Shown here: positions 1-64,000 of the stretch, piece by piece
Numbering within the stretch: position 1 is the first letter of the stretch
Layout: each line of letters starts with the position of its first letter
Assembly: GCA_037481615.1 (NCBI GenBank)
Contig: JBBFLI010000014.1
Reading direction: 5' to 3' (one strand)
Source: Desulfobacterales bacterium
GTDB lineage: Bacteria; Desulfobacterota; Desulfobacteria; Desulfobacterales; SpSt-501
Length of the DNA stretch: 64,000 nt
Made by a program: the position numbers and the translations under genes
Notes under the pieces: generated by a model
The model's database searches: none
Told to the model about the DNA's origin: nothing
The model's input: the letters and a program-made list of their open reading frames with translations, nothing else

Positions 1-389
1 TTGCGGTAGACCGCCTCCTTCTCCGCGTCCTTGAGCTTTTGGATGATCACTTGCTTGGCGGACTGGGCGGCGATGCGGCCGAAGGTCGCCGTGTCCATCT
101 TCGTGCCGAGGCTGTCGCCGATTTCGCACTCCTCGTCGAGCAGGCGCCCCTCCTCCAGGCTGATCTGCAGCATGGGGTTTTCGACGGTCTCGGTGACTTC
201 CTTGAACTGGAACACCTCGAGTTCGCCGGTCTCCTCGTTGTAGCGGACCTCGATGTCGATCTGCGGCCCGTATTTCTTGCGCGCGGCGGATTTGAGGGCT
301 TCTTCGAGCGCCTCGATCAGCACCTTGCGGTCGATGCCCTTGTCGCGGCTGACCTGGTCGATGACCCGTTTGATTTCCGTCATCAGCAT
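1..389 (-). CDS. nusA: Transcription termination/antitermination factor NusA, N-terminal part (gene runs off window start)
   Basis: Hand translation of minus strand from ATG at 389-387: MLMTEIKRVIDQVSRDKGIDRKVLIEALEEALKSAARKKYGPQIDIEVRYNEETGELEVFQFKEV...FGRIAAQSAKQVIIQKLKDAEKEAVYR, a typical NusA N-terminal domain. Lies directly after rimP. Absent from the ORF track because there is no stop in the window. Confidence 0.9.
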   Translation of the reverse strand, partial: MLMTEIKRVIDQVSRDKGIDRKVLIEALEEALKSAARKKYGPQIDIEVRYNEETGELEVFQFKEVTETVENPMLQISLEEGRLLDEECEIGDSLGTKMDTATFGRIAAQSAKQVIIQKLKDAEKEAVYR

Positions 390-997
390 GGAGCGTCTCC
401 TCGGTGAGTGCGGAGTGCGCCGCCGGCGGAGGCGGGGGGCTCCGGATCGACGAGATGGGCTTTGGCGATCGCCTCGAGCGGGAACCCCCGCATCCCGCCG
501 TCCGCCTCGAGGCGGACGGCCCCCTCGGGGGAGAGCCCCGCCAGGGTGCCGCTGAAGGTGCGCCGGCCGTCGAGAGGTCGGCGGAGCTGGATGCGGGCGC
601 GTCGGCCCCGGAATCGTTCGAAGTCCCCGGCCCGGCTCAGACGACGCTGCGGCCCGGGCGAAGAGACCTCGAGCCGGTAAGCGGGCATCCCGGGCAGGGA
701 GACGTCGAGCAGGTCGCCCAGTTCGCGGCTGACGGCGGCGCAATCCTCGAGGGTGACCCCGCCCGGCTTGTCGAGGGTGACGCGCAGCAGGCGTCCTCCG
801 GGGGAGCGCAGGCACTCGACATGGACGAGTTCGAGGCCTTGCGTTTCGCAGAGCGGTTCGGCCACGGCCCACACCTGGCCGGCGAGCGCTTCCCCCCAGG
901 GAAGCGACCTCGTTCCGACCGGCCCTTCGGAGAGGCGAAGGGCCCGGCCGCCCGCGGGCGGTTTGCGGAGCACGGCGTCGCGTTTTCGATCCTTCAT
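383..997 (-). CDS. rimP: Ribosome maturation factor RimP
   Basis: ORF-track 204 aa. Core LELVHVECLRSPGGRLLRVTLDKPGGVTLEDCAAVSRELGDLLD...YRLEVSSPGPQRRL matches the RimP family. Its stop overlaps the nusA start. The true start may be downstream of 997, because a terminator hairpin sits at 1001-1028. Confidence 0.85.
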   Translation of the reverse strand: MKDRKRDAVLRKPPAGGRALRLSEGPVGTRSLPWGEALAGQVWAVAEPLCETQGLELVHVECLRSPGGRLLRVTLDKPGGVTLEDCAAVSRELGDLLDVSLPGMPAYRLEVSSPGPQRRLSRAGDFERFRGRRARIQLRRPLDGRRTFSGTLAGLSPEGAVRLEADGGMRGFPLEAIAKAHLVDPEPPASAGGALRTHRGDAPC

Positions 998-1000
998 GGA

Positions 1001-1028
1001 AATAAAAAACGGGCAAGATGCCCGTTTT
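1001..1028 (-). terminator. Hairpin plus U-tract between tRNA-Gly and rimP (minus-strand orientation)
   Basis: Stem acgggca/tgcccgt (1009-1015 / 1019-1025) with a 3-nt loop. On the minus strand it is followed by TTTTTTATT (complement of 1001-1009). Confidence 0.5.
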
Positions 1029-1155
1029 CTCCCGTCTGGGTGGAACGCCTGCGCTGGATCGGAAAGGTTATCCGGTCATGGAGTCATTGGGGTTCCCTGG
1101 CATCCGCGTCGCACAACGCCCCTACCCAAACCGCTCGAGCAAACGGCGAAAAGGA

Positions 1156-1231
1156 TGGAGCGGGCAACGAGATTCGAACTCGCGACACCAAGCTTGGGAA
1201 GCTTGTACTCTACCAGCTGAGCTATGCCCGC
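1156..1231 (-). tRNA. tRNA-Gly (anticodon CCC)
   Basis: Reverse complement GCGGGCATAGCTCAGCTGGTAGAGTACAAGCTTCCCAAGCTTGGTGTCGCGAGTTCGAATCTCGTTGCCCGCTCCA folds as a cloverleaf. Anticodon loop is TTCCCAA, the T-loop is TTCGAAT, and CCA is encoded. Confidence 0.95.
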
Positions 1232-1270
1232 TCATCCGGATCGGGTTTTTACTTCAAGCGCTCCGGCTTG

Positions 1271-1732
1271 TCAACAGGATTTTGCAGGAGCGGCCGCTCC
1301 GCCGGGTCCGACGGGGGGGGTGGGGGCCGGGGGATCGTCCAGCAGGCGGCGCAGGCCGAGCAACTCGGCGCGGATTTCCTCGAGAAGCGCTTCGGAATCG
1401 GCTGCGGATTGGGGCTCTTCCTCCTTCCCCCGCCCGCGAAGGGCGCGCCGCGCGCCCTCGAGGGTGTAGCGCCGTCGGTAGAGCAGGTCTTTCAACTCGA
1501 GGATCCGTTCCAGATCGCGGCGGCTGTAGCGTCGTCGGCCGGAGGGGGTGCGCTGAGGTGCGATCTGGGGGATCGCGGTTTCCCAGAAACGCAGCACATG
1601 AGGCGGCACCCGGGCGATGCGGCTCGCCTCGCCGATGCCGAAGTAGAGCTTGTCGGGGATTTGCACGCCCGATGCGGGCGGCCGCGGTTTCATGCACCCC
1701 TTCCCCAGCGGCCCGCGCGGCGCCTCGCTCAT
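1271..1732 (-). CDS. MerR-family transcriptional regulator (HTH only, short coiled-coil tail)
   Basis: ORF-track 153 aa. YFGIGEASRIARVPPHVLRFWETAIPQIAPQRTPSGRRRYSRRDLERILELKDLLY is a MerR-type wHTH. The start ATG overlaps the pheT stop (ATGA at 1729-1732). Confidence 0.8.
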   Translation of the reverse strand: MSEAPRGPLGKGCMKPRPPASGVQIPDKLYFGIGEASRIARVPPHVLRFWETAIPQIAPQRTPSGRRRYSRRDLERILELKDLLYRRRYTLEGARRALRGRGKEEEPQSAADSEALLEEIRAELLGLRRLLDDPPAPTPPVGPGGAAAPAKSC

Positions 1733-4149
1733 CCCGGCAGCCGGCCCCCGAAGCGCGCGAGTACGCGGGCGGTCATCTCGGCATGGGCCGCGTTGACGGC
1801 GGAATCCTCCAGCGTGCGTTCCCCGGAGCGGTAGCTGAGACGGAAGGTGAGGCTGCGCTCCCCCGCCGGGATCGGGGGCCCGCTGAAGACGTCGATCAGC
1901 CCCGCCTGTTCCAACCAGGCCGGGGCGGCCTCGCGGATCGCCTCGAGCACCGCCTGCGCCTCGATGCCCGCATCCAGGATCACCGTCAGGTCGCGCACCG
2001 CCGCCGGGAAGCGCAGCACGGGCTGGCGGTGCCGGAGCCCGCCGACGCGGCGTTCGAGGGCCTCGAGGTCGAGTTCGAAGACGAAAGCCTCCTGCTTCAG
2101 ATCGAAAGCCGAGCGGACCCGGGGGTGGATTTCGCCCACGAAGCCGAGCACCTCGCCCGCGGCGAGGATCCGGGCCGAGCGGCCCGGCCGCGTGGCGTCA
2201 CAGGCGGCGTCGGCGAGCGCGGCGAAGCGGACCTCGGGGGCATGGAGGGCATCGAGCAGGGCCTCGAGGGTCCCTTTGAGGTCGTAGAAATCGCAAGGGG
2301 TTTCCCGCTCGTGCCAGGAGAGGATCGCGCGCGGCCCGCTCCACAGGCCGGCCAACCGTTCGGGCTCGGCGGGCAGCTCGGCCCCCTGCCGCGGCAGGAA
2401 GACCTTGCCCACCTCGAAGATCTTGACCCGACGGGTCTGCTGGTCGAGGTTGAAACGCAGCGTGTGGAGCAGCCCCGGAAGGAGACTCGTCCGCAGCACC
2501 GACTGGTCTTCGGCGATCGGGTTGAGGAGCGCGACGGGGAGGCGGCGCGGGTCGTCGGCGGAGAGCCGCAGGCGCTCGCCGTCGCGGAGGTCGATGAAAC
2601 TGTAGGTGATCACCTCGGTGAAGCCCAGCCCGTTCAGGACGTCGCGCAGCCGCCGACGCAGCTCCTCGCGCGCGAAGGGCCGCACTCCGGCGGCGGGAAG
2701 GGCCGGAACGGTGACCGGGATCTCGTCGAAGCCGGCCAGCCGGGCGATTTCCTCGGCCAGGTCCTCCGGGCGGGAGACGTCGGGCCGGAAGGGGGGCGGG
2801 GTCACCCGCAGTTCCCGGCGGGACGCTCCGGGGGCGACCTCGAAGCCGATGGAGCGCAGCAGGCGGCGGATCCGGGCTTTGGGGAACGCCACACCCAGGA
2901 AGCGGGCCGTGCGCTCGAGATCGAGCCGAATCGGCTGCGGCGTCCAGGGGCGCGGGTGGGCGTCGATCACCCCCCGGGCGACCCGGCCGCCGGCGATCTC
3001 GGCCATGAGCTGGGCGGCCCGGTCGGCGGCGCGGACCGTTCCCGTGGGGTCGACGCCCTTTTCGAAGCGCCGCGAAGCCTCGGTCGGCAAGCCGAGCCGC
3101 TTCGCGGTGCGACGGACGCTGCCGGCCTCGAAGCAGGCGCTCTCGATCAGCACGCGGGTCGTCTCGCCGCGGATCTCGGAGTCGAGCCCGCCCATGACCC
3201 CGGCCACGGCCACCGGCCCGCGGCCGTCGCAGATGAGCAGCATGCCCTCCTCGAGCGTGCGCCCCCGGCCGTCGAGGGTGACGAAACGCTCGCCGGCCCG
3301 CGCCGTGCGCACGACGATCCGACGGTCCGCGAGGCGGTCGAGGTCGAAGGCGTGCAGCGGCTGCCCGCATTCGAGCATCACGAAGTTCGTCACGTCGACG
3401 ATGTTGTTGATCGGCCGCATGCCGACCGAGAGCAGCCGATCCTGCAGCCAGAAGGGCGAGGGCCCGATCGTCACCCCTTCGACCACGCGGGCGACGTAGC
3501 GCGGGCAGGCTTCCGGGGCCTCGATCGCGACGGCGGCCCGTTCCGCGACCGGGGGGCCGTTCTCGACGAGGCGCACGCGGGGGAGCCGCAGGCGGGTTCC
3601 CTGGAGGGCCGCCACCTCGCGCGCCACCCCGATCAGGCTGAGGCAGTCCCCCCGGTTCGGGGTGAGGTCGAGTTCGAGGACGGGATCCGAGAGCCCGAGC
3701 GCGCGGTGGAGCGCCTCGCCCACGGGCAGGCCCGCGGGCAGCTCGAGCAAACCGCCGCGGTCGGCGCCGAGGCCGAGCTCGCCCGCGCTGCAAAGCATGC
3801 CCTCGGAGGGCACCCCGCGCACCGCGGTCTCCGCAACCGACGTTCCGTCGGGGAGAACGGCCCCCGGCAGGGCCGCCGGAACGAGCAGGCCGACGCGGAG
3901 GTCGGGGGCGCCGCAGACGATGGAGCGCGGCCGCTCCTCCCCGGTTTCGACCCGGCAGACGGTGAGCCGGGGGGCGTTCGGGTGCGGGGCGAGCCCGACG
4001 ATGCGGCCGACCCGCACGCCCTCGAGATAGCGAAAGCGGTCGACGACCGCATCCACGGCGATGCCGGCGCGGGTCAAGGCCTCGGCGATCTCCGAGGGCG
4101 ATCGGCGGATCGCGGTGTATTGAGAAAGCCAGCTCAGGCTGATTTTCAT
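1729..4149 (-). CDS. pheT: Phenylalanine--tRNA ligase beta subunit
   Basis: 806-aa ORF. N-terminus MKISLSWLSQY..., followed by tRNA-binding, B3/4, B5 and FDX-ACB-like regions. Immediately downstream of pheS. Confidence 0.95.
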   Translation of the reverse strand: MKISLSWLSQYTAIRRSPSEIAEALTRAGIAVDAVVDRFRYLEGVRVGRIVGLAPHPNAPRLTVCRVETGEERPRSIVCGAPDLRVGLLVPAALPGAVLPDGTSVAETAVRGVPSEGMLCSAGELGLGADRGGLLELPAGLPVGEALHRALGLSDPVLELDLTPNRGDCLSLIGVAREVAALQGTRLRLPRVRLVENGPPVAERAAVAIEAPEACPRYVARVVEGVTIGPSPFWLQDRLLSVGMRPINNIVDVTNFVMLECGQPLHAFDLDRLADRRIVVRTARAGERFVTLDGRGRTLEEGMLLICDGRGPVAVAGVMGGLDSEIRGETTRVLIESACFEAGSVRRTAKRLGLPTEASRRFEKGVDPTGTVRAADRAAQLMAEIAGGRVARGVIDAHPRPWTPQPIRLDLERTARFLGVAFPKARIRRLLRSIGFEVAPGASRRELRVTPPPFRPDVSRPEDLAEEIARLAGFDEIPVTVPALPAAGVRPFAREELRRRLRDVLNGLGFTEVITYSFIDLRDGERLRLSADDPRRLPVALLNPIAEDQSVLRTSLLPGLLHTLRFNLDQQTRRVKIFEVGKVFLPRQGAELPAEPERLAGLWSGPRAILSWHERETPCDFYDLKGTLEALLDALHAPEVRFAALADAACDATRPGRSARILAAGEVLGFVGEIHPRVRSAFDLKQEAFVFELDLEALERRVGGLRHRQPVLRFPAAVRDLTVILDAGIEAQAVLEAIREAAPAWLEQAGLIDVFSGPPIPAGERSLTFRLSYRSGERTLEDSAVNAAHAEMTARVLARFGGRLPG

Positions 4150-4168
4150 GTCGCGCAGGCCCCCGCGG

Positions 4169-5176
4169 TCAGAATTGCGCGAGAAAGCGGAGGTCGTTTT
4201 CGAAGAACCGGCGCAGATCGTCGATTCCGTATTTGAGCATCGCCACCCGCTCCACCCCTAAACCGAACGCGAAACCGGAGTAACGTCCGGGGTCGTAGCC
4301 CACGTTCTCGAAGACCGCCGGGTGCACCATCCCCGAACCCAGGATCTCCAGCCAGCCGGTTTCCTTGCAGACGCGGCATCCCCGGCCGCGGCAGATCACG
4401 CAGCGGATGTCCACCTCGGCGCTCGGCTCGGTGAAGGGGAAGAAACTCGGCCGGAAGCGCAGGGCCGTCTGCTCGTCGAACATGCGCTGGACGAAGGCCG
4501 TGAGGGTCCCCTTGAGGTCGCCGAAGGAGACCGATTCGTCCACCCAGAGCCCCTCGACCTGGTGGAACATGGGGGTGTGCGTCTGGTCGGAATCACGGCG
4601 GAAGACCCGGCCCGGCGCGATCACCCGCACGGGCGGCCGGCGCCGCTCCATCGTGCGGACCTGCAGCGGCGAGGTGTGCGTGCGCAGAACGACGTCGGCG
4701 GAGACGAAGAACGTGTCCTGCATGTCGCGGGCGGGGTGGTTCTTGGGGATGTTCAGGGCCTCGAAGTTGTAGTAATCCTTCTCGACCTCGGGGCCCTCCA
4801 CGCGCTCGAAGCCCATCTGCGAGAAGATGGCGCAGATCTCCTCGGTGACCCGGGTGATCGGGTGCAGCCGCCCGCGCGGCTCCATCCGGCCCGGCAGCGT
4901 GACGTCGATGCGATCCGCGGGCCGGGCCGTCTCCTCGCAGTCGCGGAGCGCGGATTCGAGCGCGGAGGAGAGGCGATCCTTGACGCGGTTCGCCTCCCGG
5001 CCCGCCTCGGGGCGCCTCTCCGGGGGGAGTGCCGCGATCGAGCGCAGGATCTGCGTGAGGAGCCCTTTTCTCCCCAGCACGCGGACCTGCAGCGCCTGCA
5101 GGGCTTGCCGGTCGCCGCGGGCGGCCTCGATCTCCCGCAACGTTTCGTCCTCGATCTGTCGCAGCTCGGCGTCCAA
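4169..5176 (-). CDS. pheS: Phenylalanine--tRNA ligase alpha subunit
   Basis: 335-aa ORF with class II aaRS motifs ([55 protein letters not shown]). Confidence 0.95.
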
Positions 5177-5238
5177 CCGCTCTTCTCCTCCCCGCGGCCC
5201 CCTTCCGGCTCCCGACCCCCGTCAAGGAGAGGGAGGGG

Positions 5239-5589
5239 TCAGGCCTGCGGCGCGGCGATCCGGACGAGCTGCGCGAACCCGGAGGGGTCCGACACGGCGA
5301 GATCGGCCAGGACCTTGCGGTCGAGGGCGACGCCGGCCCGCTTCAGCCCGTGGATGAAGCGGCTGTAGGAGAGATCGTGCATTCGTACGGCCGCGTTGAG
5401 GCGGACGATCCACAACGACCGCAGGTCGCGCTTGCGGACCTTGCGGTCCCGGTAGGCGTAGCGCAGGGCGCGATCGACGGTCCCCGCCGCCGAACGGAAC
5501 AGCTTGCTGCGGGCGCCGCGGTAGCCCTTGGCGAGCTTGAGGACCTTCTGGCGCCGGTGCCTGGCCTTGAAACCGCGTTTGACTCGCAT
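5239..5589 (-). CDS. rplT: 50S ribosomal protein L20
   Basis: 116 aa, [32 protein letters not shown]... is a canonical L20. Confidence 0.95.
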
Positions 5590-5641
5590 GACCCGATTCC
5601 TTTCCCGAAATTCCCGACCCGTCCGCGAAGCGAGCCGCGCC

Positions 5642-5845
5642 TCAGCCGTTCGGCAGAAGCAGCCGGAGGGCGCGCAGGTTGCTGCGGTGCACGACGGGGT
5701 TCTTGCGCAGGGCGCGCTTGCGCTTGCGGCTCTTCGTGCTCAGGATGTGGCTGCCGAACGACTTGTGGTAGCGGTACTTCCCCGTTCCCGTGCGCTTGAA
5801 GCGTTTGGCGGCGGAGCGGTTGGTCTTGATCTTCATCTTGGGCAT
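5642..5845 (-). CDS. rpmI: 50S ribosomal protein L35
   Basis: Internal ATG of track ORF 5642..5932 gives [44 protein letters not shown]..., a canonical L35. The longer upstream extension has no L35 similarity. Confidence 0.9.
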
Positions 5846-6012
5846 CGATGGTTCTCCGTCGGGTGAAAGGGTGAACGTCGGTCCGGTCACGTGAAAACAG
5901 ATGGCGCGGGCACGACAACCGGCCCACGCCATCCGGGCTTCTCCCTGAAATCGGGTGCCGTGTTCGGCCTACATGCCGTGGAATCCTCGCCGGTCCGGGA
6001 CGCCGGCCGCCC

Positions 6013-6555
6013 TCATTTCGGGGCGAGCACCATGAAGAGCGTGCGGTTGTCGAACTTCGGCGTCTGCTCGACCGCGGCCACGTCCTCGAGGGAGGCGGCG
6101 ATCTTCTGCAGGAGGTCCATCCCCATCTGCGTGAGGGAGATCTCCCGGCCGCGGAACATCACCGTGACCTTCACCTTGTCCTTCTTCGCCAGGAATTCCC
6201 GGATGCGGCCCGTCTTGACCTCCAGGTCATGCGGGCCGGTCTTGGGCCGCACCTTGATTTCCTTCACCTTGAAGGAGGACTGCTTCTTTTTCGCTTCCTG
6301 TTTCTTCTTGGTCTGCTCGTAGCGGTACCGGCCGTAGTCCATGATCTTGCAGACCGGGGGGTCCGCGTTGGGGGAGACCTCCACCAGATCGAGTCCGAAT
6401 TCGGCCGCCGCCGCGAGCGCCTGCTCGATCGGCAGGATGCCGAGCTGGCGGCCTTCCGGGTCGATGGTCCGCACCTGCCGCGCCCGGATCTCCTGGTTGA
6501 TGCTGGTCCTGTCCCCCGTTCGGGTCGGCCGCATGGGTCGATGGATGAGTGCTAT
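6013..6555 (-). CDS. infC: Translation initiation factor IF-3 (probable non-AUG ATA start)
   Basis: INQEIRARQVRTIDPEGRQLGILPIEQALAAAAEFGLDLVEVSPNADPPVCKIMDYGRYRYEQ...KEIKVRPKTGPHDLEVK... is a canonical IF3. In-frame ATA at 6555-6553 lies 5 nt after GGAGGTG (6567-6561). The first in-frame ATG (6534) has no SD. The 6696 track start adds an Arg/Gly-rich extension unlike IF3. Confidence 0.8.
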   Translation of the reverse strand: MALIHRPMRPTRTGDRTSINQEIRARQVRTIDPEGRQLGILPIEQALAAAAEFGLDLVEVSPNADPPVCKIMDYGRYRYEQTKKKQEAKKKQSSFKVKEIKVRPKTGPHDLEVKTGRIREFLAKKDKVKVTVMFRGREISLTQMGMDLLQKIAASLEDVAAVEQTPKFDNRTLFMVLAPK

Positions 6556-6723
6556 GCCGGCACCTCCTGTGTTTCCGTTCTTCGAACGCGATCGCCGGGC
6601 CCGATCCCCCCCCCGCTTCCTGAGGTTCGGGGGGCTCGATTTCCGGCTCAGCCCTTCCAGCGCATGCCTTCTATCCGACAACGCAAGGAAATGCAAGTAG
6701 AAAATGCGGCAGGCGGGCCGGGG

Positions 6724-7227
6724 CTACTCGGGCTGGGCGAGGATGTGCGCCGCAAGCAGGCTTCCCTGCCAGTAGGCGTTCCCCGGGTCGCGGTAGAACG
6801 CCTGGAGGAGCCGCAGGCTCTCGGCCCGCCGGACCCCCCCCTGGACGCGCAGGGGGCGGTTGCGGTAGAGCGGGGCGAGCCGCGAGCGGTCGAGCGTCGT
6901 CGCCCCCCCCATCACGTCCTCGAAGGCGAAGACGATCTCCCCGACGCCATGGAGGAGCAGGGCCGCGAAGCACATGAGGCAAGGCTCGAGGGTGACAAAG
7001 GCGCGCAGCGGCGCCGAGGCCTCTTCCTTCCCCGAAAGCGCCTGCAGGGCGACCATCTCGGCGTGCCCGAGCTCGCCGCCGCCCGGGGCGCGGCTCCCCC
7101 GGCGGGCGCCGGCGGCGACGATGCCCTCGCCGCGCACGAGGACGCAGCCCACGGGGAATTCGCCTGCGGCGAGCGCCGCCGCGGCCTGCCGCAGCGCCTC
7201 GCCCATGAAACGCTCCTCCGGCGTCAC
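6724..7227 (-). CDS. CMP/dCMP-type zinc deaminase (TadA/nucleoside deaminase-like)
   Basis: C-terminal part of track ORF 6724..8121: EFPVGCVLV...HAEMVAL...TLEPCLMCFAALL has the H-A-E and PCxxC zinc motifs. Candidate GTG start at 7227 overlaps the upstream stop (GTGA). An alternative ATG lies at 7206. Confidence 0.75.
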   Translation of the reverse strand: MTPEERFMGEALRQAAAALAAGEFPVGCVLVRGEGIVAAGARRGSRAPGGGELGHAEMVALQALSGKEEASAPLRAFVTLEPCLMCFAALLLHGVGEIVFAFEDVMGGATTLDRSRLAPLYRNRPLRVQGGVRRAESLRLLQAFYRDPGNAYWQGSLLAAHILAQPE

Positions 7228-7820
7228 GGGGGGTCTCCGCCGCCGCCCGCCCCCGGCGACGGGGCCGGCTCCAGGCGGCAGATCGTGTCGTCGCAGGGGC
7301 AGGCGCCGTCGACCTCGTAGCAGTAGGCGATCCGCGATTCGCGCTCGGCCCGCTCGGGGGAAATCGGCGCGGGGGGCGCGGCCTCGAGGATCCGGGCGAG
7401 TTCGGCCCGCGAGGGGATGGCGGCGAGCCCCCGGCCGAGGAGCCTTCCGGTAGCCCCGTCCAGGATCGCGGCGTCCTCGCCGTTGGTCGCCACCGCGACC
7501 GGCACCTGGAAGGGGCCGACGAGCCGTGAAAAAGAAAGCGCCGGCCGTTCGCGGGAGACGATCGAGCCGGGCCCGAAGCGGATCACCATGGCGGGCCGGT
7601 CGGCGAGCGTGACCAGGAAATCGAGGCGCACGATCGCCCGCCGGTCGCCGGCGCGGAGCCGCACCTCCGCCCGGGGGCGGATCTCCTCCGGGCGGAAGCC
7701 GAGGCGGTCGATCAGAAGGTCTGCGATGCGCTGGCGGTAGCGCTCGTCGAGGGTGTCCTCGAGCGTCTCCCCGGTGATGCGGTCGGTGAGGGTCCCCAGG
7801 ACCAGATGGTGGCCGGCCAT
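7224..7820 (-). CDS. Hypothetical protein, possibly an HsdR_N-like (restriction-endonuclease-like) fold with a C-terminal Cys cluster
   Basis: 198-aa ORF with non-shadow amino-acid composition. Segment RLDFLVTLADRPAMVIRFGP...VPVAVATNGEDAAILD resembles HsdR N-terminal-domain proteins (from memory, not verified). C-terminal CYEVDGACPCDDTIC. Translationally coupled to the deaminase. Confidence 0.45.
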   Translation of the reverse strand: MAGHHLVLGTLTDRITGETLEDTLDERYRQRIADLLIDRLGFRPEEIRPRAEVRLRAGDRRAIVRLDFLVTLADRPAMVIRFGPGSIVSRERPALSFSRLVGPFQVPVAVATNGEDAAILDGATGRLLGRGLAAIPSRAELARILEAAPPAPISPERAERESRIAYCYEVDGACPCDDTICRLEPAPSPGAGGGGDPP

Positions 7821-7875
7821 GGGGACATCCTACCCCAGGAAACGCGCTTTCGGCAACCGCGCCGCGGCGGGGCGC

Positions 7876-7905
7876 TTTACAAGACCCGTCCGCAGCCGTT
7901 AAGAT
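7876..7905 (+). promoter_or_regulatory. Candidate sigma70 promoter for the dGTPase-like/ykgJ operon
   Basis: TTTACA (7876-7881), 18-nt spacer, TAAGAT (7900-7905), about 70 nt upstream of the TTG start at 7979. Confidence 0.4.
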
Positions 7906-7978
7906 CGGGGGTCCATCGTGCGCGCCCCGCCGCCCGGCCCGTCGAGGAGAGGGGGGCGCCGAGGAATCGGGAGCCCCC

Positions 7979-9046
7979 TTGTCCATCCGCGAAGAGTTCG
8001 AAGAGCGCGAGCTCTCCTTTCTCTCCCCGTTTGCCTGCCCGAGCGCCCGCTCGCGCGGCCGAAGCGAGGCCGAGAACCCCTGTCCCGTGCGCACGGTGTT
8101 CCAGGTCGACCGCGACCGCATCGTCTACAGCAACGCCTTCCGCCGTCTGAAACACAAGACCCAGGTCTTCCTCTCGCCCCTGATCGACGAGACCCGCACC
8201 CGGCTCACGCACACGCTGGAGGTGTCCCAGATGGCCCGGGCCATCGCGCGGGCCCTGCGGCTGAACGAGGACCTGACCGAGGCGATCGCCCTGGGCCACG
8301 ACCTGGGCCACACCCCCTTCGGTCACAGCGGCGAGGCCGTGCTCAAGGAGATCTACTCCGCCGATTTCACCCACAGCGAGCAGAGCCTGCGGGTGGTCAC
8401 CCGGCTCGAAAACCGGGGGCGGGGCCTGAATCTGACGCACGAGGTCCTGGACGGGATCCTCAAGCATTCGAAGGGCTACGGGCGGGTGCTGCCCGACGAC
8501 CCCGCGGAGCTCGCCTCGACCTACGAGGGGCGCATCGTGCGGATCGCCGATTTCATGGCCTACCTGAACCACGACCTCGAGGACGCGATCCGCAGCGGGA
8601 TCATCCGCGCCGCCGAGGTGCCGCGCGGCTGCCTGCGGGTTCTGGGCGAGACCCACTCCGAGCGCGCCACGACGATGATCCGCGATCTCATCGCCTCGAG
8701 CCGGGTCGTCGACGGCAAGCTCGTGCTTTCGCCCAGCCCCGAGGTCCGCGAGGCCATGGCCGAGCTGCGCCGCTTCCTCTTCGAGCGGGTCTACCGGTCG
8801 CCCCGCCTCGAGCGCGACTTCGAGAAGTCCAAGAAGATCCTCTCCGAGCTATACCGGCACCTCCTCGAGGACGCCTCCCTTCTCGAGCGCGGCCTGGCGG
8901 ATCTCCAAATGGCCGAGGCGTGCCGCGACGGCGAGCCGCGGGAACGGCAGGTCTGCGATTTCATCGCCAGCATGACCGACCGCTACGCGCTCGACCTCTA
9001 CGCGGCGCTTTTCTTCCCCTCTCCCTTCGCGCGGAAGCTCGCCTGA
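7979..9046 (+). CDS. dGTP triphosphohydrolase-like HD-domain protein
   Basis: 355 aa. FQVDRDRIVYSNAFRRLKHKTQVF...RLTHTLEVSQMARAIARAL...LGHDLGHTPFGHSGE matches the dGTPase (Dgt) family HD motifs. Confidence 0.85.
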   Translation: MSIREEFEERELSFLSPFACPSARSRGRSEAENPCPVRTVFQVDRDRIVYSNAFRRLKHKTQVFLSPLIDETRTRLTHTLEVSQMARAIARALRLNEDLTEAIALGHDLGHTPFGHSGEAVLKEIYSADFTHSEQSLRVVTRLENRGRGLNLTHEVLDGILKHSKGYGRVLPDDPAELASTYEGRIVRIADFMAYLNHDLEDAIRSGIIRAAEVPRGCLRVLGETHSERATTMIRDLIASSRVVDGKLVLSPSPEVREAMAELRRFLFERVYRSPRLERDFEKSKKILSELYRHLLEDASLLERGLADLQMAEACRDGEPRERQVCDFIASMTDRYALDLYAALFFPSPFARKLA

Positions 9047-9621
9047 TGCCCGACCGGCTGCCGCCCCCGCTCGCCGCCGATCTGGAGGGGCTCTATGCCG
9101 CGATGGATGCGGACTACGCGGCGGCGGCCGCCGCTGGGGGATTCGTCTGCCGGGGATGCGCCGACACCTGCTGCCGCTCGCGCTTCGAGCACCGCACCTG
9201 GGCCGAGTATCTCTACCTGCGGCGGGCCTTCGAAGCGTTGCCCGCGGACCGGATCGCCGCCCTCCGGGCGCGGGCGCGGGAGGTGATCGAGGCGCGCCGC
9301 CGCGCCCCGGACGCCGCCCCGGCCTGCCCGCTCCTGGAAGGGGACCGCTGCCTGCTCTACGCCGCCCGCCCCATGCTCTGCCGGCTGCACGGCGTCCCCC
9401 ACCGCTTCCGGCTGCCGGACGGGACCTGGCGGGAGGGTCCGGGCTGCGCCGCGTTCCACCGGCGGCAGCCCGGCCCCGGCCGAGCGCTGCTCGACCGAAC
9501 CCCGCATTACGCCCGGCTGGCCCGCCTCGAGGCCGCCTGCCGCCGGGCGCTCGGCATCCGCCGGGGGTTCCGGCGGACGATCGCCGCCATGATCGCCGCC
9601 GACCCGGCCGAGGAGGCCTGA
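9046..9621 (+). CDS. YkgJ-family cysteine-cluster protein (paralog 1)
   Basis: Tail of track ORF 7918..9621 from ATG 9046 (ATGA overlap with the previous stop). CRGCADTCC ... ACPLLEGDRCLLYAARPMLCRLHG is the CxxCxxCC / C-P-F-L type pattern of the YkgJ (UPF0153) family. Confidence 0.7.
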   Translation: MPDRLPPPLAADLEGLYAAMDADYAAAAAAGGFVCRGCADTCCRSRFEHRTWAEYLYLRRAFEALPADRIAALRARAREVIEARRRAPDAAPACPLLEGDRCLLYAARPMLCRLHGVPHRFRLPDGTWREGPGCAAFHRRQPGPGRALLDRTPHYARLARLEAACRRALGIRRGFRRTIAAMIAADPAEEA

Positions 9622-9622
9622 G

Positions 9623-10483
9623 ATGAAACTGCTCGACCCCGAAGAGGGCCGTCGTTTGCCGGGAAGGCGCCTCGAGCCCGGGGAGCGCTTTCGCTTCCGC
9701 TGCCACCCGCAGATCGGCTGCTTCAACCGCTGCTGCCGCGACCTCCGGCTGCTGCTCTACCCCTACGATGTGCTCCGCCTCAAACGCGCGCTCGGGCTTT
9801 CCTCCGAGGAGTTCCTCGATCGCCATGCGCAGATCGCGCTCGCCCCCGGGGATCTCTTCCCCGATGTGTTGCTCCGGATGGCCGAAAACGAGGAGCGGAC
9901 CTGTCCCTTCCTGACCGAGGCGGGCTGCGGCGTCTACCCCGACCGGCCGGACACCTGCCGCAGCTTCCCCCTCGAGCAGGGCCTGCTCCACGATGCGGCG
10001 ACGGGACGCGACGAGCCGGTCTTCTTCTTCCGTCCTCCCGCCTTCTGCCGGGGGCCGCTCGAGGACGCCGAGTGGACGGTCGAAACCTGGCGGGCCGACC
10101 AGCAAGCCGCGGCGTACCACCGTATGACGGTGCGCTGGGCGCGGCTGTGGCGCCGCTTCCAGGAAAACCCGTGGGGGCCCGAGGGGCCGGCCGGACGCCG
10201 CGGCAGGATGGCCTTCATGGCCGCCTACAACCTGGACCGCTTCCGCGCGTTCGTCTTCGAGAGCAGCTTTCTCGAGCGTTTCCGGTTGCGGCCCTCCGTG
10301 CGCGAGGCGATCCGGGGCGACGACGAGGCCCTGCTGTCGTTCGGCTTCGAGTGGATCGAATTCTTTCTCTGGGGGGAAAAGGGACGCGCCTTCTCCGCGG
10401 GGAGCCGCGGCGGGGGGAGTCAGGGCCCGCCGTCGAGCACCCCTTTCGGCATCGGGGGAACCCTCTCGCCGCCCAGCACGTAA
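9623..10483 (+). CDS. YkgJ-family cysteine-cluster protein (paralog 2, long form)
   Basis: 286 aa. FRCHPQIGCFNRCCRDLRLLLYPYDVLRLKRALGLS...TCPFLTEAGCGVYPDRPDTCRSFPL. Starts 2 nt after paralog 1. Confidence 0.7.
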   Translation: MKLLDPEEGRRLPGRRLEPGERFRFRCHPQIGCFNRCCRDLRLLLYPYDVLRLKRALGLSSEEFLDRHAQIALAPGDLFPDVLLRMAENEERTCPFLTEAGCGVYPDRPDTCRSFPLEQGLLHDAATGRDEPVFFFRPPAFCRGPLEDAEWTVETWRADQQAAAYHRMTVRWARLWRRFQENPWGPEGPAGRRGRMAFMAAYNLDRFRAFVFESSFLERFRLRPSVREAIRGDDEALLSFGFEWIEFFLWGEKGRAFSAGSRGGGSQGPPSSTPFGIGGTLSPPST

Positions 10484-11250
10484 CCCCCGTCCAGGCGCAG
10501 CACCGCGCCGGTCATGAAGGGGGCGTCCCGCAGGATGAAGAGCGCCGCGGCCGCGACCTCCCCGGGCGTCCCCGTCCGGCCGAGCAGGGTATGCTCCAGG
10601 ATCGCGCGCCGCTCCCCGGGGGCGAGCAGCCCCCAGCCGCGGGTCCCCGGGCCGTGGCGGGTGTCGACGAAGCCGACCATGATCTCGTTCACCCGCACCT
10701 CGGGGGCCGCCTCGCGCGCCCAGCTCTCCGTGAGGAGGGAGACGGCGCGGTTCGCCGCGGCGTAGCCGTCGTTGAAGACCGGCGCGGCGGGCCCCGCGCG
10801 GCCGACGAGCCCGGCGATCGAGGAGAGGTTGATCACCGCGCCGTCGCCCGTCGCCTTGAGGTGGGGAAGGGCCGCGGCGAAGACCCATCGCTTGGCGCGA
10901 AGCGTCGTTTCCAGCTCCAGGTCCCACTGGGCCGGGATGTAGGGCCCGTGGACCACGGGCCACCCCCCGCGCTCGATGTTGTTGACCAGGATGTCGAGGC
11001 GCCCGAACGCGTCCACCGCCGCCGCGACGATCCGCGGGGCCTCCTCCAGCCGCCGGAGGTCGGCGCGGGGGAAGAGAAAGGGGCTTTCCTCCCGGCGGAG
11101 ATCGGATTCCAGGCGGGACAGCTCCTCTTCGTCGCCGTCGAAGAGGCAGGCCGCGACCGATACGCCCTCGCGGGCGAGCGCGAGGGCGATCGCCCGTCCG
11201 ATCCCGCGGCTCGCCCCGAGAACGAGCGCCGCCTTGCCTTCGAGCCTCAC
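10420..11250 (-). CDS. Short-chain dehydrogenase/reductase (SDR)
   Basis: C-terminal part of track ORF 10420..11889 from GTG 11250: GKAALVLGASRGIGRAIALALAREG (TGxxxGxG-like), NNIE..., SSIAG...YAAANRAV (YxxxK replaced by YxxxN), DGGY tail. The GTG overlaps the upstream stop (GTGA at 11247-11250). Confidence 0.8.
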   Translation of the reverse strand: MRLEGKAALVLGASRGIGRAIALALAREGVSVAACLFDGDEEELSRLESDLRREESPFLFPRADLRRLEEAPRIVAAAVDAFGRLDILVNNIERGGWPVVHGPYIPAQWDLELETTLRAKRWVFAAALPHLKATGDGAVINLSSIAGLVGRAGPAAPVFNDGYAAANRAVSLLTESWAREAAPEVRVNEIMVGFVDTRHGPGTRGWGLLAPGERRAILEHTLLGRTGTPGEVAAAALFILRDAPFMTGAVLRLDGGYVLGGERVPPMPKGVLDGGP

Positions 11251-11969
11251 GGGATCCCCCCCTGCAACAGCGCCTCGGCCGCCGCGATCCCGGCGTGGAG
11301 GAGCGGGAGCCCCTCGCCGGCGAGCGCCCCCGGGTGCCGATCGAGGATCTCCGCCGCGCCGGGGATGGCGCCGGTTTCCAGCTCCCGGCGCAGGGCGGCC
11401 GGCTCGTAGAGGGCGCGGGCGATCCGCGAGGCGAGTCCGGCCGGGAGGGGTCCGGGATGCAGGAGCCGCTTGGCGCGGAGAAGCCGGAGCAGGCGGTCGT
11501 TTTCGCGGTTGTACTCGGTCAGCCCCTGGGCTTCGCCCCAGGCCGCGGCGGTCCAGCGGCGGCCGGATCGGAAGCCGAGGCAATGGGGCTCGCGCAGAAC
11601 AAACCAGGCCTCGCGCACCGGCCCGCCCCCCTCCGGCAGCCCGGCGGCGCGCAAAAGGGGATAGGCGCGGCAGGAGGAGGGGCGGTCGGCGTAGACCCGG
11701 CAGCCCGCCTCCGACACGAAAGGGCAGCGTCCGCCCGGCGAGTCGAGCGTGAGCACGGGCAGCCCCGTGGCGGGGCCGGGGTGAAGCCGGCAGTAGCGCG
11801 CCCGGAAAGCCTCGACCGACAGGCCGAGGCCCCGGGCCAGCCGCAGCGCGTCGTAGGGGGTCACGGCCTGGACGAGGTCGCGGCAGCAACGGTTGAAACA
11901 GGGGGCCGCGGGCGAACAGTCGAAGCAGAAACCCTCTTCGTCTCCGAGGGGGGTGATTTCGGCTTCCAT
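11247..11969 (-). CDS. YkgJ-family cysteine-cluster protein (paralog 3, long form)
   Basis: From ATG 11969: MEAEITPLGDEEGFCFDCSPAAPCFNRCCRDLVQAVTPYDALRLARGLGLS...RCPFVSEAGCRVYADRPSSCRAYPL. Collinear with paralog 2. Confidence 0.7.
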   Translation of the reverse strand: MEAEITPLGDEEGFCFDCSPAAPCFNRCCRDLVQAVTPYDALRLARGLGLSVEAFRARYCRLHPGPATGLPVLTLDSPGGRCPFVSEAGCRVYADRPSSCRAYPLLRAAGLPEGGGPVREAWFVLREPHCLGFRSGRRWTAAAWGEAQGLTEYNRENDRLLRLLRAKRLLHPGPLPAGLASRIARALYEPAALRRELETGAIPGAAEILDRHPGALAGEGLPLLHAGIAAAEALLQGGIP

Positions 11970-12099
11970 GCGTCTCCGCCGAGGGGTGGGGCTTCCCGGG
12001 GGGGCGTCCGCTCCCCCGGGCCGGATGCCCCGAAGGTGGGCGATTTCGCCCCCGCTGTCAACGGCGCTTCGCCCCCGCCCCGGGCGGGCGCCAAAGATA

Positions 12100-12128
12100 T
12101 TGACAAGCCGGGAGCCCCTTTGATAGAG
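12100..12128 (+). promoter_or_regulatory. Possible aprBA promoter (good -35, weak -10)
   Basis: TTGACA at 12100-12105. The best -10 candidates are GATAGA/ATAGAG, 16-17 nt downstream. If used, it would give a leader of about 250 nt. Confidence 0.3.
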
Positions 12129-12385
12129 GGAAACTTCCTCAACGTTTGGATCCCATCTTGATTTCACGTGTTGCGTGTCAGATCGCTCTTTTCCGGGGCG
12201 GATTGCGCCCCGCCCCGCAGGTGCGCGAAGCGCACGAGACCTCGTTTCTTGTTTTATGGTTGTCCCGCTGCGGCGTGGTTTCAGATCCCCGACGAAGGGA
12301 GGTGCATGCGTCGAGAGCGACCGGCCAATGAACCCAGACCGCGTTGAAGCATCCGATTTCCCCATTCTCCCAAGGAGGTACCCAC

Positions 12386-12826
12386 ATGCCGAGTTTCGTC
12401 ATTCAGGAAAAATGTGATGGCTGCAAGGGCGGCGAGAAGACCGCCTGCATGTACATCTGCCCGAACGACCTGATGGTCCTCGACCCCGTGGCGATGAAGG
12501 CCTACAACCAGGAACCCGATCAGTGCTGGGAGTGCTTCTCCTGCGTGAAGATCTGCCCCACGCAGGCGATCGAGGTCCGCGGTTACGCCGACTTCGTGCC
12601 CCTCGGAAGCAGCATCATGCCGATGCTCGGCACCGAGGACATCATGTGGACCTGCAAGTTCCGCAACGGGCTGATCAAGCGCTTCAAGTTCCCCATCCGG
12701 ACCACCCCCGAAGGCGCGGCCAACGCTTACGAGTCGCTGAAGGGCAAAGACCTCGAAAGCCCGATGCTGGCGACCGAAGAGGCCGAAAACCGCGTTATCC
12801 CGAGGCCCAAGGAGCTCGTGAAGTGA
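12386..12826 (+). CDS. aprB: Adenylylsulfate (APS) reductase beta subunit
   Basis: ATG 12386, preceded by AAGGAGG (12372-12378). MPSFVIQEKCDGCKGGEKTACMYICPNDLM...CWECFSCVKICPTQAI has the two ferredoxin clusters plus an AprB-type C-terminal tail. Confidence 0.95.
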   Translation: MPSFVIQEKCDGCKGGEKTACMYICPNDLMVLDPVAMKAYNQEPDQCWECFSCVKICPTQAIEVRGYADFVPLGSSIMPMLGTEDIMWTCKFRNGLIKRFKFPIRTTPEGAANAYESLKGKDLESPMLATEEAENRVIPRPKELVK

Positions 12827-12911
12827 AGTAAGGCGGGAACCGGCGCGCCACGGCGCGCGGCGAAGCGAAACGCAGCCAACCCCACCCGAAATTCCGTAAG
12901 GAGGAGATCAT

Positions 12912-14888
12912 ATGGCATTGCCGAACAAACCGAAGGGCGAGCTGAAGGCCGTCAAGGACCCCGAAGTGGTCGAGAAGGAAGTCGACATCCTCATCATCGG
13001 CGGCGGCATGGCCGCTTGCGGCGCGGCCTTCGAAGTGCGCAAGTGGATGGACCCGAACCAGACGGTGCTGCTGGTGGACAAGGCCGCGCTCGAACGCTCC
13101 GGCGCGGTGGCGCAGGGTCTCTCGGCGATCAACACCTACATCGGCGAGAACACCCCCGACGACTACGTACGCATGGTCCGCAACGACCTCATGGGCATCG
13201 TGCGCGAGGACCTCATCTTCGACCTGGGCTGCCACGTCGACGACTCCGTGTGGCTCTTCGAGGAGTGGGGGCTGCCGATCTGGAAGAAGGACGAGGCGGG
13301 CAAGACCCTCGACGGCAAGAAGGGGCTCAAGATGGGCACCCTGAAGCAGGGGGCCAAGCCGGTGCGCACCGGCAAATGGCAGATCATGATCAACGGCGAG
13401 TCCTACAAGCGGATCGTCGCCGAGGCCGCCAAGAAGGCGATCGGGGACACGAACATCCTCGAGCGCGTCTTCGTGGTCGAGCTCTTCCTCGACAAGAACA
13501 AGCCCAACCAGATCGCCGGCGCGGCCGGGTTCTCGGTGCGGGAAAACAAGGTCTACATCTTCAAGTGCAAGAGCTGCCTGATCGCCTGCGGCGGCGCGGT
13601 GAACATCTACCAGCCGCGCTCGGTCGGTGAGGGCAAGGGCCGCGCCTGGTACCCCGTGTGGAACTCGGGCTCGACCTATTACCTCGGCATGAAGGTCGGC
13701 GCCGAGCTCTCCATGATGGAGAACCGCTTCACGCCGGCGCGCTTCAAGGACGGCTACGGCCCGGTCGGCGCCTGGTACCTGCTGTTCAAGGCGAAATCCC
13801 TGAACGGCCTGGGCGAGAACTACGCGGCCTCCGAGGCGGCGAAGAAGGAACTGCAGAAGTACGCCCCCTACGGCACCGCGGCGATCACCCCGACCTGCCT
13901 GCGCAACCACCTCATGCTCTTCGAGATGAAGGAAGGCCGGGGCCCGATCATCATGGACACGGTGACCGCGCTCGCCGAGCTGGCCAAGACCATGGACAAG
14001 AAGGACCTCAAGCACCTCGAGTCCGAGGCGTGGGAGGACTTCCTCGACATGACCTGCGGCCAGGCGAACCTCTGGTGCGCGACCAACACCGAGCCCGAGA
14101 AGAAGAACTCCGAGATCATGCCGACCGAGCCCTATCTCCTCGGCTCGCACTCCGGCTGCTGCGGCTTCTGGGTCTCCGGCCCGGATTTCGACTGGGTGCC
14201 CGAAGCCTACAAGATCAAGGCCGACAACGGCAAGGTCTACAACCGCATGACGACCGTCTTCGGCCTCTTCACGGCGGGCGACGGGGTCGGCTGCTCCGGG
14301 CACAAGTTCTCCTCCGGCTCGCACGCCGAGGGGCGGATCGCGGCCAAGCAGCTCGTGCGCTATGCGAAGGATCACGCGGACTTCAAGCCCGAGCTGCCCA
14401 TGACCAAGGAGCAGATCGTGGACATGGTCTACAAGCCGGTCCGCACCTACCTGCAGTATGCCGGCTACACCACCGCCGACGACATCAACCCCAACTACAT
14501 CAAGCCGAACGGCATGATGTACCGCATGATGAAGGCGACCCACGAGTACGGGGCCGGCACGGCGACCTACTACGCCACCAACAACAAGAACCTCGAGATC
14601 GTCATGGAGATGCTCCAGATGATGCGCGAGGACTGCGAGAAGCTCGCCGCCGGCGACCTGCACGAGCTGATGCGCGCCTGGGAGATCATCCACCGCATCT
14701 GGACCGTCGAGTCGCACCTGCGCCACATCCAGTTCCGCAAGGAGACCCGTTACCCGGGCTTCTACTACCAGATGGACTACCCGGGCCAGGACGACGCGAA
14801 CTGGTTCTGCTTCGTGAACTCGAAGTACGATCCCAAGGCGGGCAAGTGGGACATCTTCAAGAAGGACTACATCAAGCTCATCCCGTAA
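12912..14888 (+). CDS. aprA: Adenylylsulfate (APS) reductase alpha subunit
   Basis: 658 aa. DILIIGGGMAACGAAFE FAD fold. Overall AprA-like sequence (…RFTPARFKDGYGPVGAWYLLFKA…). Follows aprB. Confidence 0.97.
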   Translation: MALPNKPKGELKAVKDPEVVEKEVDILIIGGGMAACGAAFEVRKWMDPNQTVLLVDKAALERSGAVAQGLSAINTYIGENTPDDYVRMVRNDLMGIVREDLIFDLGCHVDDSVWLFEEWGLPIWKKDEAGKTLDGKKGLKMGTLKQGAKPVRTGKWQIMINGESYKRIVAEAAKKAIGDTNILERVFVVELFLDKNKPNQIAGAAGFSVRENKVYIFKCKSCLIACGGAVNIYQPRSVGEGKGRAWYPVWNSGSTYYLGMKVGAELSMMENRFTPARFKDGYGPVGAWYLLFKAKSLNGLGENYAASEAAKKELQKYAPYGTAAITPTCLRNHLMLFEMKEGRGPIIMDTVTALAELAKTMDKKDLKHLESEAWEDFLDMTCGQANLWCATNTEPEKKNSEIMPTEPYLLGSHSGCCGFWVSGPDFDWVPEAYKIKADNGKVYNRMTTVFGLFTAGDGVGCSGHKFSSGSHAEGRIAAKQLVRYAKDHADFKPELPMTKEQIVDMVYKPVRTYLQYAGYTTADDINPNYIKPNGMMYRMMKATHEYGAGTATYYATNNKNLEIVMEMLQMMREDCEKLAAGDLHELMRAWEIIHRIWTVESHLRHIQFRKETRYPGFYYQMDYPGQDDANWFCFVNSKYDPKAGKWDIFKKDYIKLIP

Positions 14889-14932
14889 GGATCTGCCGGT
14901 GAGTCCGACCCGCGGAAGCTGAGCCTCAAACA

Positions 14933-14970
14933 AAACCTCCAGGTGCCCGAGGGCACCTGGAGGTTTTTTT
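14933..14970 (+). terminator. Intrinsic terminator after aprA
   Basis: 13-bp GC-rich stem cctccaggtgccc/gggcacctggagg (14936-14963), followed by T7 (14964-14970). Confidence 0.8.
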
Positions 14971-14993
14971 CGCGGCCCCTGTGGCGGGGTCCC

Positions 14994-15044
14994 CCGGATG
15001 CGAAAGCGCACCGCCCGGCGAGGGCGGCGCTCTTTCGCATCCGG
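14994..15044 (+). other. Long imperfect hairpin in the qmoA leader
   Basis: ccggatgcgaaagcgc-a-ccgccc ggcga gggcgg-cgctctttcgcatccg. About 20 bp paired with one 2-nt bulge and no U-tract. Confidence 0.4.
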
Positions 15045-15120
15045 ACGAACCCCGGGCGGCCGGCGCCCGGTCGAACCCACACCCCCGGGGGGATCCCCCG
15101 GCCCTGGACGGAGGAACGGC

Positions 15121-16395
15121 ATGAGTGAAGAAAAAGCAGCCCCGGCAAGCGGCACCATCCTGGTCGTCGGCGGCGGCATCAGCGGGCTCACCACCGCGCT
15201 CGAGGCCGCCGAGGTCGGCTACGAGGTCTTCCTGGTCGAGAAAAACCCCTACCTGGGAGGCCGGGTCGCCCAGTTGAACCAGTACTTCCCCAAGCTCTGC
15301 CCGCCGACCTGCGGGCTGGAGATCAACTTCCGGCGGATCAAGGACAACCCGAAGATCCATGTCCTGACGATGGCCGAGGTGGAGCGGATCGAGGGCAAAC
15401 CCGGCAATTACACGGTCGCCGTGCGGGTCCGGCCCCGCTACGTGAACGAGAACTGCACCTGCTGCGGGGCCTGCGCCGAGGCCTGCCGGACGGAGATCCC
15501 GAGCGAGTTCGACTTCGGCATGAAGACGGTGAAGGCGGCGTATCTCCCCTTCGCCATGGCCTTCCCCGCGCGCTATGTGATCGACCCCCGGATTCTCGGG
15601 ACCGAGGACGCCGAGCGGGTGAAGGCGGCCTGCCGCTACGACGCGGTCGACCTCGAGATGAAGCCGAAGAGTTTGCAGCTGAACGCGGGGGCCGTGGTCT
15701 GGGCCACGGGCTGGGTGCCCTACGACGCCAAAAGGATCGACAACTTGGGCTTCGGCCGGCACAAGAACATCGTGACGAACATGATGATGGAGCGCATGGC
15801 TTCGCTGAACGGCCCCACCGCGGGGGCGATCCTGCGCCCCTCGGACGGCAAGCCTCCGGCGAGCGTCGCCTTCGTCCAGTGCGCCGGCTCGCGCGACGAG
15901 AACCACCTCGCCTACTGCTCCTACATCTGCTGCATGGCGAGCCTCAAGCAGGCGACCTATGTGCGCGAGAAGTGCCCCGAGGCCGAGATCTACGTCTTCT
16001 ACATCGATCTGCGCGCCCCGGGCTACCGCTACGAGCGCTTCTACGACCGGATCAAGCAGGACCCGCGGGTCCACTTCATCAAGGGCAAGGTGGCCCAGGT
16101 CTCCGAAGACCCGCAGACGGGCGACCTGACGGTCGTCGCGGAGAACGCCGTGACCGGCGAGAAGATCGAGCAGAAGGTCGGGCTCGTGGTGCTCGCCACC
16201 GGCATGCAGCCGACCGCCTCCGTGCACAAGCCGCCGGCCGCGGTCAAGACGACCCCCGAGGGCTTCATTCTGAACGCGCCCGAGGCCGGTCTCTTCGCGG
16301 CGGGCTGCGCCGCGAAACCGGCCGACGTCGTCTCCTCGAACCAGAACGCGACCGGGATGGCGCTCAAAGCGATCCAGACCGTGGTGAGACGGTAG
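15121..16395 (+). CDS. qmoA: Quinone-interacting membrane-bound oxidoreductase subunit A (HdrA-like flavoprotein)
   Basis: ATG 15121 within track ORF 14998..16395. GTILVVGGGISGLTTALEAAEVGYEVFLVEK FAD motif, HdrA-like. Position after aprBA. Confidence 0.9.
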   Translation: MSEEKAAPASGTILVVGGGISGLTTALEAAEVGYEVFLVEKNPYLGGRVAQLNQYFPKLCPPTCGLEINFRRIKDNPKIHVLTMAEVERIEGKPGNYTVAVRVRPRYVNENCTCCGACAEACRTEIPSEFDFGMKTVKAAYLPFAMAFPARYVIDPRILGTEDAERVKAACRYDAVDLEMKPKSLQLNAGAVVWATGWVPYDAKRIDNLGFGRHKNIVTNMMMERMASLNGPTAGAILRPSDGKPPASVAFVQCAGSRDENHLAYCSYICCMASLKQATYVREKCPEAEIYVFYIDLRAPGYRYERFYDRIKQDPRVHFIKGKVAQVSEDPQTGDLTVVAENAVTGEKIEQKVGLVVLATGMQPTASVHKPPAAVKTTPEGFILNAPEAGLFAAGCAAKPADVVSSNQNATGMALKAIQTVVRR

Positions 16396-16405
16396 GAGGT
16401 CGATC

Positions 16406-18739
16406 ATGAACAAGAAATACGGTGTGTACATCTGCCAGGGCTGCGGCATCGCCGAGGCCCTCGACATCGAAAAGCTGAGCGCGGTCGCCTCCGACGAGGG
16501 CTATTCCGTCAAGACCTCGCCCGTCCTCTGCGGCCGCGAAGGGGTCGAGATGCTCCGGGCGGAGGTCGCCTCGGGCGTGAACACGCTCGTGATCGCGGCC
16601 TGCTCGCCCCGCGTGCTCCACGACACCTTCCGCTTCGACGGCTGCATCGTCGAGCGGGTGAACCTGCGCGAGCACGTGGTCTGGTCCCACCCGCGCTCGG
16701 TCTGGCCCGCTCCGACGGAGGAGCAGAAGGACGACGAGAGCTTCATCGACCACGTCCAGATGATGGCCGCCGACTACCTCAAGATGGCGCTCGCCAAGGT
16801 GGAGAAGATCCACCTCCCCGAGCCCTACAAGCTCGAGGCCCTGAACCGGCGCATCCTCGTGATCGGAGGCGGCCTGACCGGCATCACCGCCGCCCTGGAG
16901 GCGGCCCGCGCCGGCTACGAGGTGGTCGTGGTCGAGAAGGAGGCCTCCCTCGGCGGGCACGCGCGCCGCTGGCGCAAACAGCTCCCCCTCGAGTACCCCT
17001 ACGAGAAGCCGGTCGCGCCGGTGCTGCAGGAGAAGCTGCGCGAGCTCGAGGCCGAGCCGCGGATCACGGTGCGCACGAACACGGTGGTCGCGCGCATCGC
17101 GGGCCAGCCCGGCGATTTCACCGTGACCTTCAAGAAACCCGGCGAGCAGATCGAGTTCGACGTGCCCTATCCCCTGCCCCCGGAGATGCGCGTCGACGAG
17201 AACGGCAAGGAGCTCGAGGCCGACCAGCTCCTCGAGCGCTACAAGGAATACAACAAGGGCAAGGTCGACATTCTCACCTTCGACCCGAACGGCGAGAAGT
17301 TCGGGGCGGTGGTGCTCGCGGCCGGGTGGCGCCCCTATCGGCCGGCCGAAGGGGAGTTCGCCCATCTCGGTTTCGGGACGCTCCCCGATGTCGTCACCAA
17401 CGAGCAGTTCGAGGAGATCGCCGCGCAGGGCAAGATCAAGCGCCCGAGCGACGGTCGGGAGGCGAAGTCGGTGGTCTTCATCCAGAGCCCGGGGCAGGGC
17501 GGGGACCGGGATTTCCCCTACGCCGCCTCCGTCACCAGCCTCGTCGCCCTGAAGCAGGCGACCTACGTGCGCGAGGACTACGCCGACGGCAAGGCCTTCA
17601 TCCTCTATCAGCACATGCGCACGCCCGGGCTGACCGAGAATTTCTACAAGGCGGTGCAGCAGGATCCCGGCGTCTTCCTCACCAAGGCCCAGGTCACCCG
17701 CGTGGCCGGAAACGGCAAGGGGCTCGTGGTCGAGGCCGAGGACACGCTCCTCGGGCAGCCGATCCAGATCCCCGCGGATCTCGTCGTGCTGGCGACCGGC
17801 ATGGTCCCGGCGACCAAGGACGACCCGGTGATCAACCTCGCCTACCGCCAGGGGCCGGGTTTCCGGGACAACGCGATCTTCGACGACTACGCCGACTCGA
17901 ACTACATCTGCTTCCCCTACGAGACCCAGCGGACGGGCATCTACGCCGCGGGCGGGGTGCGCCGCAGCATGACCGTCGAGGAGGCGATGGAGGATGCGAC
18001 GGGGGCGGCCCTCAAGGCCATCCAGTGCCTGGAGTCGGTCCACCGGGGGGTCTCGGTCCACCCGCGCTCCGGGGACATGAGCTACCCCGACTTCTTCTTC
18101 CAGCGCTGCACCCAGTGCAAGCGCTGCACCCAGGAGTGCCCCTTCGGGGCGCTCGACGACGACGAGCGCGGCACCCCCAAGCCCAACCCGACCCGCTGCC
18201 GCCGCTGCGGCACCTGCATGGGGGCCTGCCCCGAGCGCATCATCAATTTCGCCAATTACAGCATCGACTCCGTGAGCTCGATGGTCAAGGCGATCAAGGT
18301 GCCCTCGACCGACGATTTCGACGAGCCGCCGCTGCGCATCCTGGGGCTGGTCTGCGAAAACGACGCTTACCCCGCCCTCGACATCGCCGCGCTCAACCGA
18401 CTCTCCTGGAACGCCGACGTGCGCTTCATCCCGGTGCGCTGCCTGGGCTCGGTGAACGTGATCTGGATCAAGGATGCGCTCTCTCAAGGGATGGACGGGG
18501 TTTTCCTCATGGGTTGCAAGCACGGGGACGACTACCAGTGCCATTTCGTCAAGGGCAGCGAGCTCGCCGAGATCCGGGTCAAGAAGATCGGCGAGGCCCT
18601 GGCGAGCCTCGCCCTCGAGGTCGAACGCGTGGCCCAGTTCCAGGTGGCGATCGACGAGTACGACAAGATCCCGCAGATGATCCAGGAGTTCGTCGGGACG
18701 ATCGAGGGCCTGGGGCCGAATCCGTTCAAGGGGTTCTGA
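16406..18739 (+). CDS. qmoB: Qmo subunit B (HdrA-like, 2x[4Fe-4S], MvhD-like C-terminus)
   Basis: 777 aa. ILVIGGGLTGITAALEAARAGY. CTQCKRCTQECP and CRRCGTCMGACP clusters. C-terminal LGLVCENDAYPALD...MGCKHGDDYQCHF is MvhD-like. Confidence 0.9.
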   Translation: MNKKYGVYICQGCGIAEALDIEKLSAVASDEGYSVKTSPVLCGREGVEMLRAEVASGVNTLVIAACSPRVLHDTFRFDGCIVERVNLREHVVWSHPRSVWPAPTEEQKDDESFIDHVQMMAADYLKMALAKVEKIHLPEPYKLEALNRRILVIGGGLTGITAALEAARAGYEVVVVEKEASLGGHARRWRKQLPLEYPYEKPVAPVLQEKLRELEAEPRITVRTNTVVARIAGQPGDFTVTFKKPGEQIEFDVPYPLPPEMRVDENGKELEADQLLERYKEYNKGKVDILTFDPNGEKFGAVVLAAGWRPYRPAEGEFAHLGFGTLPDVVTNEQFEEIAAQGKIKRPSDGREAKSVVFIQSPGQGGDRDFPYAASVTSLVALKQATYVREDYADGKAFILYQHMRTPGLTENFYKAVQQDPGVFLTKAQVTRVAGNGKGLVVEAEDTLLGQPIQIPADLVVLATGMVPATKDDPVINLAYRQGPGFRDNAIFDDYADSNYICFPYETQRTGIYAAGGVRRSMTVEEAMEDATGAALKAIQCLESVHRGVSVHPRSGDMSYPDFFFQRCTQCKRCTQECPFGALDDDERGTPKPNPTRCRRCGTCMGACPERIINFANYSIDSVSSMVKAIKVPSTDDFDEPPLRILGLVCENDAYPALDIAALNRLSWNADVRFIPVRCLGSVNVIWIKDALSQGMDGVFLMGCKHGDDYQCHFVKGSELAEIRVKKIGEALASLALEVERVAQFQVAIDEYDKIPQMIQEFVGTIEGLGPNPFKGF

Positions 18740-18772
18740 GGACGGGCCGAAGCGACAGAGGAGGTTCAGGAC

Positions 18773-19921
18773 ATGACCGCAAGACTCGTGGTGGAACCGG
18801 ACCTGGAGTTCATCCGGGAGGTGGGGATCCTCGGCGGCGAGGACCTCAAGAAATGTTACCAGTGCGCGACCTGTTCGGTGGTATGTCCGATTTCGCCCCA
18901 GAATCGGCCTTTTCCGCGCAAGGAGATGATCGCCGCCTCCTGGGGGCTGAAGGACAAGCTGGTGAAGAGCGCCGACCCCTGGCTGTGCCACAACTGTGGC
19001 GACTGCAACACCCGCTGCCCGCGGCAGGCCAAGCCGGGCGATGTGCTCGCCGCGATCCGCGCGCGGGCGGTCGAGGAGTACGCCGCACCCCGGGCGCTCG
19101 CCCGGGCCGTGAACACGCCGGCGATGCTCCCCGTGCTGCTTCTCGTGCCCGCGGTCTACATCGTCATCATGGGCTTCCTGATGGAGAAGATCTTCGGCAC
19201 GACCTTTCTCAACTTCAGCCCCGAAGGGACGATCGTCCATGCGAAGATGGTCTCCACCTGGCTCGTCGACGTGGTGATGCTCTCGGCGGCGGCCTTCACC
19301 GTCGCCGTCTTCGCGCAGGGCGTGAGGCGCTTCCTCGGCGACATCCACCAGAACGCGCTCGCCGAGGGCAAGACCGTTAAGCCGACGATCGACGCGGCGG
19401 GCTTCTTCCAGGCGCTCCTGCGCACGATCCCGGTGATCCTCCGGCACGCCAAGTTCAACGAGTGCACCGAGAACCGCGAGCGGGCGATCTCGCACATGCT
19501 GGTCCTGCTCGCCTTCATCGGGCTCTTCATCGTGACCTCGATCTTCTTCATCGCGATCTACGTCTTCCAGCAGCACGGCCCTTATTCGCAGCTCAACCCC
19601 GTCAAGTGGCTCGCCAACGTGAGCGGGGTTGCGCTCATCATCGGCAGCATCCTGCTCATCCGGCAGCGGCTCGCCAAGGCCGACCAGAAATCGGTCTACA
19701 AGGACTGGCTGCTGCTCGGCCTCGTCCTCGGCCTGGGCGTGACGGGCATGGGGGCGCAGCTTTCGCGGCTCGCGGGCTGGGCGGGGGTCTCCTACACCGT
19801 CTATTTCATCCACCTGATGCTCGTGTGGTTCACCTTCGCCTACCTCCCCTTTTCCAAGCTCGCCCACCTTGTCTACCGCACGGTCGCCATGACCTACGCG
19901 GAGTACGCGGAAAGGCGATGA
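18773..19921 (+). CDS. qmoC: Qmo subunit C (HdrC-like ferredoxin fused to a membrane cytochrome b domain)
   Basis: 382 aa. CYQCATCSVVCP and CHNCGDCNTRCP, followed by about six hydrophobic helices with conserved His. Confidence 0.9.
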   Translation: MTARLVVEPDLEFIREVGILGGEDLKKCYQCATCSVVCPISPQNRPFPRKEMIAASWGLKDKLVKSADPWLCHNCGDCNTRCPRQAKPGDVLAAIRARAVEEYAAPRALARAVNTPAMLPVLLLVPAVYIVIMGFLMEKIFGTTFLNFSPEGTIVHAKMVSTWLVDVVMLSAAAFTVAVFAQGVRRFLGDIHQNALAEGKTVKPTIDAAGFFQALLRTIPVILRHAKFNECTENRERAISHMLVLLAFIGLFIVTSIFFIAIYVFQQHGPYSQLNPVKWLANVSGVALIIGSILLIRQRLAKADQKSVYKDWLLLGLVLGLGVTGMGAQLSRLAGWAGVSYTVYFIHLMLVWFTFAYLPFSKLAHLVYRTVAMTYAEYAERR

Positions 19922-19954
19922 CACCGCGGCCCGCCGCGGTTTCGCCGAAAGAGG

Positions 19955-19991
19955 AAACCGGCATGCCGGGTCATCCGGCATGCCGGTTTTT
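19955..19991 (+). terminator. Intrinsic terminator after qmoC
   Basis: aaaccggcatgccgg (19955-19969) / ccggcatgccggttt (19975-19989), 5-nt loop, T5 tail. Confidence 0.7.
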
Positions 19992-20139
19992 GCCGCCCCG
20001 AACGGGCCGGCGAGCGGCGGAAAGGCTTGCCTTTTCCCGACGGGCGGGGTAGAAGACCCCTTCCCCCCGAACCAGCAGCCCCGTGCCCCGCGGCACGCGA
20101 TTCGGAAAACGACACCCCGAGAAAGGAGGAACGCACGGT

Positions 20140-21399
20140 ATGGCCGAAATCGGACATGGCGGAAAAGAGATCAAGGAGAGGATCCTCGAACCGGCGGAGG
20201 CCAAGAAGCGCATCCAGGGCCTGAAGGCGTACCCCATCCGCAGCCAGCTCGCCAACGAGGTGATCGGCATCGCCTACGGCTTTTTCAGCCCGCTCGAGGG
20301 CTTCATGGGCAAGGCCGACGTCGAGGCGGTGTGCAAGAAGATGCGCCTCAAGGACGGGAAGACCGTCTGGAGCATCCCCATCGTCTTCGACATGTCGAAC
20401 GAGGAGATCGCCCAGTACGGGGTGAAGCCCGGAGCCTCGATTCTGCTCACCTACACCGGAAACCCCATGGCGATCTTCGAGATCGAGGAGGTCTACGAGT
20501 ACGACAAGAAGTCGCTGGCGAAGGACGTCTACGGGACCGATGAGACCAAGCACCCCGGCTGCGCCCGCACTTACGCCTACAAGGACAAGTTCGTCGGCGG
20601 CAAGATCGCGCTCGTCAACCGGCCCAAGATCAACGAGCCCTTCACCCCCTACTTCCTGCCCCCCCTCCAGCTGCGCAAGATCTTCAAGGAGAAGGGCTGG
20701 AAGCGCATCGTCGCCCACCAGACGCGCAACGTCCCCCACACCGGCCACGAGTGGCTGATGAAGGGCGCCTGGTTCCAGACCTACGGCGAGCTGCCGATGG
20801 ACAAGCCCTACGTCGGGGTGCTCGTCAACGCGATCATCGGCGAGAAACGCAAGGGCGACTACATCGACGAGGCGATCATCCTCACCCAGGACGAGCTGCG
20901 CAAGTCGGGTTATTTCGGCGACCACAACCACTTGACCTCGCTCACCTTCTGGGACATGCGCTACGCCGGGCCGCGCGAGGCCGTCTTCCACGCCGCCCTG
21001 CGCACCAACCTCGGCCTCACCCACCACATGTTCGGCCGCGACCACGCCGGGGTGGGCACCTACTACGGGCCCTACGACGCCCATCGCCTGCTCGAGAGCC
21101 TGCAGGGGGAGATCAACATCGTCCCCGTCTACTCCGAGAACTGGCTCTACTGCCCGCACTGCGGCGAGATCACCTCCGAGAGCCTCTGCAATCACAAGAA
21201 GGAGTGGCAGAAGTTCTCGGGCACGCTCATCCGCAGCATCGTGCAGGACGGGGTCAAACCGCCGCGGCTGATTTTCCGGCCCGAGGTCTTCGACCTGGTG
21301 CTGGAATGCGCGGAGAAATACGGGTTCGGCTCGCCCTTCGTCGGGGAAGAGTATCTCGCCAAACGCACGCCGGTGTTCGTCATGCCGCCGCTGGCCTAG
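20140..21399 (+). CDS. sat: Sulfate adenylyltransferase (ATP sulfurylase)
   Basis: ATG 20140 after AAAGGAGGA. QTRNVPHTGHEWL (HxxH) and FGRDHAGVG motifs. Homo-oligomeric Sat type. Confidence 0.95.
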   Translation: MAEIGHGGKEIKERILEPAEAKKRIQGLKAYPIRSQLANEVIGIAYGFFSPLEGFMGKADVEAVCKKMRLKDGKTVWSIPIVFDMSNEEIAQYGVKPGASILLTYTGNPMAIFEIEEVYEYDKKSLAKDVYGTDETKHPGCARTYAYKDKFVGGKIALVNRPKINEPFTPYFLPPLQLRKIFKEKGWKRIVAHQTRNVPHTGHEWLMKGAWFQTYGELPMDKPYVGVLVNAIIGEKRKGDYIDEAIILTQDELRKSGYFGDHNHLTSLTFWDMRYAGPREAVFHAALRTNLGLTHHMFGRDHAGVGTYYGPYDAHRLLESLQGEINIVPVYSENWLYCPHCGEITSESLCNHKKEWQKFSGTLIRSIVQDGVKPPRLIFRPEVFDLVLECAEKYGFGSPFVGEEYLAKRTPVFVMPPLA

Positions 21400-21412
21400 G
21401 GAGGTGACCGAT

Positions 21413-21709
21413 ATGTCCGAGAAATATCCGATCAATCTGTGGGTGAACGAGGAGCGCTACGAGAAACTGCAGAAGGCGGGACTGGCCGCGATGTGCCAGG
21501 AGATGCTGGCCGGGCTCAAATGCATCCAAGTCTATTGCAACGAGGCCCAGAAGGACAAGATCCTCAAGGTCTTCCCGACCGCCAAGTTCGACAGCGCGAC
21601 GACCAAGAGCATCGAACTCCTGCCGCGCCAGGTGAAAGACAAGATCTTCGATCTGGTCGTCCAGAAGCAGTCGATCGACATCATGGACGAGTTCCTGAAA
21701 GGCTATTGA
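21413..21709 (+). CDS. Small hypothetical protein co-transcribed with sat
   Basis: ATG 21413 lies 9 nt after GGGAGG (21398-21403). The track lists a GTG at 21404. 98 aa: MSEKYPINLWVNEERYEKLQKAGLAAMCQEMLAGLKCIQVYCNE... Lys/Glu-rich with coding-like composition. Terminator immediately after. Confidence 0.6.
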   Translation: MSEKYPINLWVNEERYEKLQKAGLAAMCQEMLAGLKCIQVYCNEAQKDKILKVFPTAKFDSATTKSIELLPRQVKDKIFDLVVQKQSIDIMDEFLKGY

Positions 21710-21739
21710 AACCCCGGGCGCTTCAACCGGGTTCCCACG

Positions 21740-21773
21740 CCAGGGCCGCCCCGCGGGGCGGCCCTGGTCTTTT
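21740..21773 (+). terminator. Intrinsic terminator after the sat-associated ORF
   Basis: ccagggccgcccc / ggggcggccctgg stem (21740-21767), then TCTTTT. Confidence 0.7.
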
Positions 21774-21903
21774 CGGGCGATGAGATCCCGGTGGCACAGC
21801 CCCCGCCGGGGCGGTTGACAACGCGGCCGGAGGTGGGAAAGTTAAAACGGTCGACGGCTCCGCGCTCGTTGAAATCGTCACCGAGAGGTCAAAGGAGACC
21901 CCC

Positions 21904-22641
21904 ATGAGAACGTCGTCCTGGATCCCCACGGCCGCCGCCTGGCTCCTGGCGGGGGCGCTTTTCGGCTGTTCCACCGCCTACGTGGCCAAACCCATGCCTT
22001 TCCGGGCGCCGTCGGCTTACCCGAATGCCGTCGAGGTCGCGGGGGCCACGGTGGCCGCCGAATCCTACGCCGACCCCGTACAGGCGCGTGAAGCCTTCGG
22101 CTTCGACATTCGCGAAGCCGGGATGCTCCCCGTGCAGGTCATCTTCGACCACCGCGGTGAGCGCCCGATCGAGATCGTTTCCGGGCAGACCTTCCTCGAG
22201 GACGGCCAGGGGAACATCTGGCCGCTCCTCGACCGCGACACGGCCTACGAGCGGGCCACGCGCTATGCGCAGACCCGGGAAATCGCCAAGGAGGGCGCCT
22301 ATCACGCCGTTTTGGGGGCGGCGGCCGGGGCGATCATCGGTGCGGCCGTGGGCATCGTCACGGGCGAGAATGTGGCCGTCGCCACCGGCAAGGGCGCGGC
22401 CGTGGGCGGTGCCGCGGGCGCGACCCTGGGGGGGGCGAAGGGATACACCTCCGACGAGGCCCGCCGCAAGATCATCCAGGACCTGAACCGAAAGTCGCTC
22501 GAAAACCGCGCCGTCGAACCGCAGGGTCTCTCCTTCGGCTTTCTCTTCTTCCCCGGCGAGGCGGCCTCGGCGGATACCCTGCGGCTGCAGCTCCGGGAGA
22601 CGGACACGGGGCGCGTGCACGCGCTCCGGATGAAGCTCTGA
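21904..22641 (+). CDS. Lipoprotein with glycine-zipper segment
   Basis: 245 aa. Signal peptide plus lipobox LFGC. Gly/Ala zipper GAAAGAIIGAAVGIVTG...GKGAAVGGAAGATLGGAKG. Confidence 0.6.
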   Translation: MRTSSWIPTAAAWLLAGALFGCSTAYVAKPMPFRAPSAYPNAVEVAGATVAAESYADPVQAREAFGFDIREAGMLPVQVIFDHRGERPIEIVSGQTFLEDGQGNIWPLLDRDTAYERATRYAQTREIAKEGAYHAVLGAAAGAIIGAAVGIVTGENVAVATGKGAAVGGAAGATLGGAKGYTSDEARRKIIQDLNRKSLENRAVEPQGLSFGFLFFPGEAASADTLRLQLRETDTGRVHALRMKL

Positions 22642-22679
22642 GCGCCGGAGACGGGAGTCGTGGAGGGTGGGGAAGGGGG

Positions 22680-22772
22680 TGGCGGAGAGACCGGGATTCG
22701 AACCCGGGATACCCCTTTCGGAGTATACTCGCTTAGCAGGCGAGCGCCTTCGACCTACTCGGCCATCTCTCC
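22680..22772 (-). tRNA. tRNA-Ser (anticodon GCU)
   Basis: Reverse complement GGAGAGATGGCCGAGTAGG...CTCGCCTGCTAAGCGAG...long variable arm...GGGTTCGAATCCCGGTCTCTCCGCCA. Confidence 0.9.
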
Positions 22773-22787
22773 GTGCGGGTCGTTTCC

Positions 22788-22875
22788 TGGCGGAGGGAGT
22801 AGGATTCGAACCTACGTCCCGTTTCCGGGAAGCGGTTTTCAAGACCGCCGCTTTCGACCGCTCAGCCATCCCTCC
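22788..22875 (-). tRNA. tRNA-Ser (anticodon UGA)
   Basis: Reverse complement GGAGGGATGGCTGAGCGGTCGAAAGCGGCGGTCTTGAAAACCGC...GTAGGTTCGAATCCTACTCCCTCCGCCA. Confidence 0.9.
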
Positions 22876-22888
22876 GGGTGAATTTTTT

Positions 22889-22918
22889 TTCCTACCACGC
22901 GGAGACCCTCCCGGTCAA
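22889..22918 (-). promoter_or_regulatory. Possible promoter of the tRNA-Ser pair
   Basis: Minus strand TTGACC (22918-22913), 18-nt spacer, TAGGAA (22894-22889), about 13 nt before the mature tRNA 5' end. Confidence 0.3.
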
Positions 22919-22996
22919 GGATCACCCGGTCTTCCCCAGCGCACGCGCGAAGGGCTGGACGTCCCCCCGCTCCCCTTCCGCCGCGCGGGTTGCATG

Positions 22997-23025
22997 TTGA
23001 CAGCCCGCGGGGAACGGTATACAAG
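22997..23025 (+). promoter_or_regulatory. Candidate promoter of the acidic-protein gene
   Basis: TTGACA (22997-23002). -10 candidates TATACA/ATACAA/TACAAG with 15-17 nt spacing. Confidence 0.35.
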
Positions 23026-23081
23026 ACGCATGCATTCCTCTTGATTCCCGACGCACAGGCAGCCACAAGGACATTGCACGC

Positions 23082-23558
23082 ATGAAGCAGAAGTACGAAA
23101 TTTTGAAGGACGACGATTCCCGCCGGTTCATCATCCGCGAGTATGCCGAGCTCGACAAGGATGTCATGTCCCTGCTCTGCGAGGAGAGCTACGACCGCAA
23201 GACCCTCAAGGCCGCCCAGGCGGCCGGCCGCGACGCCCTGATCCGGGCCCTGCGCACGAAAAACCTCTTCCCGCCGTCCCTCTACGCCGCCCGGATCGCC
23301 GACCAGGTGGCGGAGATGCTCGGCAGCCGCGGGCCGGCGACCGCCGAGCTCGTCTTCGACGATCTCGAATTCCTCTCGCGCGCACCCGAAACCCTCGAGG
23401 CGGCGGTCGTCTACGAGGCCGAGGCCCCCGAGATCGACGAACTCCTCGACGCCGGCCTCGAGGAAGAGAAGTTCGACCAGGGCGAAGAGGTCGGAAAGAT
23501 CGACTCGTCGCTCAAGATCGAGGACGACGAGTTCGTCGACATCGACGACGAGAGTTGA
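23082..23558 (+). CDS. Highly acidic hypothetical protein
   Basis: 158 aa. MKQKYEILKDDDSRRFIIREYAELDKDVMSLL... The C-terminal third is almost entirely D/E (…EIDELLDAGLEEEKFDQGEE…EDDEFVDIDDES). Has its own promoter and terminator. Confidence 0.6.
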   Translation: MKQKYEILKDDDSRRFIIREYAELDKDVMSLLCEESYDRKTLKAAQAAGRDALIRALRTKNLFPPSLYAARIADQVAEMLGSRGPATAELVFDDLEFLSRAPETLEAAVVYEAEAPEIDELLDAGLEEEKFDQGEEVGKIDSSLKIEDDEFVDIDDES

Positions 23559-23565
23559 AACCCCC

Positions 23566-23596
23566 AAACGCCCGGCTTCGGCCGGGCGTTTCGTTT
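23566..23596 (+). terminator. Intrinsic terminator
   Basis: aaacgcccggc ttcg gccgggcgttt, followed by a CGTTT tail. Confidence 0.7.
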
Positions 23597-23743
23597 GGCA
23601 GCTCAGGGCGCCGCCCGGCAAGAGGCGCCCGCCCTTTCCGGAATGCAGCGGTCCTCTCGAAGAATAACCTCTTGGAGAGGCATCCACGATCCGGCCGCGG
23701 CCGGGACCGGGGCACGATCCACAAGCGCATCAAGGAGGTGCAA

Positions 23744-24688
23744 ATGGTCAACCAGGAAAAGGCGTTCTACGACAGGCTGGCACAAAAGGGCGTCACCCGG
23801 CGGGATTTCATGAAGTTCTGCACCTTTCTCACGGCGACGATGGGGCTTTCCTCCTCTTTCATCCCCAAGGTCGCCGAGGTCTTCGCGGCCCCGGCGAAGC
23901 GGCCGACGGTCGTCTGGCTGCATTTCGGGGAATGCACGGGCTGCTCGGAGGCGCTGTTGCGCACCATGTACCCCTGGATCGACGAGCTGGTTCTCGAGGT
24001 CCTGGACGTCGCCTACCACGAGACGATCATGGCCGCGGCCGGGCACCAGGCGGAAGAAATTCTCCACGAGACGGTCGAGAAGAACAAGGGCCAGTTCCTC
24101 TGCGTGGTCGAGGGGGCGATCGCGACCAAATACAACGGCGGCTGGGGCAAGGTGGGCGGCAAGAGCTTCCTGCAGATCGCCAAGGAGGTCTGCCCCAAGG
24201 CGGCCGGGGTCATCTGCATCGGCAGCTGCTCGGCCTTCGGCAACATCCCGGCGGCGAAACCCAACCCCGGCGGCTACAAGGGGGTCGGCGAGGTCCTCGG
24301 CATCAAGACCGTGAACATCGCCGGCTGCCCGCCCAACCCGATCAACTTCGTCGGCACGGTCGTCAACTACCTGCTCCTCGGCAAGCTCCCCGCGCTGGAC
24401 GACCTGGGCCGGCCGCTCTTCGCCTACGGCCAGACGATCCACGACAACTGCGCGCGGCGGGGGCACTTCGAGAACGGCGAGTTCGTCGAGGAATTCGGCT
24501 CCAAGGAGGCCGCCCTCGGCTACTGCCTCTACAAGGTCGGCTGCCGCGGCCCCGAGACCTACAACAACTGCGGCATCGTGAAGTTCAACAGCGGCTGCAG
24601 CTGGCCGGTCCAGGCCGGGCACCCCTGCATCGGCTGCAGCCAGCCGGAATTCTGGGACAAGTTCACGCCTTTCTACCAGGAACTCTAA
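23744..24688 (+). CDS. Periplasmic [NiFe] hydrogenase small subunit (Tat signal)
   Basis: ATG 23744 after AAGGAGG. TRRDFMKF twin-arginine motif. WLHFGECTGCSEALL, GSCSAFG, GCPPNP and HPCIGCSQPEFWD cluster ligands. Confidence 0.95.
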   Translation: MVNQEKAFYDRLAQKGVTRRDFMKFCTFLTATMGLSSSFIPKVAEVFAAPAKRPTVVWLHFGECTGCSEALLRTMYPWIDELVLEVLDVAYHETIMAAAGHQAEEILHETVEKNKGQFLCVVEGAIATKYNGGWGKVGGKSFLQIAKEVCPKAAGVICIGSCSAFGNIPAAKPNPGGYKGVGEVLGIKTVNIAGCPPNPINFVGTVVNYLLLGKLPALDDLGRPLFAYGQTIHDNCARRGHFENGEFVEEFGSKEAALGYCLYKVGCRGPETYNNCGIVKFNSGCSWPVQAGHPCIGCSQPEFWDKFTPFYQEL

Positions 24689-24730
24689 TCCGCCGGACGG
24701 CGATCCCAATATCTTCAAGGAGGAGATCGT

Positions 24731-26386
24731 ATGGCAGAACGCATCATCGTCGATCCGATCACCCGTATCGAAGGACACCTGCGCATCGAGGTCGAAGTGT
24801 CCGGCGGCAAGGTGGTGAACGCCTGGAGCTCGGGGCAGATGTTCCGCGGGATTGAAGTCATCCTGCAGGGCCGGGATCCCCGCGACGCCCATCATTTCGT
24901 CCAGCGCTCCTGCGGGGTTTGCACCTACGTGCATGCCATCGCCTCAGTGCGCGCGGTGGATGACGCCGTCAAGGTGAAGATCCCCAAGAACGCGCGCCTC
25001 ATCCGCAACCTGCTCCTGGGCGCTCAGTACCAGCACGACCACATCGTCCATTTCTATCACCTGCACGCGCTCGATTGGGTGGATGTGGTGAGCGCACTCA
25101 AGGCCGACCCGGCCAAGACCGCCGCGCTCGCCGACAACGTGAGCAACGCCCCCTGGGGCGGGACGACGTACTTCAAGAACGTCCAGCAGCGGCTCAAGAC
25201 CTTCGTCGAGAGCGGCCAGCTCGGCCCCTTCGCCAACGCCTACTGGGGCCACCCGGCCTACAAGCTGCCGCCGGAGGCGAACCTCATGGCGGCGGCGCAC
25301 TACATCGAGGCCCTGCGCCTGCAGGCCAAAGCCGCGCGCATGCACGCCATCTTCGGCGGCAAGAACCCGCACCCGCAGTCGCTCGTGGTGGGCGGCGTCA
25401 CCTGCGCGGCGGATCTCACGGCCGAGCGCATCGCCGAGTTCCTCTACATCACCAAGGAAACCCACGATTTCGTGAAGAACGTCTACATCCCCGATCTGCT
25501 GGCCGTGGCCTCCTTCTACAAGGACTGGGGCGGGATCGGCCGCACGACGAACTTCCTCGCCTGGGGCGATTTCCCGCTGAGCGAAAAGGAGCCGGAGAGC
25601 CTCTTCATGCCGCGCGGCGTGATCTTCAAGCGCAACCTGGAAAAGCCGGTCATGGCCGACCCCGGCAAGGTGACCGAGCACGTCGCACGCTCCTGGTACG
25701 AAGGCACCCAGGCCCGGCATCCCTACCAGGGCGAGACCAAGCCGTTCCAGGGCGACCCCAAGTACGACACGGACTCGAAAGACGGCCGGTACTCTTGGCT
25801 CAAGGCGCCGCGCTACGAGGGCGAGCCCTGCGAGGTCGGCCCCCTGTCCCACGTGCTGGTGGGTTACGCCTACGGCCAGAAGGAGTGGAAGCAGCCGGTC
25901 GATCACGTGCTCAAGACCCTGAACATCCCCGCCGAGGCCCTCTTCTCGACGCTCGGCCGGACCGCGGCCCGCGGCATCGAAACGCTCGTCATCGGCGAGG
26001 CGATGCAGGGCTGGGTGATGGAGCTCGTCGAGAACATCAAGAAGGGGGACACCCAGACCTACGAGCCCTACGAGATGCCCGACAAGGCCCAGGGCGTCGG
26101 CCTGAACGACGTCCCCCGCGGCGCCCTCGGCCACTGGATCGTCATCGAGAACAAGAAGATCAAGAACTACCAGTATGTCGTCCCCTCCACCTGGAATCTC
26201 GCCCCCCGGTGCGCCGCCGGCAAGATGAGCCCGGTGGAGGAGGCGCTGATCGGCACCCCGATCGCCGACCCCAAGCGCCCGCTCGAGATCCTGCGCACGG
26301 TCCATTCCTACGACCCCTGCATCGCCTGCGCCGTGCACGTGATCGATCCGGACTCGAACGAAGTCTACAAGGTCCGCGCCGCCTGA
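24731..26386 (+). CDS. Periplasmic [NiFe] hydrogenase large subunit
   Basis: 551 aa. DPITRIEGH, RSCGVCTYVH (N-terminal Ni ligands), and C-terminal DPCIACAVH followed by a 15-aa cleavable extension. Cys, not Sec, at the Ni site. Confidence 0.95.
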   Translation: MAERIIVDPITRIEGHLRIEVEVSGGKVVNAWSSGQMFRGIEVILQGRDPRDAHHFVQRSCGVCTYVHAIASVRAVDDAVKVKIPKNARLIRNLLLGAQYQHDHIVHFYHLHALDWVDVVSALKADPAKTAALADNVSNAPWGGTTYFKNVQQRLKTFVESGQLGPFANAYWGHPAYKLPPEANLMAAAHYIEALRLQAKAARMHAIFGGKNPHPQSLVVGGVTCAADLTAERIAEFLYITKETHDFVKNVYIPDLLAVASFYKDWGGIGRTTNFLAWGDFPLSEKEPESLFMPRGVIFKRNLEKPVMADPGKVTEHVARSWYEGTQARHPYQGETKPFQGDPKYDTDSKDGRYSWLKAPRYEGEPCEVGPLSHVLVGYAYGQKEWKQPVDHVLKTLNIPAEALFSTLGRTAARGIETLVIGEAMQGWVMELVENIKKGDTQTYEPYEMPDKAQGVGLNDVPRGALGHWIVIENKKIKNYQYVVPSTWNLAPRCAAGKMSPVEEALIGTPIADPKRPLEILRTVHSYDPCIACAVHVIDPDSNEVYKVRAA

Positions 26387-26400
26387 GCCGGATCCCGACC

Positions 26401-26444
26401 GGCCTCCGGGCCGCCCCGCAACCGGGCGGCCCGGAGGCCTTTTT
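26401..26444 (+). terminator. Strong intrinsic terminator between hydrogenase structural and maturation genes
   Basis: Perfect 16-bp stem ggcctccgggccgccc (26401-26416) / gggcggcccggaggcc (26424-26439), 7-nt loop, T5 (26440-26444). Confidence 0.8.
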
Positions 26445-26452
26445 CATGGGCC

Positions 26453-27013
26453 ATGCCCGTCGTTTCCGACAATCCCTTCGACGCCGAAAACGCCCCCGAG
26501 ATCCTCGTTCTCGGCATCGGCTCGCTGCTGTTTTCCGACGACGGCTTCGGGATCCACGTCATCCGGCGGCTGGAGGCGGAATACGCCTTCCCCGACCGCG
26601 TGCACGTGGTCGACGGCGGGGTGCTGGGGGTCAACCTGCTGGGGGTCATCTCCAAGCCGCGGCACCTGATCGTGGTCGACGCCGTGCGCAACCGGGGAAA
26701 GCCGGGCGACCTCCACCGCATCGATCACGAGGAGATCCCCTCGCGCATCCGCGCCAAGAATTCGCTCCACCAGGTCGATTTCCTCGAAGCGCTCACCCTC
26801 TGCCAGGCTCTCGACAACGTGCCGCGGACGGTTATTTTGGGGGTCGAGCCCCAGGATGTCGAAACCCTCGGCCTCGAGCTTTCCCCGCCGGTGGCCGCGC
26901 AGGTCGAGCCCATGATCCGTCTCGTCCTCGCCGAGCTCGAGCGGCTGGGCGTCTCTTGGACCCGGAAGGATTCGGTTCCCGATGTGTCTTGCGATCCCTT
27001 CGCGCATCGTTGA
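26453..27013 (+). CDS. Hydrogenase maturation endopeptidase (HynC/HybD/HyaD family)
   Basis: 186 aa. ILVLGIGSLLFSDDGFGIHV...LIVVDAV...SLHQVDFLE matches the GxGNxxxxDDGxG / DA / H pattern of Ni-dependent C-terminal proteases. Confidence 0.85.
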   Translation: MPVVSDNPFDAENAPEILVLGIGSLLFSDDGFGIHVIRRLEAEYAFPDRVHVVDGGVLGVNLLGVISKPRHLIVVDAVRNRGKPGDLHRIDHEEIPSRIRAKNSLHQVDFLEALTLCQALDNVPRTVILGVEPQDVETLGLELSPPVAAQVEPMIRLVLAELERLGVSWTRKDSVPDVSCDPFAHR

Positions 27014-27242
27014 GATCCAGGACGGCATGGCCGTGATCGACGTGGACGGGGTGCGCCGCGAGTGCAGCCTGCTTCTGCTCGAGAACGCCGCCGTCGGCGA
27101 CTGGGTCATCGTGCATGCGGGATTCGCCATCTCGCGCATCGACGAGGAGGCGGCCCGCGAGACGCTCTCTCTCCTGCGCGAGGCCGCCGCACGCGTCGCC
27201 GAGCGGCCCTCGGAGGAGGAGCCCCCGGCCGGGGGGGGATAA
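26982..27242 (+). CDS. hypC: Hydrogenase assembly chaperone HypC/HupF family
   Basis: 86 aa starting MCLAIPSRIVEI (essential Cys2). 32-nt overlap with the protease gene. Confidence 0.9.
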   Translation: MCLAIPSRIVEIQDGMAVIDVDGVRRECSLLLLENAAVGDWVIVHAGFAISRIDEEAARETLSLLREAAARVAERPSEEEPPAGGG

Positions 27243-27246
27243 GGCC

Positions 27247-29520
27247 ATGGACGCGCGGCTTGCGGCGCGCCGGCTGCTGGTGAACGGCATCGTCCAGGGG
27301 GTGGGCTTCCGGCCCTTCGTCTATCAGCTGGCGCTGCGCCACGGCTTGAAGGGCGAGGTCGGGAACACCTCCGAGGGGGTGCAAATCGACATCGAAGGCC
27401 CCCCCGAAAAGCTCGCCGCCTTTGAAGCCGAGCTCGTCTCCCGCACCCCGCCGCTCGCCCGGATCACGGAGCTCCGCGCGGCCGACGGGGAGGTGCGCGG
27501 TCTGCAAACCTTCCGCATCGCGGAGAGCCGCCGCGGCACCTCCATGGAGACCCTGATTCCGCCGGATGTCGCCGTCTGCGCCGACTGCCTGGCCGAACTC
27601 TTCGACCCCCACGACCGCCGCTTCCGCTACGCCTTCATCAATTGCACCAACTGCGGGCCCCGCTACACGATCATCGAGGACATCCCCTACGACCGGCCCA
27701 AGACCTCGATGCGCGATTTCCCGATGTGCGCGGCCTGCCGCGCCGAGTACGAGGACCCCGCCGACCGCCGCTTCCACGCCCAGCCGAACGCCTGCCCGGT
27801 CTGCGGGCCGCGGCTCGAGCTCCGCAGCGCCGCGGGCGAACGGGTGGAGGCCGCCGACCCCGTCGCCGCCGCGGCGGCGCTGCTCCGGGAGGGCGCGGTC
27901 CTCGCCGTGAAAGGCCTGGGGGGCTTCCACCTCGCGGTCGACGCCTTCGACGCCCGGGCGGTCGCGCGGCTGCGCGAACGCAAGCGCCGCGAGGAAAAGC
28001 CGCTCGCCGTCATGTCGCCCGACCTCGCCGCGGTCCGCGCATACGCCTTCGTGGAGGAGGAGGAAGGCCGGCTGCTGTCCTCCCCCGAGCGTCCGATCGT
28101 GCTCCTGCGCAAGCGGCCCGAGAGCCCGCTCGCCGCCGGGGTCGCCCCGCGCAACCGTGATGTGGGGGTGCTGCTCCCCTACACGCCGCTCCATCACCTG
28201 CTGCTCGCCGAGGGGTTCTCCGCGCTCGTGATGACGAGCGGCAACCTGAGCGAGGAGCCGATCGCCTCGGGGAACGAGGAGGCGCTCGCGCGGCTCTCGG
28301 GGATCGCCGACGCCTTTCTCCTCCACGACCGCGGGATCGTGCGGCGCTGCGACGACTCGGTCGTCCGTCGGGTCGCGGGCAAAACGCGTTTCGTCCGTCG
28401 GGCGCGGGGCTACGTGCCGCGGCCGGTCTTTCTCTCCCGGCGGCTGCCGCCGCTGCTCGCCGTGGGCGCGGAGCTCAAGAACACGGTCTGCCTCGTCAAA
28501 GGCGACCGCGCCTTCCTCAGCCCCCACATCGGGGACCTCGAGAACCTCGCGACCTACGAGGCGTTCTGCGAGACGATCGCCCACCTCGAGCGCGTCCTCG
28601 AAATCCGCCCCGAAATCCTCGCCTGCGACCTGCACCCCGACTACCTGAGCACCCGCTGGGCCGAGGAACGGTCGGGGGTGGCCCTGCGGCGCGTGCAGCA
28701 CCACCACGCCCACGTCGCCGCCTGCATGGCCGAGCACGGCCTCGAGGGCCCGGTGATCGGCATCGCCTGCGACGGCACGGGCTACGGCCCCGACGGGACG
28801 GTCTGGGGCGGAGAAGTGCTCGCCGCGGACACCGTGGGCTTCGAACGCCTGGCGCATCTCGCCTGCGTTCCCATGCCCGGGGGAACGGCCGCGATCCGCG
28901 AGCCCTGGCGCATGGCGGTGAGCCACCTGCAGGCCGCCTACGGAAGCGGGTTTTCCCGCCTGGAGTTGCCCTTCCTCGCGGAAGTGGGGGCGGAAAAGAT
29001 CCGCGCGGCGGCGGCCCTCGGGGCCTCCGGGATCAATTCCCCGCTCACCTCCAGCCTCGGGCGGCTCTTCGACGCCGTGGCCGCGATCGTGGGGCTGCGC
29101 CGCCGGGTGGCCTTCGAGGGGCAGGCGGCGATGGAGCTCGAGATGGAGGCGGCCGAGGGGGTGGAGGACGCCTACGAGACGGAATGGGAGGAGGGTTCGC
29201 CGCGGCGCATCCTGCCCGAGCCGATCCTGCGCGGGGTGGTGGCGGACGTGCTCCGCGGGCGGCCTGCCTCCGAGATCAGCGCCCGCTTCCACAACGGGCT
29301 GGTGCGGCTCTTCGTGCGCCTTTGCCGGCGCATCCGCGCGGAACGGGGGCTCTCGCGGGTGGTGCTGAGCGGGGGGGTGTTCCAGAACGCCCGGCTGCTC
29401 GCGGATCTGAGCTGCGGCCTTGCCGCGGCGGGCTTTGCGGTGTACAGCCACGAACAGGTCCCGACGAACGACGGCGGCATCGCCCTCGGCCAGGCGCTGA
29501 TCGCGGGCTCCGCCGCCTGA
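27247..29520 (+). CDS. hypF: Carbamoyltransferase HypF
   Basis: ATG 27247. Acylphosphatase-like N-terminus (VNGIVQGVGFRPFVYQLA), two Zn-finger pairs (CADCLAEL...CTNCGPRYT; CAACRAEY...CPVCGP), then YrdC-like and Kae1-like domains. Confidence 0.95.
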   Translation: MDARLAARRLLVNGIVQGVGFRPFVYQLALRHGLKGEVGNTSEGVQIDIEGPPEKLAAFEAELVSRTPPLARITELRAADGEVRGLQTFRIAESRRGTSMETLIPPDVAVCADCLAELFDPHDRRFRYAFINCTNCGPRYTIIEDIPYDRPKTSMRDFPMCAACRAEYEDPADRRFHAQPNACPVCGPRLELRSAAGERVEAADPVAAAAALLREGAVLAVKGLGGFHLAVDAFDARAVARLRERKRREEKPLAVMSPDLAAVRAYAFVEEEEGRLLSSPERPIVLLRKRPESPLAAGVAPRNRDVGVLLPYTPLHHLLLAEGFSALVMTSGNLSEEPIASGNEEALARLSGIADAFLLHDRGIVRRCDDSVVRRVAGKTRFVRRARGYVPRPVFLSRRLPPLLAVGAELKNTVCLVKGDRAFLSPHIGDLENLATYEAFCETIAHLERVLEIRPEILACDLHPDYLSTRWAEERSGVALRRVQHHHAHVAACMAEHGLEGPVIGIACDGTGYGPDGTVWGGEVLAADTVGFERLAHLACVPMPGGTAAIREPWRMAVSHLQAAYGSGFSRLELPFLAEVGAEKIRAAAALGASGINSPLTSSLGRLFDAVAAIVGLRRRVAFEGQAAMELEMEAAEGVEDAYETEWEEGSPRRILPEPILRGVVADVLRGRPASEISARFHNGLVRLFVRLCRRIRAERGLSRVVLSGGVFQNARLLADLSCGLAAAGFAVYSHEQVPTNDGGIALGQALIAGSAA

Positions 29521-29561
29521 AGCCGGGGCGCATCGTTTCTTCCGGGGAGACCTGCACATCC

Positions 29562-30665
29562 ATGGCCGACCGCCACAGCGCCGAATACCGCGACGCGACG
29601 CTCGTGCGTGAACTCGCCGGCCGCATCCGGCGCCGCAGCCGACGGCCGCTGCGCATCATGGAGGTCTGCGGCACGCACACGGTTTCGATCTTCCGCCACG
29701 GGATCCGGAGCCTCCTGCCGGAGACGATCACGCTGCTCTCCGGGCCCGGCTGCCCGGTCTGCGTGACCGACACCTCCGAGATCGACGCCTGCATCGCGCT
29801 CGCCCGGCGGCCGGAAGTCCTCGTCGCCACCTACGGCGATCTCCTGCGCGTGCCCGGGAGCCGTTCCTCGCTCGAGCGCGAACGGGCGGGCGGAAGCGCG
29901 GTGCGGGTCGTCTACTCCGCCCTCGATGCCGTCGCGCTCGCCCGGCGCCACCCCGACCGCGAGGTCGTCTTTCTCGGCATCGGCTTCGAGACGACCGCCC
30001 CTACCGTAGCCGCGGCCCTGCTCGCCGCGCATCGAGCGGGGCTTTCCAACTTCAGCGTGCTCTGCCTGCACAAGACCGTCCCCCCGGCGCTCGCCGCGCT
30101 GACCGCGCTCGGCGACGTCCGGATCGACGCCTTCCTGCTTCCGGGCCATGTCTCCGTCGTCATCGGCCGCCGGGCCTATCTTCCCTTTTTCGAGCGCACG
30201 CGGCTTCCCTGCGCGATCGCCGGCTTCGAGCCGGTCGACATCCTGCAGGCCGTGGCCGCGCTCGTCGACCAAGCCGAGAGCGGGAAGCCGGCCGTGGAGA
30301 ACACCTACCGCCGGGCCGTGGCCGAGGAGGGCAACCCCGCCGCACAGCGCGTGCTCGCGGAGGTCTTTGAGCCGGCCGATGCGCGCTGGCGCGGCCTGGG
30401 CGCCATTGCCGGGAGCGGTCTTGCGATCCGCCCCGCCTTTGCGGCCTTCGACGCGGCGCGTCGTTTTTCCCTGGATCGCGCCCCGGTTGCCGAGCCGCGG
30501 GGCTGCGCCTGCGGGGAGATCCTCACCGCGCGCAAGACCCCCCTTGAATGCCCGCTCTACGGGACCCGCTGCACGCCCGCGGACCCCGTCGGCCCCTGCA
30601 TGGTCTCGAGCGAGGGCACCTGCGCGGCCTACTTCCGCTACCACGACGTCTCCCCCGGAGGATGA
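29562..30665 (+). CDS. hypD: Hydrogenase maturation factor HypD
   Basis: ATG 29562. MEVCGTHT, GPGCPVCVT and GFETTAP motifs. Confidence 0.95.
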   Translation: MADRHSAEYRDATLVRELAGRIRRRSRRPLRIMEVCGTHTVSIFRHGIRSLLPETITLLSGPGCPVCVTDTSEIDACIALARRPEVLVATYGDLLRVPGSRSSLERERAGGSAVRVVYSALDAVALARRHPDREVVFLGIGFETTAPTVAAALLAAHRAGLSNFSVLCLHKTVPPALAALTALGDVRIDAFLLPGHVSVVIGRRAYLPFFERTRLPCAIAGFEPVDILQAVAALVDQAESGKPAVENTYRRAVAEEGNPAAQRVLAEVFEPADARWRGLGAIAGSGLAIRPAFAAFDAARRFSLDRAPVAEPRGCACGEILTARKTPLECPLYGTRCTPADPVGPCMVSSEGTCAAYFRYHDVSPGG

Positions 30666-30668
30666 GGC

Positions 30669-31685
<1,017 letters not shown>

Positions 31686-31695
31686 AGCCTCCGCC

Positions 31696-32766
31696 ATGTC
31701 CCGCCTCTTCCGGCCCGGATCCCTGTTTTTCCTCGGCCTCGTTCTAAGCGCCGCGGCGACCTTCGGGTGTGCCCCCCGCACCGAGCACGTCCTCTCCGGC
31801 CGCACCATGGGAACCACCTACACCGTGAAGCTGGTCGGCCGACCCTGGAGCGGCACGGAGAGCCTGAAGAAAAAAATCGACCGCCGGCTCGAGGAGCTGA
31901 ACCGCATCTTTTCCCCCTACCTGGCCGACAGCGAGATCAGCCGCTTCAACCGCTTCGCCGTGGCCGGCGAGGCCTTTGCCGTCTCCGCGGAGTTCCGGCG
32001 CGTCTTCGAAGCCTCCGCGCAGGTGTACGCCTGGTCGCGGGGCGCCTTCGATCCCACCGTAGGGCCGCTCGTCGATCTGTGGGGCTTCGGCCGGGGGCCG
32101 GCGCGGCGCGCTCCCCCCGCCGAAGAGGAGATCGCCGCCGCGCGCGCCGCAGTCGGTCTCACGCGGGTTGCGCTGCGCGGCGAGGAGGGCCTGGTGAAGG
32201 AAGATCCGCGCCTGGCCCTCGATTTCTCGGCCATCGCCAAGGGTTACGGGGTCGACGAGACGGCCCGCCTGCTTCGTGCGGCCGGCTGGCGCGATTTCCT
32301 GGTCGAGATCGGCGGCGAGCTCTACGCCTCCGGCCGCCGTGCGGACGGCTCCCCCTGGCGCGTCGGCATCGCCCGCCCCGATAGCCGCGCCCGGCCCGAC
32401 GACGTCTACCGGGTGGTGGAAGTGAGCGATGCGGCGCTCGCCACGAGCGGCGACTACCGCCAGTTTTTCCTCTTCGAAGGCCGGCGCTACACCCACGTCA
32501 TCGACCCGACGACCGGACGCCCCGTCAGCAACGGGGTGGTCAGCGTCACCGTGCTTGCCCCCGACTGCACGACGGCCGATGCCCTGGCGACGGCCGTCAT
32601 GGTCCTGGGTGCGGACGAGGGGCTCGCCCTGCTCGAGAGGCTGGAGGCCGTCGAGGGGCTGCTCGTGGTGGAGACGGCCGAAGGCGGTTTCCTCGACCGG
32701 CCGACCTCCGGCTTCCCCCTGGCGGGAGGATCCGGGCTCGTTGACAGAAAACGGCCCGCTCCTTAA
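31696..32766 (+). CDS. apbE: FAD:protein FMN transferase (ApbE family lipoprotein)
   Basis: 356 aa. Lipobox ATFGC. RTMGTTYTVKL..., AFDPTVGPLVDLWGFG, SAIAKGYGVD and LATSGDYRQFF motifs typical of ApbE. Confidence 0.85.
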   Translation: MSRLFRPGSLFFLGLVLSAAATFGCAPRTEHVLSGRTMGTTYTVKLVGRPWSGTESLKKKIDRRLEELNRIFSPYLADSEISRFNRFAVAGEAFAVSAEFRRVFEASAQVYAWSRGAFDPTVGPLVDLWGFGRGPARRAPPAEEEIAAARAAVGLTRVALRGEEGLVKEDPRLALDFSAIAKGYGVDETARLLRAAGWRDFLVEIGGELYASGRRADGSPWRVGIARPDSRARPDDVYRVVEVSDAALATSGDYRQFFLFEGRRYTHVIDPTTGRPVSNGVVSVTVLAPDCTTADALATAVMVLGADEGLALLERLEAVEGLLVVETAEGGFLDRPTSGFPLAGGSGLVDRKRPAP

Positions 32767-32799
32767 CCTCTGACCATCCCCCCGGTACGTCGTCCGCGG

Positions 32800-34218
32800 A
32801 TGCCGCACCGGAAACCCGAAACCGTTCTCTCGCTCATGGCACCCCCTGCTTCTCAGCCCCGCCGGCGCGACAAGCCGGGAACCCTCTGCCTGGTGAGCTT
32901 GGGCTGCGCCAAGAACCAGGTGGACAGCGAACTCATGCTGGGCCGGTTGCGGCAGGCGGGCTGGCGACTGACCGACCGCCCCGAAGAGGCCCAGGTGATC
33001 GTCGTCAACACCTGCAGCTTCATCGAGGATGCGGCGCAGGAGTCGATCGAGACCATTCTCGAGCTCGCCCGGCTCAAACAGAGCGGCTGTTGCCGCCGGC
33101 TCGTCGTCACCGGATGCCTTCCCGAGCGTTACCGCGAAAAGATCGTCCCCGAACTCCCCGAAGTCGACCTCTTTCTCGGCACCGCGGCGCTCGACCGCAT
33201 CGTGGACGCGGTGGGCGGGCGCCGGGCCCGGGGGAAGACCCTGCTCCCCGACCCCGACACGCTGCCCGTCGGCGCGTTCAACGCCGATCGGGTGCTGACG
33301 ACCCCGCACACGGCCTATCTGAAGGTCGCCGAGGGCTGCGACCGGCGCTGCACCTTCTGCATCATCCCCCGCCTGCGGGGCCGCCAGCGCAGCCGTCCCC
33401 CCGAGGACATCCTCGCCGAGGCGCGCGACCTGCTCGAGCGCGGGGTGAAGGAGTTGAACCTCGTTGCGCAGGATACCACCCACTACGGCAGGGATCTCCA
33501 GCCGCCCGTCCCGCTCGCCGCGCTGCTGCACCACCTCGCCGGGGCCTGCGGCGCGGCCGGCCGCCGGGACCCCTGGATCCGCGTTCTCTACGGGCACCCC
33601 GAGAGCATCGACGAGGCGTTCATCCGCGCCGTGGCCGAGCTCCCCCAGGTCTGCCCCTACTTCGATCTGCCCATCCAGCACGCCAGCGACCGCGTGCTCC
33701 GGCGCATGGGACGGAACTACACGCGTGAGGGGCTGCGCCGCCTCTTCCGCCGCATCCGCGAGATCGTGCCCGACGCCTGCCTGCGGACCACGGTGATCAC
33801 CGGCTTCCCGGGGGAAACCGAGGACGACTTTCAGCAAGTCCTCGCCTTTGCCGAGGAGATCCGCTTTGACCATCTGGGCGCCTTCGTCTATTCTGACGCC
33901 GAGGATCTGCCCTCCCACCGGCTGCGCGACCCCGTGCCGCGGGAGACCGCCCAGGAACGCTACGACCAGCTGCTTTCGCTGCAGATGGACATCGCCGCCG
34001 AAAAGAACCAGCGTCACATCGACCGTGTGCTGCCGGTCCTGATCGAGGAGGACCTGGGGAACCGCATGTTTTCCGGCCGCACGATGTTCCAGGCCCCGGA
34101 GGTCGACGGGGTCACCTACGTCCAGGCGAAACCCGGAGTCCGGCTGCCGCGGGGGGCCTTCGTGCCGGCGCGGATCACCGACGTGATGGAATACGATCTT
34201 CTGGGGGAGGCGCTTTGA
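32800..34218 (+). CDS. rimO: Ribosomal protein S12 methylthiotransferase RimO
   Basis: LVSLGCAKNQVDSE (UPF0004), radical-SAM CDRRCTFCIIP, C-terminal TRAM. The start may be the ATG at 32836. Confidence 0.9.
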   Translation: MPHRKPETVLSLMAPPASQPRRRDKPGTLCLVSLGCAKNQVDSELMLGRLRQAGWRLTDRPEEAQVIVVNTCSFIEDAAQESIETILELARLKQSGCCRRLVVTGCLPERYREKIVPELPEVDLFLGTAALDRIVDAVGGRRARGKTLLPDPDTLPVGAFNADRVLTTPHTAYLKVAEGCDRRCTFCIIPRLRGRQRSRPPEDILAEARDLLERGVKELNLVAQDTTHYGRDLQPPVPLAALLHHLAGACGAAGRRDPWIRVLYGHPESIDEAFIRAVAELPQVCPYFDLPIQHASDRVLRRMGRNYTREGLRRLFRRIREIVPDACLRTTVITGFPGETEDDFQQVLAFAEEIRFDHLGAFVYSDAEDLPSHRLRDPVPRETAQERYDQLLSLQMDIAAEKNQRHIDRVLPVLIEEDLGNRMFSGRTMFQAPEVDGVTYVQAKPGVRLPRGAFVPARITDVMEYDLLGEAL

Positions 34219-35195
34219 ACGGTCTGAAGGCGCGGATCCTCGAGGCGGTCGAGACCGATCTACAGGCGATCGAGGCCGCGCTGGTCGCGAACCTGACGCC
34301 GCATCTCGAACTCGTGCGCGAGGTGGCCGGCCACATCCTCTTCAACGGCGGCAAGCGGATGCGGCCGCTGCTGCTCGTGCTTTCCGCGCGGCTCTGCGGC
34401 TATCGCGGCACCTACGATGTCGTCTTCTCGAGCGCGCTCGAGTACCTGCACGCGGCGACGCTGCTGCACGACGACCTCGTCGACGGCGCGGCGACGCGCC
34501 GCCGCAAGCCCGCCGCCCACCGCCTCTGGGGAAACGCGATCGCCGTGCTCGTGGGCGATTTCCTGCTCGCCCGCGCGCTTTCCCTCACCGCCGCGACGGG
34601 CGACCCGAAGATCGTGGCCGTGCTCGCCCGGCTGACCGAGGAGATGTCGCAGGGCGAAGTCCACCAGTTGCAGCGCAAGCGGGATCCCGCGCTCACCGAG
34701 GAGGAGTACTTCGAGGTCGTCCGCCGCAAGACGGCCGTGCTCTTCGAGGCGGCCTGCCGCGTGAGCGCTCTCCTCGCCCAGGCCCCCGCGGCGGCCGAAG
34801 AGGCGCTTTCCGCTTACGGCCTCGGACTCGGTTACGCGTTCCAGATCGCCGACGACCTGCTCGACTACACGGCCGATCCCGCACGGCTCGGCAAGGACGT
34901 GGGCAGCGACCTGCGCGAGGGCAAGATGACGCTCCCCCTGATCCGGGGGCTCGCCCTGGCCGGGGGGGAGGAGCGCGCGCGGATGATCGCCATGATCCGC
35001 GAGCCCGGGTTCACGGACACGGATTTCGCCTGGTTGCGCGGCCGGCTGGAAGAAAGCGGGGCGATCGCCTACGCCCGCCGGGCCGCCGAGACGCGGATCG
35101 CCGCGGCGAAGCGGCACCTGGAGGTCTTCCCCGCATCGCCCACGCGGCGGACGCTTGAGGATCTGGCCGACTATGCCCTGGAGCGAAGCCTGTAA
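34215..35195 (+). CDS. Polyprenyl diphosphate synthase (IspB-like)
   Basis: 326 aa. First and second Asp-rich motifs LLHDDLVDG and FQIADDLLDY. Confidence 0.9.
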   Translation: MNGLKARILEAVETDLQAIEAALVANLTPHLELVREVAGHILFNGGKRMRPLLLVLSARLCGYRGTYDVVFSSALEYLHAATLLHDDLVDGAATRRRKPAAHRLWGNAIAVLVGDFLLARALSLTAATGDPKIVAVLARLTEEMSQGEVHQLQRKRDPALTEEEYFEVVRRKTAVLFEAACRVSALLAQAPAAAEEALSAYGLGLGYAFQIADDLLDYTADPARLGKDVGSDLREGKMTLPLIRGLALAGGEERARMIAMIREPGFTDTDFAWLRGRLEESGAIAYARRAAETRIAAAKRHLEVFPASPTRRTLEDLADYALERSL

Positions 35196-35919
35196 GAGAG
35201 AGCCTCCGGAAGGGGGGGCCCGCTTGCCGTCTTGTCCCCATCACCCGGCGCTCTTCGCCCTTGCACTGCTTCTGGCGGGGATGCTTTTTGTCTGCCCGGC
35301 CCGCGCGCAGAAGGCCGACGAACTGCGAAGCATCGTCGCCGTCGGTCTCGCGCCGCAGTCGGGAGCGCCGGCGGCCGGCCGCGAGGCGGCGATCGCCGAC
35401 GCCATCCTCCGCGCCGTGGCCGCGGCGGCGTTCGAGTCCCTCCCGCCGGAGCGCCTCGCCGAGGGTTTCCGGCGGCTGAACGAGGAGGTCCTTTCCCGGC
35501 CGGGCGATTTCGTCCATGACTACCGCCTGCTCGCCGAGACCCCTTTCGGCCGCGAGCACCGCGTGTTGCTCCAGGTCACCGTGAACGAGCGGCTCCTGCG
35601 GGGGCGGCTGGCCTCCGCGGGGATCGGCCCCGCGGAAGGCCCTGCGGCCGAAGATGTCCGGCAGATCCCGATGAGCGTCGAGGGGAGCGCGCAGCTCGCC
35701 CACTTCGTGCGGTTCCGTCGGGCGCTTCTCGAAATCCCCGGCGTCGAGGGGATCCAGGTGCAGGAGATCCGCGGCCACGAGACCGCGCTCGTGGTCGCCT
35801 TTCGCGGCGAGGCCGGGGAACTCGCCCGACGGCTGGCCGCGAAATCCTTTGACGCCTTCACCGTCGCGGTCAGCGAGAGACCCGACGGAGGGTTGCGGGC
35901 CCTCCTCGCCCCCCGCTGA
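35155..35919 (+). CDS. Hypothetical secreted protein (start uncertain)
   Basis: Track ORF of 254 aa overlaps the previous gene. A hydrophobic signal-like segment (ALFALALLLAGMLFVCPARA) suggests a true start near 35224. No recognised domain. Confidence 0.4.
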   Translation: MRIWPTMPWSEACKREPPEGGARLPSCPHHPALFALALLLAGMLFVCPARAQKADELRSIVAVGLAPQSGAPAAGREAAIADAILRAVAAAAFESLPPERLAEGFRRLNEEVLSRPGDFVHDYRLLAETPFGREHRVLLQVTVNERLLRGRLASAGIGPAEGPAAEDVRQIPMSVEGSAQLAHFVRFRRALLEIPGVEGIQVQEIRGHETALVVAFRGEAGELARRLAAKSFDAFTVAVSERPDGGLRALLAPR

Positions 35920-35968
35920 CCGGCCCGGGGAAAGGCGGCCGACCCCCGGAGGCAAGCGCCAGGAAGGC

Positions 35969-36580
35969 ATGAGACGCACGATCAGCCTGCCCAACCTGAT
36001 CACGGTCCTGAGGATCTTCCTCACCCCCCTCTTCGTCATTCTGCTCATCCGCGGAGAGACCCTCTGGGCGCTCGGCGTCTTTCTCGCGGCCGGGGTGAGC
36101 GACGGCCTGGACGGGCTGCTCGCGCGGCTTCTCAATCAGCGCAGCACCCTCGGCGCGGTGCTCGACCCGATCGCCGACAAGCTGCTGCTCACCGCGGCGT
36201 TCATCTGTCTCGCCCTCATCGGGGGGATCCCGCCGTGGGTCGCGGTCGTCGTCATCAGCCGCGACGTCCTGATCGTGATCGGGGTCGCGGTGCTCGCCTT
36301 TGCGAACATCGCCTTCGAGATCCGGCCTTCGATCCTGAGCAAGTGGACGACCGTCTGCCAGGTGGTCCTGGTGGCCTCCGCCCTGCTCGCCCTCCAGCTT
36401 CCCGCGATCGCCCCGGCCGTCTCGCCGCTGTGCTGGGTCGCCGTCGCGTTGACCATCCTTTCCGGCCTGCACTACACATGGATCGGGCTGCATCTGTTGC
36501 AGGGCGGCTTTGCGAACGCCGCGAAAAAGCAGGGCGCCGATCCGCCGGAGGCAAGGGGCCGGCGCGGCCCGCCTGCTTGA
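35969..36580 (+). CDS. pgsA: CDP-alcohol phosphatidyltransferase (PgsA-like)
   Basis: ATG 35969. SDGLDGLLARLLNQRSTLGAVLDPIADK equals the D-G-x2-A-R-x8-G-x3-D-x3-D motif. Multi-TM. Confidence 0.85.
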   Translation: MRRTISLPNLITVLRIFLTPLFVILLIRGETLWALGVFLAAGVSDGLDGLLARLLNQRSTLGAVLDPIADKLLLTAAFICLALIGGIPPWVAVVVISRDVLIVIGVAVLAFANIAFEIRPSILSKWTTVCQVVLVASALLALQLPAIAPAVSPLCWVAVALTILSGLHYTWIGLHLLQGGFANAAKKQGADPPEARGRRGPPA

Positions 36581-36618
36581 CAGCGGAAGGGGCGGGTGCT
36601 AAGGGTGGCAATGTTTTC

Positions 36619-36693
36619 AGGCACGTAGCTCAGAGGGAGAGCACTACCCTGACACGGTAGGGGTCACGAGTTCAAATCTCGTCGTGCCTACCA
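36619..36693 (+). tRNA. tRNA-Val (anticodon GAC)
   Basis: AGGCACGTAGCTCAGAGGGAGAGCACTACCCTGACACGGTAGGGGTCACGAGTTCAAATCTCGTCGTGCCTACCA. 75 nt cloverleaf with CCA encoded. Confidence 0.95.
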
Positions 36694-36711
36694 CGAAACG
36701 CGAGGGGTTGC

Positions 36712-36736
36712 GGGGGGCTCCGCAGCCCCCTTTTTT
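36712..36736 (+). terminator. Terminator after tRNA-Val
   Basis: gggggct ccgc agccccc stem, followed by T6 (36731-36736). Confidence 0.6.
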
Positions 36737-36821
36737 CTCTCCGGACTTTCGGCGGCGGCTTCCCGCCCCGATCGCCGGGGAGGGAAAAAGGGGCCCGGGC
36801 AGGCCCCCCGGCGAGCGGGAG

Positions 36822-37169
36822 ATGGACGGCCTGAGCAACGGGAAGATCTCTCCACCTTCGGTTTCGGTCCTCATCGGCGAAGTGCAGCTGATCCTGGCCG
36901 AAAAGCGGACCGCGCTCGCCGTGATGCGGACGGGGATCGGCGTCCTGGCCCTGCCCCTGTCGGTGACGAGTGTTCTGATCGCGACCTCGAAATACTACAG
37001 TCTCTACCACGTGCTGCCGTTTATCGTTCCGCTGGGCCTTTTCTCCCTCGCCTTGACCGTCCTCGGTGTGCTCCTCGTCGTCCGATCGCTTGCGCGCATG
37101 CGCCAGTACGATCGGTTGATCCGGGAGATCAAGCGCAGGCACAGCGTGATCGCGGAACTCGTTCAATGA
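36822..37169 (+). CDS. DUF202/YidH-like small membrane protein
   Basis: ATG 36822. LAEKRTALAVMRTGIGVLALPLSV followed by a further TM helix. The upstream part of track ORF 36684.. overlaps the tRNA. Confidence 0.55.
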   Translation: MDGLSNGKISPPSVSVLIGEVQLILAEKRTALAVMRTGIGVLALPLSVTSVLIATSKYYSLYHVLPFIVPLGLFSLALTVLGVLLVVRSLARMRQYDRLIREIKRRHSVIAELVQ

Positions 37170-37233
37170 GGAGGGCGAGTTCGATGTTCGATCGGGCGGG
37201 GACCGCCCGGCGGCGACGAGGCGCGATCCCCCG

Positions 37234-38094
37234 GTGCGGGATACGACCATGACCCCCGCGGTGATGCTCGTGGTGCTGACGGCGGCGTTGCTGCACGCCT
37301 GCTGGAATTTTCTCGTCAAGCGCAACCGTGACCCCCACCTCGGCATGACCGCCGTCGTGCTGGGGCACACGCCGTTCGCCCTGGCGGCGATCTTCATCGC
37401 ACCCCCGCCCGAGGAAAAAGCCATCCCCTTCATCCTGGCCGGGGCGGTGCTGCACACGGGCTATCAGCTCTTCCTGCTCGCTTCCTATCGCCGGGGGGAC
37501 CTGAGCCAGGTCTACCCCCTCGCCCGGGGCTCGGCCCCGCTCATCGTCGCCGCGGTTTCCCTCATCCTGCTCGGCGCGCAGCTCTCGCGGCTCGAGCTGG
37601 CCGCCGTGGCCCTGATCGCCACCGGCATCATGAGCCTCGCCCTCGTCCGCCGCAGCGAGGGGCTGAGGAACGGGCGGGCCGCGGCGCTCGCCCTCGTGAC
37701 CGGCGGGTTCATCGCCTCCTATTCCCTGGTGGACGGGATGGGGGCGCGCACGGCGGGCACCGCGCTCGGTTACTACGGCTGGCTTTCCACGGCGAACGCC
37801 CTCCTCTTTGCGCTGGGGATGGGGGCCGTGCGCCCGGAAACGGTCAAGAGGGCGGTCTGGCGCGAGCCGCGTCTTTCCCTGAGCGGGGGCGGGGCCTCGT
37901 TTCTCGCCTATGCGATGGTCACGTGGGCCTTCACCCTGGCGCCGATCCCGCTCGTCACCGCGCTGCGGGAGACGAGCATTCTCTTTGCGCTGCTCCTCGG
38001 GGTGTTCTTTCTCAAGGAGCGGCTCGATCTCCTCAAGCTCTTCGCCACCCTGATCACGATGTTCGGCGTCGGGTTGCTGCGGGCCTCTCGGTAG
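37234..38094 (+). CDS. EamA/DMT-family transporter
   Basis: 286 aa with about 10 TM helices. LHACWNFLVK and YPLARGSAPL are typical of the DMT superfamily. An alternative ATG lies at 37249. Confidence 0.8.
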   Translation: MRDTTMTPAVMLVVLTAALLHACWNFLVKRNRDPHLGMTAVVLGHTPFALAAIFIAPPPEEKAIPFILAGAVLHTGYQLFLLASYRRGDLSQVYPLARGSAPLIVAAVSLILLGAQLSRLELAAVALIATGIMSLALVRRSEGLRNGRAAALALVTGGFIASYSLVDGMGARTAGTALGYYGWLSTANALLFALGMGAVRPETVKRAVWREPRLSLSGGGASFLAYAMVTWAFTLAPIPLVTALRETSILFALLLGVFFLKERLDLLKLFATLITMFGVGLLRASR

Positions 38095-38136
38095 GCGGGA
38101 CGAGGCGAGCCCGCGGGGGGCCGCCCGGGAAGGACC

Positions 38137-38412
38137 TTGAAGGAGCGACGCCCCTGGTTCCCCGCGAAGCGCTGCGGCTGGGGCTGGGGGTTTCCGGTTT
38201 CCCGGCAGGGCTGGGCGGTGCTCGCCCTCTTCGTCGGACTCACCCTCTTGGGGGCGCTCTGGCTGTCACCGGGGGCGGGAAGGGGAGCCCTGCACGGATA
38301 CCCCGCGGGACTCGCCGTCCTTTTCTCGGCCGTGTGCGGGTTCAAGGGCGGGAGGCGGGTGGGCAAGAAAAAAGACAGGGGCGTGGATGATCGACCGCAT
38401 CAGGATCCGTGA
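38137..38412 (+). CDS. Small hypothetical membrane protein
   Basis: 91 aa, TTG start. RRPWFPAKRCGWGWGFPVSRQGWAVLALFVG... has two predicted TM helices. Overlaps the GNAT start by 26 nt. Confidence 0.4.
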   Translation: MKERRPWFPAKRCGWGWGFPVSRQGWAVLALFVGLTLLGALWLSPGAGRGALHGYPAGLAVLFSAVCGFKGGRRVGKKKDRGVDDRPHQDP

Positions 38413-38899
38413 CGAAACCGGAAACGACGCTCGAGCCATTTGCGAGGTCACCGTCGCCGCCTTCAGAACCCTTGCGGTCAGCCGCCAGACCGAGCATTTC
38501 ATCATCGCCGCGCTGCGCGAGGCCGGGGCCCTCTCGGTTTCACTCGTCGCCGATCTGAGCGGGCGAGTGGTCGGTCACCTGGCCCTCTCGCCCGTCCGCA
38601 TCTCGGACGGCACGGACAGCTGGTATGGCATGGGGCCCGTTTCCGTCTTGCCGGAATTCCAGCGGCGGGGCGTCGGCAAGGCCCTCGTCCGGGAGGGACT
38701 CTCCCGGCTGAAAGCGAGGGGGGCCGGCGGATGCTGTCTCGTGGGCCACCCCCCGTACTACGCGCTTTTCGGTTTCGCCCCGCTTCAAGGGCTGCTGCTC
38801 CCCGGTGCGCCCCCGGAGTTTTTCCTGGCGCTATCGTTCGACCCCCGCCCGCCGCAGGGGATCGTCACGTTCCACGAGGCGTTTCAGGCCGCGGGTTGA
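38387..38899 (+). CDS. GNAT-family N-acetyltransferase
   Basis: 170 aa. Acetyl-CoA motif LPEFQRRGVGKALVREGL. Confidence 0.8.
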   Translation: MIDRIRIRDETGNDARAICEVTVAAFRTLAVSRQTEHFIIAALREAGALSVSLVADLSGRVVGHLALSPVRISDGTDSWYGMGPVSVLPEFQRRGVGKALVREGLSRLKARGAGGCCLVGHPPYYALFGFAPLQGLLLPGAPPEFFLALSFDPRPPQGIVTFHEAFQAAG

Positions 38900-39401
38900 A
38901 GGGTGGGATGGGCTCGCGCGCCAAGGGCTCCGTCCAGGGGCGTCGGGCGAGCATTGCGGCGAGCTGGGCGAGGAGAAAGGCCGTCGCCGCCCCGAGGTGC
39001 ACGAGGTCGACGGCGATCACCGCTGCATCGGAGAGGAAGACCCCGGGGAAATTCTTGACCACGATCAGGCCGCCGGAGAGGACGAGCACGGTGAGAATCC
39101 CCGCCCGCAGGGCCCCCGAGCGGGTGAGGCGGCGTCGCGCCCGGGGGGAAAAGAGGTGGCGCGCCGTCCGGTGAGCGAGCAGGCCGAGGAACAGGGCGGC
39201 GGCCGCGTAGTGGACGAAACGCGTCGCCCAGTAGTCGGCGAGCCAGCCGAAGCCGGGAAGGTCGCTCAGGTAGTAGCGGTTGTAGATCGGAAGCTGCCCG
39301 AAACCCGTCAGGGCGAGGACGAAGACCAGTCCCCGGAAAACAAAGCGTGCGGGGCCCCCCGGCCTTATCCGGATCGCAGGGCGCAGGGCGTCAGTCGCCA
39401 T
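38865..39401 (-). CDS. Four-helix membrane protein, possibly a cytochrome b-like subunit
   Basis: 178 aa with four hydrophobic helices carrying His residues (FVHYAAAALFLGLLAH; VDLVHLGAAT). The start overlaps the stop of the FeS subunit by 11 nt. Confidence 0.5.
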   Translation of the reverse strand: MATDALRPAIRIRPGGPARFVFRGLVFVLALTGFGQLPIYNRYYLSDLPGFGWLADYWATRFVHYAAAALFLGLLAHRTARHLFSPRARRRLTRSGALRAGILTVLVLSGGLIVVKNFPGVFLSDAAVIAVDLVHLGAATAFLLAQLAAMLARRPWTEPLAREPIPPFNPRPETPRGT

Positions 39402-40359
39402 GGGTTTCCTCCTTGGCCTCCCTTTCTCGCGCCCGGGATACCAGACGCAGGAAAGCGCCCGCCGCCCCGGCGAAGGGGGCGATGGCCAGGGCGGCCGCGA
39501 GGCGGTTCGCCTCGTCCATCGTGTCGGGGACGGGCTCGAGGTGCGGGCGGCCCTCCCCTTTCTCGATCCCGCGGTTCAGCTCCGCGAAGGGGACGGGGGA
39601 GACGTAGATCGTGTTCGTCCCGCCGTTCTCCTTCTCGCCGTAGATGAAGCCCCCGATCTCTTCGGCGATCGCGTGCGCCCGGGCGATGATCTCCTTTCGC
39701 GGGCCGATCGTCTGGACGCCCTCCGGGCAGGCTTCGATGCAGGCGGGGATCTCGCCCGCCGCCACCCGCTCCCAGCAGCGGTCGCACTTGTACATCACCC
39801 CGTTCCCGGCGAAGGAGGGGGCGAGCCTCAGGTAGAGTCCCACCCCCGTCTGCCGCTGCGGGATGTCCCAGGGGCAGACGCTCCGGCATTTCGAGCCCCC
39901 GAGGCAGATCTCGGGGTCGATGCGGGAGATGCCGTTCGGCAGCTGCTTCGCCGCGCCCCAGGGGCAGAGCTTGACGCAGGGCGGGTTCGTGCAGTGCATG
40001 CAGCGCCGCGGCAGGGTGAGTTCGGTCTCGCGCCCGCCGATCACCACCCGCGCGCGCTGGATGAAGAGCCAGTTGTAGGGGGTGAGGCGGTCGTCCACCT
40101 CGCGCCGCCCCGACCAGTCCGCGGCCTTGACCCGCGAGGGGTACATCTTCGGGAAGGGCTTTTGCGGCTCGGGGAACTTCGCCGCGTTCGCCCCGCGGCA
40201 GGCCTCGACGCACGCCCCGCAGCCGACGCATTTGCGGATGTCGATCAGCGTGGCGAGCGCAGCGTCGGCCCCGGCGGAGGCTTCGGTTGCGGGCGTGGCG
40301 GCGAGCGCCGCGGCGGCGGCCAGGGTGCCTTTGAGAAAGGCGCGACGGGAAATCGGCAT
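39391..40359 (-). CDS. Tat-exported 4x[4Fe-4S] ferredoxin subunit (DmsB/FdnH/HybA-like) with C-terminal anchor
   Basis: 322 aa. SRRAFLKG twin-arginine signal. CVGCGACVEAC, CMHCTNPPCVKLCP, CLGGSKCRSVCP and CDRCWERV...PACIEACP clusters. Hydrophobic C-terminal helix. Confidence 0.85.
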   Translation of the reverse strand: MPISRRAFLKGTLAAAAALAATPATEASAGADAALATLIDIRKCVGCGACVEACRGANAAKFPEPQKPFPKMYPSRVKAADWSGRREVDDRLTPYNWLFIQRARVVIGGRETELTLPRRCMHCTNPPCVKLCPWGAAKQLPNGISRIDPEICLGGSKCRSVCPWDIPQRQTGVGLYLRLAPSFAGNGVMYKCDRCWERVAAGEIPACIEACPEGVQTIGPRKEIIARAHAIAEEIGGFIYGEKENGGTNTIYVSPVPFAELNRGIEKGEGRPHLEPVPDTMDEANRLAAALAIAPFAGAAGAFLRLVSRAREREAKEETHGD

Positions 40360-40501
40360 GGAAACTCCTCCCCGGGAAATTTACAGCCCCACTTTTCGGA
40401 GCCGCCGCCGCGAAAAAGGTTACAAACGGTTTCCCGCCTTGCACCCGCGGGCGGGCTCTGTTAGGGGAAGAGGATCATCGGCTGCAGGGAGGGGCCGGGG
40501 C

Positions 40502-40921
40502 ATGTACGGACAGCAGCTCACCGTGTTGACGGGGAACAGCGCCCGGGACGTGGGGCGGGTCTTTTCGCTCCTCGGCGAAGCCGGGATCGACGTGCGCGCC
40601 CATTGCCTCGTCGACAACGGCGAAATCCACGCCAAGCTGCGGCTGATCGTCTCCGAGCCCGAGCGGGCGGTCGCGGCGCTCGCCGCCGCCAAGCTCACCG
40701 CGGTCCTGAACGATGTCGTCGTGATCGAGGCCGAAGACCGCCCCGGCGCCCTGGGGCGCATCCTGGATGCCCTCTCGGGGGAGGCGGTCGCCGTGGCTTA
40801 CACTTACACGGCGGTCAGCCACCGGCCGGGGGCGGCCGTGATGGTCTTTCGCTTCTCCGACAACGCCCGGGCCGAGGAGTTGCTGCGGCGCAAGGGGATC
40901 CGCACCCTTTCGGCCGCCTAG
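40502..40921 (+). CDS. Tandem ACT-domain protein
   Basis: ATG 40502. Two approximately 65-aa repeats (LTVLTGNSARDVGRVFSLLGEAGIDV...; VVIEAEDRPGALGRILDALSGEAVAV...). Confidence 0.7.
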   Translation: MYGQQLTVLTGNSARDVGRVFSLLGEAGIDVRAHCLVDNGEIHAKLRLIVSEPERAVAALAAAKLTAVLNDVVVIEAEDRPGALGRILDALSGEAVAVAYTYTAVSHRPGAAVMVFRFSDNARAEELLRRKGIRTLSAA

Positions 40922-40922
40922 T

Positions 40923-41798
40923 TCATCCGCCCGCCTGCTGGATCCCCTCGAGTTTCCAGAAGGAATCCCCGCCTTTCGCATCGCGGCTGAAGTGCCAGAG
41001 TTCGCGCACCGGCCGGGCGGCCTCGGAGGCTTCCTCGCGCAGCATCGCGTCGTAGAGGACCGAGACCACGATCTTGCCGTCGATCTCGCGCACTTCCTGG
41101 ATCTCGGGGTGGACGAGCAGGATGTCGGTCTTCCCCGGCCGCGGGTCTTCTTCCGCCTGGCGCCGGATCTCCTCGAAAACCTCGGGGGTGGTGAAGGCGC
41201 GGATGTCCTCGAGATCGCGTCGATCCCAGGAGGCCTGCAGGCGGTTGTAGATCAGGCGCGCGCCTTTCAGGAACTCCTCCGCGTCGAACCCCTCGGGGTA
41301 GGCGGGCGATGAGGCCTGCGCCGCGGCGGAGGTCCCGCCCCCGATCCCCCACGGATCCGGCTCCCCGCGGGTGAAGGCCGGGGGACCGGCGAGTCCGCCC
41401 CCGGCCGGCGCGGTGCGGCGGGCCCGCAGCAGCCGGAAGAGGAGATAGAGCCCGCCCCCGAAGACGACGAGGTCGAGCAGCCCCGGGCCGCCCCAGGCGT
41501 GGCCGCCGCCGAAGAGCAGCGAGCCGATCAGCCCGCCCATGAGGATTCCCCCCAGCATGCCGCCGAAGCCGCCGAAGGCGGGCTGCGGGGAGACCGCAGG
41601 CTGCGCGGCCCCGGGCCGCGGGGCGGCGGGGGAGGGCGAAGGGGAGGGGAGGGGGGCGCTCCGCTGGTAGCTCGGGCGGCTGCCGAAGGATTTGCCGCCG
41701 CCCAGGCGGGCGGCCTCGGCCGCCTGTTCCAGAAGGACGAAGAAGGGTACGGCGAGCGCGGCGGCGCCGAACAGCATGGACAGGGTGCTTCGTTTCAT
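40923..41798 (-). CDS. Tim44-like domain membrane protein
   Basis: ATG 41798 (MKRSTLSMLFGAAALAV...). Signal, Gly-rich TM, and C-terminal FDAEEFLKGARLIYNRLQASWDRRDLEDIRAFTTPEVFEEI... resembling Tim44-like domains. Confidence 0.7.
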   Translation of the reverse strand: MKRSTLSMLFGAAALAVPFFVLLEQAAEAARLGGGKSFGSRPSYQRSAPLPSPSPSPAAPRPGAAQPAVSPQPAFGGFGGMLGGILMGGLIGSLLFGGGHAWGGPGLLDLVVFGGGLYLLFRLLRARRTAPAGGGLAGPPAFTRGEPDPWGIGGGTSAAAQASSPAYPEGFDAEEFLKGARLIYNRLQASWDRRDLEDIRAFTTPEVFEEIRRQAEEDPRPGKTDILLVHPEIQEVREIDGKIVVSVLYDAMLREEASEAARPVRELWHFSRDAKGGDSFWKLEGIQQAGG

Positions 41799-41841
41799 CG
41801 GCTCTGCATTTCCTCCGGTCGATTTTTTTGTGATCGTTTGT

Positions 41842-41856
41842 TTACCAGACTGGTAA
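41842..41856. promoter_or_regulatory. Perfect 15-bp palindrome, candidate operator
   Basis: TTACCAGACTGGTAA (7-1-7 inverted repeat), 44-58 nt upstream of the Tim44-like start, in the 106-nt gap after coaBC. Confidence 0.4.
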
Positions 41857-41904
41857 CACGACCCGCGCCGCTCGTCAATCCGGCCGTGCGGGGCGAAGGG
41901 GGCT

Positions 41905-43134
41905 TCAGCGGGAGGCGAGCAGGGGCAGGATGCGGTCGAGGACGGCCTCGGCGACCTCACGCTTGGCAAGCAGCGGCAGGGTTTCCACCCCGCCGCGGGG
42001 GTCGAGGATCGCCACCCGATTCGTCTCCGCCTCGAAGCCGCTTCCCGGGGCACTGACGTCGTTGGCGACGATCAGGTCGAGCCCCTTTTTCTCGAGCTTT
42101 TGGCGCGCGTTCTGCAGGAGTTCCTCGGTCTCGGCGGCGAAGCCCACGACGACGGCCGGCCCCTGCCCCCCGCGCCGCCGCTCGCCGACGAGCGACAGGA
42201 TGTCCTCGGTGCGCACGAGCTCGAGGCGGGCGGACTCGGCCTCCTTCTTGATCTTCTGCTCCGCCGCGACCCGCGGCCGGTAGTCGGCGACCGCCGCGGC
42301 CATGAGCAGGACGTCGGCGCGGGCGCAGGCCTCGAGCACCGCCTCCTTCATCTGCGCCGCGGTGCCGACGGCGACGGCCTCGACCCCGTAGGGCACCTCC
42401 AGGGCGAGGGGCCCGTGGATCAGGGTCACGTGCGCCCCGCGGTCGCGGGCCGCGCGGGCGAGGGCCAGGCCCATCCGGCCGCTGCTGCGGTTGCCGATGA
42501 AGCGCACGGGGTCGATCGGCTCGCGCGTCCCCCCCGCGGTCACGACCACCCTTTTGCCGGCGAGCGGCCCGCTGCGGCCGAGCACCCAGCAGGCCGCCTC
42601 CAGGAGGGTCCCGGGTTCGGCCATGCGGCCCTCGCCCACGCCCCCCGAGGCCAGCCGCCCCTTTTCCGGCCCCACGACGAAGGCGCCGCGGGAAACGAGG
42701 GTGGCGAGGTTCGCGCGCGTCGCCGGGTGATCCCACATGCCCGACTCCATGGCCGGGGCGAGAAGAAGCGGGCCGCGGCAGGCGAGCGCGGTGGTGACGA
42801 GGAGGTTGTCGGCCAGCCCGCAGGCGAGCCGGGCGAGGGTGTTGGCGGTCGCCGGGGCGACGATCATGAGGGCGGCGCGCTTTCCGAGCGCGACGTGGCC
42901 GATCTCGCGGTCCTGGAGGAGCGAGAACATCTCGGTCGCCACCGGCCGCTGGGTGAGGGCCTGGAAGGTGAGCGGCCGGACGAACTCGGCGGCGGCGGGG
43001 GTCATCACCACCTCGACCTCGGCTCCAGCCTGGACGAGGCGGCTCGCCAGATCGGCCGCCTTGTAGGCGGCGATCCCGCCGCTCACGCCGAGGACGAGGC
43101 AGCGTTTGTCCAGCACCGGGATGGTCGTCTCCAT
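41905..43134 (-). CDS. coaBC: Bifunctional phosphopantothenoylcysteine decarboxylase / phosphopantothenate-cysteine ligase
   Basis: 409 aa. LVLGVSGGIAAYKAADL flavoprotein N-terminus and CoaB C-terminal half (ITAGGTREPIDPVRFIGNRSSG). Confidence 0.95.
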   Translation of the reverse strand: METTIPVLDKRCLVLGVSGGIAAYKAADLASRLVQAGAEVEVVMTPAAAEFVRPLTFQALTQRPVATEMFSLLQDREIGHVALGKRAALMIVAPATANTLARLACGLADNLLVTTALACRGPLLLAPAMESGMWDHPATRANLATLVSRGAFVVGPEKGRLASGGVGEGRMAEPGTLLEAACWVLGRSGPLAGKRVVVTAGGTREPIDPVRFIGNRSSGRMGLALARAARDRGAHVTLIHGPLALEVPYGVEAVAVGTAAQMKEAVLEACARADVLLMAAAVADYRPRVAAEQKIKKEAESARLELVRTEDILSLVGERRRGGQGPAVVVGFAAETEELLQNARQKLEKKGLDLIVANDVSAPGSGFEAETNRVAILDPRGGVETLPLLAKREVAEAVLDRILPLLASR

Positions 43135-43159
43135 GGGGCTCCTTCCGGGGGGGGCGGGG

Positions 43160-43927
43160 TCAGCGGTTCATCTCGTAGACCATCCGCAGCCCTTCGAGGG
43201 TGAGCATCGGGTCGACCTTCTCGATCACGCGCGCCTGCTCGGCGAGCAGCGCGGCCATGCCGCCGGTGGCGATGACCCGGGCCTCGCCCCCCAACTCGGC
43301 GCGCAGCCGGCCGACCAGCCCGTCGATCAGGCCGACATAGCCCAGGACCAGGCCCGACTGCATGGCGTGCACGGTGTTGCGGCCGATGGCGGCCGGCGGG
43401 GCCGTGAGCTCGATCCGGGGCAGCTTGGCCGTACGGGCGAAGAGCGCCTCGGCCGCGATCCCGAGCCCCGGCGCGATGGCCCCGCCGAGGTAGTGCCCCT
43501 CGCGGGAGAGGGCGTCGAAGGTGGTCGCCGTGCCGAAGTCGACCACGATACAGGGGCAGCCGTAGAGGCTCTTGGCGGCCACGGCGTTCAGGATGCGGTC
43601 GGCGCCGAGCTCCGCGGGGTAGTCGATGCGGATCTCGACCCCGGTGCGCAGGCGGTGGGAGACGACGAGGGGCTCGAGGCCGAGGTAGCGGCGGCTGAGT
43701 TCGACGAAGACCGGAGTGACCGGCGGGACGACGCTCGAGAGGGCGACCCCGGTGAGCTGCGACCAGGAGAGGCCGCGGAATTCGAAGAAGCTGCGCAGCA
43801 GCATGGCGTACTCGTCGGCCAGCCGCGCGCGGTCGGTCGCGGCCCGCCAGTGGGCGAGCCAGCCGGAGCCCTCCCCGTGAACGCCGAAAGAGGTGTTCGT
43901 GTTGTTCACGTTGACGGCGAGCAGCAT
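43160..43927 (-). CDS. coaX: Type III pantothenate kinase
   Basis: 255 aa. MLLAVNVNNTNTSFGV..., IVVDFGTATTFD and IATGGMA are ASKHA motifs of CoaX. Confidence 0.9.
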   Translation of the reverse strand: MLLAVNVNNTNTSFGVHGEGSGWLAHWRAATDRARLADEYAMLLRSFFEFRGLSWSQLTGVALSSVVPPVTPVFVELSRRYLGLEPLVVSHRLRTGVEIRIDYPAELGADRILNAVAAKSLYGCPCIVVDFGTATTFDALSREGHYLGGAIAPGLGIAAEALFARTAKLPRIELTAPPAAIGRNTVHAMQSGLVLGYVGLIDGLVGRLRAELGGEARVIATGGMAALLAEQARVIEKVDPMLTLEGLRMVYEMNR

Positions 43928-43971
43928 GGGCCTCTTCTATCCGCGCCGCCCCGGGATTGCAACCCCGGCGC

Positions 43972-44709
43972 TCAGGCGGCGGGGCCGTGCCGGTGGGGGC
44001 GGTCCCCCAGCCGGTGGGCGTGCACGTGCCGGTGGAGCGCCTCCCCGTCGACCCCGCAGATGCGCCCCGCCTCGAGGGTGAGCAGCCGGTCGCACAGCGC
44101 GGTCAGCAGGTCGATGTCGTGGGAGATGATCGCCCGGGGGATGGCGAGCCCCTCGAGCACCTCGACCAGCCGCAGGCGCGTGCGGGAGTCGAGACCGTTT
44201 TCGGGCTCGTCGAGAAGCAGCGCCTCGGGCTCCATCGCGAGCACCGCGGCGAGCGAAACCAGCCGCTTTTCGCCGCCGGAGAGTTTGAAGCCGATCCGGT
44301 CCTCGAAGCCCTCGAGCCCCAGGGCGGCGAGCGTTCGCCGGGCTGCGGCCAGGGCCTCCTGCCGCGATCGGCCGAGGTTGAGGGGGCCGAAGGCGACGTC
44401 TTCGATCACCGTGGGGCAGAAGAGCTGGTCCTCGGGGTCCTGGAAGACGAGCCCGATGCGCCGGCGGACCTCGAGAAAGTCGGCCTCCGCGCGTCGGGGT
44501 TTCCCGAAGACGCGGATCTCGCCCGCCTGGGGCCGCAGCAGCCCCATGATCAGAAGAAAAAGGGTCGTCTTGCCGCTGCCGTTCGGCGCAAGGATCCCGA
44601 CGCGCTCGCCCGGCCCGAGGGCGAAGTCGAGGCCTTCCAGGATCGGCTTCGCGCCCGGGTAGCCGAAGCGGACGCCCTGCAGGGCGATGATCGGCGCGGA
44701 GGCGTCCAT
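43972..44709 (-). CDS. nikO: ECF transporter ATPase (CbiO/NikO)
   Basis: ATG 44709. Walker A APNGSGKTT, signature LSGGEKR, Walker B LLLDEP. Confidence 0.85.
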   Translation of the reverse strand: MDASAPIIALQGVRFGYPGAKPILEGLDFALGPGERVGILAPNGSGKTTLFLLIMGLLRPQAGEIRVFGKPRRAEADFLEVRRRIGLVFQDPEDQLFCPTVIEDVAFGPLNLGRSRQEALAAARRTLAALGLEGFEDRIGFKLSGGEKRLVSLAAVLAMEPEALLLDEPENGLDSRTRLRLVEVLEGLAIPRAIISHDIDLLTALCDRLLTLEAGRICGVDGEALHRHVHAHRLGDRPHRHGPAA

Positions 44710-44726
44710 CGGTTTTTTCGGCCCTT

Positions 44727-45482
44727 TCAGCGCGCGAACTCGAGCGCCGCCGAGGCGGCGACGGCGGCGGCGACGGCGGCGGCGAAGGCGAGCGAGCCCC
44801 TGCCCAGATGGAACTCGTGCAGGCTGAAGAACACCCCCTGGAAGCCGCGGCAGACCATCGCCCGACGGACGCGCTCGGCACGGTCCACGGCGCGCACGAG
44901 GAGCATGCCGAGCAGCCAGGCGAAGGTGCGGTAGGTGTGCAGGTCGGTCCGCGGGCGGAAACCCCGCAGCGCCGCGGCCCGCCGCAGTCTGCGGAATTCC
45001 TGCTCGAGGAGGGCGAGATAACGCCAGGTGAGCAACAAAAGCTGCACGAGTTTTCCCGGGGCCCCCAGCCGGTGAAGGGCGTGTCCCGCGGTCGGCAGGG
45101 AAAGGGGCGCGACGAGCGCGAGCAGCGCGAGCACGAGGGCGTTCGATTTGAGCGTGATCGCAAACGCCAGGAGAACCCCCTCGCGGCTCGCCGCAAGGGG
45201 GCCGAGCCGCAGCAGGGCCTCCCCCGGCAGGCTGAAGGGGAGAAAGATCCACAAGAGCGCGATGAAGCCGTTCACGGCGAAGAGGCGGCGCAGCACCGAC
45301 CCGGCCGAAAGGCGGAAGAAGACCGCCAGCGCCAGCGCAAAGACGAGTGCGGCGGCGATGCTCGCGGGCTTCTGCCAAACGGCGGTTGCGCTGCTGTAGG
45401 CCAGGGCGGCGACCAGACGCACCCGCGGGTCGATTCGCGCCGCGAGCGCTCTCCCCCCGGCGGCGAGGGGTTCGGGGAGCAA
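44727..45482 (-). CDS. nikQ: ECF transporter transmembrane T component (CbiQ/NikQ)
   Basis: 251 aa, multi-TM. ...RRAAALRGF...RAERVRRAMVCRGF is the conserved CbiQ Arg-rich coupling-helix region. Confidence 0.8.
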   Translation of the reverse strand: MLPEPLAAGGRALAARIDPRVRLVAALAYSSATAVWQKPASIAAALVFALALAVFFRLSAGSVLRRLFAVNGFIALLWIFLPFSLPGEALLRLGPLAASREGVLLAFAITLKSNALVLALLALVAPLSLPTAGHALHRLGAPGKLVQLLLLTWRYLALLEQEFRRLRRAAALRGFRPRTDLHTYRTFAWLLGMLLVRAVDRAERVRRAMVCRGFQGVFFSLHEFHLGRGSLAFAAAVAAAVAASAALEFAR

Positions 45483-45501
45483 GGCAGCGGGTCTTTTCGT
45501 T

Positions 45502-45690
45502 TCAGGCGCCGAAGACGATGCGGTGCTCGACCAGGTGCATCCGTTTCAGGGGCGCCTTCACGGTCTTCTGCTGGCCGAAGATGTTGACGAGGAGGAAACT
45601 GCCGTCCTCCTGGGGCTCCACCCGGTCGACCGACTCGAGGAGAAGCTCCTCCCGGCCGTCCCGTTCCACGTAGGCGTGCGCTTCACACAT
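45502..45690 (-). CDS. cooT: CooT-family nickel-binding protein
   Basis: 62 aa. MCEAHAYVERDGREELLLESVDRVEPQEDGSFLLVNIFGQQKTV...HRIVF has the N-terminal Met-Cys-Glu-Ala and beta-rich pattern of CooT. Confidence 0.75.
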   Translation of the reverse strand: MCEAHAYVERDGREELLLESVDRVEPQEDGSFLLVNIFGQQKTVKAPLKRMHLVEHRIVFGA

Positions 45691-46105
45691 CGGGCAGCAC
45701 CTCCTTCACTTTCCGGTGCACGAGCGTCTGGACCAGGTGCGGCAGCGGCTCGGCGGAGACCCCCACCAGGCTGACCGCCTCCTGGGTGAGGGGGAGGAAG
45801 ATCTTGGGGGCGGGGCTCCCCATGATCGCCTCGGCCATCCTCGGGGTGACCTCCCCCAGCATGGCGTGCGCCCAGCCGATCGAAATGGCCCCCACGATCA
45901 CATCCACGCGGGGGGCGGTGCGGACGATCGCGTTTTCGCCGCTTGCGGCGCGGTTCGCCCCGGCCTTGAGCATCTGGGCGGCGGCGATGGCATTGGTGCC
46001 GAGCGCGATCAGCTCGACCGTCTCGCCGTAGGCTTCCTTGAGCGCGCGCAGAACGGCCGCCCCGATCCCCCCGCCTTGGCCGTCGATGACGCAGATGCGT
46101 TTCAA
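45683..46105 (-). CDS. DUF3842-like protein
   Basis: 140 aa. MKRICVIDGQGGGIGAAVLRALKEAYGETVELIALGTNAIAAAQMLKAGANRAASGENAIV... recalled as the DUF3842 family signature (IDGQGGGIG). 8-nt overlap with cooT and ATGA overlap with the upstream gene. Confidence 0.6.
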   Translation of the reverse strand: MKRICVIDGQGGGIGAAVLRALKEAYGETVELIALGTNAIAAAQMLKAGANRAASGENAIVRTAPRVDVIVGAISIGWAHAMLGEVTPRMAEAIMGSPAPKIFLPLTQEAVSLVGVSAEPLPHLVQTLVHRKVKEVLPDV

Positions 46106-46692
46106 GCCGGTCCGCCCCCCCGACGCCTGCTCTTGAGCCAGACGGCGAAGCCCGCCAGGCCCACGATCCAGCCCAAGCCCCCCACGACATCGCTCAGCCG
46201 CGCGCGCGGCGCGTGAAGCTCGGCCATCATTTTCACCACGGGGGCGAGCTTCCTGTCCAGCGCTTTTTCGAGGGCCTGCTCGAGCTCGGCGGGGGAGAGG
46301 GAGGCCGCGGCCGCCGCCGGCCCCGAGGCGGGGGCGGGCGAGGGGGCGGCAGCCGCCGGCCCGCCGCCCAGCTCCGCGGCCGAAAGGGGCCAGTCCGCGC
46401 GGTGGCCCATGCCGGCCTCGAGCACGATCGTGAGATCCTCCCGGAGAGGGATCGGGAAGGAAAACTCGCCCCGGTCGTTCGTCTTGCCCTGGAGCAACTC
46501 GCGGCCGGAGCGGTCCAGCACCCGGATCAGACCCTCTTTCACGAGGGTCCCGTCGGGGTACTTGGCCTCGGTGTGGACGGTTTCCCCCTCGACCCAGGCA
46601 AAGAGGTTCACCCGGTGGGCGGAGGCGTCTCCGGGCGGAAGGAGGGGGACGAGAGAGAGGGTCAGGGTGAAGAGAAGCGTTGCGGTGTTCAT
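46102..46692 (-). CDS. nikL: NikL-like accessory component (signal anchor, periplasmic beta-domain, C-terminal TM)
   Basis: ATG 46692 (ATGA overlap with the nikM stop). MNTATLLFTLTLSLVPLL...AHRVNLFAWVEGETVH...DRGEFSFPIP..., Ala/Pro linker, terminal TM GLGWIVGLAGFAVWL. Confidence 0.5.
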   Translation of the reverse strand: MNTATLLFTLTLSLVPLLPPGDASAHRVNLFAWVEGETVHTEAKYPDGTLVKEGLIRVLDRSGRELLQGKTNDRGEFSFPIPLREDLTIVLEAGMGHRADWPLSAAELGGGPAAAAPSPAPASGPAAAAASLSPAELEQALEKALDRKLAPVVKMMAELHAPRARLSDVVGGLGWIVGLAGFAVWLKSRRRGGGPA

Positions 46693-47306
46693 CGCACCTC
46701 CACGGGCGGGCGGCCGGGAAGCAGCCCGGGCTGGACCCGGCGCAGGAACCCCACGCACAGGGCCGTCACGACCCCCTCGATCCCCATCACCGGCAGGTGG
46801 GCGAGGACCACGGCGAAAGCCACGTTCAAAAAATGCTCCCCGCTCAAGGCGAGCGCAAGCCCCACGACGACCCCGCCGAGCAGCACGGAAAGAAAGCCGC
46901 AGGCGAAGGCGGCGGCGAGCGCGGCCGCCTTCGGTCCCTGCAGGAAGCGGGAAAAGAGGCCGTAGCCGGTCACCGCCGGCAGGGCCATGATCAGCGTGTT
47001 CACCCCCAGGGTGGTCAGCCCCCCGAACTGGAAGAAGACCGCCTGCAGGACGAGCCCCACGAGGATCGCGGGGAAGGCCGTCCAGCCGAGGAGCAGACCG
47101 ACCAGGCCGTTCAGGACGAGATGAACGCTCGTCGGCCCGAGCGGCACGTGGACGAGCGAGGCGACGAAGAAGGCCCCGGCGAGCATGGCCGCCCGGGGGA
47201 TCTGCTCGGGCTCGAGTTTCTTCAGGCCGATGCCTGTGCCGGCGGCCGCGAGTGCGGCCCCGGCGAGCAGGACGGGGCCGGAGAGCACCCCTTCGGAGAT
47301 GTGCAT
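46689..47306 (-). CDS. nikM: ECF transporter substrate-capture component CbiM/NikM
   Basis: 205 aa beginning MHISEGVLS (the N-terminal Met-His required for metal ligation in the CbiM/NikM family). Multi-TM. Confidence 0.85.
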   Translation of the reverse strand: MHISEGVLSGPVLLAGAALAAAGTGIGLKKLEPEQIPRAAMLAGAFFVASLVHVPLGPTSVHLVLNGLVGLLLGWTAFPAILVGLVLQAVFFQFGGLTTLGVNTLIMALPAVTGYGLFSRFLQGPKAAALAAAFACGFLSVLLGGVVVGLALALSGEHFLNVAFAVVLAHLPVMGIEGVVTALCVGFLRRVQPGLLPGRPPVEVR

Positions 47307-47348
47307 GAGGCGGATCCTATCCGATTCCGGGTCAAAGCGAAAGCCGCC

Positions 47349-48713
47349 CTAAAAGCCGAACTCCGCCCGGACGGTCGTGGCGAAGACGGGGTCGTTCTCG
47401 GAGTCGCCGCCGGGGTTCCAGACATACTGGAAGTCGGGCGTGAAGGCCAGATTTTCGCCGACCGCGATCCGGTAGTAGACCTCGAGATGCACCTCGGGAT
47501 CGTCCTTGCGGTAGCGTCCGTCCGGGAAGAGCGCGGCCAGGCCCAGGCCGATCTCGTCCTCGTCCCGCCGGGGGAGGAGCCCCTTCAGGTTCACCCCGCC
47601 GGAGATCTCCTGCTTCACCACGTAGACCTCCTCGTTGTTCCAGCCGAGGCGGCCGAAGAGCCCGATCGTCTCGGTCAGCTGCTGGTCGGCCGAGATCCCC
47701 AGCCCCCAGCCCGCGGCCTTGCGACCGGCGATGAAGTTGCGCTCGGCATCGAGCTTCGCATGATCGTAGCCCGCCCGCCAGGCGTAGAAGCGGTAATTGC
47801 CCCCGCGCCCGCCGAAGTGGGGCGAGAAGGAGACCTGCCCCCCGAGAAAGGGCGTGCTGAAGACGTTGTCGTACTTGCTCTTCGCCGTCTCCTCGAGCGG
47901 GCTTCCCCCCACCAGCGGCCGCGAGCTCGAGGCCCCCACCAGGTGGAAGGCGAGAGATTCCCCGGGCTGAACCCTCACCCCGAAGAGCGGGGTGTACTCG
48001 TTCTCGCCGTCGAGCACGGAGTTGTTGACGAAAGGCTTGCCGATGAACTGCTTGCCCTCGTCGTTCGCATAGGCGTTGTCGTCCAGAAAGGAAAGGGGCT
48101 CGCCCTTGCCGGCGGTGAGCGAAAGGCGCTCGTTCCAAAAATGGTGCGTGTAGTGCGCCTCGAGCAGCGCAAGCGCCGTCTCGTCCCCGCCGTCGGTGTT
48201 GTCGTCGGCGATCGTGTTGAGATTGGCGAGCAGCACCTCGGCCGGCTTCACCCGGCCGCCGCCCGTCCGGTCCGCCCCGCTTCCCGCCCCGGCGTGAATG
48301 CGCAGGAAAAACTCCCCCTCCTCCAAAACCGGCACGGCGGGCGTCCAGGACAGCTCGAGATCCGCCGCAAACCCCGCCCCGCTCGGGCTGTCCGCCCGCA
48401 GGCCGTCCAGCTCGTCGGCGCCTCCGTCCTGGTAATACAGCACCGCCCCCCCGTGAATGGAAAGTGTGCCGAAGCGCTCCTCGAGCGCCTCGCCGATCTT
48501 GTCCTCGAGCGCCTTCTCGTTTTTCAGCTCCCGGCGTTTGGCGAGCTGCTCCTGCTCCTCGAGCTTTTGCTCGAGCTCCGCGATCCGCTCTTTCAGCGCC
48601 TGGATCTCCTTGAGCACGGCCGCGTTGTCGGCAAGCGCGCGGCCGCCCGGAACGGCCCCGATCAGCAACAACGCCAGCCCGAGCCCCAGCCACCGTTTCC
48701 TGTCGCACCTCAT
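47349..48713 (-). CDS. Outer-membrane beta-barrel porin with N-terminal coiled coil (OprB/DUF3373-like)
   Basis: ATG 48713 (MRCDRKRWLGLGLALLLIGAVPGGRALA). Coiled coil LKEIQALKERIAELEQKLEEQEQLAKRRELK. Alternating beta-strand pattern. C-terminal ...TVRAEFGF (terminal Phe). Confidence 0.7.
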   Translation of the reverse strand: MRCDRKRWLGLGLALLLIGAVPGGRALADNAAVLKEIQALKERIAELEQKLEEQEQLAKRRELKNEKALEDKIGEALEERFGTLSIHGGAVLYYQDGGADELDGLRADSPSGAGFAADLELSWTPAVPVLEEGEFFLRIHAGAGSGADRTGGGRVKPAEVLLANLNTIADDNTDGGDETALALLEAHYTHHFWNERLSLTAGKGEPLSFLDDNAYANDEGKQFIGKPFVNNSVLDGENEYTPLFGVRVQPGESLAFHLVGASSSRPLVGGSPLEETAKSKYDNVFSTPFLGGQVSFSPHFGGRGGNYRFYAWRAGYDHAKLDAERNFIAGRKAAGWGLGISADQQLTETIGLFGRLGWNNEEVYVVKQEISGGVNLKGLLPRRDEDEIGLGLAALFPDGRYRKDDPEVHLEVYYRIAVGENLAFTPDFQYVWNPGGDSENDPVFATTVRAEFGF

Positions 48714-48772
48714 TTCGCACCTACCTCGAATGTCGTGAGTTGCAGGCGGGGAAAGCCCCCGCCGCCGGACGG

Positions 48773-49543
48773 TCATTTTTCTTTCCAGTCGTGGAAATAG
48801 ACCCAAATCACGCCGCCGATCTCGACCGCCTTGTCCTTGCCGTCCTTTTTCAGCTTGAAATCGGCCGGCGCCAGGGCGGCGAACCCCCACCAGCCCGGCC
48901 GGGGCGCGGCATAGGTGAAGACGCCGTTGCGGTCGGCCTTGACGACCTGGGTGACCTGGTACTCGGTCGGCGGCTCGGCCTTACCCTCGCGGTTGTAGAA
49001 CTCGATTTCGACCTCGGCGAAGGGCGCGGGCTTGCCGTTCTGCTTCACGATCCCCTGGAAGACGTTTCCGGCGTAGAGGCCGAAGGGCCGCGTGAGGGGG
49101 ACGATCTCGATCGGGTGGCCGACCTCGCGGTCCCAGCCCTCCTCCTCGCCGAAGGCCGGGACGACGACCTTGGTGTAGTGCGCGATGAAGGAATCCTCGG
49201 CCGGCTCCCAGTAGGGCTCGGGCTCGAAGTGGAAGATGTAGACCCCGGGGCGCTTAAACGTGTAAGAGGCGCTCCAGGCCGCCTTGCCCATGACCTGCGC
49301 CGGCTTGAGGCCGGCGGAGAGATCCTCCTTCGCCGTGCCGGCGAGCACCCCGAAGACTTTCGGCTTCGCCATGTCCATCCCCACCATTTCCATGGGGTGC
49401 GAGAAGGAGAGCAGGAGTTCGATCGCCTTGGGGTCGGTCTTCGAAATCACGGGCTTGGCGGGGATGAGCATCCCGAAATGGGCCCAGGCGGGCGCGCCGG
49501 AGATCAGGAGCGCAAGACCCAGGGAAACGACACGTTTTTTCAT
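48773..49543 (-). CDS. nikK: Periplasmic DUF4198/NikK-like metal-binding protein
   Basis: ATG 49543 after [35 protein letters not shown]... (signal peptide then the His-Phe-Gly start of the mature protein). Ig-like beta-sandwich region [19 protein letters not shown]...ADRNGVFTY. Confidence 0.7.
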
Positions 49544-49572
49544 GTGCGGCCTCCTTGTCTTCTGCCGTGGCG

Positions 49573-49611
49573 AAAAAAAAAGGCCGCGCGTCCGCGGCGC
49601 CTTCGGGCGCC
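49573..49611 (-). terminator. Leader terminator with overlapping alternative hairpin upstream of nikK
   Basis: Minus strand: GGCGCC-CGAA-GGCGCC (49611-49596) shares GCC with the terminator stem GCCGCG-GACG-CGCGGC (49598-49583). That stem is followed by C + U9 (49581-49573), then 16 nt to the SD. Confidence 0.5.
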
Positions 49612-49692
49612 CCTTTCGCACGGCCTCGACACGGCCAGCAAAAAGCAGCTGAGATTGGGGGAATTGCGGGCTCCGGCCCGCTTTGACGGGCT

Positions 49693-49721
49693 TTGTTAAT
49701 CCAAGGGATCCGGCCTGTCAA
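49693..49721 (-). promoter_or_regulatory. Candidate sigma70 promoter of the nik operon
   Basis: Minus strand TTGACA (49721-49716), 17-nt spacer, TAACAA (49698-49693). Predicted leader of about 140 nt. Confidence 0.5.
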
Positions 49722-49775
49722 GCGGTGGGCCAGGCCTCCTTGACTTGGTTCGGGAAAGTCTCTAAGGAAACCGGG

Positions 49776-50447
49776 ATGGCGCGATCCTCCGGAGAAAGCG
49801 GGAAAAAGCCTTTTTTGTCGCTTAGCCGGGCGGCGGTCTTCTCCTGGGCCGCGGGCCTTTTTCTGGTCTCGGCCTGGATGTTCGTCCTGGGGGTGATGGT
49901 CGGCCGCGGCACGGTGCCGATCGAGTTCGACGTCGAGCGTCTCAAACGCGCCGTCGCGGCCGCCGCGCGGGGGGCGGCCGCGGAAAAACCGCCGCCCCCC
50001 GCGCGGGCGGAGATGAAGAGCAAGGCCGATCTCGGCTTCTATGACCAGCTGCCGCGGGGACCGGAGGAGAAACCCGCCCTCCCGCGGCCCGCGCCGCCCG
50101 AAAAACCCCGCGCGCCCGAGCCCGGGGCGGGGGAGGTGCCGCGGGCGGCCGAGACGGAAAAGAAGCCGCCCCCGCCGCCCCCTTCGCCCGCCATGCAGCC
50201 CCCGGCGGGGGCGGGGCGCACCTTCACCGTCCAGGTGGCGGCCGTGCGCTCCGAAGAGGAGGCGCGGGGCCTTGCGGCAAGGCTCAGGCAGCGGGGGTAC
50301 GCCGCCTACGTCGAACCCGTGCCCTCGGCCGCGGGGGAAAAAATCTTCCGCGTGCGCATGGGCGAGTACCCCACGCGCGATTTCGCCCGCAGCCTCGTCG
50401 AGCGGCTGCGCCGGGACGGTTTTTCCGCCGAGGCGGTCGCGAAATAA
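49776..50447 (+). CDS. SPOR-domain protein (membrane-anchored, Pro-rich linker)
   Basis: ATG 49776 after AAGGA. One TM helix, Pro/Ala/Glu linker, and C-terminal FTVQVAAVRSEEEARGLAARLRQRGYAAYV...FRVRMGEYPTRDFA SPOR fold. Confidence 0.8.
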   Translation: MARSSGESGKKPFLSLSRAAVFSWAAGLFLVSAWMFVLGVMVGRGTVPIEFDVERLKRAVAAAARGAAAEKPPPPARAEMKSKADLGFYDQLPRGPEEKPALPRPAPPEKPRAPEPGAGEVPRAAETEKKPPPPPPSPAMQPPAGAGRTFTVQVAAVRSEEEARGLAARLRQRGYAAYVEPVPSAAGEKIFRVRMGEYPTRDFARSLVERLRRDGFSAEAVAK

Positions 50448-50471
50448 CGCCCGCAGCCTTTGGAGGTCGCC

Positions 50472-50756
50472 ATGGGCATCACGAAAGAGGAGATCCTCCA
50501 CGTCGTCGAGCTCGCGCGCCTGGAGATCGGGGAGCAGGAAATCGACGCCTTCGCCGGGCAGATCGCCGAGATCCTCGCCTACATCGACCAGCTGCGCGAG
50601 GTCGACACGACCGGGGTCCCGGGGACGGCGCACGCGGGGTTCCTCAAGAACGCCTTCCGGGAGGACGAGGAACGCCCTCATCTGCCCCGGCAGGAGGCGC
50701 TCGCCAACGCCCCCGAGGCCGACCACGAGAGCTTTCTCGTGCCGCGGGTGATCTGA
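50472..50756 (+). CDS. gatC: Asp/Glu-tRNA amidotransferase subunit C
   Basis: [41 protein letters not shown]... is a canonical GatC. Confidence 0.9.
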
Positions 50757-50814
50757 AACGGCGGCGGCCTCGCCCCGGCAGACCCCGGCGCCGGCCCTGG
50801 AAAGGAAAACCCCC

Positions 50815-52272
50815 TTGGAACTGCACGAGCTCACGATCGCTCAAGCGCGCCGGCTGCTCGCGAAACGGGAGATCTCCGCCCGCGAGCTGGCGGAGGCGCA
50901 TCTGTCGCGGATCGAGGCCCTGGACGCCGGGATCGGCGCCTTCCTCACGGTGACCGCCGACCAGGCGCTCACCGCCGCGGACGCATCCGACCGCAGGATC
51001 GCCGCCGGCCAAGCCGGCTCGCTCGAGGGGATCCCGCTTGCCCTGAAGGATGTCCTCTGCACGCGCGGGGTGCGCACGAGCTGTGCCTCGCGCATCCTCG
51101 AAAACTTCGTGCCCCCCTACGATGCGACGGCGGTGGCAAGGCTCCGGCAGGCGGGCGCGGTCCTGCTGGGCAAGCTCAACATGGACGAGTTCGCCATGGG
51201 CTCCTCGACCGAGAACTCGGCCTTTCAGGTGACGCGCAACCCCTGGGACCCGGGCCGCACCCCGGGCGGCTCGAGCGGGGGCTCGGCCGCGGCGGTCGCC
51301 GCACGCCTTTGCCTCGGGGCGCTCGGCTCCGACACCGGCGGATCGATCCGCCAGCCCGCCTCGCACTGCGGGGTGGTGGGGCTCAAGCCGACCTACGGCC
51401 GGGTTTCGCGCTACGGCCTCGTCGCCTTCGCCTCCTCGCTCGACCAGGTCGGGCCCTTCGGCCGGACGGTCGAAGATGCCGCCCTCCTGCTCGAGGCGAT
51501 CGCCGGCCACGACCCGGCCGACTCCACCTCCGCCCGCGAACCCGTCCCCGCCTTCTCGGCCGCCCTGGGACAAGGCATCCGAGGGCTCAAGATCGGGATC
51601 CCCGCCGAGTACCGCGCGGCCGAAGGTCTCGACCCCGAGGTGGGCCGCGCCGTCGAGGAGGCGGTCGCCGACCTCGCGCGGCGGGGGGCGGAGCCGGTCG
51701 AGATCTCGCTGCCGCACACGCGCTACGCGGTCGCGGTCTACTACGTCATCGCCCCCGCCGAGGCGAGCTCGAACCTGGCGCGCTACGACGGCGTGAAGTA
51801 CGGCCGCCGCGACGGGGGCGAGGCGGAGCTTCTTTCCATGTACCGCCAAACCCGCGGCCGCAACTTCGGCCCCGAGGTCCGGCGGCGCATCGTGATCGGC
51901 ACCTACTGCCTCTCGGCGGGCTACTACGACGCTTACTACGGCAAGGCCTCGCAGGTGCGCTCGCTCATCGTGCGCGACTTCGCGGAGGCCTTCAAACGGT
52001 GCGACGCGATCGCCTGCCCGACCGCGCCCACCCCCGCCTTCCGGATCGGGGAAAAGGCGGAGGACCCGCTCACCCTCTACTTGGCCGACATCTTCACGAT
52101 CCCGGCGAACCTGGCGGGGATCCCGGCGGTCTCGGTCCCCTGCGCCTTTTCCTCCGCGGGGCTCCCGATCGGGCTCCAGCTCATGGGTAGGGCCTTCGAC
52201 GAGGAGACGATCCTCAGGCTCGCCCACGCCCTCGAGGCGGAGAGGGACCTTTCCCGCCGCCGCCCCTGCTGA
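50815..52272 (+). CDS. gatA: Asp/Glu-tRNA amidotransferase subunit A
   Basis: 485 aa (TTG start). Amidase signature [12 protein letters not shown]...[12 protein letters not shown]. Confidence 0.95.
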
Positions 52273-52325
52273 AGTCCCGACCGCCGCACGGCAACCCCAA
52301 GCCTCGCCAAGAAAGGAGAAGAACC

Positions 52326-52508
52326 ATGGCCCCCATCCTGCCCCAGGGCGAAAACATCCGCCGCGCGGTGAAGTGGATCTCCGAGGAGCGGCAGGGCGAC
52401 CCCGCCCGTTCGATCGCGAAGCTGATCGAGGAGGCGAGCGTGCGCTTCAACCTCTCGCCCGCCGACGGCGAGTTTCTGCACAAATTCTTCCAGGAACAGA
52501 AAGCCTGA
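52326..52508 (+). CDS. Small hypothetical protein
   Basis: 60 aa. MAPILPQGENIRRAVKWISEERQGDPARSIAKLIEEASVRFNLSPADGEFLHKFFQEQKA has non-shadow, helical composition. The stop is 2 nt before the mutL ATG. Confidence 0.45.
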   Translation: MAPILPQGENIRRAVKWISEERQGDPARSIAKLIEEASVRFNLSPADGEFLHKFFQEQKA

Positions 52509-52510
52509 AA

Positions 52511-54280
52511 ATGCCCCCCCGCATCCGCCTCCTGCCCGCCGAGGTCGCCGCCCGCATCGCGGCCGGCGAGGCGATCGAGCGGCCGGCCGCGGCGGTGAAG
52601 GAGCTCGTCGAAAACGCGCTCGATGCGGGCGCCGCGCGGGTTGCGGTCGAGATCGAGGAGGGGGGGCTGTCCCTCATCCGGGTCGCCGACGACGGCTGCG
52701 GCATGGGCCGCGAGGATGCGCTGCTCGCCCTCGAGCGGCACGCGACGAGCAAGATCGAGAACGCCGAGGACCTCTTCCGCCTGCGCACCCTCGGCTTCCG
52801 CGGCGAGGCGCTCCCCAGCATCGCCGCCGTCTCGCGCCTGCGGATCGTCACCTGCGAGCAAGGCGCCGCCGAGGGGACCGCGATCGAGGTCGAGGGGGGG
52901 AAAGTGACCGGGGTCGCCGCGGCCGGGGCGCCGCCGGGAACACTGGTCGAGGTGCGCGATCTCTTCTTCAACACCCCGGCGCGGAGGAAGTTCATGAAAT
53001 CCCCCGCCGCCGAGGCGGCGCGGGCCGCCGAAGCGCTCGCCGCCCTCGCCCTCGGCCACCCCGGCGTGCACTTCGAGCTTTCCCACAACGGCAGGAGCCT
53101 GCGGCGCTACCCGGCCGCGACCGACCCGCTGGAGCGGGTGCTCGCCGTGACCGGGATCGAACGCGCCGCGGATCTCCTCCCCATCCGGGCCGCGGCCGAG
53201 GGCTTCACCCTTTCGGGCTGGGTCTCCCGGCCCGGTCTCGTCCGGCGCTCGCCCGAGGGGCTCTTTTTCCTCGTCGGCCGCCGCGCGGTGCGCGACCGCA
53301 TGCTCCAGCACGCCCTGCTGCAGGGCTACGCCGAGCGGCTCGTCCGGGGCGAGTACCCGCTCGCCGCCCTCTTCATCGAAGGCCCCGAGGGCGCGGTGGA
53401 CGTGAACGTCCACCCCGCGAAGAGCGAGGTGCGCTTCGCCCGGCCGGGGGTCGTCTTCGAGCTCACCCGTCGGGCGACCGCCCAGGCGCTCTACGAGGCG
53501 GGGCTTTCCGCGTGGTGGGGGGGGGCGGCTCCGCCGGAGGCGGCGGTGGAACTCGGCGAGCGGCAGGCGCCCTTAGCCGGCCCGGCGGCGAGGAGGCCGC
53601 TTCCGATCGCCTTCCCGGAGGATCGCGTCGCGCCCCCCGTTTTCCCGCCGCGGCCGGAGAGCGCCGCCACCCCGCCCGCCGGCGAGATCGAGGTCATCGA
53701 AAAGAGAGGCTTTTTTTCCCGGCTGCGCCCGCTCGGACAACTGGACGCAGCCTTCCTCGTCTGCGAGGGGGAGGAAGGGCTCGTCCTCGTCGACCAGCAC
53801 GCGGCCCACGAGCGCATCCTTTATGAGAAGCTTACAGAACCGGGGGGGGGGCGGCAGGCGCTCCTCATCCCGGAGACGGTCGAGCTGGGCGCCCGGGCGA
53901 TGGCGGCGATCCTCCCGCACCTGGAGGTGCTCCGGCAGGCGGGCTTCGAGCTCGAGCCCTTCGGGGCGGAGACGCTCAAGCTGACCGCCGTCCCTGCGGT
54001 CCTTGGCCGAGGCGCAGCCGGCCCCCTCCTCGCCGAGTTCGCCTCCGCCCTCGCCGCGGCGCAAGGGGCGGGGGCCCCCTTCGAGGCGAGGGAGCGCCTG
54101 CGGCGCCTTGCCGCCTGCCACGGGGCCGTGCGCGCGGGGCAGGCGCTTTCCCCCCCCGAGATGCAGGCGCTCCTTGCCGGACTCGACTCCTGCAGGAACC
54201 CCGGCACCTGCCCCCACGGCCGGCCGACCTTCCTCCTCTGGGGGAAGGGGATGATCGTGAAGGCCTTCAAGCGAAGCTAA
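52511..54280 (+). CDS. mutL: DNA mismatch repair protein MutL
   Basis: ATG 52511. IRLLPAEVAARIAAGEAIERPAAAVKELVENALDAGA...DDGCGM GHKL ATPase motifs. C-terminal dimerisation domain with QHAAHERILYE. Confidence 0.95.
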   Translation: MPPRIRLLPAEVAARIAAGEAIERPAAAVKELVENALDAGAARVAVEIEEGGLSLIRVADDGCGMGREDALLALERHATSKIENAEDLFRLRTLGFRGEALPSIAAVSRLRIVTCEQGAAEGTAIEVEGGKVTGVAAAGAPPGTLVEVRDLFFNTPARRKFMKSPAAEAARAAEALAALALGHPGVHFELSHNGRSLRRYPAATDPLERVLAVTGIERAADLLPIRAAAEGFTLSGWVSRPGLVRRSPEGLFFLVGRRAVRDRMLQHALLQGYAERLVRGEYPLAALFIEGPEGAVDVNVHPAKSEVRFARPGVVFELTRRATAQALYEAGLSAWWGGAAPPEAAVELGERQAPLAGPAARRPLPIAFPEDRVAPPVFPPRPESAATPPAGEIEVIEKRGFFSRLRPLGQLDAAFLVCEGEEGLVLVDQHAAHERILYEKLTEPGGGRQALLIPETVELGARAMAAILPHLEVLRQAGFELEPFGAETLKLTAVPAVLGRGAAGPLLAEFASALAAAQGAGAPFEARERLRRLAACHGAVRAGQALSPPEMQALLAGLDSCRNPGTCPHGRPTFLLWGKGMIVKAFKRS

Positions 54281-54314
54281 ATTTTCGGATTTGATCGAAA
54301 AAAAAAGAAAGCGC

Positions 54315-54343
54315 TTGACAGGGGGGGACCTCCGGAATAAGAT
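54315..54343 (+). promoter_or_regulatory. Candidate sigma70 promoter upstream of the porin gene
   Basis: TTGACA (54315-54320), 17-nt spacer, TAAGAT (54338-54343). Confidence 0.55.
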
Positions 54344-54502
54344 CCGCCCCGATTTCCGGCCGGAAGGGTGCGGGGGGGGTTTTTCAGGCTTCCCCCCCGG
54401 TTGACATCCCAGGGCCGCCCGCTCCGGGGTGAAGGAGGTGCAGGAAGAGTCGGGTTTTTCGGTATCGGTTTTCCCACAGCTCGTTCAAGGAGGATGGAAA
54501 CG

Positions 54503-55606
54503 ATGAAGAAACTGATTGCGGTTCTGGCAGTGCTCTTGCTGGCCGCGCCGGTGATGGCCCAGCAGTGGTCCTTCTACGGCAGCCAGCGCATGGCCACTTT
54601 CTACATCAATGACGACTTCGGCGACGCCAGGGTCGCAGGCGACGACTCCGACTGGGGGCTGCGCTGGGATTTCCAGGGCAACTCGCGGCTCGGCGCGCGC
54701 GTGAAGGCCGACCAGGTGAGCGGTTTGATCGAGCTCGCCCTGCGCGCTGCAGGCGGTGGTGACGGCGGCGACGAATCCGTCAACACCCGGCGCGCCGTCG
54801 GCTTCTGGAAGTTCTCCGACAACGCGACGCTCAAGGTCGGAAAGGACTACTCGCCGGTCACCCGCTTCATCTCCGGCCAGGTCTTCGATGCTGACAACGG
54901 TCTCCTCGGGAACGGCAACTTCTACGGCCGCCGCCCGGCGATGATCGGGCTCACCCTGGGCAACTTCGACATCGCCCTGCTCACGAACGCCCTTTATACG
55001 ACCGGCGGAATCGCCCCGGCGAACAGCGATCCGGACTGGAACCTGCCCAAGCTCGAGGCCTCCTACCTCATGAAGTTCGGGGCCTTCGACCTGCGCCCCT
55101 TCGGCGGTGTCCAGTACTTCAAGGTCGATCGCGGCACGAGCGCCCTGACCGACGACCTCGACATTTGGTCCTACGTCATCGGGATCGACAGCATGATCAA
55201 CATCGGCGCCTTCTGGATCGGCCCGCAGGTCGCCTACGGCCAGAACTGGGCGAACGCCGGCTGGGCGAACGGCCGCTGGGGCGCCACCTACGCCCGGGCC
55301 ACGCTCAAGGGCACCGACGACACCAACGACGCGAAGAGCCTCTCCGCAATGCTGGTCGCCGGCCTCAAGTTCACCGACACGCTGAAGTTCGAGGCGGGCG
55401 TCGGCTACCGGAACGATGACGCGGACGTCTCCGGCGTGGACGACGCGGAGGCCTGGGAAGCCTACATCCAGGCCGTGATCACCCTCGCCAAGGGCGTCTA
55501 CCTCATCCCCGAAATCGGCTACATCGATTTCGGTGACGACCCCGTGACGGGTGACGACACCGGCTACCGCTGGTATGCCGGCGCGAAGTGGCAGATCGAC
55601 TTCTGA
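54503..55606 (+). CDS. Outer-membrane porin (beta-barrel)
   Basis: ATG 54503, 9 nt after AAGGAGG (the track start 54494 is too close to the SD). MKKLIAVLAVLLLAAPVMAQ signal. Alternating strands. C-terminal YAGAKWQIDF. Confidence 0.75.
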   Translation: MKKLIAVLAVLLLAAPVMAQQWSFYGSQRMATFYINDDFGDARVAGDDSDWGLRWDFQGNSRLGARVKADQVSGLIELALRAAGGGDGGDESVNTRRAVGFWKFSDNATLKVGKDYSPVTRFISGQVFDADNGLLGNGNFYGRRPAMIGLTLGNFDIALLTNALYTTGGIAPANSDPDWNLPKLEASYLMKFGAFDLRPFGGVQYFKVDRGTSALTDDLDIWSYVIGIDSMINIGAFWIGPQVAYGQNWANAGWANGRWGATYARATLKGTDDTNDAKSLSAMLVAGLKFTDTLKFEAGVGYRNDDADVSGVDDAEAWEAYIQAVITLAKGVYLIPEIGYIDFGDDPVTGDDTGYRWYAGAKWQIDF

Positions 55607-55643
55607 TCGCGCCCGCTTCTTCCCCACCCGCTTTTCCTGCACG

Positions 55644-55675
55644 AAAAAACCCGGGGCTTCGGCCCCGGGTTTTTT
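55644..55675 (+). terminator. Intrinsic terminator after the porin (A-tract/T-tract, potentially bidirectional)
   Basis: aaaaaa-cccggggc ttcg gccccggg-tttttt. Confidence 0.85.
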
Positions 55676-55926
55676 CTTTCTTGAAGTTCCCGGCTTGAGC
55701 TGAAAGACGAGAGTCCCCTCTCGGCCTTGGTCACCCGGGCAGGCATGGGGCGAGCGGGGGGCGGTCGCCTCGGATCCCCGTCCGCCGGGGGTCGCCGCGG
55801 AGTTGGCGGCCTGCCCCCGGTACGGCGGCGGGTCAAGGGGAATCGTCGTCGCGGTTCCTCAGGGGGCGACCCAACCCCCCCGCGGCTCCCTTTCCCGCTC
55901 GGCGATCCCGCCTCTCGGTGGGGGGG

Positions 55927-57573
55927 CTACTTGAACTCGAGGGCGATCACCACACTCTTGGGGTCGGTCCCGATGACGTGGCCCTCGTCGAGGACGACCG
56001 CGGCGACGAGGGAGCGGCGGCCGTCGTTTGCGAAGTCGCCCACGGCGAAGTCGCGGATCGCACCGGTGATCTTCCTCGTCCGCCACTCCGGGGCGAGCCC
56101 CAGCCCGTCCCAGAAGAAAGAAAAGATCTGGCTCTCCTGGAGGAAGCGCATGCGCTCGAGGCGGCGTCCCGCCCAGTCGTGGTTGCGGACGACGAGGAGG
56201 CGGCCCTTGCCCTCCCCCCCCGGCTCCCAGGGAAGCATCCGCATGGGGAGATAGATCGGGTTGACGACGTCGCCCTGGTCGGCGCGCTCGGCTGCGAAAT
56301 AGAGCGTGCTCCCGCCGTATTTTTCCGAACTTCGCCACTCTTGTGCGCCGCCGGGCTCGAAGACGCGGATGAAATCGTCGCGGTCGAAGGCGACGGTCGA
56401 CTCCTTGCGGTTCTCGCCCAGCCGGGCGAAGGCGAGCCCCAGGACATTCAGGGCGACCGGCACCGAAACCGGCGCTTCCGCCTCGTAGCGGCCGTTTCTC
56501 CAGACCATTTCGTGGATGCGGTTCGAATGCGGGCTGCCCGGGCGGTGCTCCTGGCCGAGCAGCACCGCCCCGCGGTCCGGCGTCCGGCATACCCGGAAGT
56601 AGAGCGGGAGGCCTTCGGCGACGCGGCGGAAAGCCTTGCCGTCGTGCTCGAGGATGTAGGAGGAGACGCCGCGCCGCGTCGGGGTGAGGGCGGTGACGAA
56701 GATTTCGGGGCGGCCGTTCCCGTTGATGTCGGCCACATCGACGGCGACGGGGATGCCCCGGTTTTCGTTTCGCAAGTCGTGCACCTGGTAGAAGCGGCCC
56801 TGCTCCATGCGGTGGACGATCAGCCCTTCCTGGGTGGCGATCACGGTCTCGGTCTTCCCGTCCCCGTCCACGTCCCCGAGGGCAAGCCCGTTGAAGAGCT
56901 GCTTGAAGGAGGCGCTCCTCCAGAACTTGGGGGAAAGCTCGATCCCCCCGCCCCCCTCCTCGGAGACGAAGGGCGAGGGGCGATCTTCGGGGGCAAGACC
57001 CCCCTGGCTGCGGAAGAGCTTCTCGGGGTGGGCCTGGGGGTCGGCCGCGGGCGGGGCGGCGGCCTGCGGGGCGGCGGGGGCGGGGGTTGCCTCGGCCTGT
57101 GCGGCGGCCGGCTTGCCGAGGAGCGCCGCCTGCATCTCGCCCGCCAGTCGGTTGACCCGCGAGATGATCCCCCCGGGGTCCGGGCTCTGCTCGGAGAAGG
57201 AAAGCGCAGGCCGTGCGCCCGCGGCGTCGACCGCCTTCGCATCGAGGCTCACCCCTTCGCCCAGCACGGTCAGGCTGCCGAAAACGAGAAAGTCCACCCC
57301 CAGGGCGCGCGCGGCCTCGGCGGCGCGCGCCTCGGCAAAACCGCCGGGAAGGGCGGCCAGCCCCCGTTCGACCGCCGCCCGGGGCTTCACTTCGAGCTCG
57401 CCCGGCCGGTTCAACCGCGTGCTCAGCATGTCGTAGATCCCGTCCGCCATGAAGCGCACATCGCGGTCGGCGTGGACCCGGAAGGGGACGATGGCGAGCG
57501 TTTTGGCAAGGAGCGCGGCCGGGAAGAGGGCGAAAACCAGGGCCGCGGTGAAGGCGATACGGATCTTTCTCAT
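55927..57573 (-). CDS. Secreted FG-GAP/VCBS-repeat protein with TolB/LpoB-like N-terminal domain
   Basis: 548 aa. Signal peptide. LAIVPFRVHADRD...FLVFGSLTVLGEGVSLDAKAV. Repeats GDVDGDGKTE, VADINGNGRPE and VGDFANDGR. Confidence 0.7.
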   Translation of the reverse strand: MRKIRIAFTAALVFALFPAALLAKTLAIVPFRVHADRDVRFMADGIYDMLSTRLNRPGELEVKPRAAVERGLAALPGGFAEARAAEAARALGVDFLVFGSLTVLGEGVSLDAKAVDAAGARPALSFSEQSPDPGGIISRVNRLAGEMQAALLGKPAAAQAEATPAPAAPQAAAPPAADPQAHPEKLFRSQGGLAPEDRPSPFVSEEGGGGIELSPKFWRSASFKQLFNGLALGDVDGDGKTETVIATQEGLIVHRMEQGRFYQVHDLRNENRGIPVAVDVADINGNGRPEIFVTALTPTRRGVSSYILEHDGKAFRRVAEGLPLYFRVCRTPDRGAVLLGQEHRPGSPHSNRIHEMVWRNGRYEAEAPVSVPVALNVLGLAFARLGENRKESTVAFDRDDFIRVFEPGGAQEWRSSEKYGGSTLYFAAERADQGDVVNPIYLPMRMLPWEPGGEGKGRLLVVRNHDWAGRRLERMRFLQESQIFSFFWDGLGLAPEWRTRKITGAIRDFAVGDFANDGRRSLVAAVVLDEGHVIGTDPKSVVIALEFK

Positions 57574-57631
57574 GAATGGGACTCCTCGGATATGCCGGCA
57601 CCGGCGGCGGAAATCCCCGGCGCCTCGGGTT

Positions 57632-59062
57632 TCAGGCCTTCAAGAGCCGCTCGAGAAGAGCGTTCACGGTTTTGGGGTTCGCCCGGCCGCGGGTCTCCCT
57701 CATCACCTCGCCCACGAAGAAGCCGATCAGCTTCTTCTTCCCCGATCTGTAGGATGCGACCTCCGCGGGGTGCCGGGCGAGAACCTCGCGGGCGATCTTT
57801 TCGAGTTCGGCCTCGCCGCTGATCTGGGAGAGGCCTCTCGCGGCGACGATCGCCTCGGGGGCGGCGCCGCTTGCGGCCATCTCGGAGAAGACCTCTTTTG
57901 CGCTCTTCGCGCTGATCGTCCCCTCTTCGACGAGGTGAAGCAGCCTTGCGAGCGCATCGGGGGCGACCGGGGCGGCCGCGGCCTCGAGGCCGCGCTCGTT
58001 CAGAAGCGCGAGCAGCGGCCCCATCACCCAGTTGGCCACGGTCTTGGCCTGCGGAAAACGGGAAAGGGCGGCCTCGAAGTAGTCGGCCAGGGAACGCTCC
58101 GAGGTGAGCACCCCCGCATCGTAGGGGGAGAGGCCCAAGGTCTCCACGAACCGCCGCCGCCGGGCGTCGGGGAGCTCGGGCAGGCCCCGCCGCACGGCCT
58201 CGATCCAGGCCTCCTCGATCGAAAGCGGGGGAAGATCCGGGTCGGGGAAGTAGCGGTAGTCGTGCGCCTCCTCTTTCCCGCGCATGGAGACGGTCCGGTC
58301 GCGGTCGGGGTCGTAGAGGCGGGTCTCCTGCACCACCGCGCCGCCCTCGAGCAGGACCTCCCGCTGGCGCTCGATTTCGCGCTCGATCGCGCGCTCGACG
58401 AAGCGGAAGGAATTCAGGTTCTTGAGCTCGGTCCGGGTCCCGAGGACGGGGCTTCCCGGCGGCTTGAGGGAGACGTTCGCATCGCAGCGGAAGCTTCCCT
58501 CCTCGAGGTTCCCGTCGCAGATCTCGAGCCAGCGGACGAGCGCCCGCAGCGCCCGCAGGTAGGCCCCGGCCGCGGCGGCGGAGTCGAGGTCGGGCTCGCT
58601 CACGATCTCGACCAGGGGGACGCCGGCGCGGTTGAAATCGACCCGGCTTCGGCCCAGGCGTGGGTCGTGGACGAGTTTCCCCGCGTCCTCCTCCATGTGG
58701 ATTCTGCGGATGCGCACGGTCTTTACGCCGTCCCCGGTTCCGATTTCGAGCCGGCCGTGTTCGGCGACGGGAAGCTCGTACTGCGAGATCTGGTAGCCCT
58801 TGGGGAGGTCCGGGTAGAAGTAGTTCTTGCGCGCGAACCGGCTCTCGCGGGCGATTTCGCAGGAGAGGGAGAGCGCCAGGCGCAGCGCGTACTCCACGAC
58901 CGCGCGGTTCAGGACCGGGAGCACGCCGGGGAGCCCCAGGCACACCGGGCAGACCTGGGTGTTCGGCGCGGCGCCGAAGGCGGTCGAGCAGGGGCAGAAG
59001 ATCTTGGTTTTCGTCTTGAGCTGGGCGTGAACTTCCAGCCCGATCACGGGCTCGAATTCCAT
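57632..59062 (-). CDS. gatB: Asp/Glu-tRNA amidotransferase subunit B
   Basis: ATG 59062 within track ORF 57632..60307. [52 protein letters not shown] is a canonical GatB. Confidence 0.95.
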
Positions 59063-59127
59063 GGTCTCTCCCTCACGGGCCGGGGGTCGGACCCGGCGGG
59101 CCATTGTCGCGGAGAGCGCAGGCCGAG

Positions 59128-60123
59128 TCAAGGGAGCCCCTCCGCCTCGACCGCGAAGGGCTCGCAGGGCTCCGCGGGGGCGTACCAGCGGAAGAAATGG
59201 TTCATGATGAACTTGACCGTCGCCTTGTCGACGTGGAAGTTCTCGCGGCCGCCGGCGAACCAGGTCTTCCCCAGGATCGGCCGGTAGAGGGTCGCCATCT
59301 CGAAGGCCGGGAAGTAGAAGGCGTTTTCGTGGCGGCAGACGAACTCGTCGGCTGCGGCGCGGAGCGTGCTCTTCGAGTTGCAGCTGGCGCTCAGGACGTC
59401 GGCGTCGCGGCGGAAGGTCGCCCAGAGGTGGACCGGGGAGACGGTGACGAGGATGCGGCAGCCCGGGTTGTGGGCGGCGAGGAGGGCGTGGATGCGTTCC
59501 AGGTTTTCGAGGTTTTCCGCGACCCGGCTGACCGTGAATTCGTAGCGCGCGAGGTCCCCGCCCTCGTTCACGTAGGGCCCGCCGGGGAGACTGATCACCG
59601 AGCCGTCCTCGCGGTCGCGCCAGATCTCGGTCAGCCCCAGGGTGAGGATCAGCAGCTCGGCCGAGGCGAGCGCGCGGCGCGAGTGCTCGCGGTGGCGCGC
59701 GAAATCGGCCTCGGCCTCCGCGAGCGAGTCGTAGAGCACGGCGCGGCGGAAGGGGTCCTGGATGCGCCCCGAGACCGGCGCCTGCCACCAGCGCCGCGCG
59801 GGGCGCCACTCGCCGAAGCTGTACTCGACGATCTGGCGCATGCAGAAGGTGTTGTAGACCCGCTCCCAGGCCGCGCTCGCGTGCACCGCGGCCGGGTGGT
59901 GGGCCTCCTCCTGGATGTAGGCGAATCCCCGCTGCAGCAGCCGTCGCTTGATCTCCCGCGCAAAGCAGCTGCCCATGGAGGCGATCCGGGTCTTCCGGGT
60001 GATCGTGAAGCCGAGATCGGCGGGGCGGGGGAAGTTTCCGTCGGCGGGCGGGTTGTCGTAGGAGCCCGGCCAGACCTGCCAGGGCTCGAAGCGGTGCACG
60101 GGGTGGACTTCGGAGCGGGCCAT
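59128..60123 (-). CDS. GSCFA-family protein
   Basis: 331 aa containing the eponymous [12 protein letters not shown] motif and an SGNH-like layout. Confidence 0.8.
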
Positions 60124-60229
60124 GGATCCCTCTTTCGGATGCGGAAGATCGTCTCCCCGGCGGGCGTTGCGCGCCGGCCGCGAAAGCCGCCATTATACCA
60201 GAGGCGGAAGCGCGGGGAAAGCCTGCGAA

Positions 60230-60259
60230 TTGACAAGATCCCGCGAATTTCACTATAAA
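60230..60259 (+). promoter_or_regulatory. Candidate sigma70 promoter of the glycosyltransferase pair
   Basis: TTGACA (60230-60235), 18-nt spacer, TATAAA (60254-60259). GCGAATT direct repeat at 60225 and 60243. Confidence 0.5.
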
Positions 60260-60296
60260 ACCCCATTTTCCGGCGGCGGCCGCGCCCGGAGACCCG

Positions 60297-61496
60297 ATGG
60301 CCCGCAACGCGACCTACAACATCCTCATGTACTCGCACGACACCTACGGGCTGGGCCATATCCGCCGGAGCCTGGCGATCGCCGCGCACCTGCTCGCCCC
60401 GCGGCTGAACATCCTGATCCTCACCGGCTCGCCGATCGCCGGCCGCTTCAGCTTCCCCGAGCAGATCGACTTCGTGCGCATCCCCGGCATGATCAAGCGC
60501 ACGAACGAGGAGTACCTGCCGCTTTCGATCAAGATCACCCCGCGGCACGCCCTCGACATCCGCAAGAGCATCATCACCGCCACGGTGAAGAGCTTTCAGC
60601 CCCAGCTCTTCATCGTGGACAAGGAGCCTCTCGGGCTCAAGCGGGAGGTGCTCCCCGCCCTGCAGTGGCTCCGGCGCTCGCGGCCGAAGACGCGCACCGT
60701 GCTCGGCCTGCGCGACATCATGGACGACGCCGCGACGACGCAGCGCGAGTGGCGCGAGAAAGGGGCCTACGCGGCGCTCGAGGAGCTCTACAGCGAGATC
60801 TGGGTCTACGGCGAGCGGGATCTCTACGACCCGATCCGGGAGTACGCCATCCCCGAGGGCCTCGCCGCCCGCTTCCGCTTCACCGGCTACATCCCGCGGA
60901 AAGTCCCCACGGCCGAGGCCGTGCAGGGGCTGCGGCGCGAGCACGGGATCGGGGAGGAGGAGCGCCTGGTCGTCGTGACCACCGGGGGGGGCGGCGACGG
61001 CTTCCCGGTGATGGACGCCTACCTCTCCATGCTCGAGGCGCAGAACGGGGCGATCCCTTTCCGCAGCATCCTGATCACGGGCCCCTTCATGCCCCGCTCC
61101 GAGCGCAAGGGGGTCGCCCGGCGCGCACGCAAGGTGGGGGCGCGCATGTACCACTTCTTCCGGCGCATGGAGACCCTCTTCGCCGCCGCCGACCTCGTCG
61201 TCTGCATGGGGGGCTACAACACCCTCTGCGAGCTGCTGAGCGTGGGCACGCCCGCTCTCGTCGTGCCGCGGGAGACCCCGCGCCGCGAGCAGGCGCTGCG
61301 GGCGCAGGCCTTCCAGGCGCGCGGCCTGATCGAGCTCCTCCCTTGGGAAGAGCTGTCGCCGGAGAGCTTAGGCGAGCGGGTCCAGAGGGTGCTTGCGGAC
61401 CCCGCCCCCTTCCGCGAGGCGATCGCCCGTTTTCCCATGACCGGGATCGAGGTCATGCGGGAGCGGTTGCGGGAGTTCCGGGGGCTTGCGGCCTGA
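60297..61496 (+). CDS. GT-B glycosyltransferase (MurG/GT28-like C-terminal half, COG4671-like)
   Basis: 399 aa. N-terminal [22 protein letters not shown]-terminal ...[27 protein letters not shown]. Confidence 0.75.
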
Positions 61497-61497
61497 A

Positions 61498-62781
61498 ATG
61501 CCCGAGGTGAACGACCGCCCGCCGGTCCTCGGCATGATCCTCAAGGGCTACCCCCGGATCTCCGAGACTTTCATCGCCCACGAAATCCGCCTCCTCGAGG
61601 AGGCCGGGCTCGCGATCCGCATCCTCTCCATGCGCCCCGGCCGCGAGGCGATCACCCACCCGGTGGTCCGGGCGATCCGCGCGCGCGTGGATTACCTGCC
61701 CGAGACCTTTTGGAAAAACGCTCCCCGGCTGCTTTACCGCAACAGCCTTCTTTGCCTCCGCCGCCCGCGGCGCTACGCGGCGGGACTGAAGCTCGCCCTG
61801 CGGCGGCTCGGGCGCAGCGGGAACCCCGCGAGCCTGAGGCACTTCCTGCAGGCGGGCTGGCTGGTCGAGAAGCTGCTTGCCGGCAGCGGGATCGCCCACT
61901 TCCACGCCCATTTCGCGCACTCGCCGGCCTCGGTGGCGCTCTACGCCTCGGCGCTCTCGGGCCTGCCCTTCAGCTTCACGGCGCATGCGAAGGACATCTA
62001 CACGACGGACCCCGCGCAGTTGCGGGAGAAGATCGCCCGGGCGAGTTTCGTCGTCACCTGCACCCGCTACAACGCGCGCCACCTCGGGCGTATCGCCGGC
62101 GGGCTTTCGACGCCGATCCATTGTTTCTACCACGGGATCGACACGCGCTTTTTCGATTCCGGCCCGGAGCTGCGCTTCACGGCCCGCCCCCCGTATCGGA
62201 TCCTCACCGTGGCGCGGCTGATCGCGAAGAAAGGGATCCCCACGATCCTGCGCGCGCTCGCCCGGTTGAAGAGCGAGGGCTTGCCCTTCGACTACACGCT
62301 GGTCGGCGAGGGGCCGGAGCGGGAAAAGGTGGAGGGTCTCGTGCGCGGGCTGGGCCTCGGGGGGGGCTGCCGGCTTGCCGGGACGCTCGCCCACGAGGCC
62401 GTGCGCGAGGAGTACCGCCGCGCCGACCTCTTCGTCCTGGCGAGCGAGGTCGCCGCCGACGGCGACCGCGACGGGATCCCCAACGTGCTCGTCGAGGCGA
62501 TGAGCATGGGGGTCCCGGTGGCGGCGACCCGCGTTTCGGCGATCCCCGAGCTCGTGGCGGACGAGGAGACGGGGCTGCTCGTTTCCCCCGGGGATGAGGA
62601 GGCGCTCGCCGCCGCCATGCGCCGCCTGCTGGTCGACAGGGAGCTCAGGCGGCGGGTTCTCCCCGCGGCGCGCGCGAGGGTGCGCGCGGAGTTCGACAAC
62701 CGCCGTCTTGCCGGGGAGCTCGCCCTCCTGCACCGGCAGGCCCTGGAGCAGGCCTCCCGCGGCGGGCCGGGAGGGGACTGA
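61498..62781 (+). CDS. GT4-family glycosyltransferase
   Basis: ATG 61498, 1 nt after the previous stop. ...RLIAKKGI..., DGIPNVLVEAMSMGVPVAATRVSAIPELV (E-x7-E region). Confidence 0.85.
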   Translation: MPEVNDRPPVLGMILKGYPRISETFIAHEIRLLEEAGLAIRILSMRPGREAITHPVVRAIRARVDYLPETFWKNAPRLLYRNSLLCLRRPRRYAAGLKLALRRLGRSGNPASLRHFLQAGWLVEKLLAGSGIAHFHAHFAHSPASVALYASALSGLPFSFTAHAKDIYTTDPAQLREKIARASFVVTCTRYNARHLGRIAGGLSTPIHCFYHGIDTRFFDSGPELRFTARPPYRILTVARLIAKKGIPTILRALARLKSEGLPFDYTLVGEGPEREKVEGLVRGLGLGGGCRLAGTLAHEAVREEYRRADLFVLASEVAADGDRDGIPNVLVEAMSMGVPVAATRVSAIPELVADEETGLLVSPGDEEALAAAMRRLLVDRELRRRVLPAARARVRAEFDNRRLAGELALLHRQALEQASRGGPGGD

Positions 62782-62920
62782 GCGCGGCGTTCCCCGCACG
62801 CCCGACCCGCCTCCGGATCCCCCGAGCACGGGTTCTTTCTCCCCCCGGGTTCGTGGAACCCCGCGCGGGTCGATCCGGCCCGTCGGATTCCCTCCCCCAC
62901 GCCCTTCCCACCGCTTCGGC

Positions 62921-64000
62921 CTACCCGACCACGAGCCGGCCCAGCCACAGGGTCGCCCAGGGGACGTAGGTGACCAGCAGGAGCATGGCCATGTCGACGA
63001 GAAAGAAGGGGAGCATCCCCTTGCTGATCTCCTCGATCCTCAACCCGCTGATGGCCGAGCCGACAAAGAGGGAATAGCCGAACGGCGGGGTCTCCATGCC
63101 CACGGCGAAATTGATGACCACGATGGCGCCCAGCTGAACCGGGTCCAGTCCCATCTGCTGGCCGAGCTTCAGCAGCAGCCCGCCCAGGATGATCATGCAG
63201 GCCAGGTTGTCCATGAAGGCGCCCAGGAGCAGGAGCACCGCGTTGAGCATGAGCAGGATGAGCAGGCGGTTGTCGGAGAGCGAGAGAATCAAGGCCACGA
63301 TCCGGTCCGGCACCTGCTCGTAGGCCAGCAGCCAGCCGAAAAGCGAGGCCACGGCGATGATGAACATGACGATGGCGGTGGTCTTCATGGACTTGAGCAC
63401 CAACGCCGCAAGCCCCCGGGCCTCGAGCCCCCGGTAAATGAACAAGCCCACCACCAGCCCGTAGATCACGGCCACGATGGACGCCTCGGTGGGGGTGAAG
63501 ATTCCGCCGTAGATGCCGCCCAGGATCAGGACCGGCGCGAAGAGGGCCCACTTGCCGCGGCCGATCGCTTGAAGGAGCTCGGCGAGGGTGGCCCGGGGCA
63601 GGGTGGGCAGGTTGCCCGCCCGGGCCGACAGGTAGCAGGCCCCCATGTAGCCCATCCCGCAGAACACCCCCGGGATCACTCCGGCCAAAAAGAGCCGCGT
63701 GATGGAGGTCTCGGAGATCACTCCCCAGACGATGAAGGGGATGGAGGGGGGGATGATCTGGCCGATGGGCCCCACGCAGACGGCCAGCGCGGTGGCGAAG
63801 CGCTTGCTGTAGCCGCGCCGGGTCATCTCCGGGATCATGATGGATCCCACGGTGGCGGTCGTGGCCGGGGCCGAGCCGGAGATGCAGGCGAAGAACATGG
63901 AAGCCAGCACGGAAACCATGCCCAGGCCTCCCCTGACATGGCGCACGAGGGGCTCGGCCACCTGCACCAGGCGGGTGGAGAGGCCGCCCCGGGTCATCAG
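62921..64000 (-). CDS. dctM: TRAP transporter large permease (DctM family), C-terminal part; the gene continues past the window end
   Basis: Multi-TM. ...FFACISGSAPATTATVGSIMIPEM...FMDNLACMIILGGLLL...FAVGMETPPFGYSLFV is typical DctM. The frame stays open to 64000. Confidence 0.9.
   Translation of the reverse strand: MMTRGGLSTRLVQVAEPLVRHVRGGLGMVSVLASMFFACISGSAPATTATVGSIMIPEMTRRGYSKRFATALAVCVGPIGQIIPPSIPFIVWGVISETSITRLFLAGVIPGVFCGMGYMGACYLSARAGNLPTLPRATLAELLQAIGRGKWALFAPVLILGGIYGGIFTPTEASIVAVIYGLVVGLFIYRGLEARGLAALVLKSMKTTAIVMFIIAVASLFGWLLAYEQVPDRIVALILSLSDNRLLILLMLNAVLLLLGAFMDNLACMIILGGLLLKLGQQMGLDPVQLGAIVVINFAVGMETPPFGYSLFVGSAISGLRIEEISKGMLPFFLVDMAMLLLVTYVPWATLWLGRLVVG

Follow-up and report, generated by a model that had tools for sequence, protein, structure and literature searches.

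We describe an eight-gene operon in a sulfate-reducing member of the Desulfobacterota that, judging by its gene families, would import nickel. It occupies positions 49543 to 43972 on the minus strand of the 64-kb stretch of DNA analysed here (the window). The locus is probably a leader-attenuated nickel-acquisition operon, in which a NikKMLQO core is joined by a porin and a DUF3842-CooT pair, and a member of a wider regulon.

Gene content and conservation of the operon

Using profile HMMs, all eight co-directional ORFs could be placed in families above the curated cut-offs (DUF4198, OprB, CbiM, NikL, DUF3842, CooT, CbiQ and ABC_tran), in agreement with the ORF count and the family assignments of an earlier note made from the sequence. 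The first gene, nikK (49543-48773; PF10670, DUF4198, E = 1.2e-58), has an ATG start preceded by an AAGGAGG ribosome-binding site and encodes a periplasmic component with a signal peptide and a predicted mature N-terminal His (cleavage between AWA and HFGM). It is followed by an OprB-family porin gene (48713-47349; PF04966, E = 3.2e-31), whose product carries a signal peptide, an N-terminal coiled-coil segment of ~55 residues and a C-terminal part that weakly matches NF033921 ('iron uptake porin'). The CbiM-type S component, nikM (47306-46689; PF01891, E = 5.7e-58; NF004905, 269 bits), begins with MHISEG and is without a NikN/PDGLE extension. Next comes nikL (46692-46102), labelled HI_1622_C (Pfam) on identical contigs, which scores 175.6 bits (cut-off 100) against NF058648, the 'NikL family nickel/cobalt ECF transporter subunit', and combines a signal peptide (predicted cleavage between ASA and HRVN) with an Ala/Pro linker of low complexity and a transmembrane anchor at the C-terminus. 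The NikK and NikL matches lie above their cut-offs, and therefore the failure to place these two genes that the earlier note had allowed for did not arise. The remaining genes are DUF3842 (46105-45683; TTG start, 140 aa; PF12953, E = 1.4e-51), cooT (45690-45502; 62 aa; PF10133, E = 6.9e-22), the CbiQ-type T component nikQ (45482-44727; TTG start; PF02361, E = 2.8e-31; TIGR02454, 134.8 bits, cut-off 111.8) and the ECF ATPase nikO (44709-43972; PF00005, ABC_tran, E = 8.6e-27), for which the best NCBIfam matches are ECF/CbiO ATPase models.

The genes are tightly packed. An ATGA overlap at 46689-46692 (nikM/nikL) and an 8-nt overlap at 45683-45690 (DUF3842/cooT, ATGTGTGA) are present as previously described, and the nikL/DUF3842 overlap at 46102-46105, earlier given as ATGA, reads TTGA. 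The remaining junctions leave gaps of 59, 42, 19 and 17 nt, earlier given as 11-59 nt. Downstream, and absent from the earlier note, coaX and coaBC follow on the same strand 44 nt beyond nikO, with no convincing terminator between. Metatranscriptomes of the same study contained a single 157-nt contig, in nikL, and nothing else from the locus.

The earlier note knew of no described system with this composition, but the same eight-gene order recurs in several Desulfobacterales MAGs and metagenome contigs (L004, L008, L009, L012-L015 and L098; L010 and L013 partial), so the arrangement is a NikKMLQO variant shared within the lineage, not an isolated case. A porin orthologue separates nikK and nikM in L004, L008, L009, L012, L014, L015 and L098, and the upstream SPOR-gatC synteny is retained in L004, L009 and L015 (gatC alone in L014). 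The nikK and nikL names, and the role of their products as additional periplasmic components, come from earlier work (PMC545781), and PMC2868824 describes a nikKMLQO operon of Brucella abortus as a nickel transport system.

A conserved leader RNA ends in a predicted terminator

Ahead of nikK, the -35 hexamer TTGACA (49721-49716) and a -10-like hexamer TAACAA (49698-49693) are separated by 17 nt on the minus strand, as the earlier note had it; a consensus promoter scan passed over this site on account of the final A of the second hexamer. Across six orthologous nikK leaders the CTTGAC of the -35 region is invariant, as is only the TA of the -10-like hexamer. Among metagenomic copies of the leader motif, TTGACA occurred within 120 nt upstream in 54 of 110, compared to 3.7 in shuffles; its occurrence 80-110 nt upstream was far above chance.

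The leader itself (49685-49571, minus strand; 82 bits with our covariance model R1), which the earlier note had missed, opens with a small hairpin; a long terminator hairpin of conserved sequence comes next, and then a U-run. In the window these are the P1 hairpin (49681-49666, GCGGGC-CGGA-GCCCGC), a bipartite terminator hairpin (49625-49582) with an inner hairpin GGCGCC-CGAA-GGCGCC, and U9 at 49581-49573; a terminator scan matched the GC-rich hairpin plus T9 (49625-49573) within the nikK leader, ending 30 nt before the start codon. The gene upstream is divergent, so this terminator does not serve a neighbouring gene. The window copy is diverged, with GCCGUGCGAAAGG where the canonical arm reads GCCACGAAGG, and in this GC-rich sequence the folding z-score reaches only -1.7.

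Alignment and consensus folding of six nik leaders recovered a common promoter, P1 hairpin and bipartite terminator with compensatory changes. In 34 copies, 94% of cells were paired and 17 of 21 pairs changed on both sides, values reached by none of 500 shuffles, while slid controls paired at 35-49%. The leader covaries strongly, matched no Rfam family, NiCo included, and is a previously undescribed RNA motif. Since this conserved element closes with a predicted strong intrinsic terminator ahead of nikK, we propose that expression is set by attenuation.

The leader precedes probable nickel-uptake genes elsewhere

In an unbiased metagenome scan by motif pattern, we classed the first downstream gene for 105 copies. 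This was nikK, nikM or nikL in 37; a TonB receptor, ExbBD-TonB or a repeat protein preceding ExbBD in 14; DUF3842 or cooT in 10; Peripla_BP_2 or FecCD in 8; SBP_bac_5 in 6; an outer-membrane barrel in 6; and unrecognised in 14. Of the SBP_bac_5 proteins, one is a bona fide NikA (TIGR02294 nickel_nikA, 700.6 bits, cut-off 393). With model R1, the motif was also found upstream of nikK in L016, L024 and L033, and at least 20 loci with the pair outside nik operons have it ~250 nt or less ahead of DUF3842. In related genomes the leader also stands before other systems for nickel uptake and before DUF3842-cooT pairs on their own, which makes the operon a member of what would be a nickel regulon; the pattern of downstream genes would define a nickel-acquisition regulon under transcription attenuation. 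The earlier proposal that outer-membrane entry, periplasmic capture, import and cytoplasmic CooT belong together gains support, since the same leader precedes each class elsewhere. Those for Peripla_BP_2, FecCD and TonB-dependent receptors might, however, serve cobalt, cobalamin or a metallophore.

What might sense nickel

On one possible though unlikely reading, the leader acts as a riboswitch: Ni(II) or Co(II) would bind directly to the RNA, for instance via guanines in GAAG-type loops, and thereby favour the terminator. The NiCo riboswitch, an ON switch for efflux genes, provides a precedent for a metal-sensing RNA, and here a conserved, covarying structure lies in the 5' UTRs of metal-uptake genes. 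NGAA loops recur (P1 and the inner hairpin), GAA lies inside 55 of 113 predicted hairpin loops, and P1-like hairpins are found in 30 of 112 copies compared to 5.8 in shuffles. However, P1 is missing in most copies, there is no multi-helix junction or conserved set of unpaired nucleotides of the aptamer kind, conservation is concentrated in the base-paired arm, and the absence of an Rfam match extends to the NiCo family. Many copies form long, almost perfect hairpins for which termination is predicted with no ligand present, which argues against a simple metal-stabilised hairpin. An RNA this simple seems to us less likely to sense the metal directly than to be recognised, through its conserved GCCACGAAGG arm and the NGAA loops, by a protein factor.

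Another reading makes the DUF3842-CooT pair the regulon's nickel sensor and not mainly a chaperone: nickel-loaded or apo CooT would attach to the repeated GAAG elements in the leader and so control termination, and the pair would regulate itself. CooT is a small beta-rich dimer, and TRAP and HutP offer a model for such ligand-dependent control of termination. The pair, or a lone cooT, ranks with the genes found most often immediately after the motif, and the two or three similar GAAG loops or arms per motif are as expected for a multimeric RNA-binding protein. Read from the sequences, the conserved arm GCCACGAAGGC can fold into a P1-like mini-hairpin that would compete with the terminator. PF10133 formerly bore the annotation of a predicted RNA-binding protein. 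We nonetheless regard this role as improbable: in the literature searched, nothing pointed to a CooT that binds RNA, many DUF3842-cooT pairs are without the motif, and a metallochaperone co-regulated with its importer, as with COG0523 proteins in Zur regulons, is an ordinary alternative.

A portable DUF3842-cooT pair

In 80 genome loci, cooT immediately follows DUF3842 in 78, with the 8-nt overlap in 55 of these, and all 78 adjoining CooT orthologues start with MCEA; in-frame fusion ORFs also exist (P0134 and P0143). The position of the pair varies: within nik operons, just upstream of nikK (L016, L024, L033, L166 and L194), before nikM-nikL (L155) or elsewhere. About one third of sampled pairs are without the motif and lie in housekeeping neighbourhoods (parA-parB or rsmD-coaD), and therefore the pair is not always tied to uptake genes; it is a portable two-gene module. 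CooT aligns with C. hydrogenoformans CooT (ChCooT, 6FAN; E = 9e-15), sharing Cys2, on which CooT nickel binding depends (PMC6006190), and a C-terminal His. DUF3842, 76-93% identical to its relatives and modelled by AlphaFold at pLDDT 97, is cytoplasmic and of the Rossmann/flavodoxin-like alpha/beta type, its strand 1 being followed by a glycine-rich loop (DGQGGGIG). A 51-sequence alignment revealed no conserved Cys or His and a comparison to PDB structures no neighbour above TM 0.5, so any role for DUF3842 is a guess.

The earlier note had suggested that the unit may serve a nearby hydrogenase. The window does encode a [NiFe] hydrogenase with a TAT signal (small subunit 23555-24688, large subunit 24731-26386), followed by an endopeptidase, hypC, hypF, hypD and hypE, ending at 31685. 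Among the ~48 ORFs scanned in the 64-kb window there were no HypA, HypB, CODH or NikR families, which upholds the earlier statements on CODH and on hypCFDE without hypA/hypB for these ORFs. The embedded pair might then be the nickel-delivery arm for this periplasmic enzyme, replacing HypA and HypB, and the missing CODH would fit. We find this very doubtful. At least 12 kb separates the loci, a stretch that holds unrelated genes on either strand, and hypA and hypB may sit elsewhere in the genome. Neither hydrogenase nor CODH genes recur near the pair in 80 genomes, and no hydrogenase or hyp gene recurs within ~6 kb of it there or in Pfam-labelled contexts. In R. rubrum, maturation of the CO-induced hydrogenase reportedly involves none of CooC, CooT and CooJ (PMC6006190). 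As a conserved feature, the hydrogenase link, drawn from proximity, is unsupported, though not refuted.

Metal specificity and transcription unit

That the transporter and regulon serve cobalt, or both metals, is similarly improbable. The NCBI name of NF004905, matched by NikM, is 'cobalt transporter CbiM', and CbiM-type genes with PDGLE or CbiN-like parts, BtuF/FecB-like binding proteins and FecCD permeases also follow the motif. However, NikK and NikL are hallmarks of the nickel subtype (PMC545781, PMC2667541), the true NikA equivalog and CooT are under the same motif, and no cobalamin riboswitch was found at the locus.

Least probable of all is that the eight genes form more than one transcription unit, with separate promoters for the porin and/or DUF3842-cooT, and that the leader hairpin amounts to no more than a generic terminator or repeat element: the gaps of 59 and 42 nt around the porin gene and the mobility of a pair that elsewhere carries its own leader would allow it, but the consensus scan revealed no promoter-like site inside the cluster, motif and model scans found no second leader copy within the operon, overlaps of 4, 4 and 8 nt tie nikM, nikL, DUF3842 and cooT together, and the coherent functions behind the motif and the promoter upstream speak against a generic repeat.

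Proposed model

In the attenuated nickel operon that we favour, a sigma-70-type promoter would start transcription and the polymerase would have to get past the leader's strong terminator, reading through when nickel is scarce and terminating when it is sufficient. The OprB-family porin, encoded between nikK and nikM, would most likely be the route of Ni(II) through the outer membrane. NikM would capture the substrate, with NikQ as T component, NikO as ATPase, and NikK and NikL as periplasm-facing accessories. The translationally coupled DUF3842-CooT, encoded between nikL and nikQ, would most likely take up or buffer imported nickel in the cytoplasm, CooT as a Cys2 nickel binder and DUF3842 as a possible nucleotide- or cofactor-binding partner. 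In this lineage, the DUF3842-cooT module would have moved inside the transporter operon.

Layout and gene families of the nik operon

Eight consecutive co-directional ORFs were confirmed on the minus strand, and the observation in the earlier note stands, with small corrections. With start codons picked from ribosome-binding sites and homologue agreement in this ~70% G+C window, the genes are nikK (49543-48773), the porin gene (48713-47349), nikM (47306-46689), nikL (46692-46102), DUF3842 (46105-45683, TTG start), cooT (45690-45502), nikQ (45482-44727, TTG start) and nikO (44709-43972). The ATGA overlap claimed for nikM/nikL and the 8-nt overlap claimed for DUF3842/cooT (ATGTGTGA) were both found, whereas the nikL/DUF3842 junction, previously given as ATGA, reads TTGA; the other gaps within the operon are 59, 42, 19 and 17 nt. 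The promoter-like sequence described ahead of the operon (TTGACA, 17-nt spacer, TAACAA) is present at 49721-49693. Downstream, 44 nt after nikO and on the same strand, lie two genes of coenzyme A biosynthesis, coaX (43160-43927) and coaBC (41905-43134), both on the minus strand. The nikO-coaX gap holds only a short hairpin, with no U-run and no convincing terminator, and one transcript may cover the nik operon together with coaX and coaBC; these two genes also follow nikO in L008, a metagenome-assembled genome (MAG) labelled Desulfatibacillum, but not in L004.

In profile-HMM searches every product scored above its curated cut-off, including NikK (DUF4198) and NikL. The nikK product matched PF10670 (DUF4198; E 1.2e-58), a family we take to be NikK/CbiK, and a signal peptide could be read from its sequence. 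NikM is a 205-aa protein beginning MHISEG (PF01891, CbiM; E 5.7e-58) without a NikN/PDGLE/CbiN extension, and none of the eight products matched those families. NikL was recognized by NF058648 (175.6 bits, cut-off 100), with no record returned by an exact look-up of its protein sequence; the nikQ product matched PF02361 and TIGR02454, both above cut-off, and the nikO product PF00005 and ECF-ATPase models. The porin (PF04966, OprB; E 3e-31, 109.5 bits, cut-off 22.9) has a signal-like N-terminus followed by a coiled-coil segment of ~55 residues and then the OprB barrel. Its C-terminus weakly matched NF033921, the NCBIfam 'iron uptake porin', and no SLH domain was detected in it; the operon context suggests a cation rather than a carbohydrate as its substrate.

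Signal-peptide cleavage is predicted between AWA and HFGM in NikK (49480-49471, minus strand) and between ASA and HRVN in NikL (46620-46611, minus strand), leaving an N-terminal His on both. This His parallels the Met-His start of NikM. The NikK orthologues of three compared loci (L024, L108 and L179) keep HFGM(L/V)IPS, and that of L030 has HFQTLIPS.

Recurrence of the arrangement in related genomes

The DUF3842 search returned thousands of very similar proteins. In a Pfam-labelled 5-Mb Desulfobacteraceae MAG, DUF4198, OprB, CbiM, NikL, DUF3842, CooT, CbiQ and ABC occur in identical order, and the upstream SPOR-gatC synteny is also retained. Searching the window proteins by tblastn against 80 genome loci, we found the DUF3842-cooT pair embedded between nikL and nikQ in L008 (DUF3842 93% identical), L009 and L012-L015, and partially in L010. 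The pair lies directly upstream of nikK in L016, L024, L033 and L075, and in L030 with an outer-membrane gene between; in ~60 of the 80 loci no nik genes occur within 10 kb. Contigs from metagenomes add further orders: L098, reached independently through the leader motif described below, has K-porin-M-L-DUF3842, L114 and L178 have K-M-L-Q-O without insertions, and the pair precedes nikK in L166 and L194 and nikM-nikL in L155. Given these varied orders, the window operon is one version among several in which a common set of gene blocks is arranged differently. The interpretation in the earlier note is partly supported: a nickel-import operon carrying a porin and a DUF3842-CooT module was borne out, and its composition is not unique, because the same gene order recurs in related MAGs and contigs as a lineage variant.

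Taxon labels were taken over from the deposited MAGs. The contig L084 is labelled Promethearchaeota archaeon and carries a bacterial-type leader motif and a DUF3842-cooT pair, both closely similar to those of Desulfobacterales; this is probably a binning error. Near the nik locus of another MAG, a ribonucleotide reductase (RNR) gene (L006 8168-11620) contains an intein with a LAGLIDADG domain, and only a short RNR fragment was called in the sister MAG (L004 16213-17079).

The DUF3842-cooT module

Both members of the pair are securely placed in their families: DUF3842 in PF12953 (E 1e-51, 174.7 bits versus a cut-off of 28.5) and the 62-aa CooT, which begins MCEAH, in PF10133 (E 7e-22, 78 bits versus a cut-off of 27). 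CooT aligned with the 63-aa Carboxydothermus hydrogenoformans protein (6FAN) at E 9e-15, with Cys2 and the C-terminal His conserved. Across 80 genome loci retrieved with the DUF3842 profile, cooT directly follows DUF3842 in 78, with the identical 8-nt overlap in 55 of these 78, and all 78 CooT proteins beside DUF3842 have the MCEA start and the C-terminal His. Two DUF3842 cluster representatives, P0134 (202 aa) and P0143 (207 aa), are in-frame DUF3842-CooT fusion ORFs. In P0143 a Leu precedes the CooT Cys, which would fit either a real fusion or a hidden TTG start.

The DUF3842 family comprises 987 clusters at 50% identity, and its conservation within this clade is unusually high. An AlphaFold model built from a diverse alignment (pLDDT 97) shows a three-layer alpha/beta fold in which strand 1 leads into a glycine-rich loop; a shallow-alignment model reached pLDDT 59, and the fold search made with it was meaningless. 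A Foldseek search of the pLDDT-97 model against the PDB gave no neighbour above TM 0.5, and the fold points to no function, the neighbours at TM ≤0.5 being generic Rossmann or flavodoxin-like proteins (a UbiX-like flavoprotein, universal stress proteins, the FtsZ N-domain and methylglyoxal synthase). A PDB sequence search with the DUF3842 profile was empty, the family alignment has no conserved Cys or His, and a literature search found no relevant paper on DUF3842. We infer that DUF3842 works as a partner of CooT and binds a nucleotide or a cofactor, not metal.

Outside nik operons, the recurrent neighbours of the pair are housekeeping genes, either parA-parB-NYN...ispH or asd-rsmD-coaD; in the 80 genomes they include no CODH, CooC or hydrogenase gene. 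A second type of pair, with 61-67% identity to the window DUF3842 and without the leader motif, occupies such housekeeping neighbourhoods, in the forms parA-parB-NYN-[pair]-ispH/ubiA fusion and asd-rsmD-coaD-[pair] (L042, L049, L053, L055, L058 and others; L057, L062, L067, L070 and others).

A conserved terminator-containing leader

The nikK start codon lies 30 nt downstream of a GC-rich hairpin and the run of nine T behind it. The gene on the other side, for a SPOR-domain protein, is divergent, so the hairpin can terminate only the nik leader itself. The leader RNA (49571-49685, minus strand) comprises P1, linker, terminator hairpin and U-run. A plan of promoter, small hairpin, variable linker and bipartite terminator hairpin is common to the window and the leaders of L004, L008, L009, L014 and L015, and the small hairpin (P1) has the consensus GCRGGC-YGRA-GCCYGC, with compensatory changes among orthologous leaders. 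A covariance model was built on these six sequences. Copies of the leader lie at L009 5817-5925, L014 6193-6304, L037 9791-9904 and L081 9837-9956 and 15827-15941 (both minus strand), and in the metagenome loci L088-L207.

Covariation in 34 copies was strong, with 94% of cells paired and both-side changes in 17 of 21 pairs; 0 of 500 shuffles reached the observed values and slid controls were 35-49% paired. In canonical copies the 5' arm is nearly invariant (GCCACGAAGG) and pairs with (C/U)(C/U)UCGUGGC, after which comes the U-run; the sequence of the inner hairpin is variable, and its loop is often NGAA. In the window the copy has diverged from this form and reads GCCGUGCGAAAGG. P1 is optional, being present in 30 of 112 metagenomic copies among the matches listed compared with 5.8 in shuffles.

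The leader has what an intrinsic-terminator attenuator requires, namely a stable GC-rich hairpin with a U-run, 3' of a promoter and 5' of the first start codon. As for riboswitch features, its stems are conserved and covarying, no complex junction is seen and P1 occurs in about one quarter of copies. Searches of the window and seven loci with canonical copies against Rfam 15 at gathering score matched no family, NiCo and cobalamin included, and relaxing the search of the leader to E up to 10 gave only chance-level Pseudomonas/Xanthomonas sRNA models. We found no paper describing the leader motif or a nickel-uptake riboswitch. No NikR operator (GTGTTAC-N13/14-GTAACAC, up to three mismatches) occurs near the operon, the sole match in the window being intragenic at 18985.

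Genes behind the motif

With the covariance model, the motif was found immediately ahead of the DUF3842-cooT pair in 20 or more genomes that carry it outside a nik operon, upstream of nikK in L016, L024 and L033, and also 5' of TonB-dependent receptors, ExbB-ExbD-TonB, a CbiM-PDGLE gene and FmdE-like genes. A metagenome scan with the pattern GCCACGAAGG-N14-44-CGTGGCYTTTT matched at least 120 contigs. We tallied the first gene behind 105 distinct copies among the matches listed, each with at least 400 nt downstream. It was nikK, nikM/cbiM or nikL in 37, DUF3842 or cooT in 10, and a SBP_bac_5 binding protein in 6. Genes for a TonB-dependent receptor, ExbBD-TonB or a repeat protein preceding ExbBD followed 14 copies, those for an outer-membrane barrel (OprB-like or Phenol_MetA_deg-like) 6, and those for Peripla_BP_2 or FecCD 8. 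The rest were FmdE-like (3), SAM-methyltransferase-like (3), small His-rich (2), other (ABC ATPase or multihaem-like; 2) or unrecognised (14).

The SBP_bac_5 protein of L143 scored 700.6 bits on the equivalog model TIGR02294 nickel_nikA (cut-off 393), which places a second, unrelated nickel-importer family under the same motif. Moreover, TTGACA occurs within 120 nt upstream of 54 of 110 copies among the matches listed, compared with 3.7 in shuffles, with a peak at 80-110 nt; this enrichment indicates that the motif sits in 5' leaders. Together, the first-gene tally, the NikA score and the promoter enrichment point to a nickel-acquisition regulon set at transcription termination, and the leader appears to define this regulon across several unrelated transporter families. 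The metal transported by the window operon is inferred to be nickel from NikK, NikL, CooT and the NikA equivalog under the same leader; the preference for nickel over cobalt comes from family context.

Several less familiar proteins also follow the motif. In six loci (L054 7777-9900, L065 6318-7500, L128, L135, L165 and L200) it is directly followed by FmdE-domain proteins whose C-termini carry zinc-ribbon-like Cys motifs, and in L054 the FmdE-domain genes precede DUF3842. Small His-rich proteins (HTEHAHDHHHSS) are the first ORF in L109 and L193, and an outer-membrane protein under the motif in L030 (1688-2957) has a His-rich N-terminus (NGDHQHEHQGAD); these proteins may bind nickel in the periplasm or at the outer membrane. 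Repeat proteins of 550-590 aa that are rich in D-x-D-x-D-G-type motifs, for which no Pfam family scored above cut-off, stand between the motif and exbB-exbD-tonB in L036 (14142, minus strand), L043 (14330, minus strand), L106, L121 and L148.

How the leader might act

At the locus the promoter is followed by a structured leader that contains a strong terminator, and the operon comes next. Low nickel would allow read-through and high nickel would favour termination. Many copies of the motif are near-perfect hairpins, and these should terminate constitutively. We lean towards a protein that would recognise the GCCACGAAGG arm as it emerges from transcription; this arm could fold into a P1-like mini-hairpin, GCC-ACGAA-GGC, that would compete with the terminator. 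A protein sensor is favoured because the RNA is simple, most of its conservation falls in one paired arm and the NGAA loops, P1 is present in about one quarter of copies and many of the hairpins look constitutive. Direct sensing of the metal by the leader RNA is possible: the conserved, covarying stems would suit it, and the same simplicity of the RNA counts against it.

If the sensor is a protein, DUF3842-CooT is an attractive candidate for the factor acting on the leader. Its genes are among the commonest behind the motif, which would then mean autoregulation, but a metallochaperone co-regulated with its importer is an ordinary alternative explanation for the same observation. A literature search found no paper on RNA binding by CooT. 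In its fullest form, the proposal would make the GCCACGAAGG-type leader a nickel-responsive attenuator for a regulon of Desulfobacterota and relatives (ECF Nik, NikA-type ABC, TonB systems and porins), DUF3842-CooT its autoregulated sensor, and the CooT-family protein a metal-dependent RNA-binding regulator like TRAP or HutP and not only a CODH chaperone; we consider this full scheme rather unlikely to be correct. As to expression, the sequence occurs only in DNA metagenomes (hot spring and sediment), and three small metatranscriptomes from the same study yielded a single 157-nt contig, in nikL.

Two other explanations of the motif were rejected. Against a DNA operator in the form of an inverted repeat stand spacing that varies from 14 to 44 nt, an inner hairpin that covaries and a U-run that follows. 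Against a generic REP-like repeat or the terminator of the upstream gene stand the divergent neighbour, the promoter 5' of the motif and the functionally coherent set of downstream genes.

Surroundings of the operon and the hydrogenase

The organism is a sulfate reducer, as seen from aprB, aprA, three qmoABC-like genes and sat, which form one plus-strand block (12332-21399) directly upstream of the hydrogenase/hyp cluster. Just upstream of aprBA, two paralogues with a CxxCxxCC domain (PF03692) are oriented towards each other (9593-10483, plus strand; 11247-12398, minus strand). The cluster itself consists of the [NiFe] hydrogenase small subunit (23555-24688, with a TAT signal), the large subunit (24731-26386) and then an endopeptidase, hypC, hypF, hypD and hypE, ending at 31685. 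Among the ~48 window ORFs scanned we found none of the HypA, HypB, CODH, CooC or NikR families, and the earlier description of the surroundings (hydrogenase and hypCFDE, no hypA/hypB, no CODH) was correct for this window; other parts of the genome may carry hypA and hypB.

For the suggestion that the operon may deliver nickel to this hydrogenase, the only specific link is proximity, at 12-20 kb within the window. The interval from hypE to nikO holds unrelated genes of both strands, among them apbE and genes for a radical-SAM MiaB-like protein, a polyprenyl synthase and a tRNA, and in relatives (80 genomes and the Pfam-labelled contigs) there was no conserved hydrogenase, hyp or CODH neighbourhood around the pair or the operon. 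A special tie of the operon to hydrogenase is thus unproven.

Discussion

Relative to the earlier note, the most interesting content is the seemingly obligate pairing of DUF3842 with CooT and an undescribed attenuator leader. The importer itself is of the NikKMLQO subtype, which was defined by Rodionov and co-workers (PMC545781; PMC2667541), was named through comparative genomics of delta-proteobacteria (PMC545781) and is described as a nickel transport system in Brucella abortus (PMC2868824). The window operon shares its M, Q and O core, NikK (DUF4198) and NikL without NikN, the Met-His start of NikM and the K-M-L-Q-O order, but a porin gene separates K from M, and DUF3842-cooT separates L from Q. 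It also differs in control: a NikR regulon is typical of delta-proteobacterial nik operons, whereas here a terminator-containing RNA leader takes the place of a NikR box.

The CooT proteins of Rhodospirillum rubrum and C. hydrogenoformans (6FAN) are nickel-binding accessory proteins of CODH maturation, and Cys2 of CooT is the nickel ligand (PMC6006190). The window protein agrees with them in family (PF10133), is of similar length and keeps Cys2 and the C-terminal His. However, its gene is not beside cooS, cooC or cooJ; it is paired, and in some loci fused, with DUF3842, and it stands within or next to operons for nickel uptake, preceded by the leader they share.

Cyanobacterial OprB-type porins are implicated in inorganic ion and iron uptake. 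The window porin resembles OprB-family proteins in its PF04966 barrel and N-terminal coiled coil and differs in its location inside an ECF nickel operon. The window operon couples a step at the outer membrane genetically to a nickel importer of the inner membrane, and TonB-dependent receptor and ExbBD-TonB genes of related contigs have the same leader; the outer-membrane component of the window operon is a passive-type porin and not an energised receptor.

Ligand-controlled attenuators employ either an RNA sensor, as in the NiCo riboswitch, or a protein sensor, as in TRAP, HutP and ANTAR systems. Like them, the leader uses a 5' intrinsic terminator as its expression platform, has short repeats in or near hairpin loops and contains one element able to form a small hairpin that would compete with the terminator. 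In contrast to them, it fronts uptake rather than efflux genes, and its conserved GCCACGAAGG arm and NGAA loops are unlike any of theirs.

The supply of nickel is limiting for hydrogenase, CODH/ACS and related enzymes of anaerobes. How nickel crosses the outer membrane, which cytoplasmic acceptor receives it from the importer and how uptake is controlled without NikR sites are poorly understood, and the locus bears on all three. It joins the gene for a porin to those for an ECF importer and for a protein of the CooT family. Porins, TonB systems, two families of importers and CooT appear to be united by the leader in a single nickel regulon. The uncharacterised DUF3842 family gains a testable partner in CooT and a testable context in nickel uptake, and the motif could help to annotate nickel-related genes in uncultured Desulfobacterota. 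The sensor, if found, would represent either a new class of metal riboswitch or a new metal-dependent RNA-binding regulator.

Follow-up and report, generated by a model that had tools for sequence, protein, structure and literature searches.

A DUF3842-CooT gene pair in a nickel-import operon of a Desulfobacterales bacterium: a candidate cytoplasmic nickel-handling module

An operon carrying genes for a DUF3842 protein and for CooT was identified on the minus strand of a 64,000-nucleotide stretch of DNA from a Desulfobacterales bacterium (assembly GCA_037481615.1, contig JBBFLI010000014.1), referred to here as the window. The genes are arranged in the order DUF4198/NikK, OprB porin, CbiM/NikM, NikL, DUF3842, CooT, CbiQ/NikQ, and CbiO/NikO. 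The first one (48773-49543) encodes a NikK-like periplasmic protein of the DUF4198 family (PF10670, 1.6e-58), the likely ATG being at 49543, after AAGGAGG, and the second one an OprB-family outer-membrane porin (47349-48713; PF04966, 5.1e-31), the reading frame of which is open to 48890 with a likely start near 48713. The CbiM/NikM substrate-specific membrane component (46689-47306) matches PF01891 (5.7e-58) and NF004905 (2.6e-80), and the NikL-type ECF nickel/cobalt transporter subunit (46102-46692) matches NF058648 (1.4e-51, 175 bits, cut-off 100); the likely ATG of NikL, at 46692, overlaps the NikM stop codon. Beyond the DUF3842 and CooT genes lie those of the ECF T component CbiQ/NikQ (44727-45482; PF02361, 2.8e-31; TIGR02454, 3.3e-39) and the ECF ATPase CbiO/NikO (43972-44718; PF00005, 8.9e-27; TIGR01166, 2.5e-51). 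All the components of a NikKMLQO-type ECF importer are therefore encoded on the minus strand between 43972 and 49543, and the DUF3842-CooT pair is flanked by them on both sides, in line with the location inside a transporter operon proposed in an earlier note on this DNA. NikL forms a single open frame here (46102-46758, minus strand); in relatives at 78% identity it is called as two genes (locus L003, 5154-6004), giving pieces of 109 aa and then 118 aa, the latter matching HI_1622_C, which may reflect either a real split or a difference in gene calling.

The NikMNQO and NikKMLQO systems were reportedly described as ECF nickel transporters by Rodionov et al. in 2006. As in these transporters (PMC11247825), the genes of NikM, NikL, NikQ, NikO, and the DUF4198/NikK-like protein are co-directional in the window, whereas the window operon differs from them by the addition of the OprB porin and by the insertion of DUF3842 and cooT between nikL and nikQ, a layout also seen in relatives; close ones, at 78% identity, keep the entire operon. 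Since a CooT gene and extra components of the NikL/NikK type are present, the substrate of the importer is probably nickel rather than cobalt. An Rfam scan of positions 43000-51000 with E values up to 1 yielded no match, and no cobalamin riboswitch was detected there. Upstream of nikK (49545-49720, minus strand), a promoter-like TTGACA-17-TAACAA sequence precedes a structured leader (fold z-score -2.4), for which Rfam gave no match. The leader contains small hairpins with CGAAAG and CCGAAGG loops and, according to a terminator scan, ends in a terminator-like stem followed by T9 (49583-49598); the nikK ribosome-binding site comes immediately after it.

The earlier note had described the two inserted genes as open reading frames of 140 and 62 aa, the latter starting with MCEA, overlapping by 8 nt; both frames exist on the minus strand and the overlap was confirmed at 45683-45690. 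The DUF3842 gene (45683-46105) has a TTG start and its product, which begins with MKRICVIDGQGGGIG, matches positions 1-128 of the 130 of the PF12953 profile (1.4e-51, 174.7 bits, gathering cut-off 28.5). The product of the CooT gene (45502-45690, ATG start) matches PF10133 (6.9e-22, 78 bits, gathering cut-off 27). Within the overlap (ATGTGTGA), the DUF3842 stop codon falls in CooT codons 2-3 (Cys-Glu), and the Shine-Dalgarno sequence of CooT, GGAGG (45700-45704, minus strand), is embedded in the 3'-terminal part of DUF3842 and precedes the CooT ATG by 9 nt. At the other end, the start of DUF3842 overlaps the stop codon of NikL by 4 nt (46102-46105). PF12953 and PF10133 are each present in one copy in the source genome.

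CooT, known from Rhodospirillum rubrum and Carboxydothermus hydrogenoformans, is an accessory protein of CODH that binds nickel, and its role has been called unclear, even in the maturation of CODH; the R. rubrum protein, RrCooT, is a homodimer which binds one Ni(II) per dimer, through Cys2 (PMC6006190). The window protein has in common with the known CooT proteins (PF10133, 6FAN) its size, Cys2, and a His near the C-terminus (LVEHRI), and both residues align with those of the C. hydrogenoformans CooT structure 6FAN (9.3e-15); Cys2 is invariant across the 31 CooT sequences aligned. It differs from the known proteins in that its gene is located outside a CODH operon and is joined, in a nickel importer operon, to that of a partner not previously described. 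A full-text literature search covering about 8.4 million papers yielded none on the function of DUF3842, the sole mention being a weak domain match, and no publication on the DUF3842-CooT pairing was found.

The co-occurrence of the two families, an analysis which the earlier note had proposed as a check, was determined in 301 genomes drawn from the phylum to which the window belongs. DUF3842 is present in 117 of these genomes (about 39%) and CooT in 183: CooT accompanies DUF3842 in 114 of the 117 carriers, as compared with 69 of the 184 genomes devoid of DUF3842, and the only carriers with no CooT match are G031, G087 (62% complete), and G294. In 63 of the 70 loci fetched from the phylum, CooT is located directly 3' of DUF3842. 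This set consists of the best 30 DUF3842 loci, in all of which CooT lies at most 1.5 kb away, and of 40 further loci, for which one locus was taken from each family and second copies and suspected exceptions were added; 33 of these 40 have CooT directly downstream. The -8 junction of the window pair is shared by 50 of the 62 junctions measured, which come from many families of the phylum, and the DUF3842 stop codon of these junctions falls in the invariant Cys-Glu codons of CooT; since the junction recurs so widely, the overlap far exceeds what would be expected by chance. The pair itself is constant and its neighbors vary: Nik ECF genes are found near about 7 of the 40 further loci, and the other neighbors in this set include ParA-ParB, an MBL-fold gene, YacP, and IspH.

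A different arrangement was observed in family f50 (L139, L161, and L163) and in L152, where the place of CooT directly behind DUF3842 is taken by the cobinamide kinase CobU, with CobS next; at a further f50 locus, L162, only CobS was seen downstream. CooT is located on another contig in family f50, and none was found in the genome carrying L152 (G294). The CobU-CobS neighbors link DUF3842 to the assembly of the cobalamin lower ligand, and they are not explained by a reading based on nickel.

The two proteins also occur as fusions. Two representatives of about 200 aa proved to be DUF3842-CooT fusions, and a search with one fusion retrieved 19 or more clusters of them (clustering at 90% identity), with identities down to 49%. 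Desulfuribacillus stibiiarsenatis and D. alkaliarsenatis, both of which have been cultured, carry fusion proteins; one fusion is located right behind CbiQ-CbiO, and a NikL-DUF3842-CooT triple fusion is among the domain arrangements listed. The importer-pair layout recurs in Bacillus marasmi as CbiM-CbiQ-CbiO-DUF3842-CooT. DUF3842 and CooT therefore form a conserved, translationally coupled, sometimes fused pair well beyond the source genome. When a natural fusion (P0134) was modeled with AF2, each domain was obtained with confidence (pLDDT 88.7), but with a pTM of 0.68 the packing of the two is tentative, and the predictions of a DUF3842 + CooT complex gave a median of 0.29, the mark being 0.32, which counts neither for nor against binding. 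Most of the fusions aligned retain the internal MCEAN motif, the Cys of which is gone in six. Since these fusions lack the CooT Cys2, the binding of Ni by this residue is not the whole story, and their sequences suggest that the CooT domain may also have a role apart from metal binding. The six sequences (P0290, P0291, P0293, P0294, P0295, and P0298), which often lack the His as well, keep a Cys at the 'GKC' position of their DUF3842 part.

The retention of the CooT domain in these Cys2-less fusions would suit a scaffold or binding role, and it is one of the points in favor of a regulatory function, in which CooT would sense cytoplasmic Ni and, together with DUF3842 as a ligand-sensing Rossmann domain, would throttle the ECF importer or act on the leader RNA. 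KTN/RCK domains, which gate K+ transporters, provide a model for such a mechanism. In the importer operon the pair separates the S/L from the T/A components, with overlaps of 4 and 8 nt, which is also consistent with it, as is the terminator-bearing leader preceding nikK. However, most of the pairs in the phylum adjoin no importer, and neither protein shows any identifiable nucleic-acid-binding or membrane-docking feature. We regard a regulatory function as unlikely.

The function tentatively proposed for DUF3842 in the earlier note was that of an NTP-dependent partner. The AF2 model of DUF3842 (pLDDT 97.4, pTM 0.91) shows a five-stranded alpha/beta/alpha Rossmann-like domain. The residues conserved in the alignment (D8, G9, G11, G12, G15, G36, N38, G56, E57, G84, E85, and P105) are all located at the C-terminal ends of the strands, where the ligand crevice of Rossmann-like domains usually lies. 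A Gly-rich loop between beta1 and alphaA (D-G-x-G-G-x-x-G, between the strand 2-8 and the helix 10-29) is present, as the earlier note had stated; it reads DGQGGGIG in the window protein and resembles the SDR motif TGxxxGxG, in keeping with weak SDR alignments. The acidic residue which ends beta2 and binds the adenosine ribose in the Rossmann domains of the NAD(P) type is absent, the conserved residues there being G36-T37-N38. The structural matches include the NAD domains of LDH/MDH, CoaBC, TIR, and SLOG, the top ones having Z scores of 8-9.4; the best VIA-align match (LDH 2v6b, Z 9.4) and the Foldseek TM scores, which do not exceed 0.51, are both generic for the fold class. PDB sequence and profile searches with DUF3842 gave nothing significant, and for chelatases, LOG/SLOG, and KTN no signal above background was obtained in the fold, sequence, or profile searches. 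The alignment of the CooT-linked clade contains no conserved Cys or His, and DUF3842 of this clade is therefore unlikely to hold Ni tightly on its own.

These data bear on the possibility that DUF3842 might be an NTP-hydrolysing metallochaperone partner like HypB, UreG, or CooC. Nickel insertion systems generally employ an NTPase (PMC6006190), and the window pair has in common with HypA/HypB, UreE/UreG, and CooJ/CooC the association, in a nickel context, of a small nickel-binding protein with a partner having a nucleotide-type Gly-rich loop; this loop follows beta-1 and reads GGGIGKT in some homologues. The likeness to a P-loop is superficial, however: the Walker A motif GxxxxGK[ST] is absent from DUF3842 (DGQGGGIGAAV in the window protein), and no Lys-Ser/Thr is conserved. 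DUF3842 does not match the CbiA, cobW, HypB, or UreG families, its only Pfam match being PF12953, and no NCBIfam family was significant; its fold matches are NAD-type Rossmann domains, with no P-loop GTPase in the structural match lists. Unlike the G3E/SIMIBI P-loop NTPases, the partner is here a 140-aa Rossmann-like protein with no Walker A and no Cys/His metal motif, such as one of the CxCH type. In addition, the source genome encodes HypA-HypB on another contig (C51), so that the pair is no substitute for these proteins. By these sequence criteria DUF3842 is not an NTPase of the HypB/UreG/CooC type, and we give such a function hardly any credit. The idea of a two-component nickel module put forward in the earlier note is thus retained as regards the conserved pairing and the nickel contexts, and abandoned as regards the analogy with these NTPases.

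DUF3842 also occurs in Clostridia and other Bacillota. The 80 loci analyzed, which are the best matches to a Clostridial alignment query and not a random sample, include none with CooT within 6 kb of DUF3842, and in five of the genomes concerned no CooT was found at any location. The pairing is therefore not obligatory and, because these five genomes are devoid of any CooT, DUF3842 must have a function of its own. A Cys at the 'RC/KC' position after beta5 is present in all 80 of these CooT-less proteins and absent in all 63 CooT-linked loci of the phylum. The idea that this Cys and CooT might be mutually exclusive was rejected, since six fusions have both and seven CooT-less loci of the phylum lack the Cys; the pattern may reflect only clade membership.

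The Bacillota loci link DUF3842 to nickel independently of CooT. Of the 80 loci, 22 have larE, larB, and/or larC as neighbors of DUF3842 and 17 have a pair of small membrane proteins for which Pfam gave no match, making 28 loci with one or the other or both; in all but one of them, these genes are directly downstream of DUF3842 on the same strand. ABC genes of the Nik/Opp type and genes of ECF S components are repeatedly found in the vicinity as well, and a DUF3842-LarC fusion is represented by nine member sequences. DUF3842 is thus tied to nickel by ECF importers, larBCE operons, the LarC fusion, and Nik/Opp-type ABC genes. No lar, membrane-pair, or SBP_bac_5 gene was found within 6 kb in the remaining 52 loci; in Acetivibrio thermocellus, for example, DUF3842 is an orphan gene, and at another locus without nickel-linked genes its neighbors are HxlR and a thioesterase. 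The membrane pair of the 17 loci lies between DUF3842 and larB/larC/larE, as at L072 (6571-7047) and L094 (7017-7418). The first protein of this pair (about 136 aa) starts with MACFLVP and contains FEHxWHGE, and the second one (about 105 aa) contains CWxYWGASLMWLVDA; together they may serve in the uptake or handling of nickel, as a pair not described so far.

The Lar system of Lactiplantibacillus plantarum consists of LarB, LarC, and LarE together with a nickel importer, Lar(MN)QO, and the Clostridial DUF3842 genes recall it in that they head larE/larB/larC operons beside putative nickel uptake genes. The window differs from it, having no adjacent lar gene and LarC on another contig, and the Lar system as described does not include DUF3842. 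DUF3842 might nevertheless be a pyridine-nucleotide-binding carrier or helper (for NaAD, P2TMN, or NPN) acting with LarC in the metabolism of the nickel-pincer cofactor, CooT being merely the nickel supplier. The lar operons headed by DUF3842, only 1 of which has a LarA-like gene close by, would fit this function, as would the LarC fusion and the Rossmann-like fold with its SDR-like [T/D]GxxxGxG loop. LarC is also present in the source genome and in 265 of the 301 genomes of the phylum; since it is so common, its phyletic profile does not discriminate between possible clients. What speaks against this function is that three near-complete genomes of family f48 (G077, G111, and G175) have the pair and no LarC was found in them, and that DUF3842 lacks the conserved Lys/His pair which tethers NPN in LarA and NphT (PMC13524815). 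We consider this function quite improbable.

The genome contains several potential recipients of nickel. The small and large subunits of a [NiFe] hydrogenase, followed by HypF, HypD, and HypE, are encoded in the window itself (23555-31685, plus strand), at a distance of about 14-22 kb from the importer genes, and a CooS-type CODH and three LarA-like genes are present along with LarC. In one of the f48 genomes mentioned above (G175), [NiFe] hydrogenases are present and neither CooS nor LarC was detected. Since the pair occurs in this family without LarC, and in G175 without CooS as well, it is restricted to neither CODH nor the pincer cofactor.

The reading best supported by these data is that of a general module for accepting or relaying nickel in the cytoplasm: CooT would carry the metal, and DUF3842 would be its ligand-binding partner. 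We put slightly better than even odds (about 0.55) on the two proteins being a two-protein cytoplasmic nickel-handling module with a ligand-gated hand-over to the maturation systems. The pair would be co-produced with the NikK-porin-NikMLQO importer, and the CooT dimer would hold Ni(II) by means of Cys2. DUF3842, which has a conserved Gly-rich pocket lined with Asp, Asn, and Glu, would most likely dock on CooT and bind a small phosphate-bearing ligand (a nucleotide or a dinucleotide) controlling the pick-up or the hand-over of nickel, and the clients receiving the metal would be LarC, CODH, and the [NiFe]-hydrogenase maturation systems. The gene pairing, the fusions, the nickel contexts, and the fold class are established by the data above; the physical contact between the two proteins, the binding of the ligand, and the direction in which nickel flows are the parts of this scheme which we infer. 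More tentatively, and with the balance tipping against it, DUF3842 might be the founder of a new class of nickel-trafficking proteins, a nucleotide- or pyridine-nucleotide-gated Rossmann adaptor receiving Ni from importers by way of CooT (or, in Clostridia, of its own Cys) and passing it on to LarC and other maturases; if this were true, there would exist a nickel delivery route involving no G3E GTPase.

Because the function of CooT is unclear and there is no literature on DUF3842, this near-obligate, coupled, and repeatedly fused partnership is informative about both families. On the strength of the pairing, a role in the handling of nickel, although not that of an NTPase, can be proposed for DUF3842 and put to the test; together with the links to larBCE and to importers, the pairing points to an undescribed step between the import of nickel and the maturation of nickel enzymes in anaerobes.

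Follow-up and report, generated by a model that had tools for sequence, protein, structure and literature searches.

A conserved leader RNA with a predicted terminator precedes nickel-uptake genes in Desulfobacterales and other anaerobes

In a 64,000-nt stretch of DNA from a Desulfobacterales bacterium (hereafter the window), a series of hairpins and a run of nine U are found immediately ahead of nikK, the first gene of a nik operon. We wondered what such a leader does in front of a nickel importer: whether it is one of many hairpins of a GC-rich sequence or a member of a conserved family, whether it resembles any known metal-sensing RNA, and by what means it might act on the genes behind it.

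The nik leader and its predicted terminator

The nik operon lies on the minus strand (Table 1). Its first gene starts 29 nt past the U-run and encodes a protein with a signal peptide, followed by the mature N-terminus HFGM; nikM, nikL, nikQ and nikO are located further along on the same strand. Since the upstream neighbour, a SPOR-domain gene, is on the plus strand and no minus-strand gene ends inside the 232-bp gap between it and nikK, this gap is a divergent promoter region, in agreement with a sequence-only reading of the window, which had held that no minus-strand gene ends upstream. The TTGACA-17-TAACAA promoter and the leader of about 140 nt postulated in that reading are likewise present, the leader being about 142 nt long. 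The TAACAA hexamer was not called by a strict promoter scan because of A in position 6. The hairpins it had listed, the C followed by U9, the 16-nt spacer and the AAGGAGG sequence were all located on the minus strand as described.

Table 1. Features of the nik locus and of its leader in the window
Feature	Position	Strand	Remark
nikK, DUF4198 periplasmic component	48773..49543	-	Pfam DUF4198, E 1.2e-58; ATG at 49543
Remaining operon: OprB-type porin, nikM (CbiM), nikL-like, DUF3842, CooT, nikQ (CbiQ), nikO (ABC ATPase)	43972..48713	-	Pfam
SPOR-domain gene, divergent upstream neighbour	49776..50447	+	
-35 hexamer TTGACA	49716..49721	-	from sequence
-10-like hexamer TAACAA	49693..49698	-	from sequence; spacer to -35 is 17 nt
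Predicted leader, ~142 nt	49685..49544	-	from predicted promoter
Leader RNA motif, covariance-model match	49575..49685	-	R1, 64.5 bits; U-run extends to 49573
H1, 5' hairpin GCGGGC-CGGA-GCCCGC	49666..49681	-	starts ~4 nt past predicted transcription start
Variable linker with CAGC/GCUG and GGCC/GGCC hairpins	49626..49665	-	
CAGC..GCUG hairpin	49636..49651	-	weak, in linker
GGCC..GGCC hairpin	49622..49636	-	weak, counted with linker
P1 5' strand GGCCGUGCG	49617..49625	-	pairs with 49582..49590; family consensus RCCACG
AAAGG, window version of GAAGG core, in terminator internal loop	49612..49616	-	from alignments
P2, inner hairpin GGCGCC-CGAA-GGCGCC, NGAA-type loop	49596..49611	-	
GC-only stem of the sequence-only reading, GCCGCG-GACG-CGCGGC	49583..49598	-	
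P1 3' strand CGCGCGGCC	49582..49590	-	
U9 tract of predicted intrinsic terminator, preceded by C	49573..49581	-	
Shine-Dalgarno sequence AAGGAGG of nikK	49550..49556	-	16 nt past U-run

The hairpins of the leader had been taken for mutually exclusive ones, with GGCGCC-CGAA-GGCGCC as anti-terminator and GCCGCG-GACG-CGCGGC as terminator in competition over three nucleotides. Both stems can be drawn and GCC is common to both. The minimum-free-energy fold is instead a single nested structure, in which P1 (GGCCGUGCG/CGCGCGGCC) encloses P2, with AAAGG / GCGGA as internal loop between them. The nested fold, predicted at -33 to -35.7 kcal/mol, is about 20 kcal/mol better than either stem alone (-12.6 and -12.8 kcal/mol), and P1 pairs with a probability of 0.9997 in the terminated transcript. 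The three closest relatives retain P1, one U-G having become U-A, and their GC-only stem is broken, while P2 covaries as an inner hairpin across the family described below. Because the GGCGCC hairpin is nested in P1, and because the GC-only stem is broken in relatives, this hairpin is part of the terminator and not its competitor; a switch made of these two stems is thus highly improbable.

The predicted intrinsic terminator consists of the 9-bp P1 and the 6-bp P2 followed by U9 (-35.7 kcal/mol). Terminator-like matches are not rare in the GC-rich window, where 6 were found and 3.1 expected; weight is therefore to be put on conservation and not on the hairpin alone.

A covarying RNA family and its distribution

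Orthologues of NikK were identified in 31 of 41 relatives, and 26 nikK leaders could be aligned. RNAalifold applied to a plain MAFFT alignment of these leaders recovers H1, P1 and P2; 13 of the 19 pairs display compensatory changes. In a set of 69 distinct copies, pairing is found in 96.6% of cells and double changes in 16 of the 19 pairs. The covariation score of this set is 0.62, compared with 0.24 for shuffles (none of 500 reaches 0.62) and 0.09-0.14 for slid partners, and a structure-blind MAFFT alignment gives the same picture. Comparison of the upstream regions of orthologous nikK genes, which had been suggested as a check of the leader, thus reveals a structure that is conserved and strongly covarying. 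The three helices differ in the way they are preserved. H1 displays compensatory changes at all six pairs among the 69 copies and P2 covaries at six of six pairs across the family; both vary freely in sequence, while P1, paired in 98% of cells across the family, is conserved mainly in sequence (C-C/G-G invariant). The CAGC/GCUG and GGCC/GGCC hairpins, counted as parts of the leader in the sequence-only reading, show no conservation beyond the four closest relatives and belong to a linker without family-wide conservation.

Members of the family are about 105 nt long (100-118 nt) and share one order of elements: a TTGACA promoter, H1 with NGAA loop, an A/C-rich linker of 30-60 nt without conserved sequence, near-invariant RCCACGAAGG, P2 with (A)NGAA loop, a variable segment of 3-8 nt, CGUGGY and the U-run. 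In about 90 of 118 copies a TTGAC element is found 46-54 nt upstream of the GAA of the H1 loop (47 nt in the window), and TAnnnT/A hexamers occupy the -10 position at the same spacing as in the window. A promoter at fixed distance from H1 fits transcription start just before this hairpin.

Two covariance models were used, R1 and a second one (R2) built without the clade of the window. In the whole 64-kb window R2 has a sole match, 49685..49575 on the minus strand (34.6 bits, E 1.4e-4). The window leader is one copy of a conserved, widespread leader RNA family. Of the earlier proposal of a candidate regulatory RNA, this part stands: the leader belongs to a conserved family and is not a stray terminator. 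The mechanism of competing hairpins does not.

The window copy is a divergent member of the family and represents a variant common to three close relatives, with P1 extended to 9 bp, core GCGAAAGG, H1 loop CGGA and P2 loop CGAA. The latter fits the (A)NGAA type of the family. As for the H1 loop, CGGA also occurs in two other copies (L030 and L052), and the three closest relatives have CGAA. The window core GGCCGUGCGAAAGG is a clade-specific variant containing two extra bases, with P1 retained, and the core pattern within the clade is GCGAA(A/C)(G/U)G. Pairing of CUUUUUGCUGGCC with GGCCGUGCGAAAGG can be drawn in the window and is lost in the nearest relatives.

We searched for similarity to known RNAs. 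Rfam covariance models, including those for NiCo, cobalamin and other riboswitches, had been named as a check of the leader, and none of the known riboswitch families matched. An Rfam 15 scan of the window at gathering thresholds returned no riboswitch match, and the leader searched at E up to 10 gave only chance sRNA matches on the terminator. Ten diverse copies searched at E up to 0.1 matched no family, apart from a sub-threshold, unrelated TwoAYGGAY hit in one of them (L144). In particular, the NiCo riboswitch (RF02683) did not match at the gathering threshold, in the leader at E<=10 or in the ten copies at E<=0.1, nor was there a match to the cobalamin riboswitch (RF00174), its variants or the B12 box. 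No description of the motif was found in full-text literature, including a 50-genome ncRNA survey and a 2024 metallostasis review, in a search with subscription journals largely outside its coverage. The leader RNA family therefore appears undescribed, which accords with the expectation that it would be new: neither this literature nor Rfam 15 holds a matching description.

Further, we examined distribution of the family. R1 matches were detected in 218 of 301 sampled Desulfobacterales genomes, representing 122 of 155 genera. Carrier genomes contain 1-8 copies, those sampled from the order often 2-6, and up to 8 copies each were found in the Firmicutes, Syntrophales and other genomes searched. 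The single copy of the window genome stands ahead of the only importer of NikK type detected in it. A copy (L154) is also present in the cultured Desulforapulum autotrophicum. When one genome per prokaryote species was scanned for the exact pattern, at least 120 loci were obtained. The matches listed are mostly from Desulfobacterales/Desulfobacteraceae MAGs, and among them is a genus-mate of the window genome, labelled Desulfatibacillum; also among the matches listed are Desulfatiglandales, Desulfarculia, Syntrophales, Desulfobulbaceae, Clostridia and Thermoanaerobacterales. Most of the listed loci were confirmed by the covariance model. A Peptococcaceae copy ahead of DUF3842 (L102) that looks real did not pass it, nor did a Thermoflexus match (L170) that may be a divergent variant. 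Pattern matches in Ca. Angelobacter and Holophagaceae look like chance.

Downstream genes, NikR and candidate readers

The first same-strand ORFs downstream of 108 copies were assigned to families. DUF4198/NikK (48 copies), CbiM (16, four of them fused to PDGLE) and FmdE (8) are the most frequent, followed by TonB-dependent receptors (4) and by FecCD, DUF3842, TrmO_N, Flavin_Reduct and NikD/E-like ATPases (2 each); porins, ZnuA, SBP_5, Peripla_BP_2, an ECF S-component and a methyltransferase are also represented. Other motif copies precede a His-rich protein of 87 aa, ExbB-like genes and a methyltransferase + APC-permease pair, and further TonB-dependent receptors are found behind the motif, one of them in a genus-mate of the window genome. 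Nearly all copies are thus placed ahead of Ni/Co uptake genes, namely those for NikK, NikM, TonB-dependent receptors, NikA-like binding proteins, FmdE and DUF3842-CooT. As judged from their predicted products, the genes behind the motif are a metal-acquisition regulon.

NikK/NikL-type ECF systems have been assigned to nickel (Rodionov et al. 2004, PMC545781; Zhang et al. 2009, PMC2667541). In Desulfovibrio and Geobacter such operons are under NikR, a DNA-binding repressor with the operator GTGTTAC-N13/14-GTAACAC (PMC545781; PMC2667541). NikR control of nikKMLQO and nikMNQO has the same target genes as the leader and the same presumed logic, import being off when nickel is sufficient, whereas here control would be placed in the transcribed leader. 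NikR (searched as NikR_C) is absent from the window genome (completeness 98%); in a panel of 60 related genomes it is absent from 58 and present in 2. The leader is probably an RNA-level switch for nickel import in anaerobes without NikR.

We wondered which protein might read such an RNA, and compared gene content within the panel, which consists of 45 carriers of the motif and 15 non-carriers. Five weak copies, each adjoining cbiM or nikK, were detected with lax filters only and are counted among the carriers. CooT is encoded in 44 of the 45 carriers vs 3 of the 15 non-carriers, DUF3842 in 41 vs 3. The one carrier without CooT is genome G064; outside the panel, CooT was detected in 12 of 12 carriers. 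In the genomes lacking both motif and CooT, CbiM is present in 9 of 12 and ACS in 4 of 12.

DUF3842 and CooT are encoded by an overlapping gene pair, which in the window is inside the nik operon. The pair directly follows the motif in many lineages and is directly upstream or divergent in others. In one genome (G068) three tandem units, each composed of ACGAA, a hairpin with UGAA loop and a U-run, precede DUF3842. A single-sequence structural model of DUF3842 is poor (pLDDT 45), an alignment-based one reaches pLDDT 78. Searched with Foldseek against PDB, this model gave only weak flavodoxin/Rossmann-like matches (best E 4.7e-3, TM <=0.5), and no solved relative of DUF3842 was found by sequence. 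CooT matches PDB entry 6fan; we take its fold to be Sm-like. Neither protein is basic, as RNA binders typically are; residue counts make DUF3842 near-neutral and CooT acidic.

A proposed attenuator and its rivals

The conserved core of the family can also fold on itself, forming the hairpin R-CC[ACGAA]GG-Y, termed here Hx. Hx, of only 3 pairs, has an (A)NGAA loop like those of H1 and P2, and Hx and P1 are mutually exclusive. Of 183 distinct copies, 169 have pairing bases on either side of CC[ACGAA]GG (A-U 50, G-C 78, G-U 38, U-A 3), and only 4 have A-C. This covariation could partly reflect genome GC content; the asymmetry between G-U and A-C argues for real pairing. In alignments, an equivalent of Hx is not evident in the divergent core of the window copy.

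The terminator itself is predicted to be strong in every copy examined (-16 to -38 kcal/mol). The 3' partner of GAAGG varies, AA being bulged in the genus of the window, whereas Firmicutes and other clades pair GAAGG throughout with YCUUC, so the terminator fold does not explain the invariant CCACGAAGG. An RNA-only antiterminator was not found in the linkers: family-wide, 1.48 of 12 core nucleotides pair upstream, against 1.91 of 12 with shuffled linkers. A weak hairpin overlapping a default terminator, together with three look-alike loops, favours factor-dependent antitermination, and the predicted competition between Hx and the terminator suggests the same.

On these grounds we tentatively put forward, as a reading that falls somewhat short of an even chance, that the leader is a conserved cis-acting transcription attenuator gating nickel-uptake genes, with a trans-acting reader that holds Hx. 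Transcription would start a few nucleotides ahead of H1. Some 100 nt further on, P1 closing around P2 and followed by the U-run would terminate it just before the ribosome-binding site of nikK, so that a short transcript would be the default product. With nickel in short supply, the reader would recognise the GAA-loop hairpins and hold Hx, allowing polymerase to continue into nikK; with sufficient nickel, it would release the RNA and the terminator would form. What the data show are the family and its structure, the genes it precedes, the terminator and the conserved alternative hairpin; responsiveness to nickel, direction of the switch and identity of the reader are what we infer here. For the reader we favour a protein over a small ligand, and the co-occurring and often co-regulated DUF3842-CooT pair would supply the candidates.

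This scheme resembles antitermination leaders such as the ANTAR targets of EutV/NasR/AmiR, the RAT of BglG/LicT and the HutP leader, all of which combine a default terminator, a weak hairpin overlapping its 5' strand and repeated look-alike loops. ANTAR targets consist of two hairpins having hexaloops with A1 and G4, the second overlapping the terminator. In contrast, the loops of our family are of 4-5 nt, (A)NGAA, with G at position 2 or 3, and there are three hairpins and a linker of 30-60 nt. The family loops do not conform to the ANTAR pattern, and only the principle of overlap is common to both. A speculative analogy may be drawn with the IRE/IRP system, in which an apo metal-handling protein (apo-aconitase) binds hairpin loops in uptake mRNAs; there is no sequence or structural relation, and the IRE acts on translation and stability in eukaryotes.

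Several other devices were considered and set aside. GAAGG and the AUG in the P2 loop resemble a Shine-Dalgarno sequence and start codon of a leader peptide in some clades, but this AUG is not conserved. GGA loops of CsrA type are not conserved either. Pairing of the U-run with the Shine-Dalgarno region is clade-specific, and so is a U-run/A-run hairpin with UUCG loop in relatives from the genus.

A serious rival to the protein-read attenuator is a riboswitch that senses a metal or ligand directly, which we regard as possible. The GAA-loop hairpins and the ACGAAGG core would then form a pocket for Ni(II)/Co(II) or a nickel complex, binding would stabilise the terminator (OFF), and the ligand-free terminator would be leaky or outcompeted co-transcriptionally. 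Conservation across several phyla, multiple copies ahead of linked genes and tandem copies within one operon are the usual signature of riboswitches; the protein partner is not universal, as genome G064 lacks CooT, and nickel is indicated by the make-up of the regulon, which includes a His-rich protein and NikK, NikM and NikA-like genes. There are two precedents. In guanidine-II (mini-ykkC, RF01068) a variable linker joins two small hairpins whose tetraloops are conserved, and in the HMP-PP (thiS) riboswitch the aptamer is embedded in the terminator; both are very small aptamers, and the present family shares with them hairpins plus variable linker or a location within the terminator, respectively. 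The likeness to the two is limited: the loops are NGAA here and ACGR in guanidine-II, GAA loops cannot kiss by Watson-Crick pairs, gene context is unrelated and there is no Rfam match. The NiCo riboswitch (czcD motif) is a four-helix junction that turns ON exporters. It is likewise a cis-acting leader RNA tied to Ni/Co homeostasis, but here three GAA-loop hairpins and a terminator are found, importers would be controlled and the covariance model does not match. Against direct sensing speak this missing likeness to NiCo or any other Rfam aptamer, the very high stability predicted for the terminator without ligand (-17 to -38 kcal/mol), linkers devoid of an RNA-only antiterminator, so that no ligand-free route to read-through is apparent, and the three look-alike loops, unusual for a small-molecule pocket.

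The leader might also involve no conditional switch, being either a constitutive partial terminator that damps nik expression or the source of an sRNA of about 105 nt that acts elsewhere, with nikK transcribed by basal read-through. A strong default terminator, a conserved promoter and a defined 3' end would indeed yield a discrete small RNA, and an A/C-rich unstructured linker followed by a U-tailed terminator resembles the architecture of Hfq-type sRNAs. Yet conservation resides in the hairpin loops and in the 5' strand of P1, whereas the seed of an sRNA would lie in the single-stranded linker, and a damping terminator would need neither the invariant CCACGAAGG nor a conserved competing hairpin. 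Moreover, the motif is in every case a cis element with the same orientation as the nickel-uptake genes directly behind it, in up to 8 copies per genome, which argues against both variants. We consider such a non-conditional role unlikely.

As regards the family, the idea that nickel import is controlled at the RNA level, in a way so far undescribed, is well supported. As to its nature, we consider it rather probable that NikR has been replaced across Desulfobacterales and other anaerobes either by a minimal riboswitch class, in which two or three GAA-loop hairpins, one of them concealed within the terminator, act as direct binding site for Ni(II) or a nickel complex, or by an IRP-like system, in which the nickel-free form of a small nickel-handling protein, DUF3842 and/or CooT, binds the loops and opens the terminator. 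Control of nickel import is generally ascribed to protein repressors (NikR, Nur and others). To our knowledge there is one known Ni/Co-sensing RNA, and it controls export. If true, the present leader would represent the first known case of nickel import governed by a sensor at the level of RNA.

Desulfobacterales and allied anaerobes have a heavy need for nickel, which is used by their hydrogenases and CODH/ACS. A leader placed ahead of nickel importers, outer-membrane receptors and DUF3842-CooT would explain how nickel is regulated in these organisms without NikR. The motif would also define a nickel regulon for annotation of its less evident members, such as FmdE-like and TrmO_N-like proteins, the methyltransferase + permease pair and the His-rich protein. 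Either way, the outcome would be a new small metal-responsive RNA or a new family of RNA-binding proteins.

The DUF3842-CooT pair

The nik operon of the window contains genes for a DUF3842 protein and a CooT-family protein that share 8 nt of overlap (Table), and this overlapping arrangement is kept in other lineages too. Occurrence of the pair follows the conserved leader motif found ahead of Ni/Co uptake genes, CooT being present in 44 of 45 carriers and in 3 of 15 non-carriers of the 60-genome panel. At another locus (L231, G068:C56; reverse strand, bases ~800-1060), the unit CACACGAA-CCGCC-UGAA-GGCGG-UACUACAAACUUUUU is repeated three times in tandem immediately 5' of DUF3842. This repeat is a mini-unit of the motif, i.e. 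threefold "ACGAA + UGAA-loop hairpin + U-run".

Table. Features of the nik operon and its upstream neighbour in the window
Feature	Position	Strand	Remark
OprB-family porin gene	47349..48713	-	inserted between nikK and nikM
DUF3842 gene	46105..45683	-	within nik operon
CooT-family Ni-binding protein gene	45690..45502	-	within nik operon; N-terminal MCE
DUF3842-CooT pair	45502..46105	-	
NikK signal peptide and HFGM	49480..49543	-	
CTTGACTTGGTTCGGGAAAGTCTCTAAGG	~49745..49775	+	5' of divergent SPOR-domain gene

Variants of the leader and its surroundings

Pairing of U-runs with sequence downstream of the terminator is clade-specific. In genus relatives (L028, L029, L032, L035, L036), a UUCG-capped hairpin is possible between U-run and Shine-Dalgarno sequence (for example UUUUUUGAC-UUCG-GUCAAAAAA). 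A downstream A-run forms its 3' arm, and the 5' arm is either the U-run of the terminator itself or another U-run that follows immediately. In the window, by contrast, the terminator U9 is able to pair with the purine-rich Shine-Dalgarno region instead. One nikK leader (L038, G018:C56) carries a MITE-like insertion of ~150 nt, bounded by terminal inverted repeats GACGACTTTGTAAAAA ... TTTTTTACAAAGTCGTC, in the linker between the 5' hairpin H1 and the terminator module; it is otherwise typical.

On the divergent side, CTTGACTTGGTTCGGGAAAGTCTCTAAGG is conserved genus-wide and probably represents promoter and 5' UTR of the SPOR-domain gene. A Clostridia contig (L144:139-293, minus strand) yielded a match to TwoAYGGAY RNA (RF01731) below threshold (40.4 bits, gathering score 43), which has no relation to the leader motif.

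Proteins encoded behind the motif

In NikK orthologues, the signal peptide ends with A-x-A and is followed by invariant HFGM/HYGM, so that mature NikK would begin with histidine. The N-terminus of CbiM/NikM, MHISEG, is comparable, and these residues are possibly metal-binding in both proteins. Directly 3' of a motif copy in uncultured Desulfonema sp. (L180), an 87-aa protein composed mostly of His, Glu and Lys (MCGKHGHKHSHLHGHSHKHPHGH...) is encoded, which may serve for nickel storage or buffering.

Three loci (L090, L093 and L097, in genomes G186, G309 and G141, respectively) contain a tandem motif pair, with copy 1 ahead of a SAM-methyltransferase-like gene and copy 2 ahead of an APC-family amino-acid permease gene. 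Elsewhere, TrmO_N-like and Flavin_Reduct genes are also predicted to be motif-controlled. These genes may be metallophore-related members of the nickel regulon.

Besides the porin gene of the window operon, porin-like genes are found behind the motif in further genomes (L073, L095, L100, L114, L220). Taken together, these porins suggest that nickel has a dedicated passage through the outer membrane.
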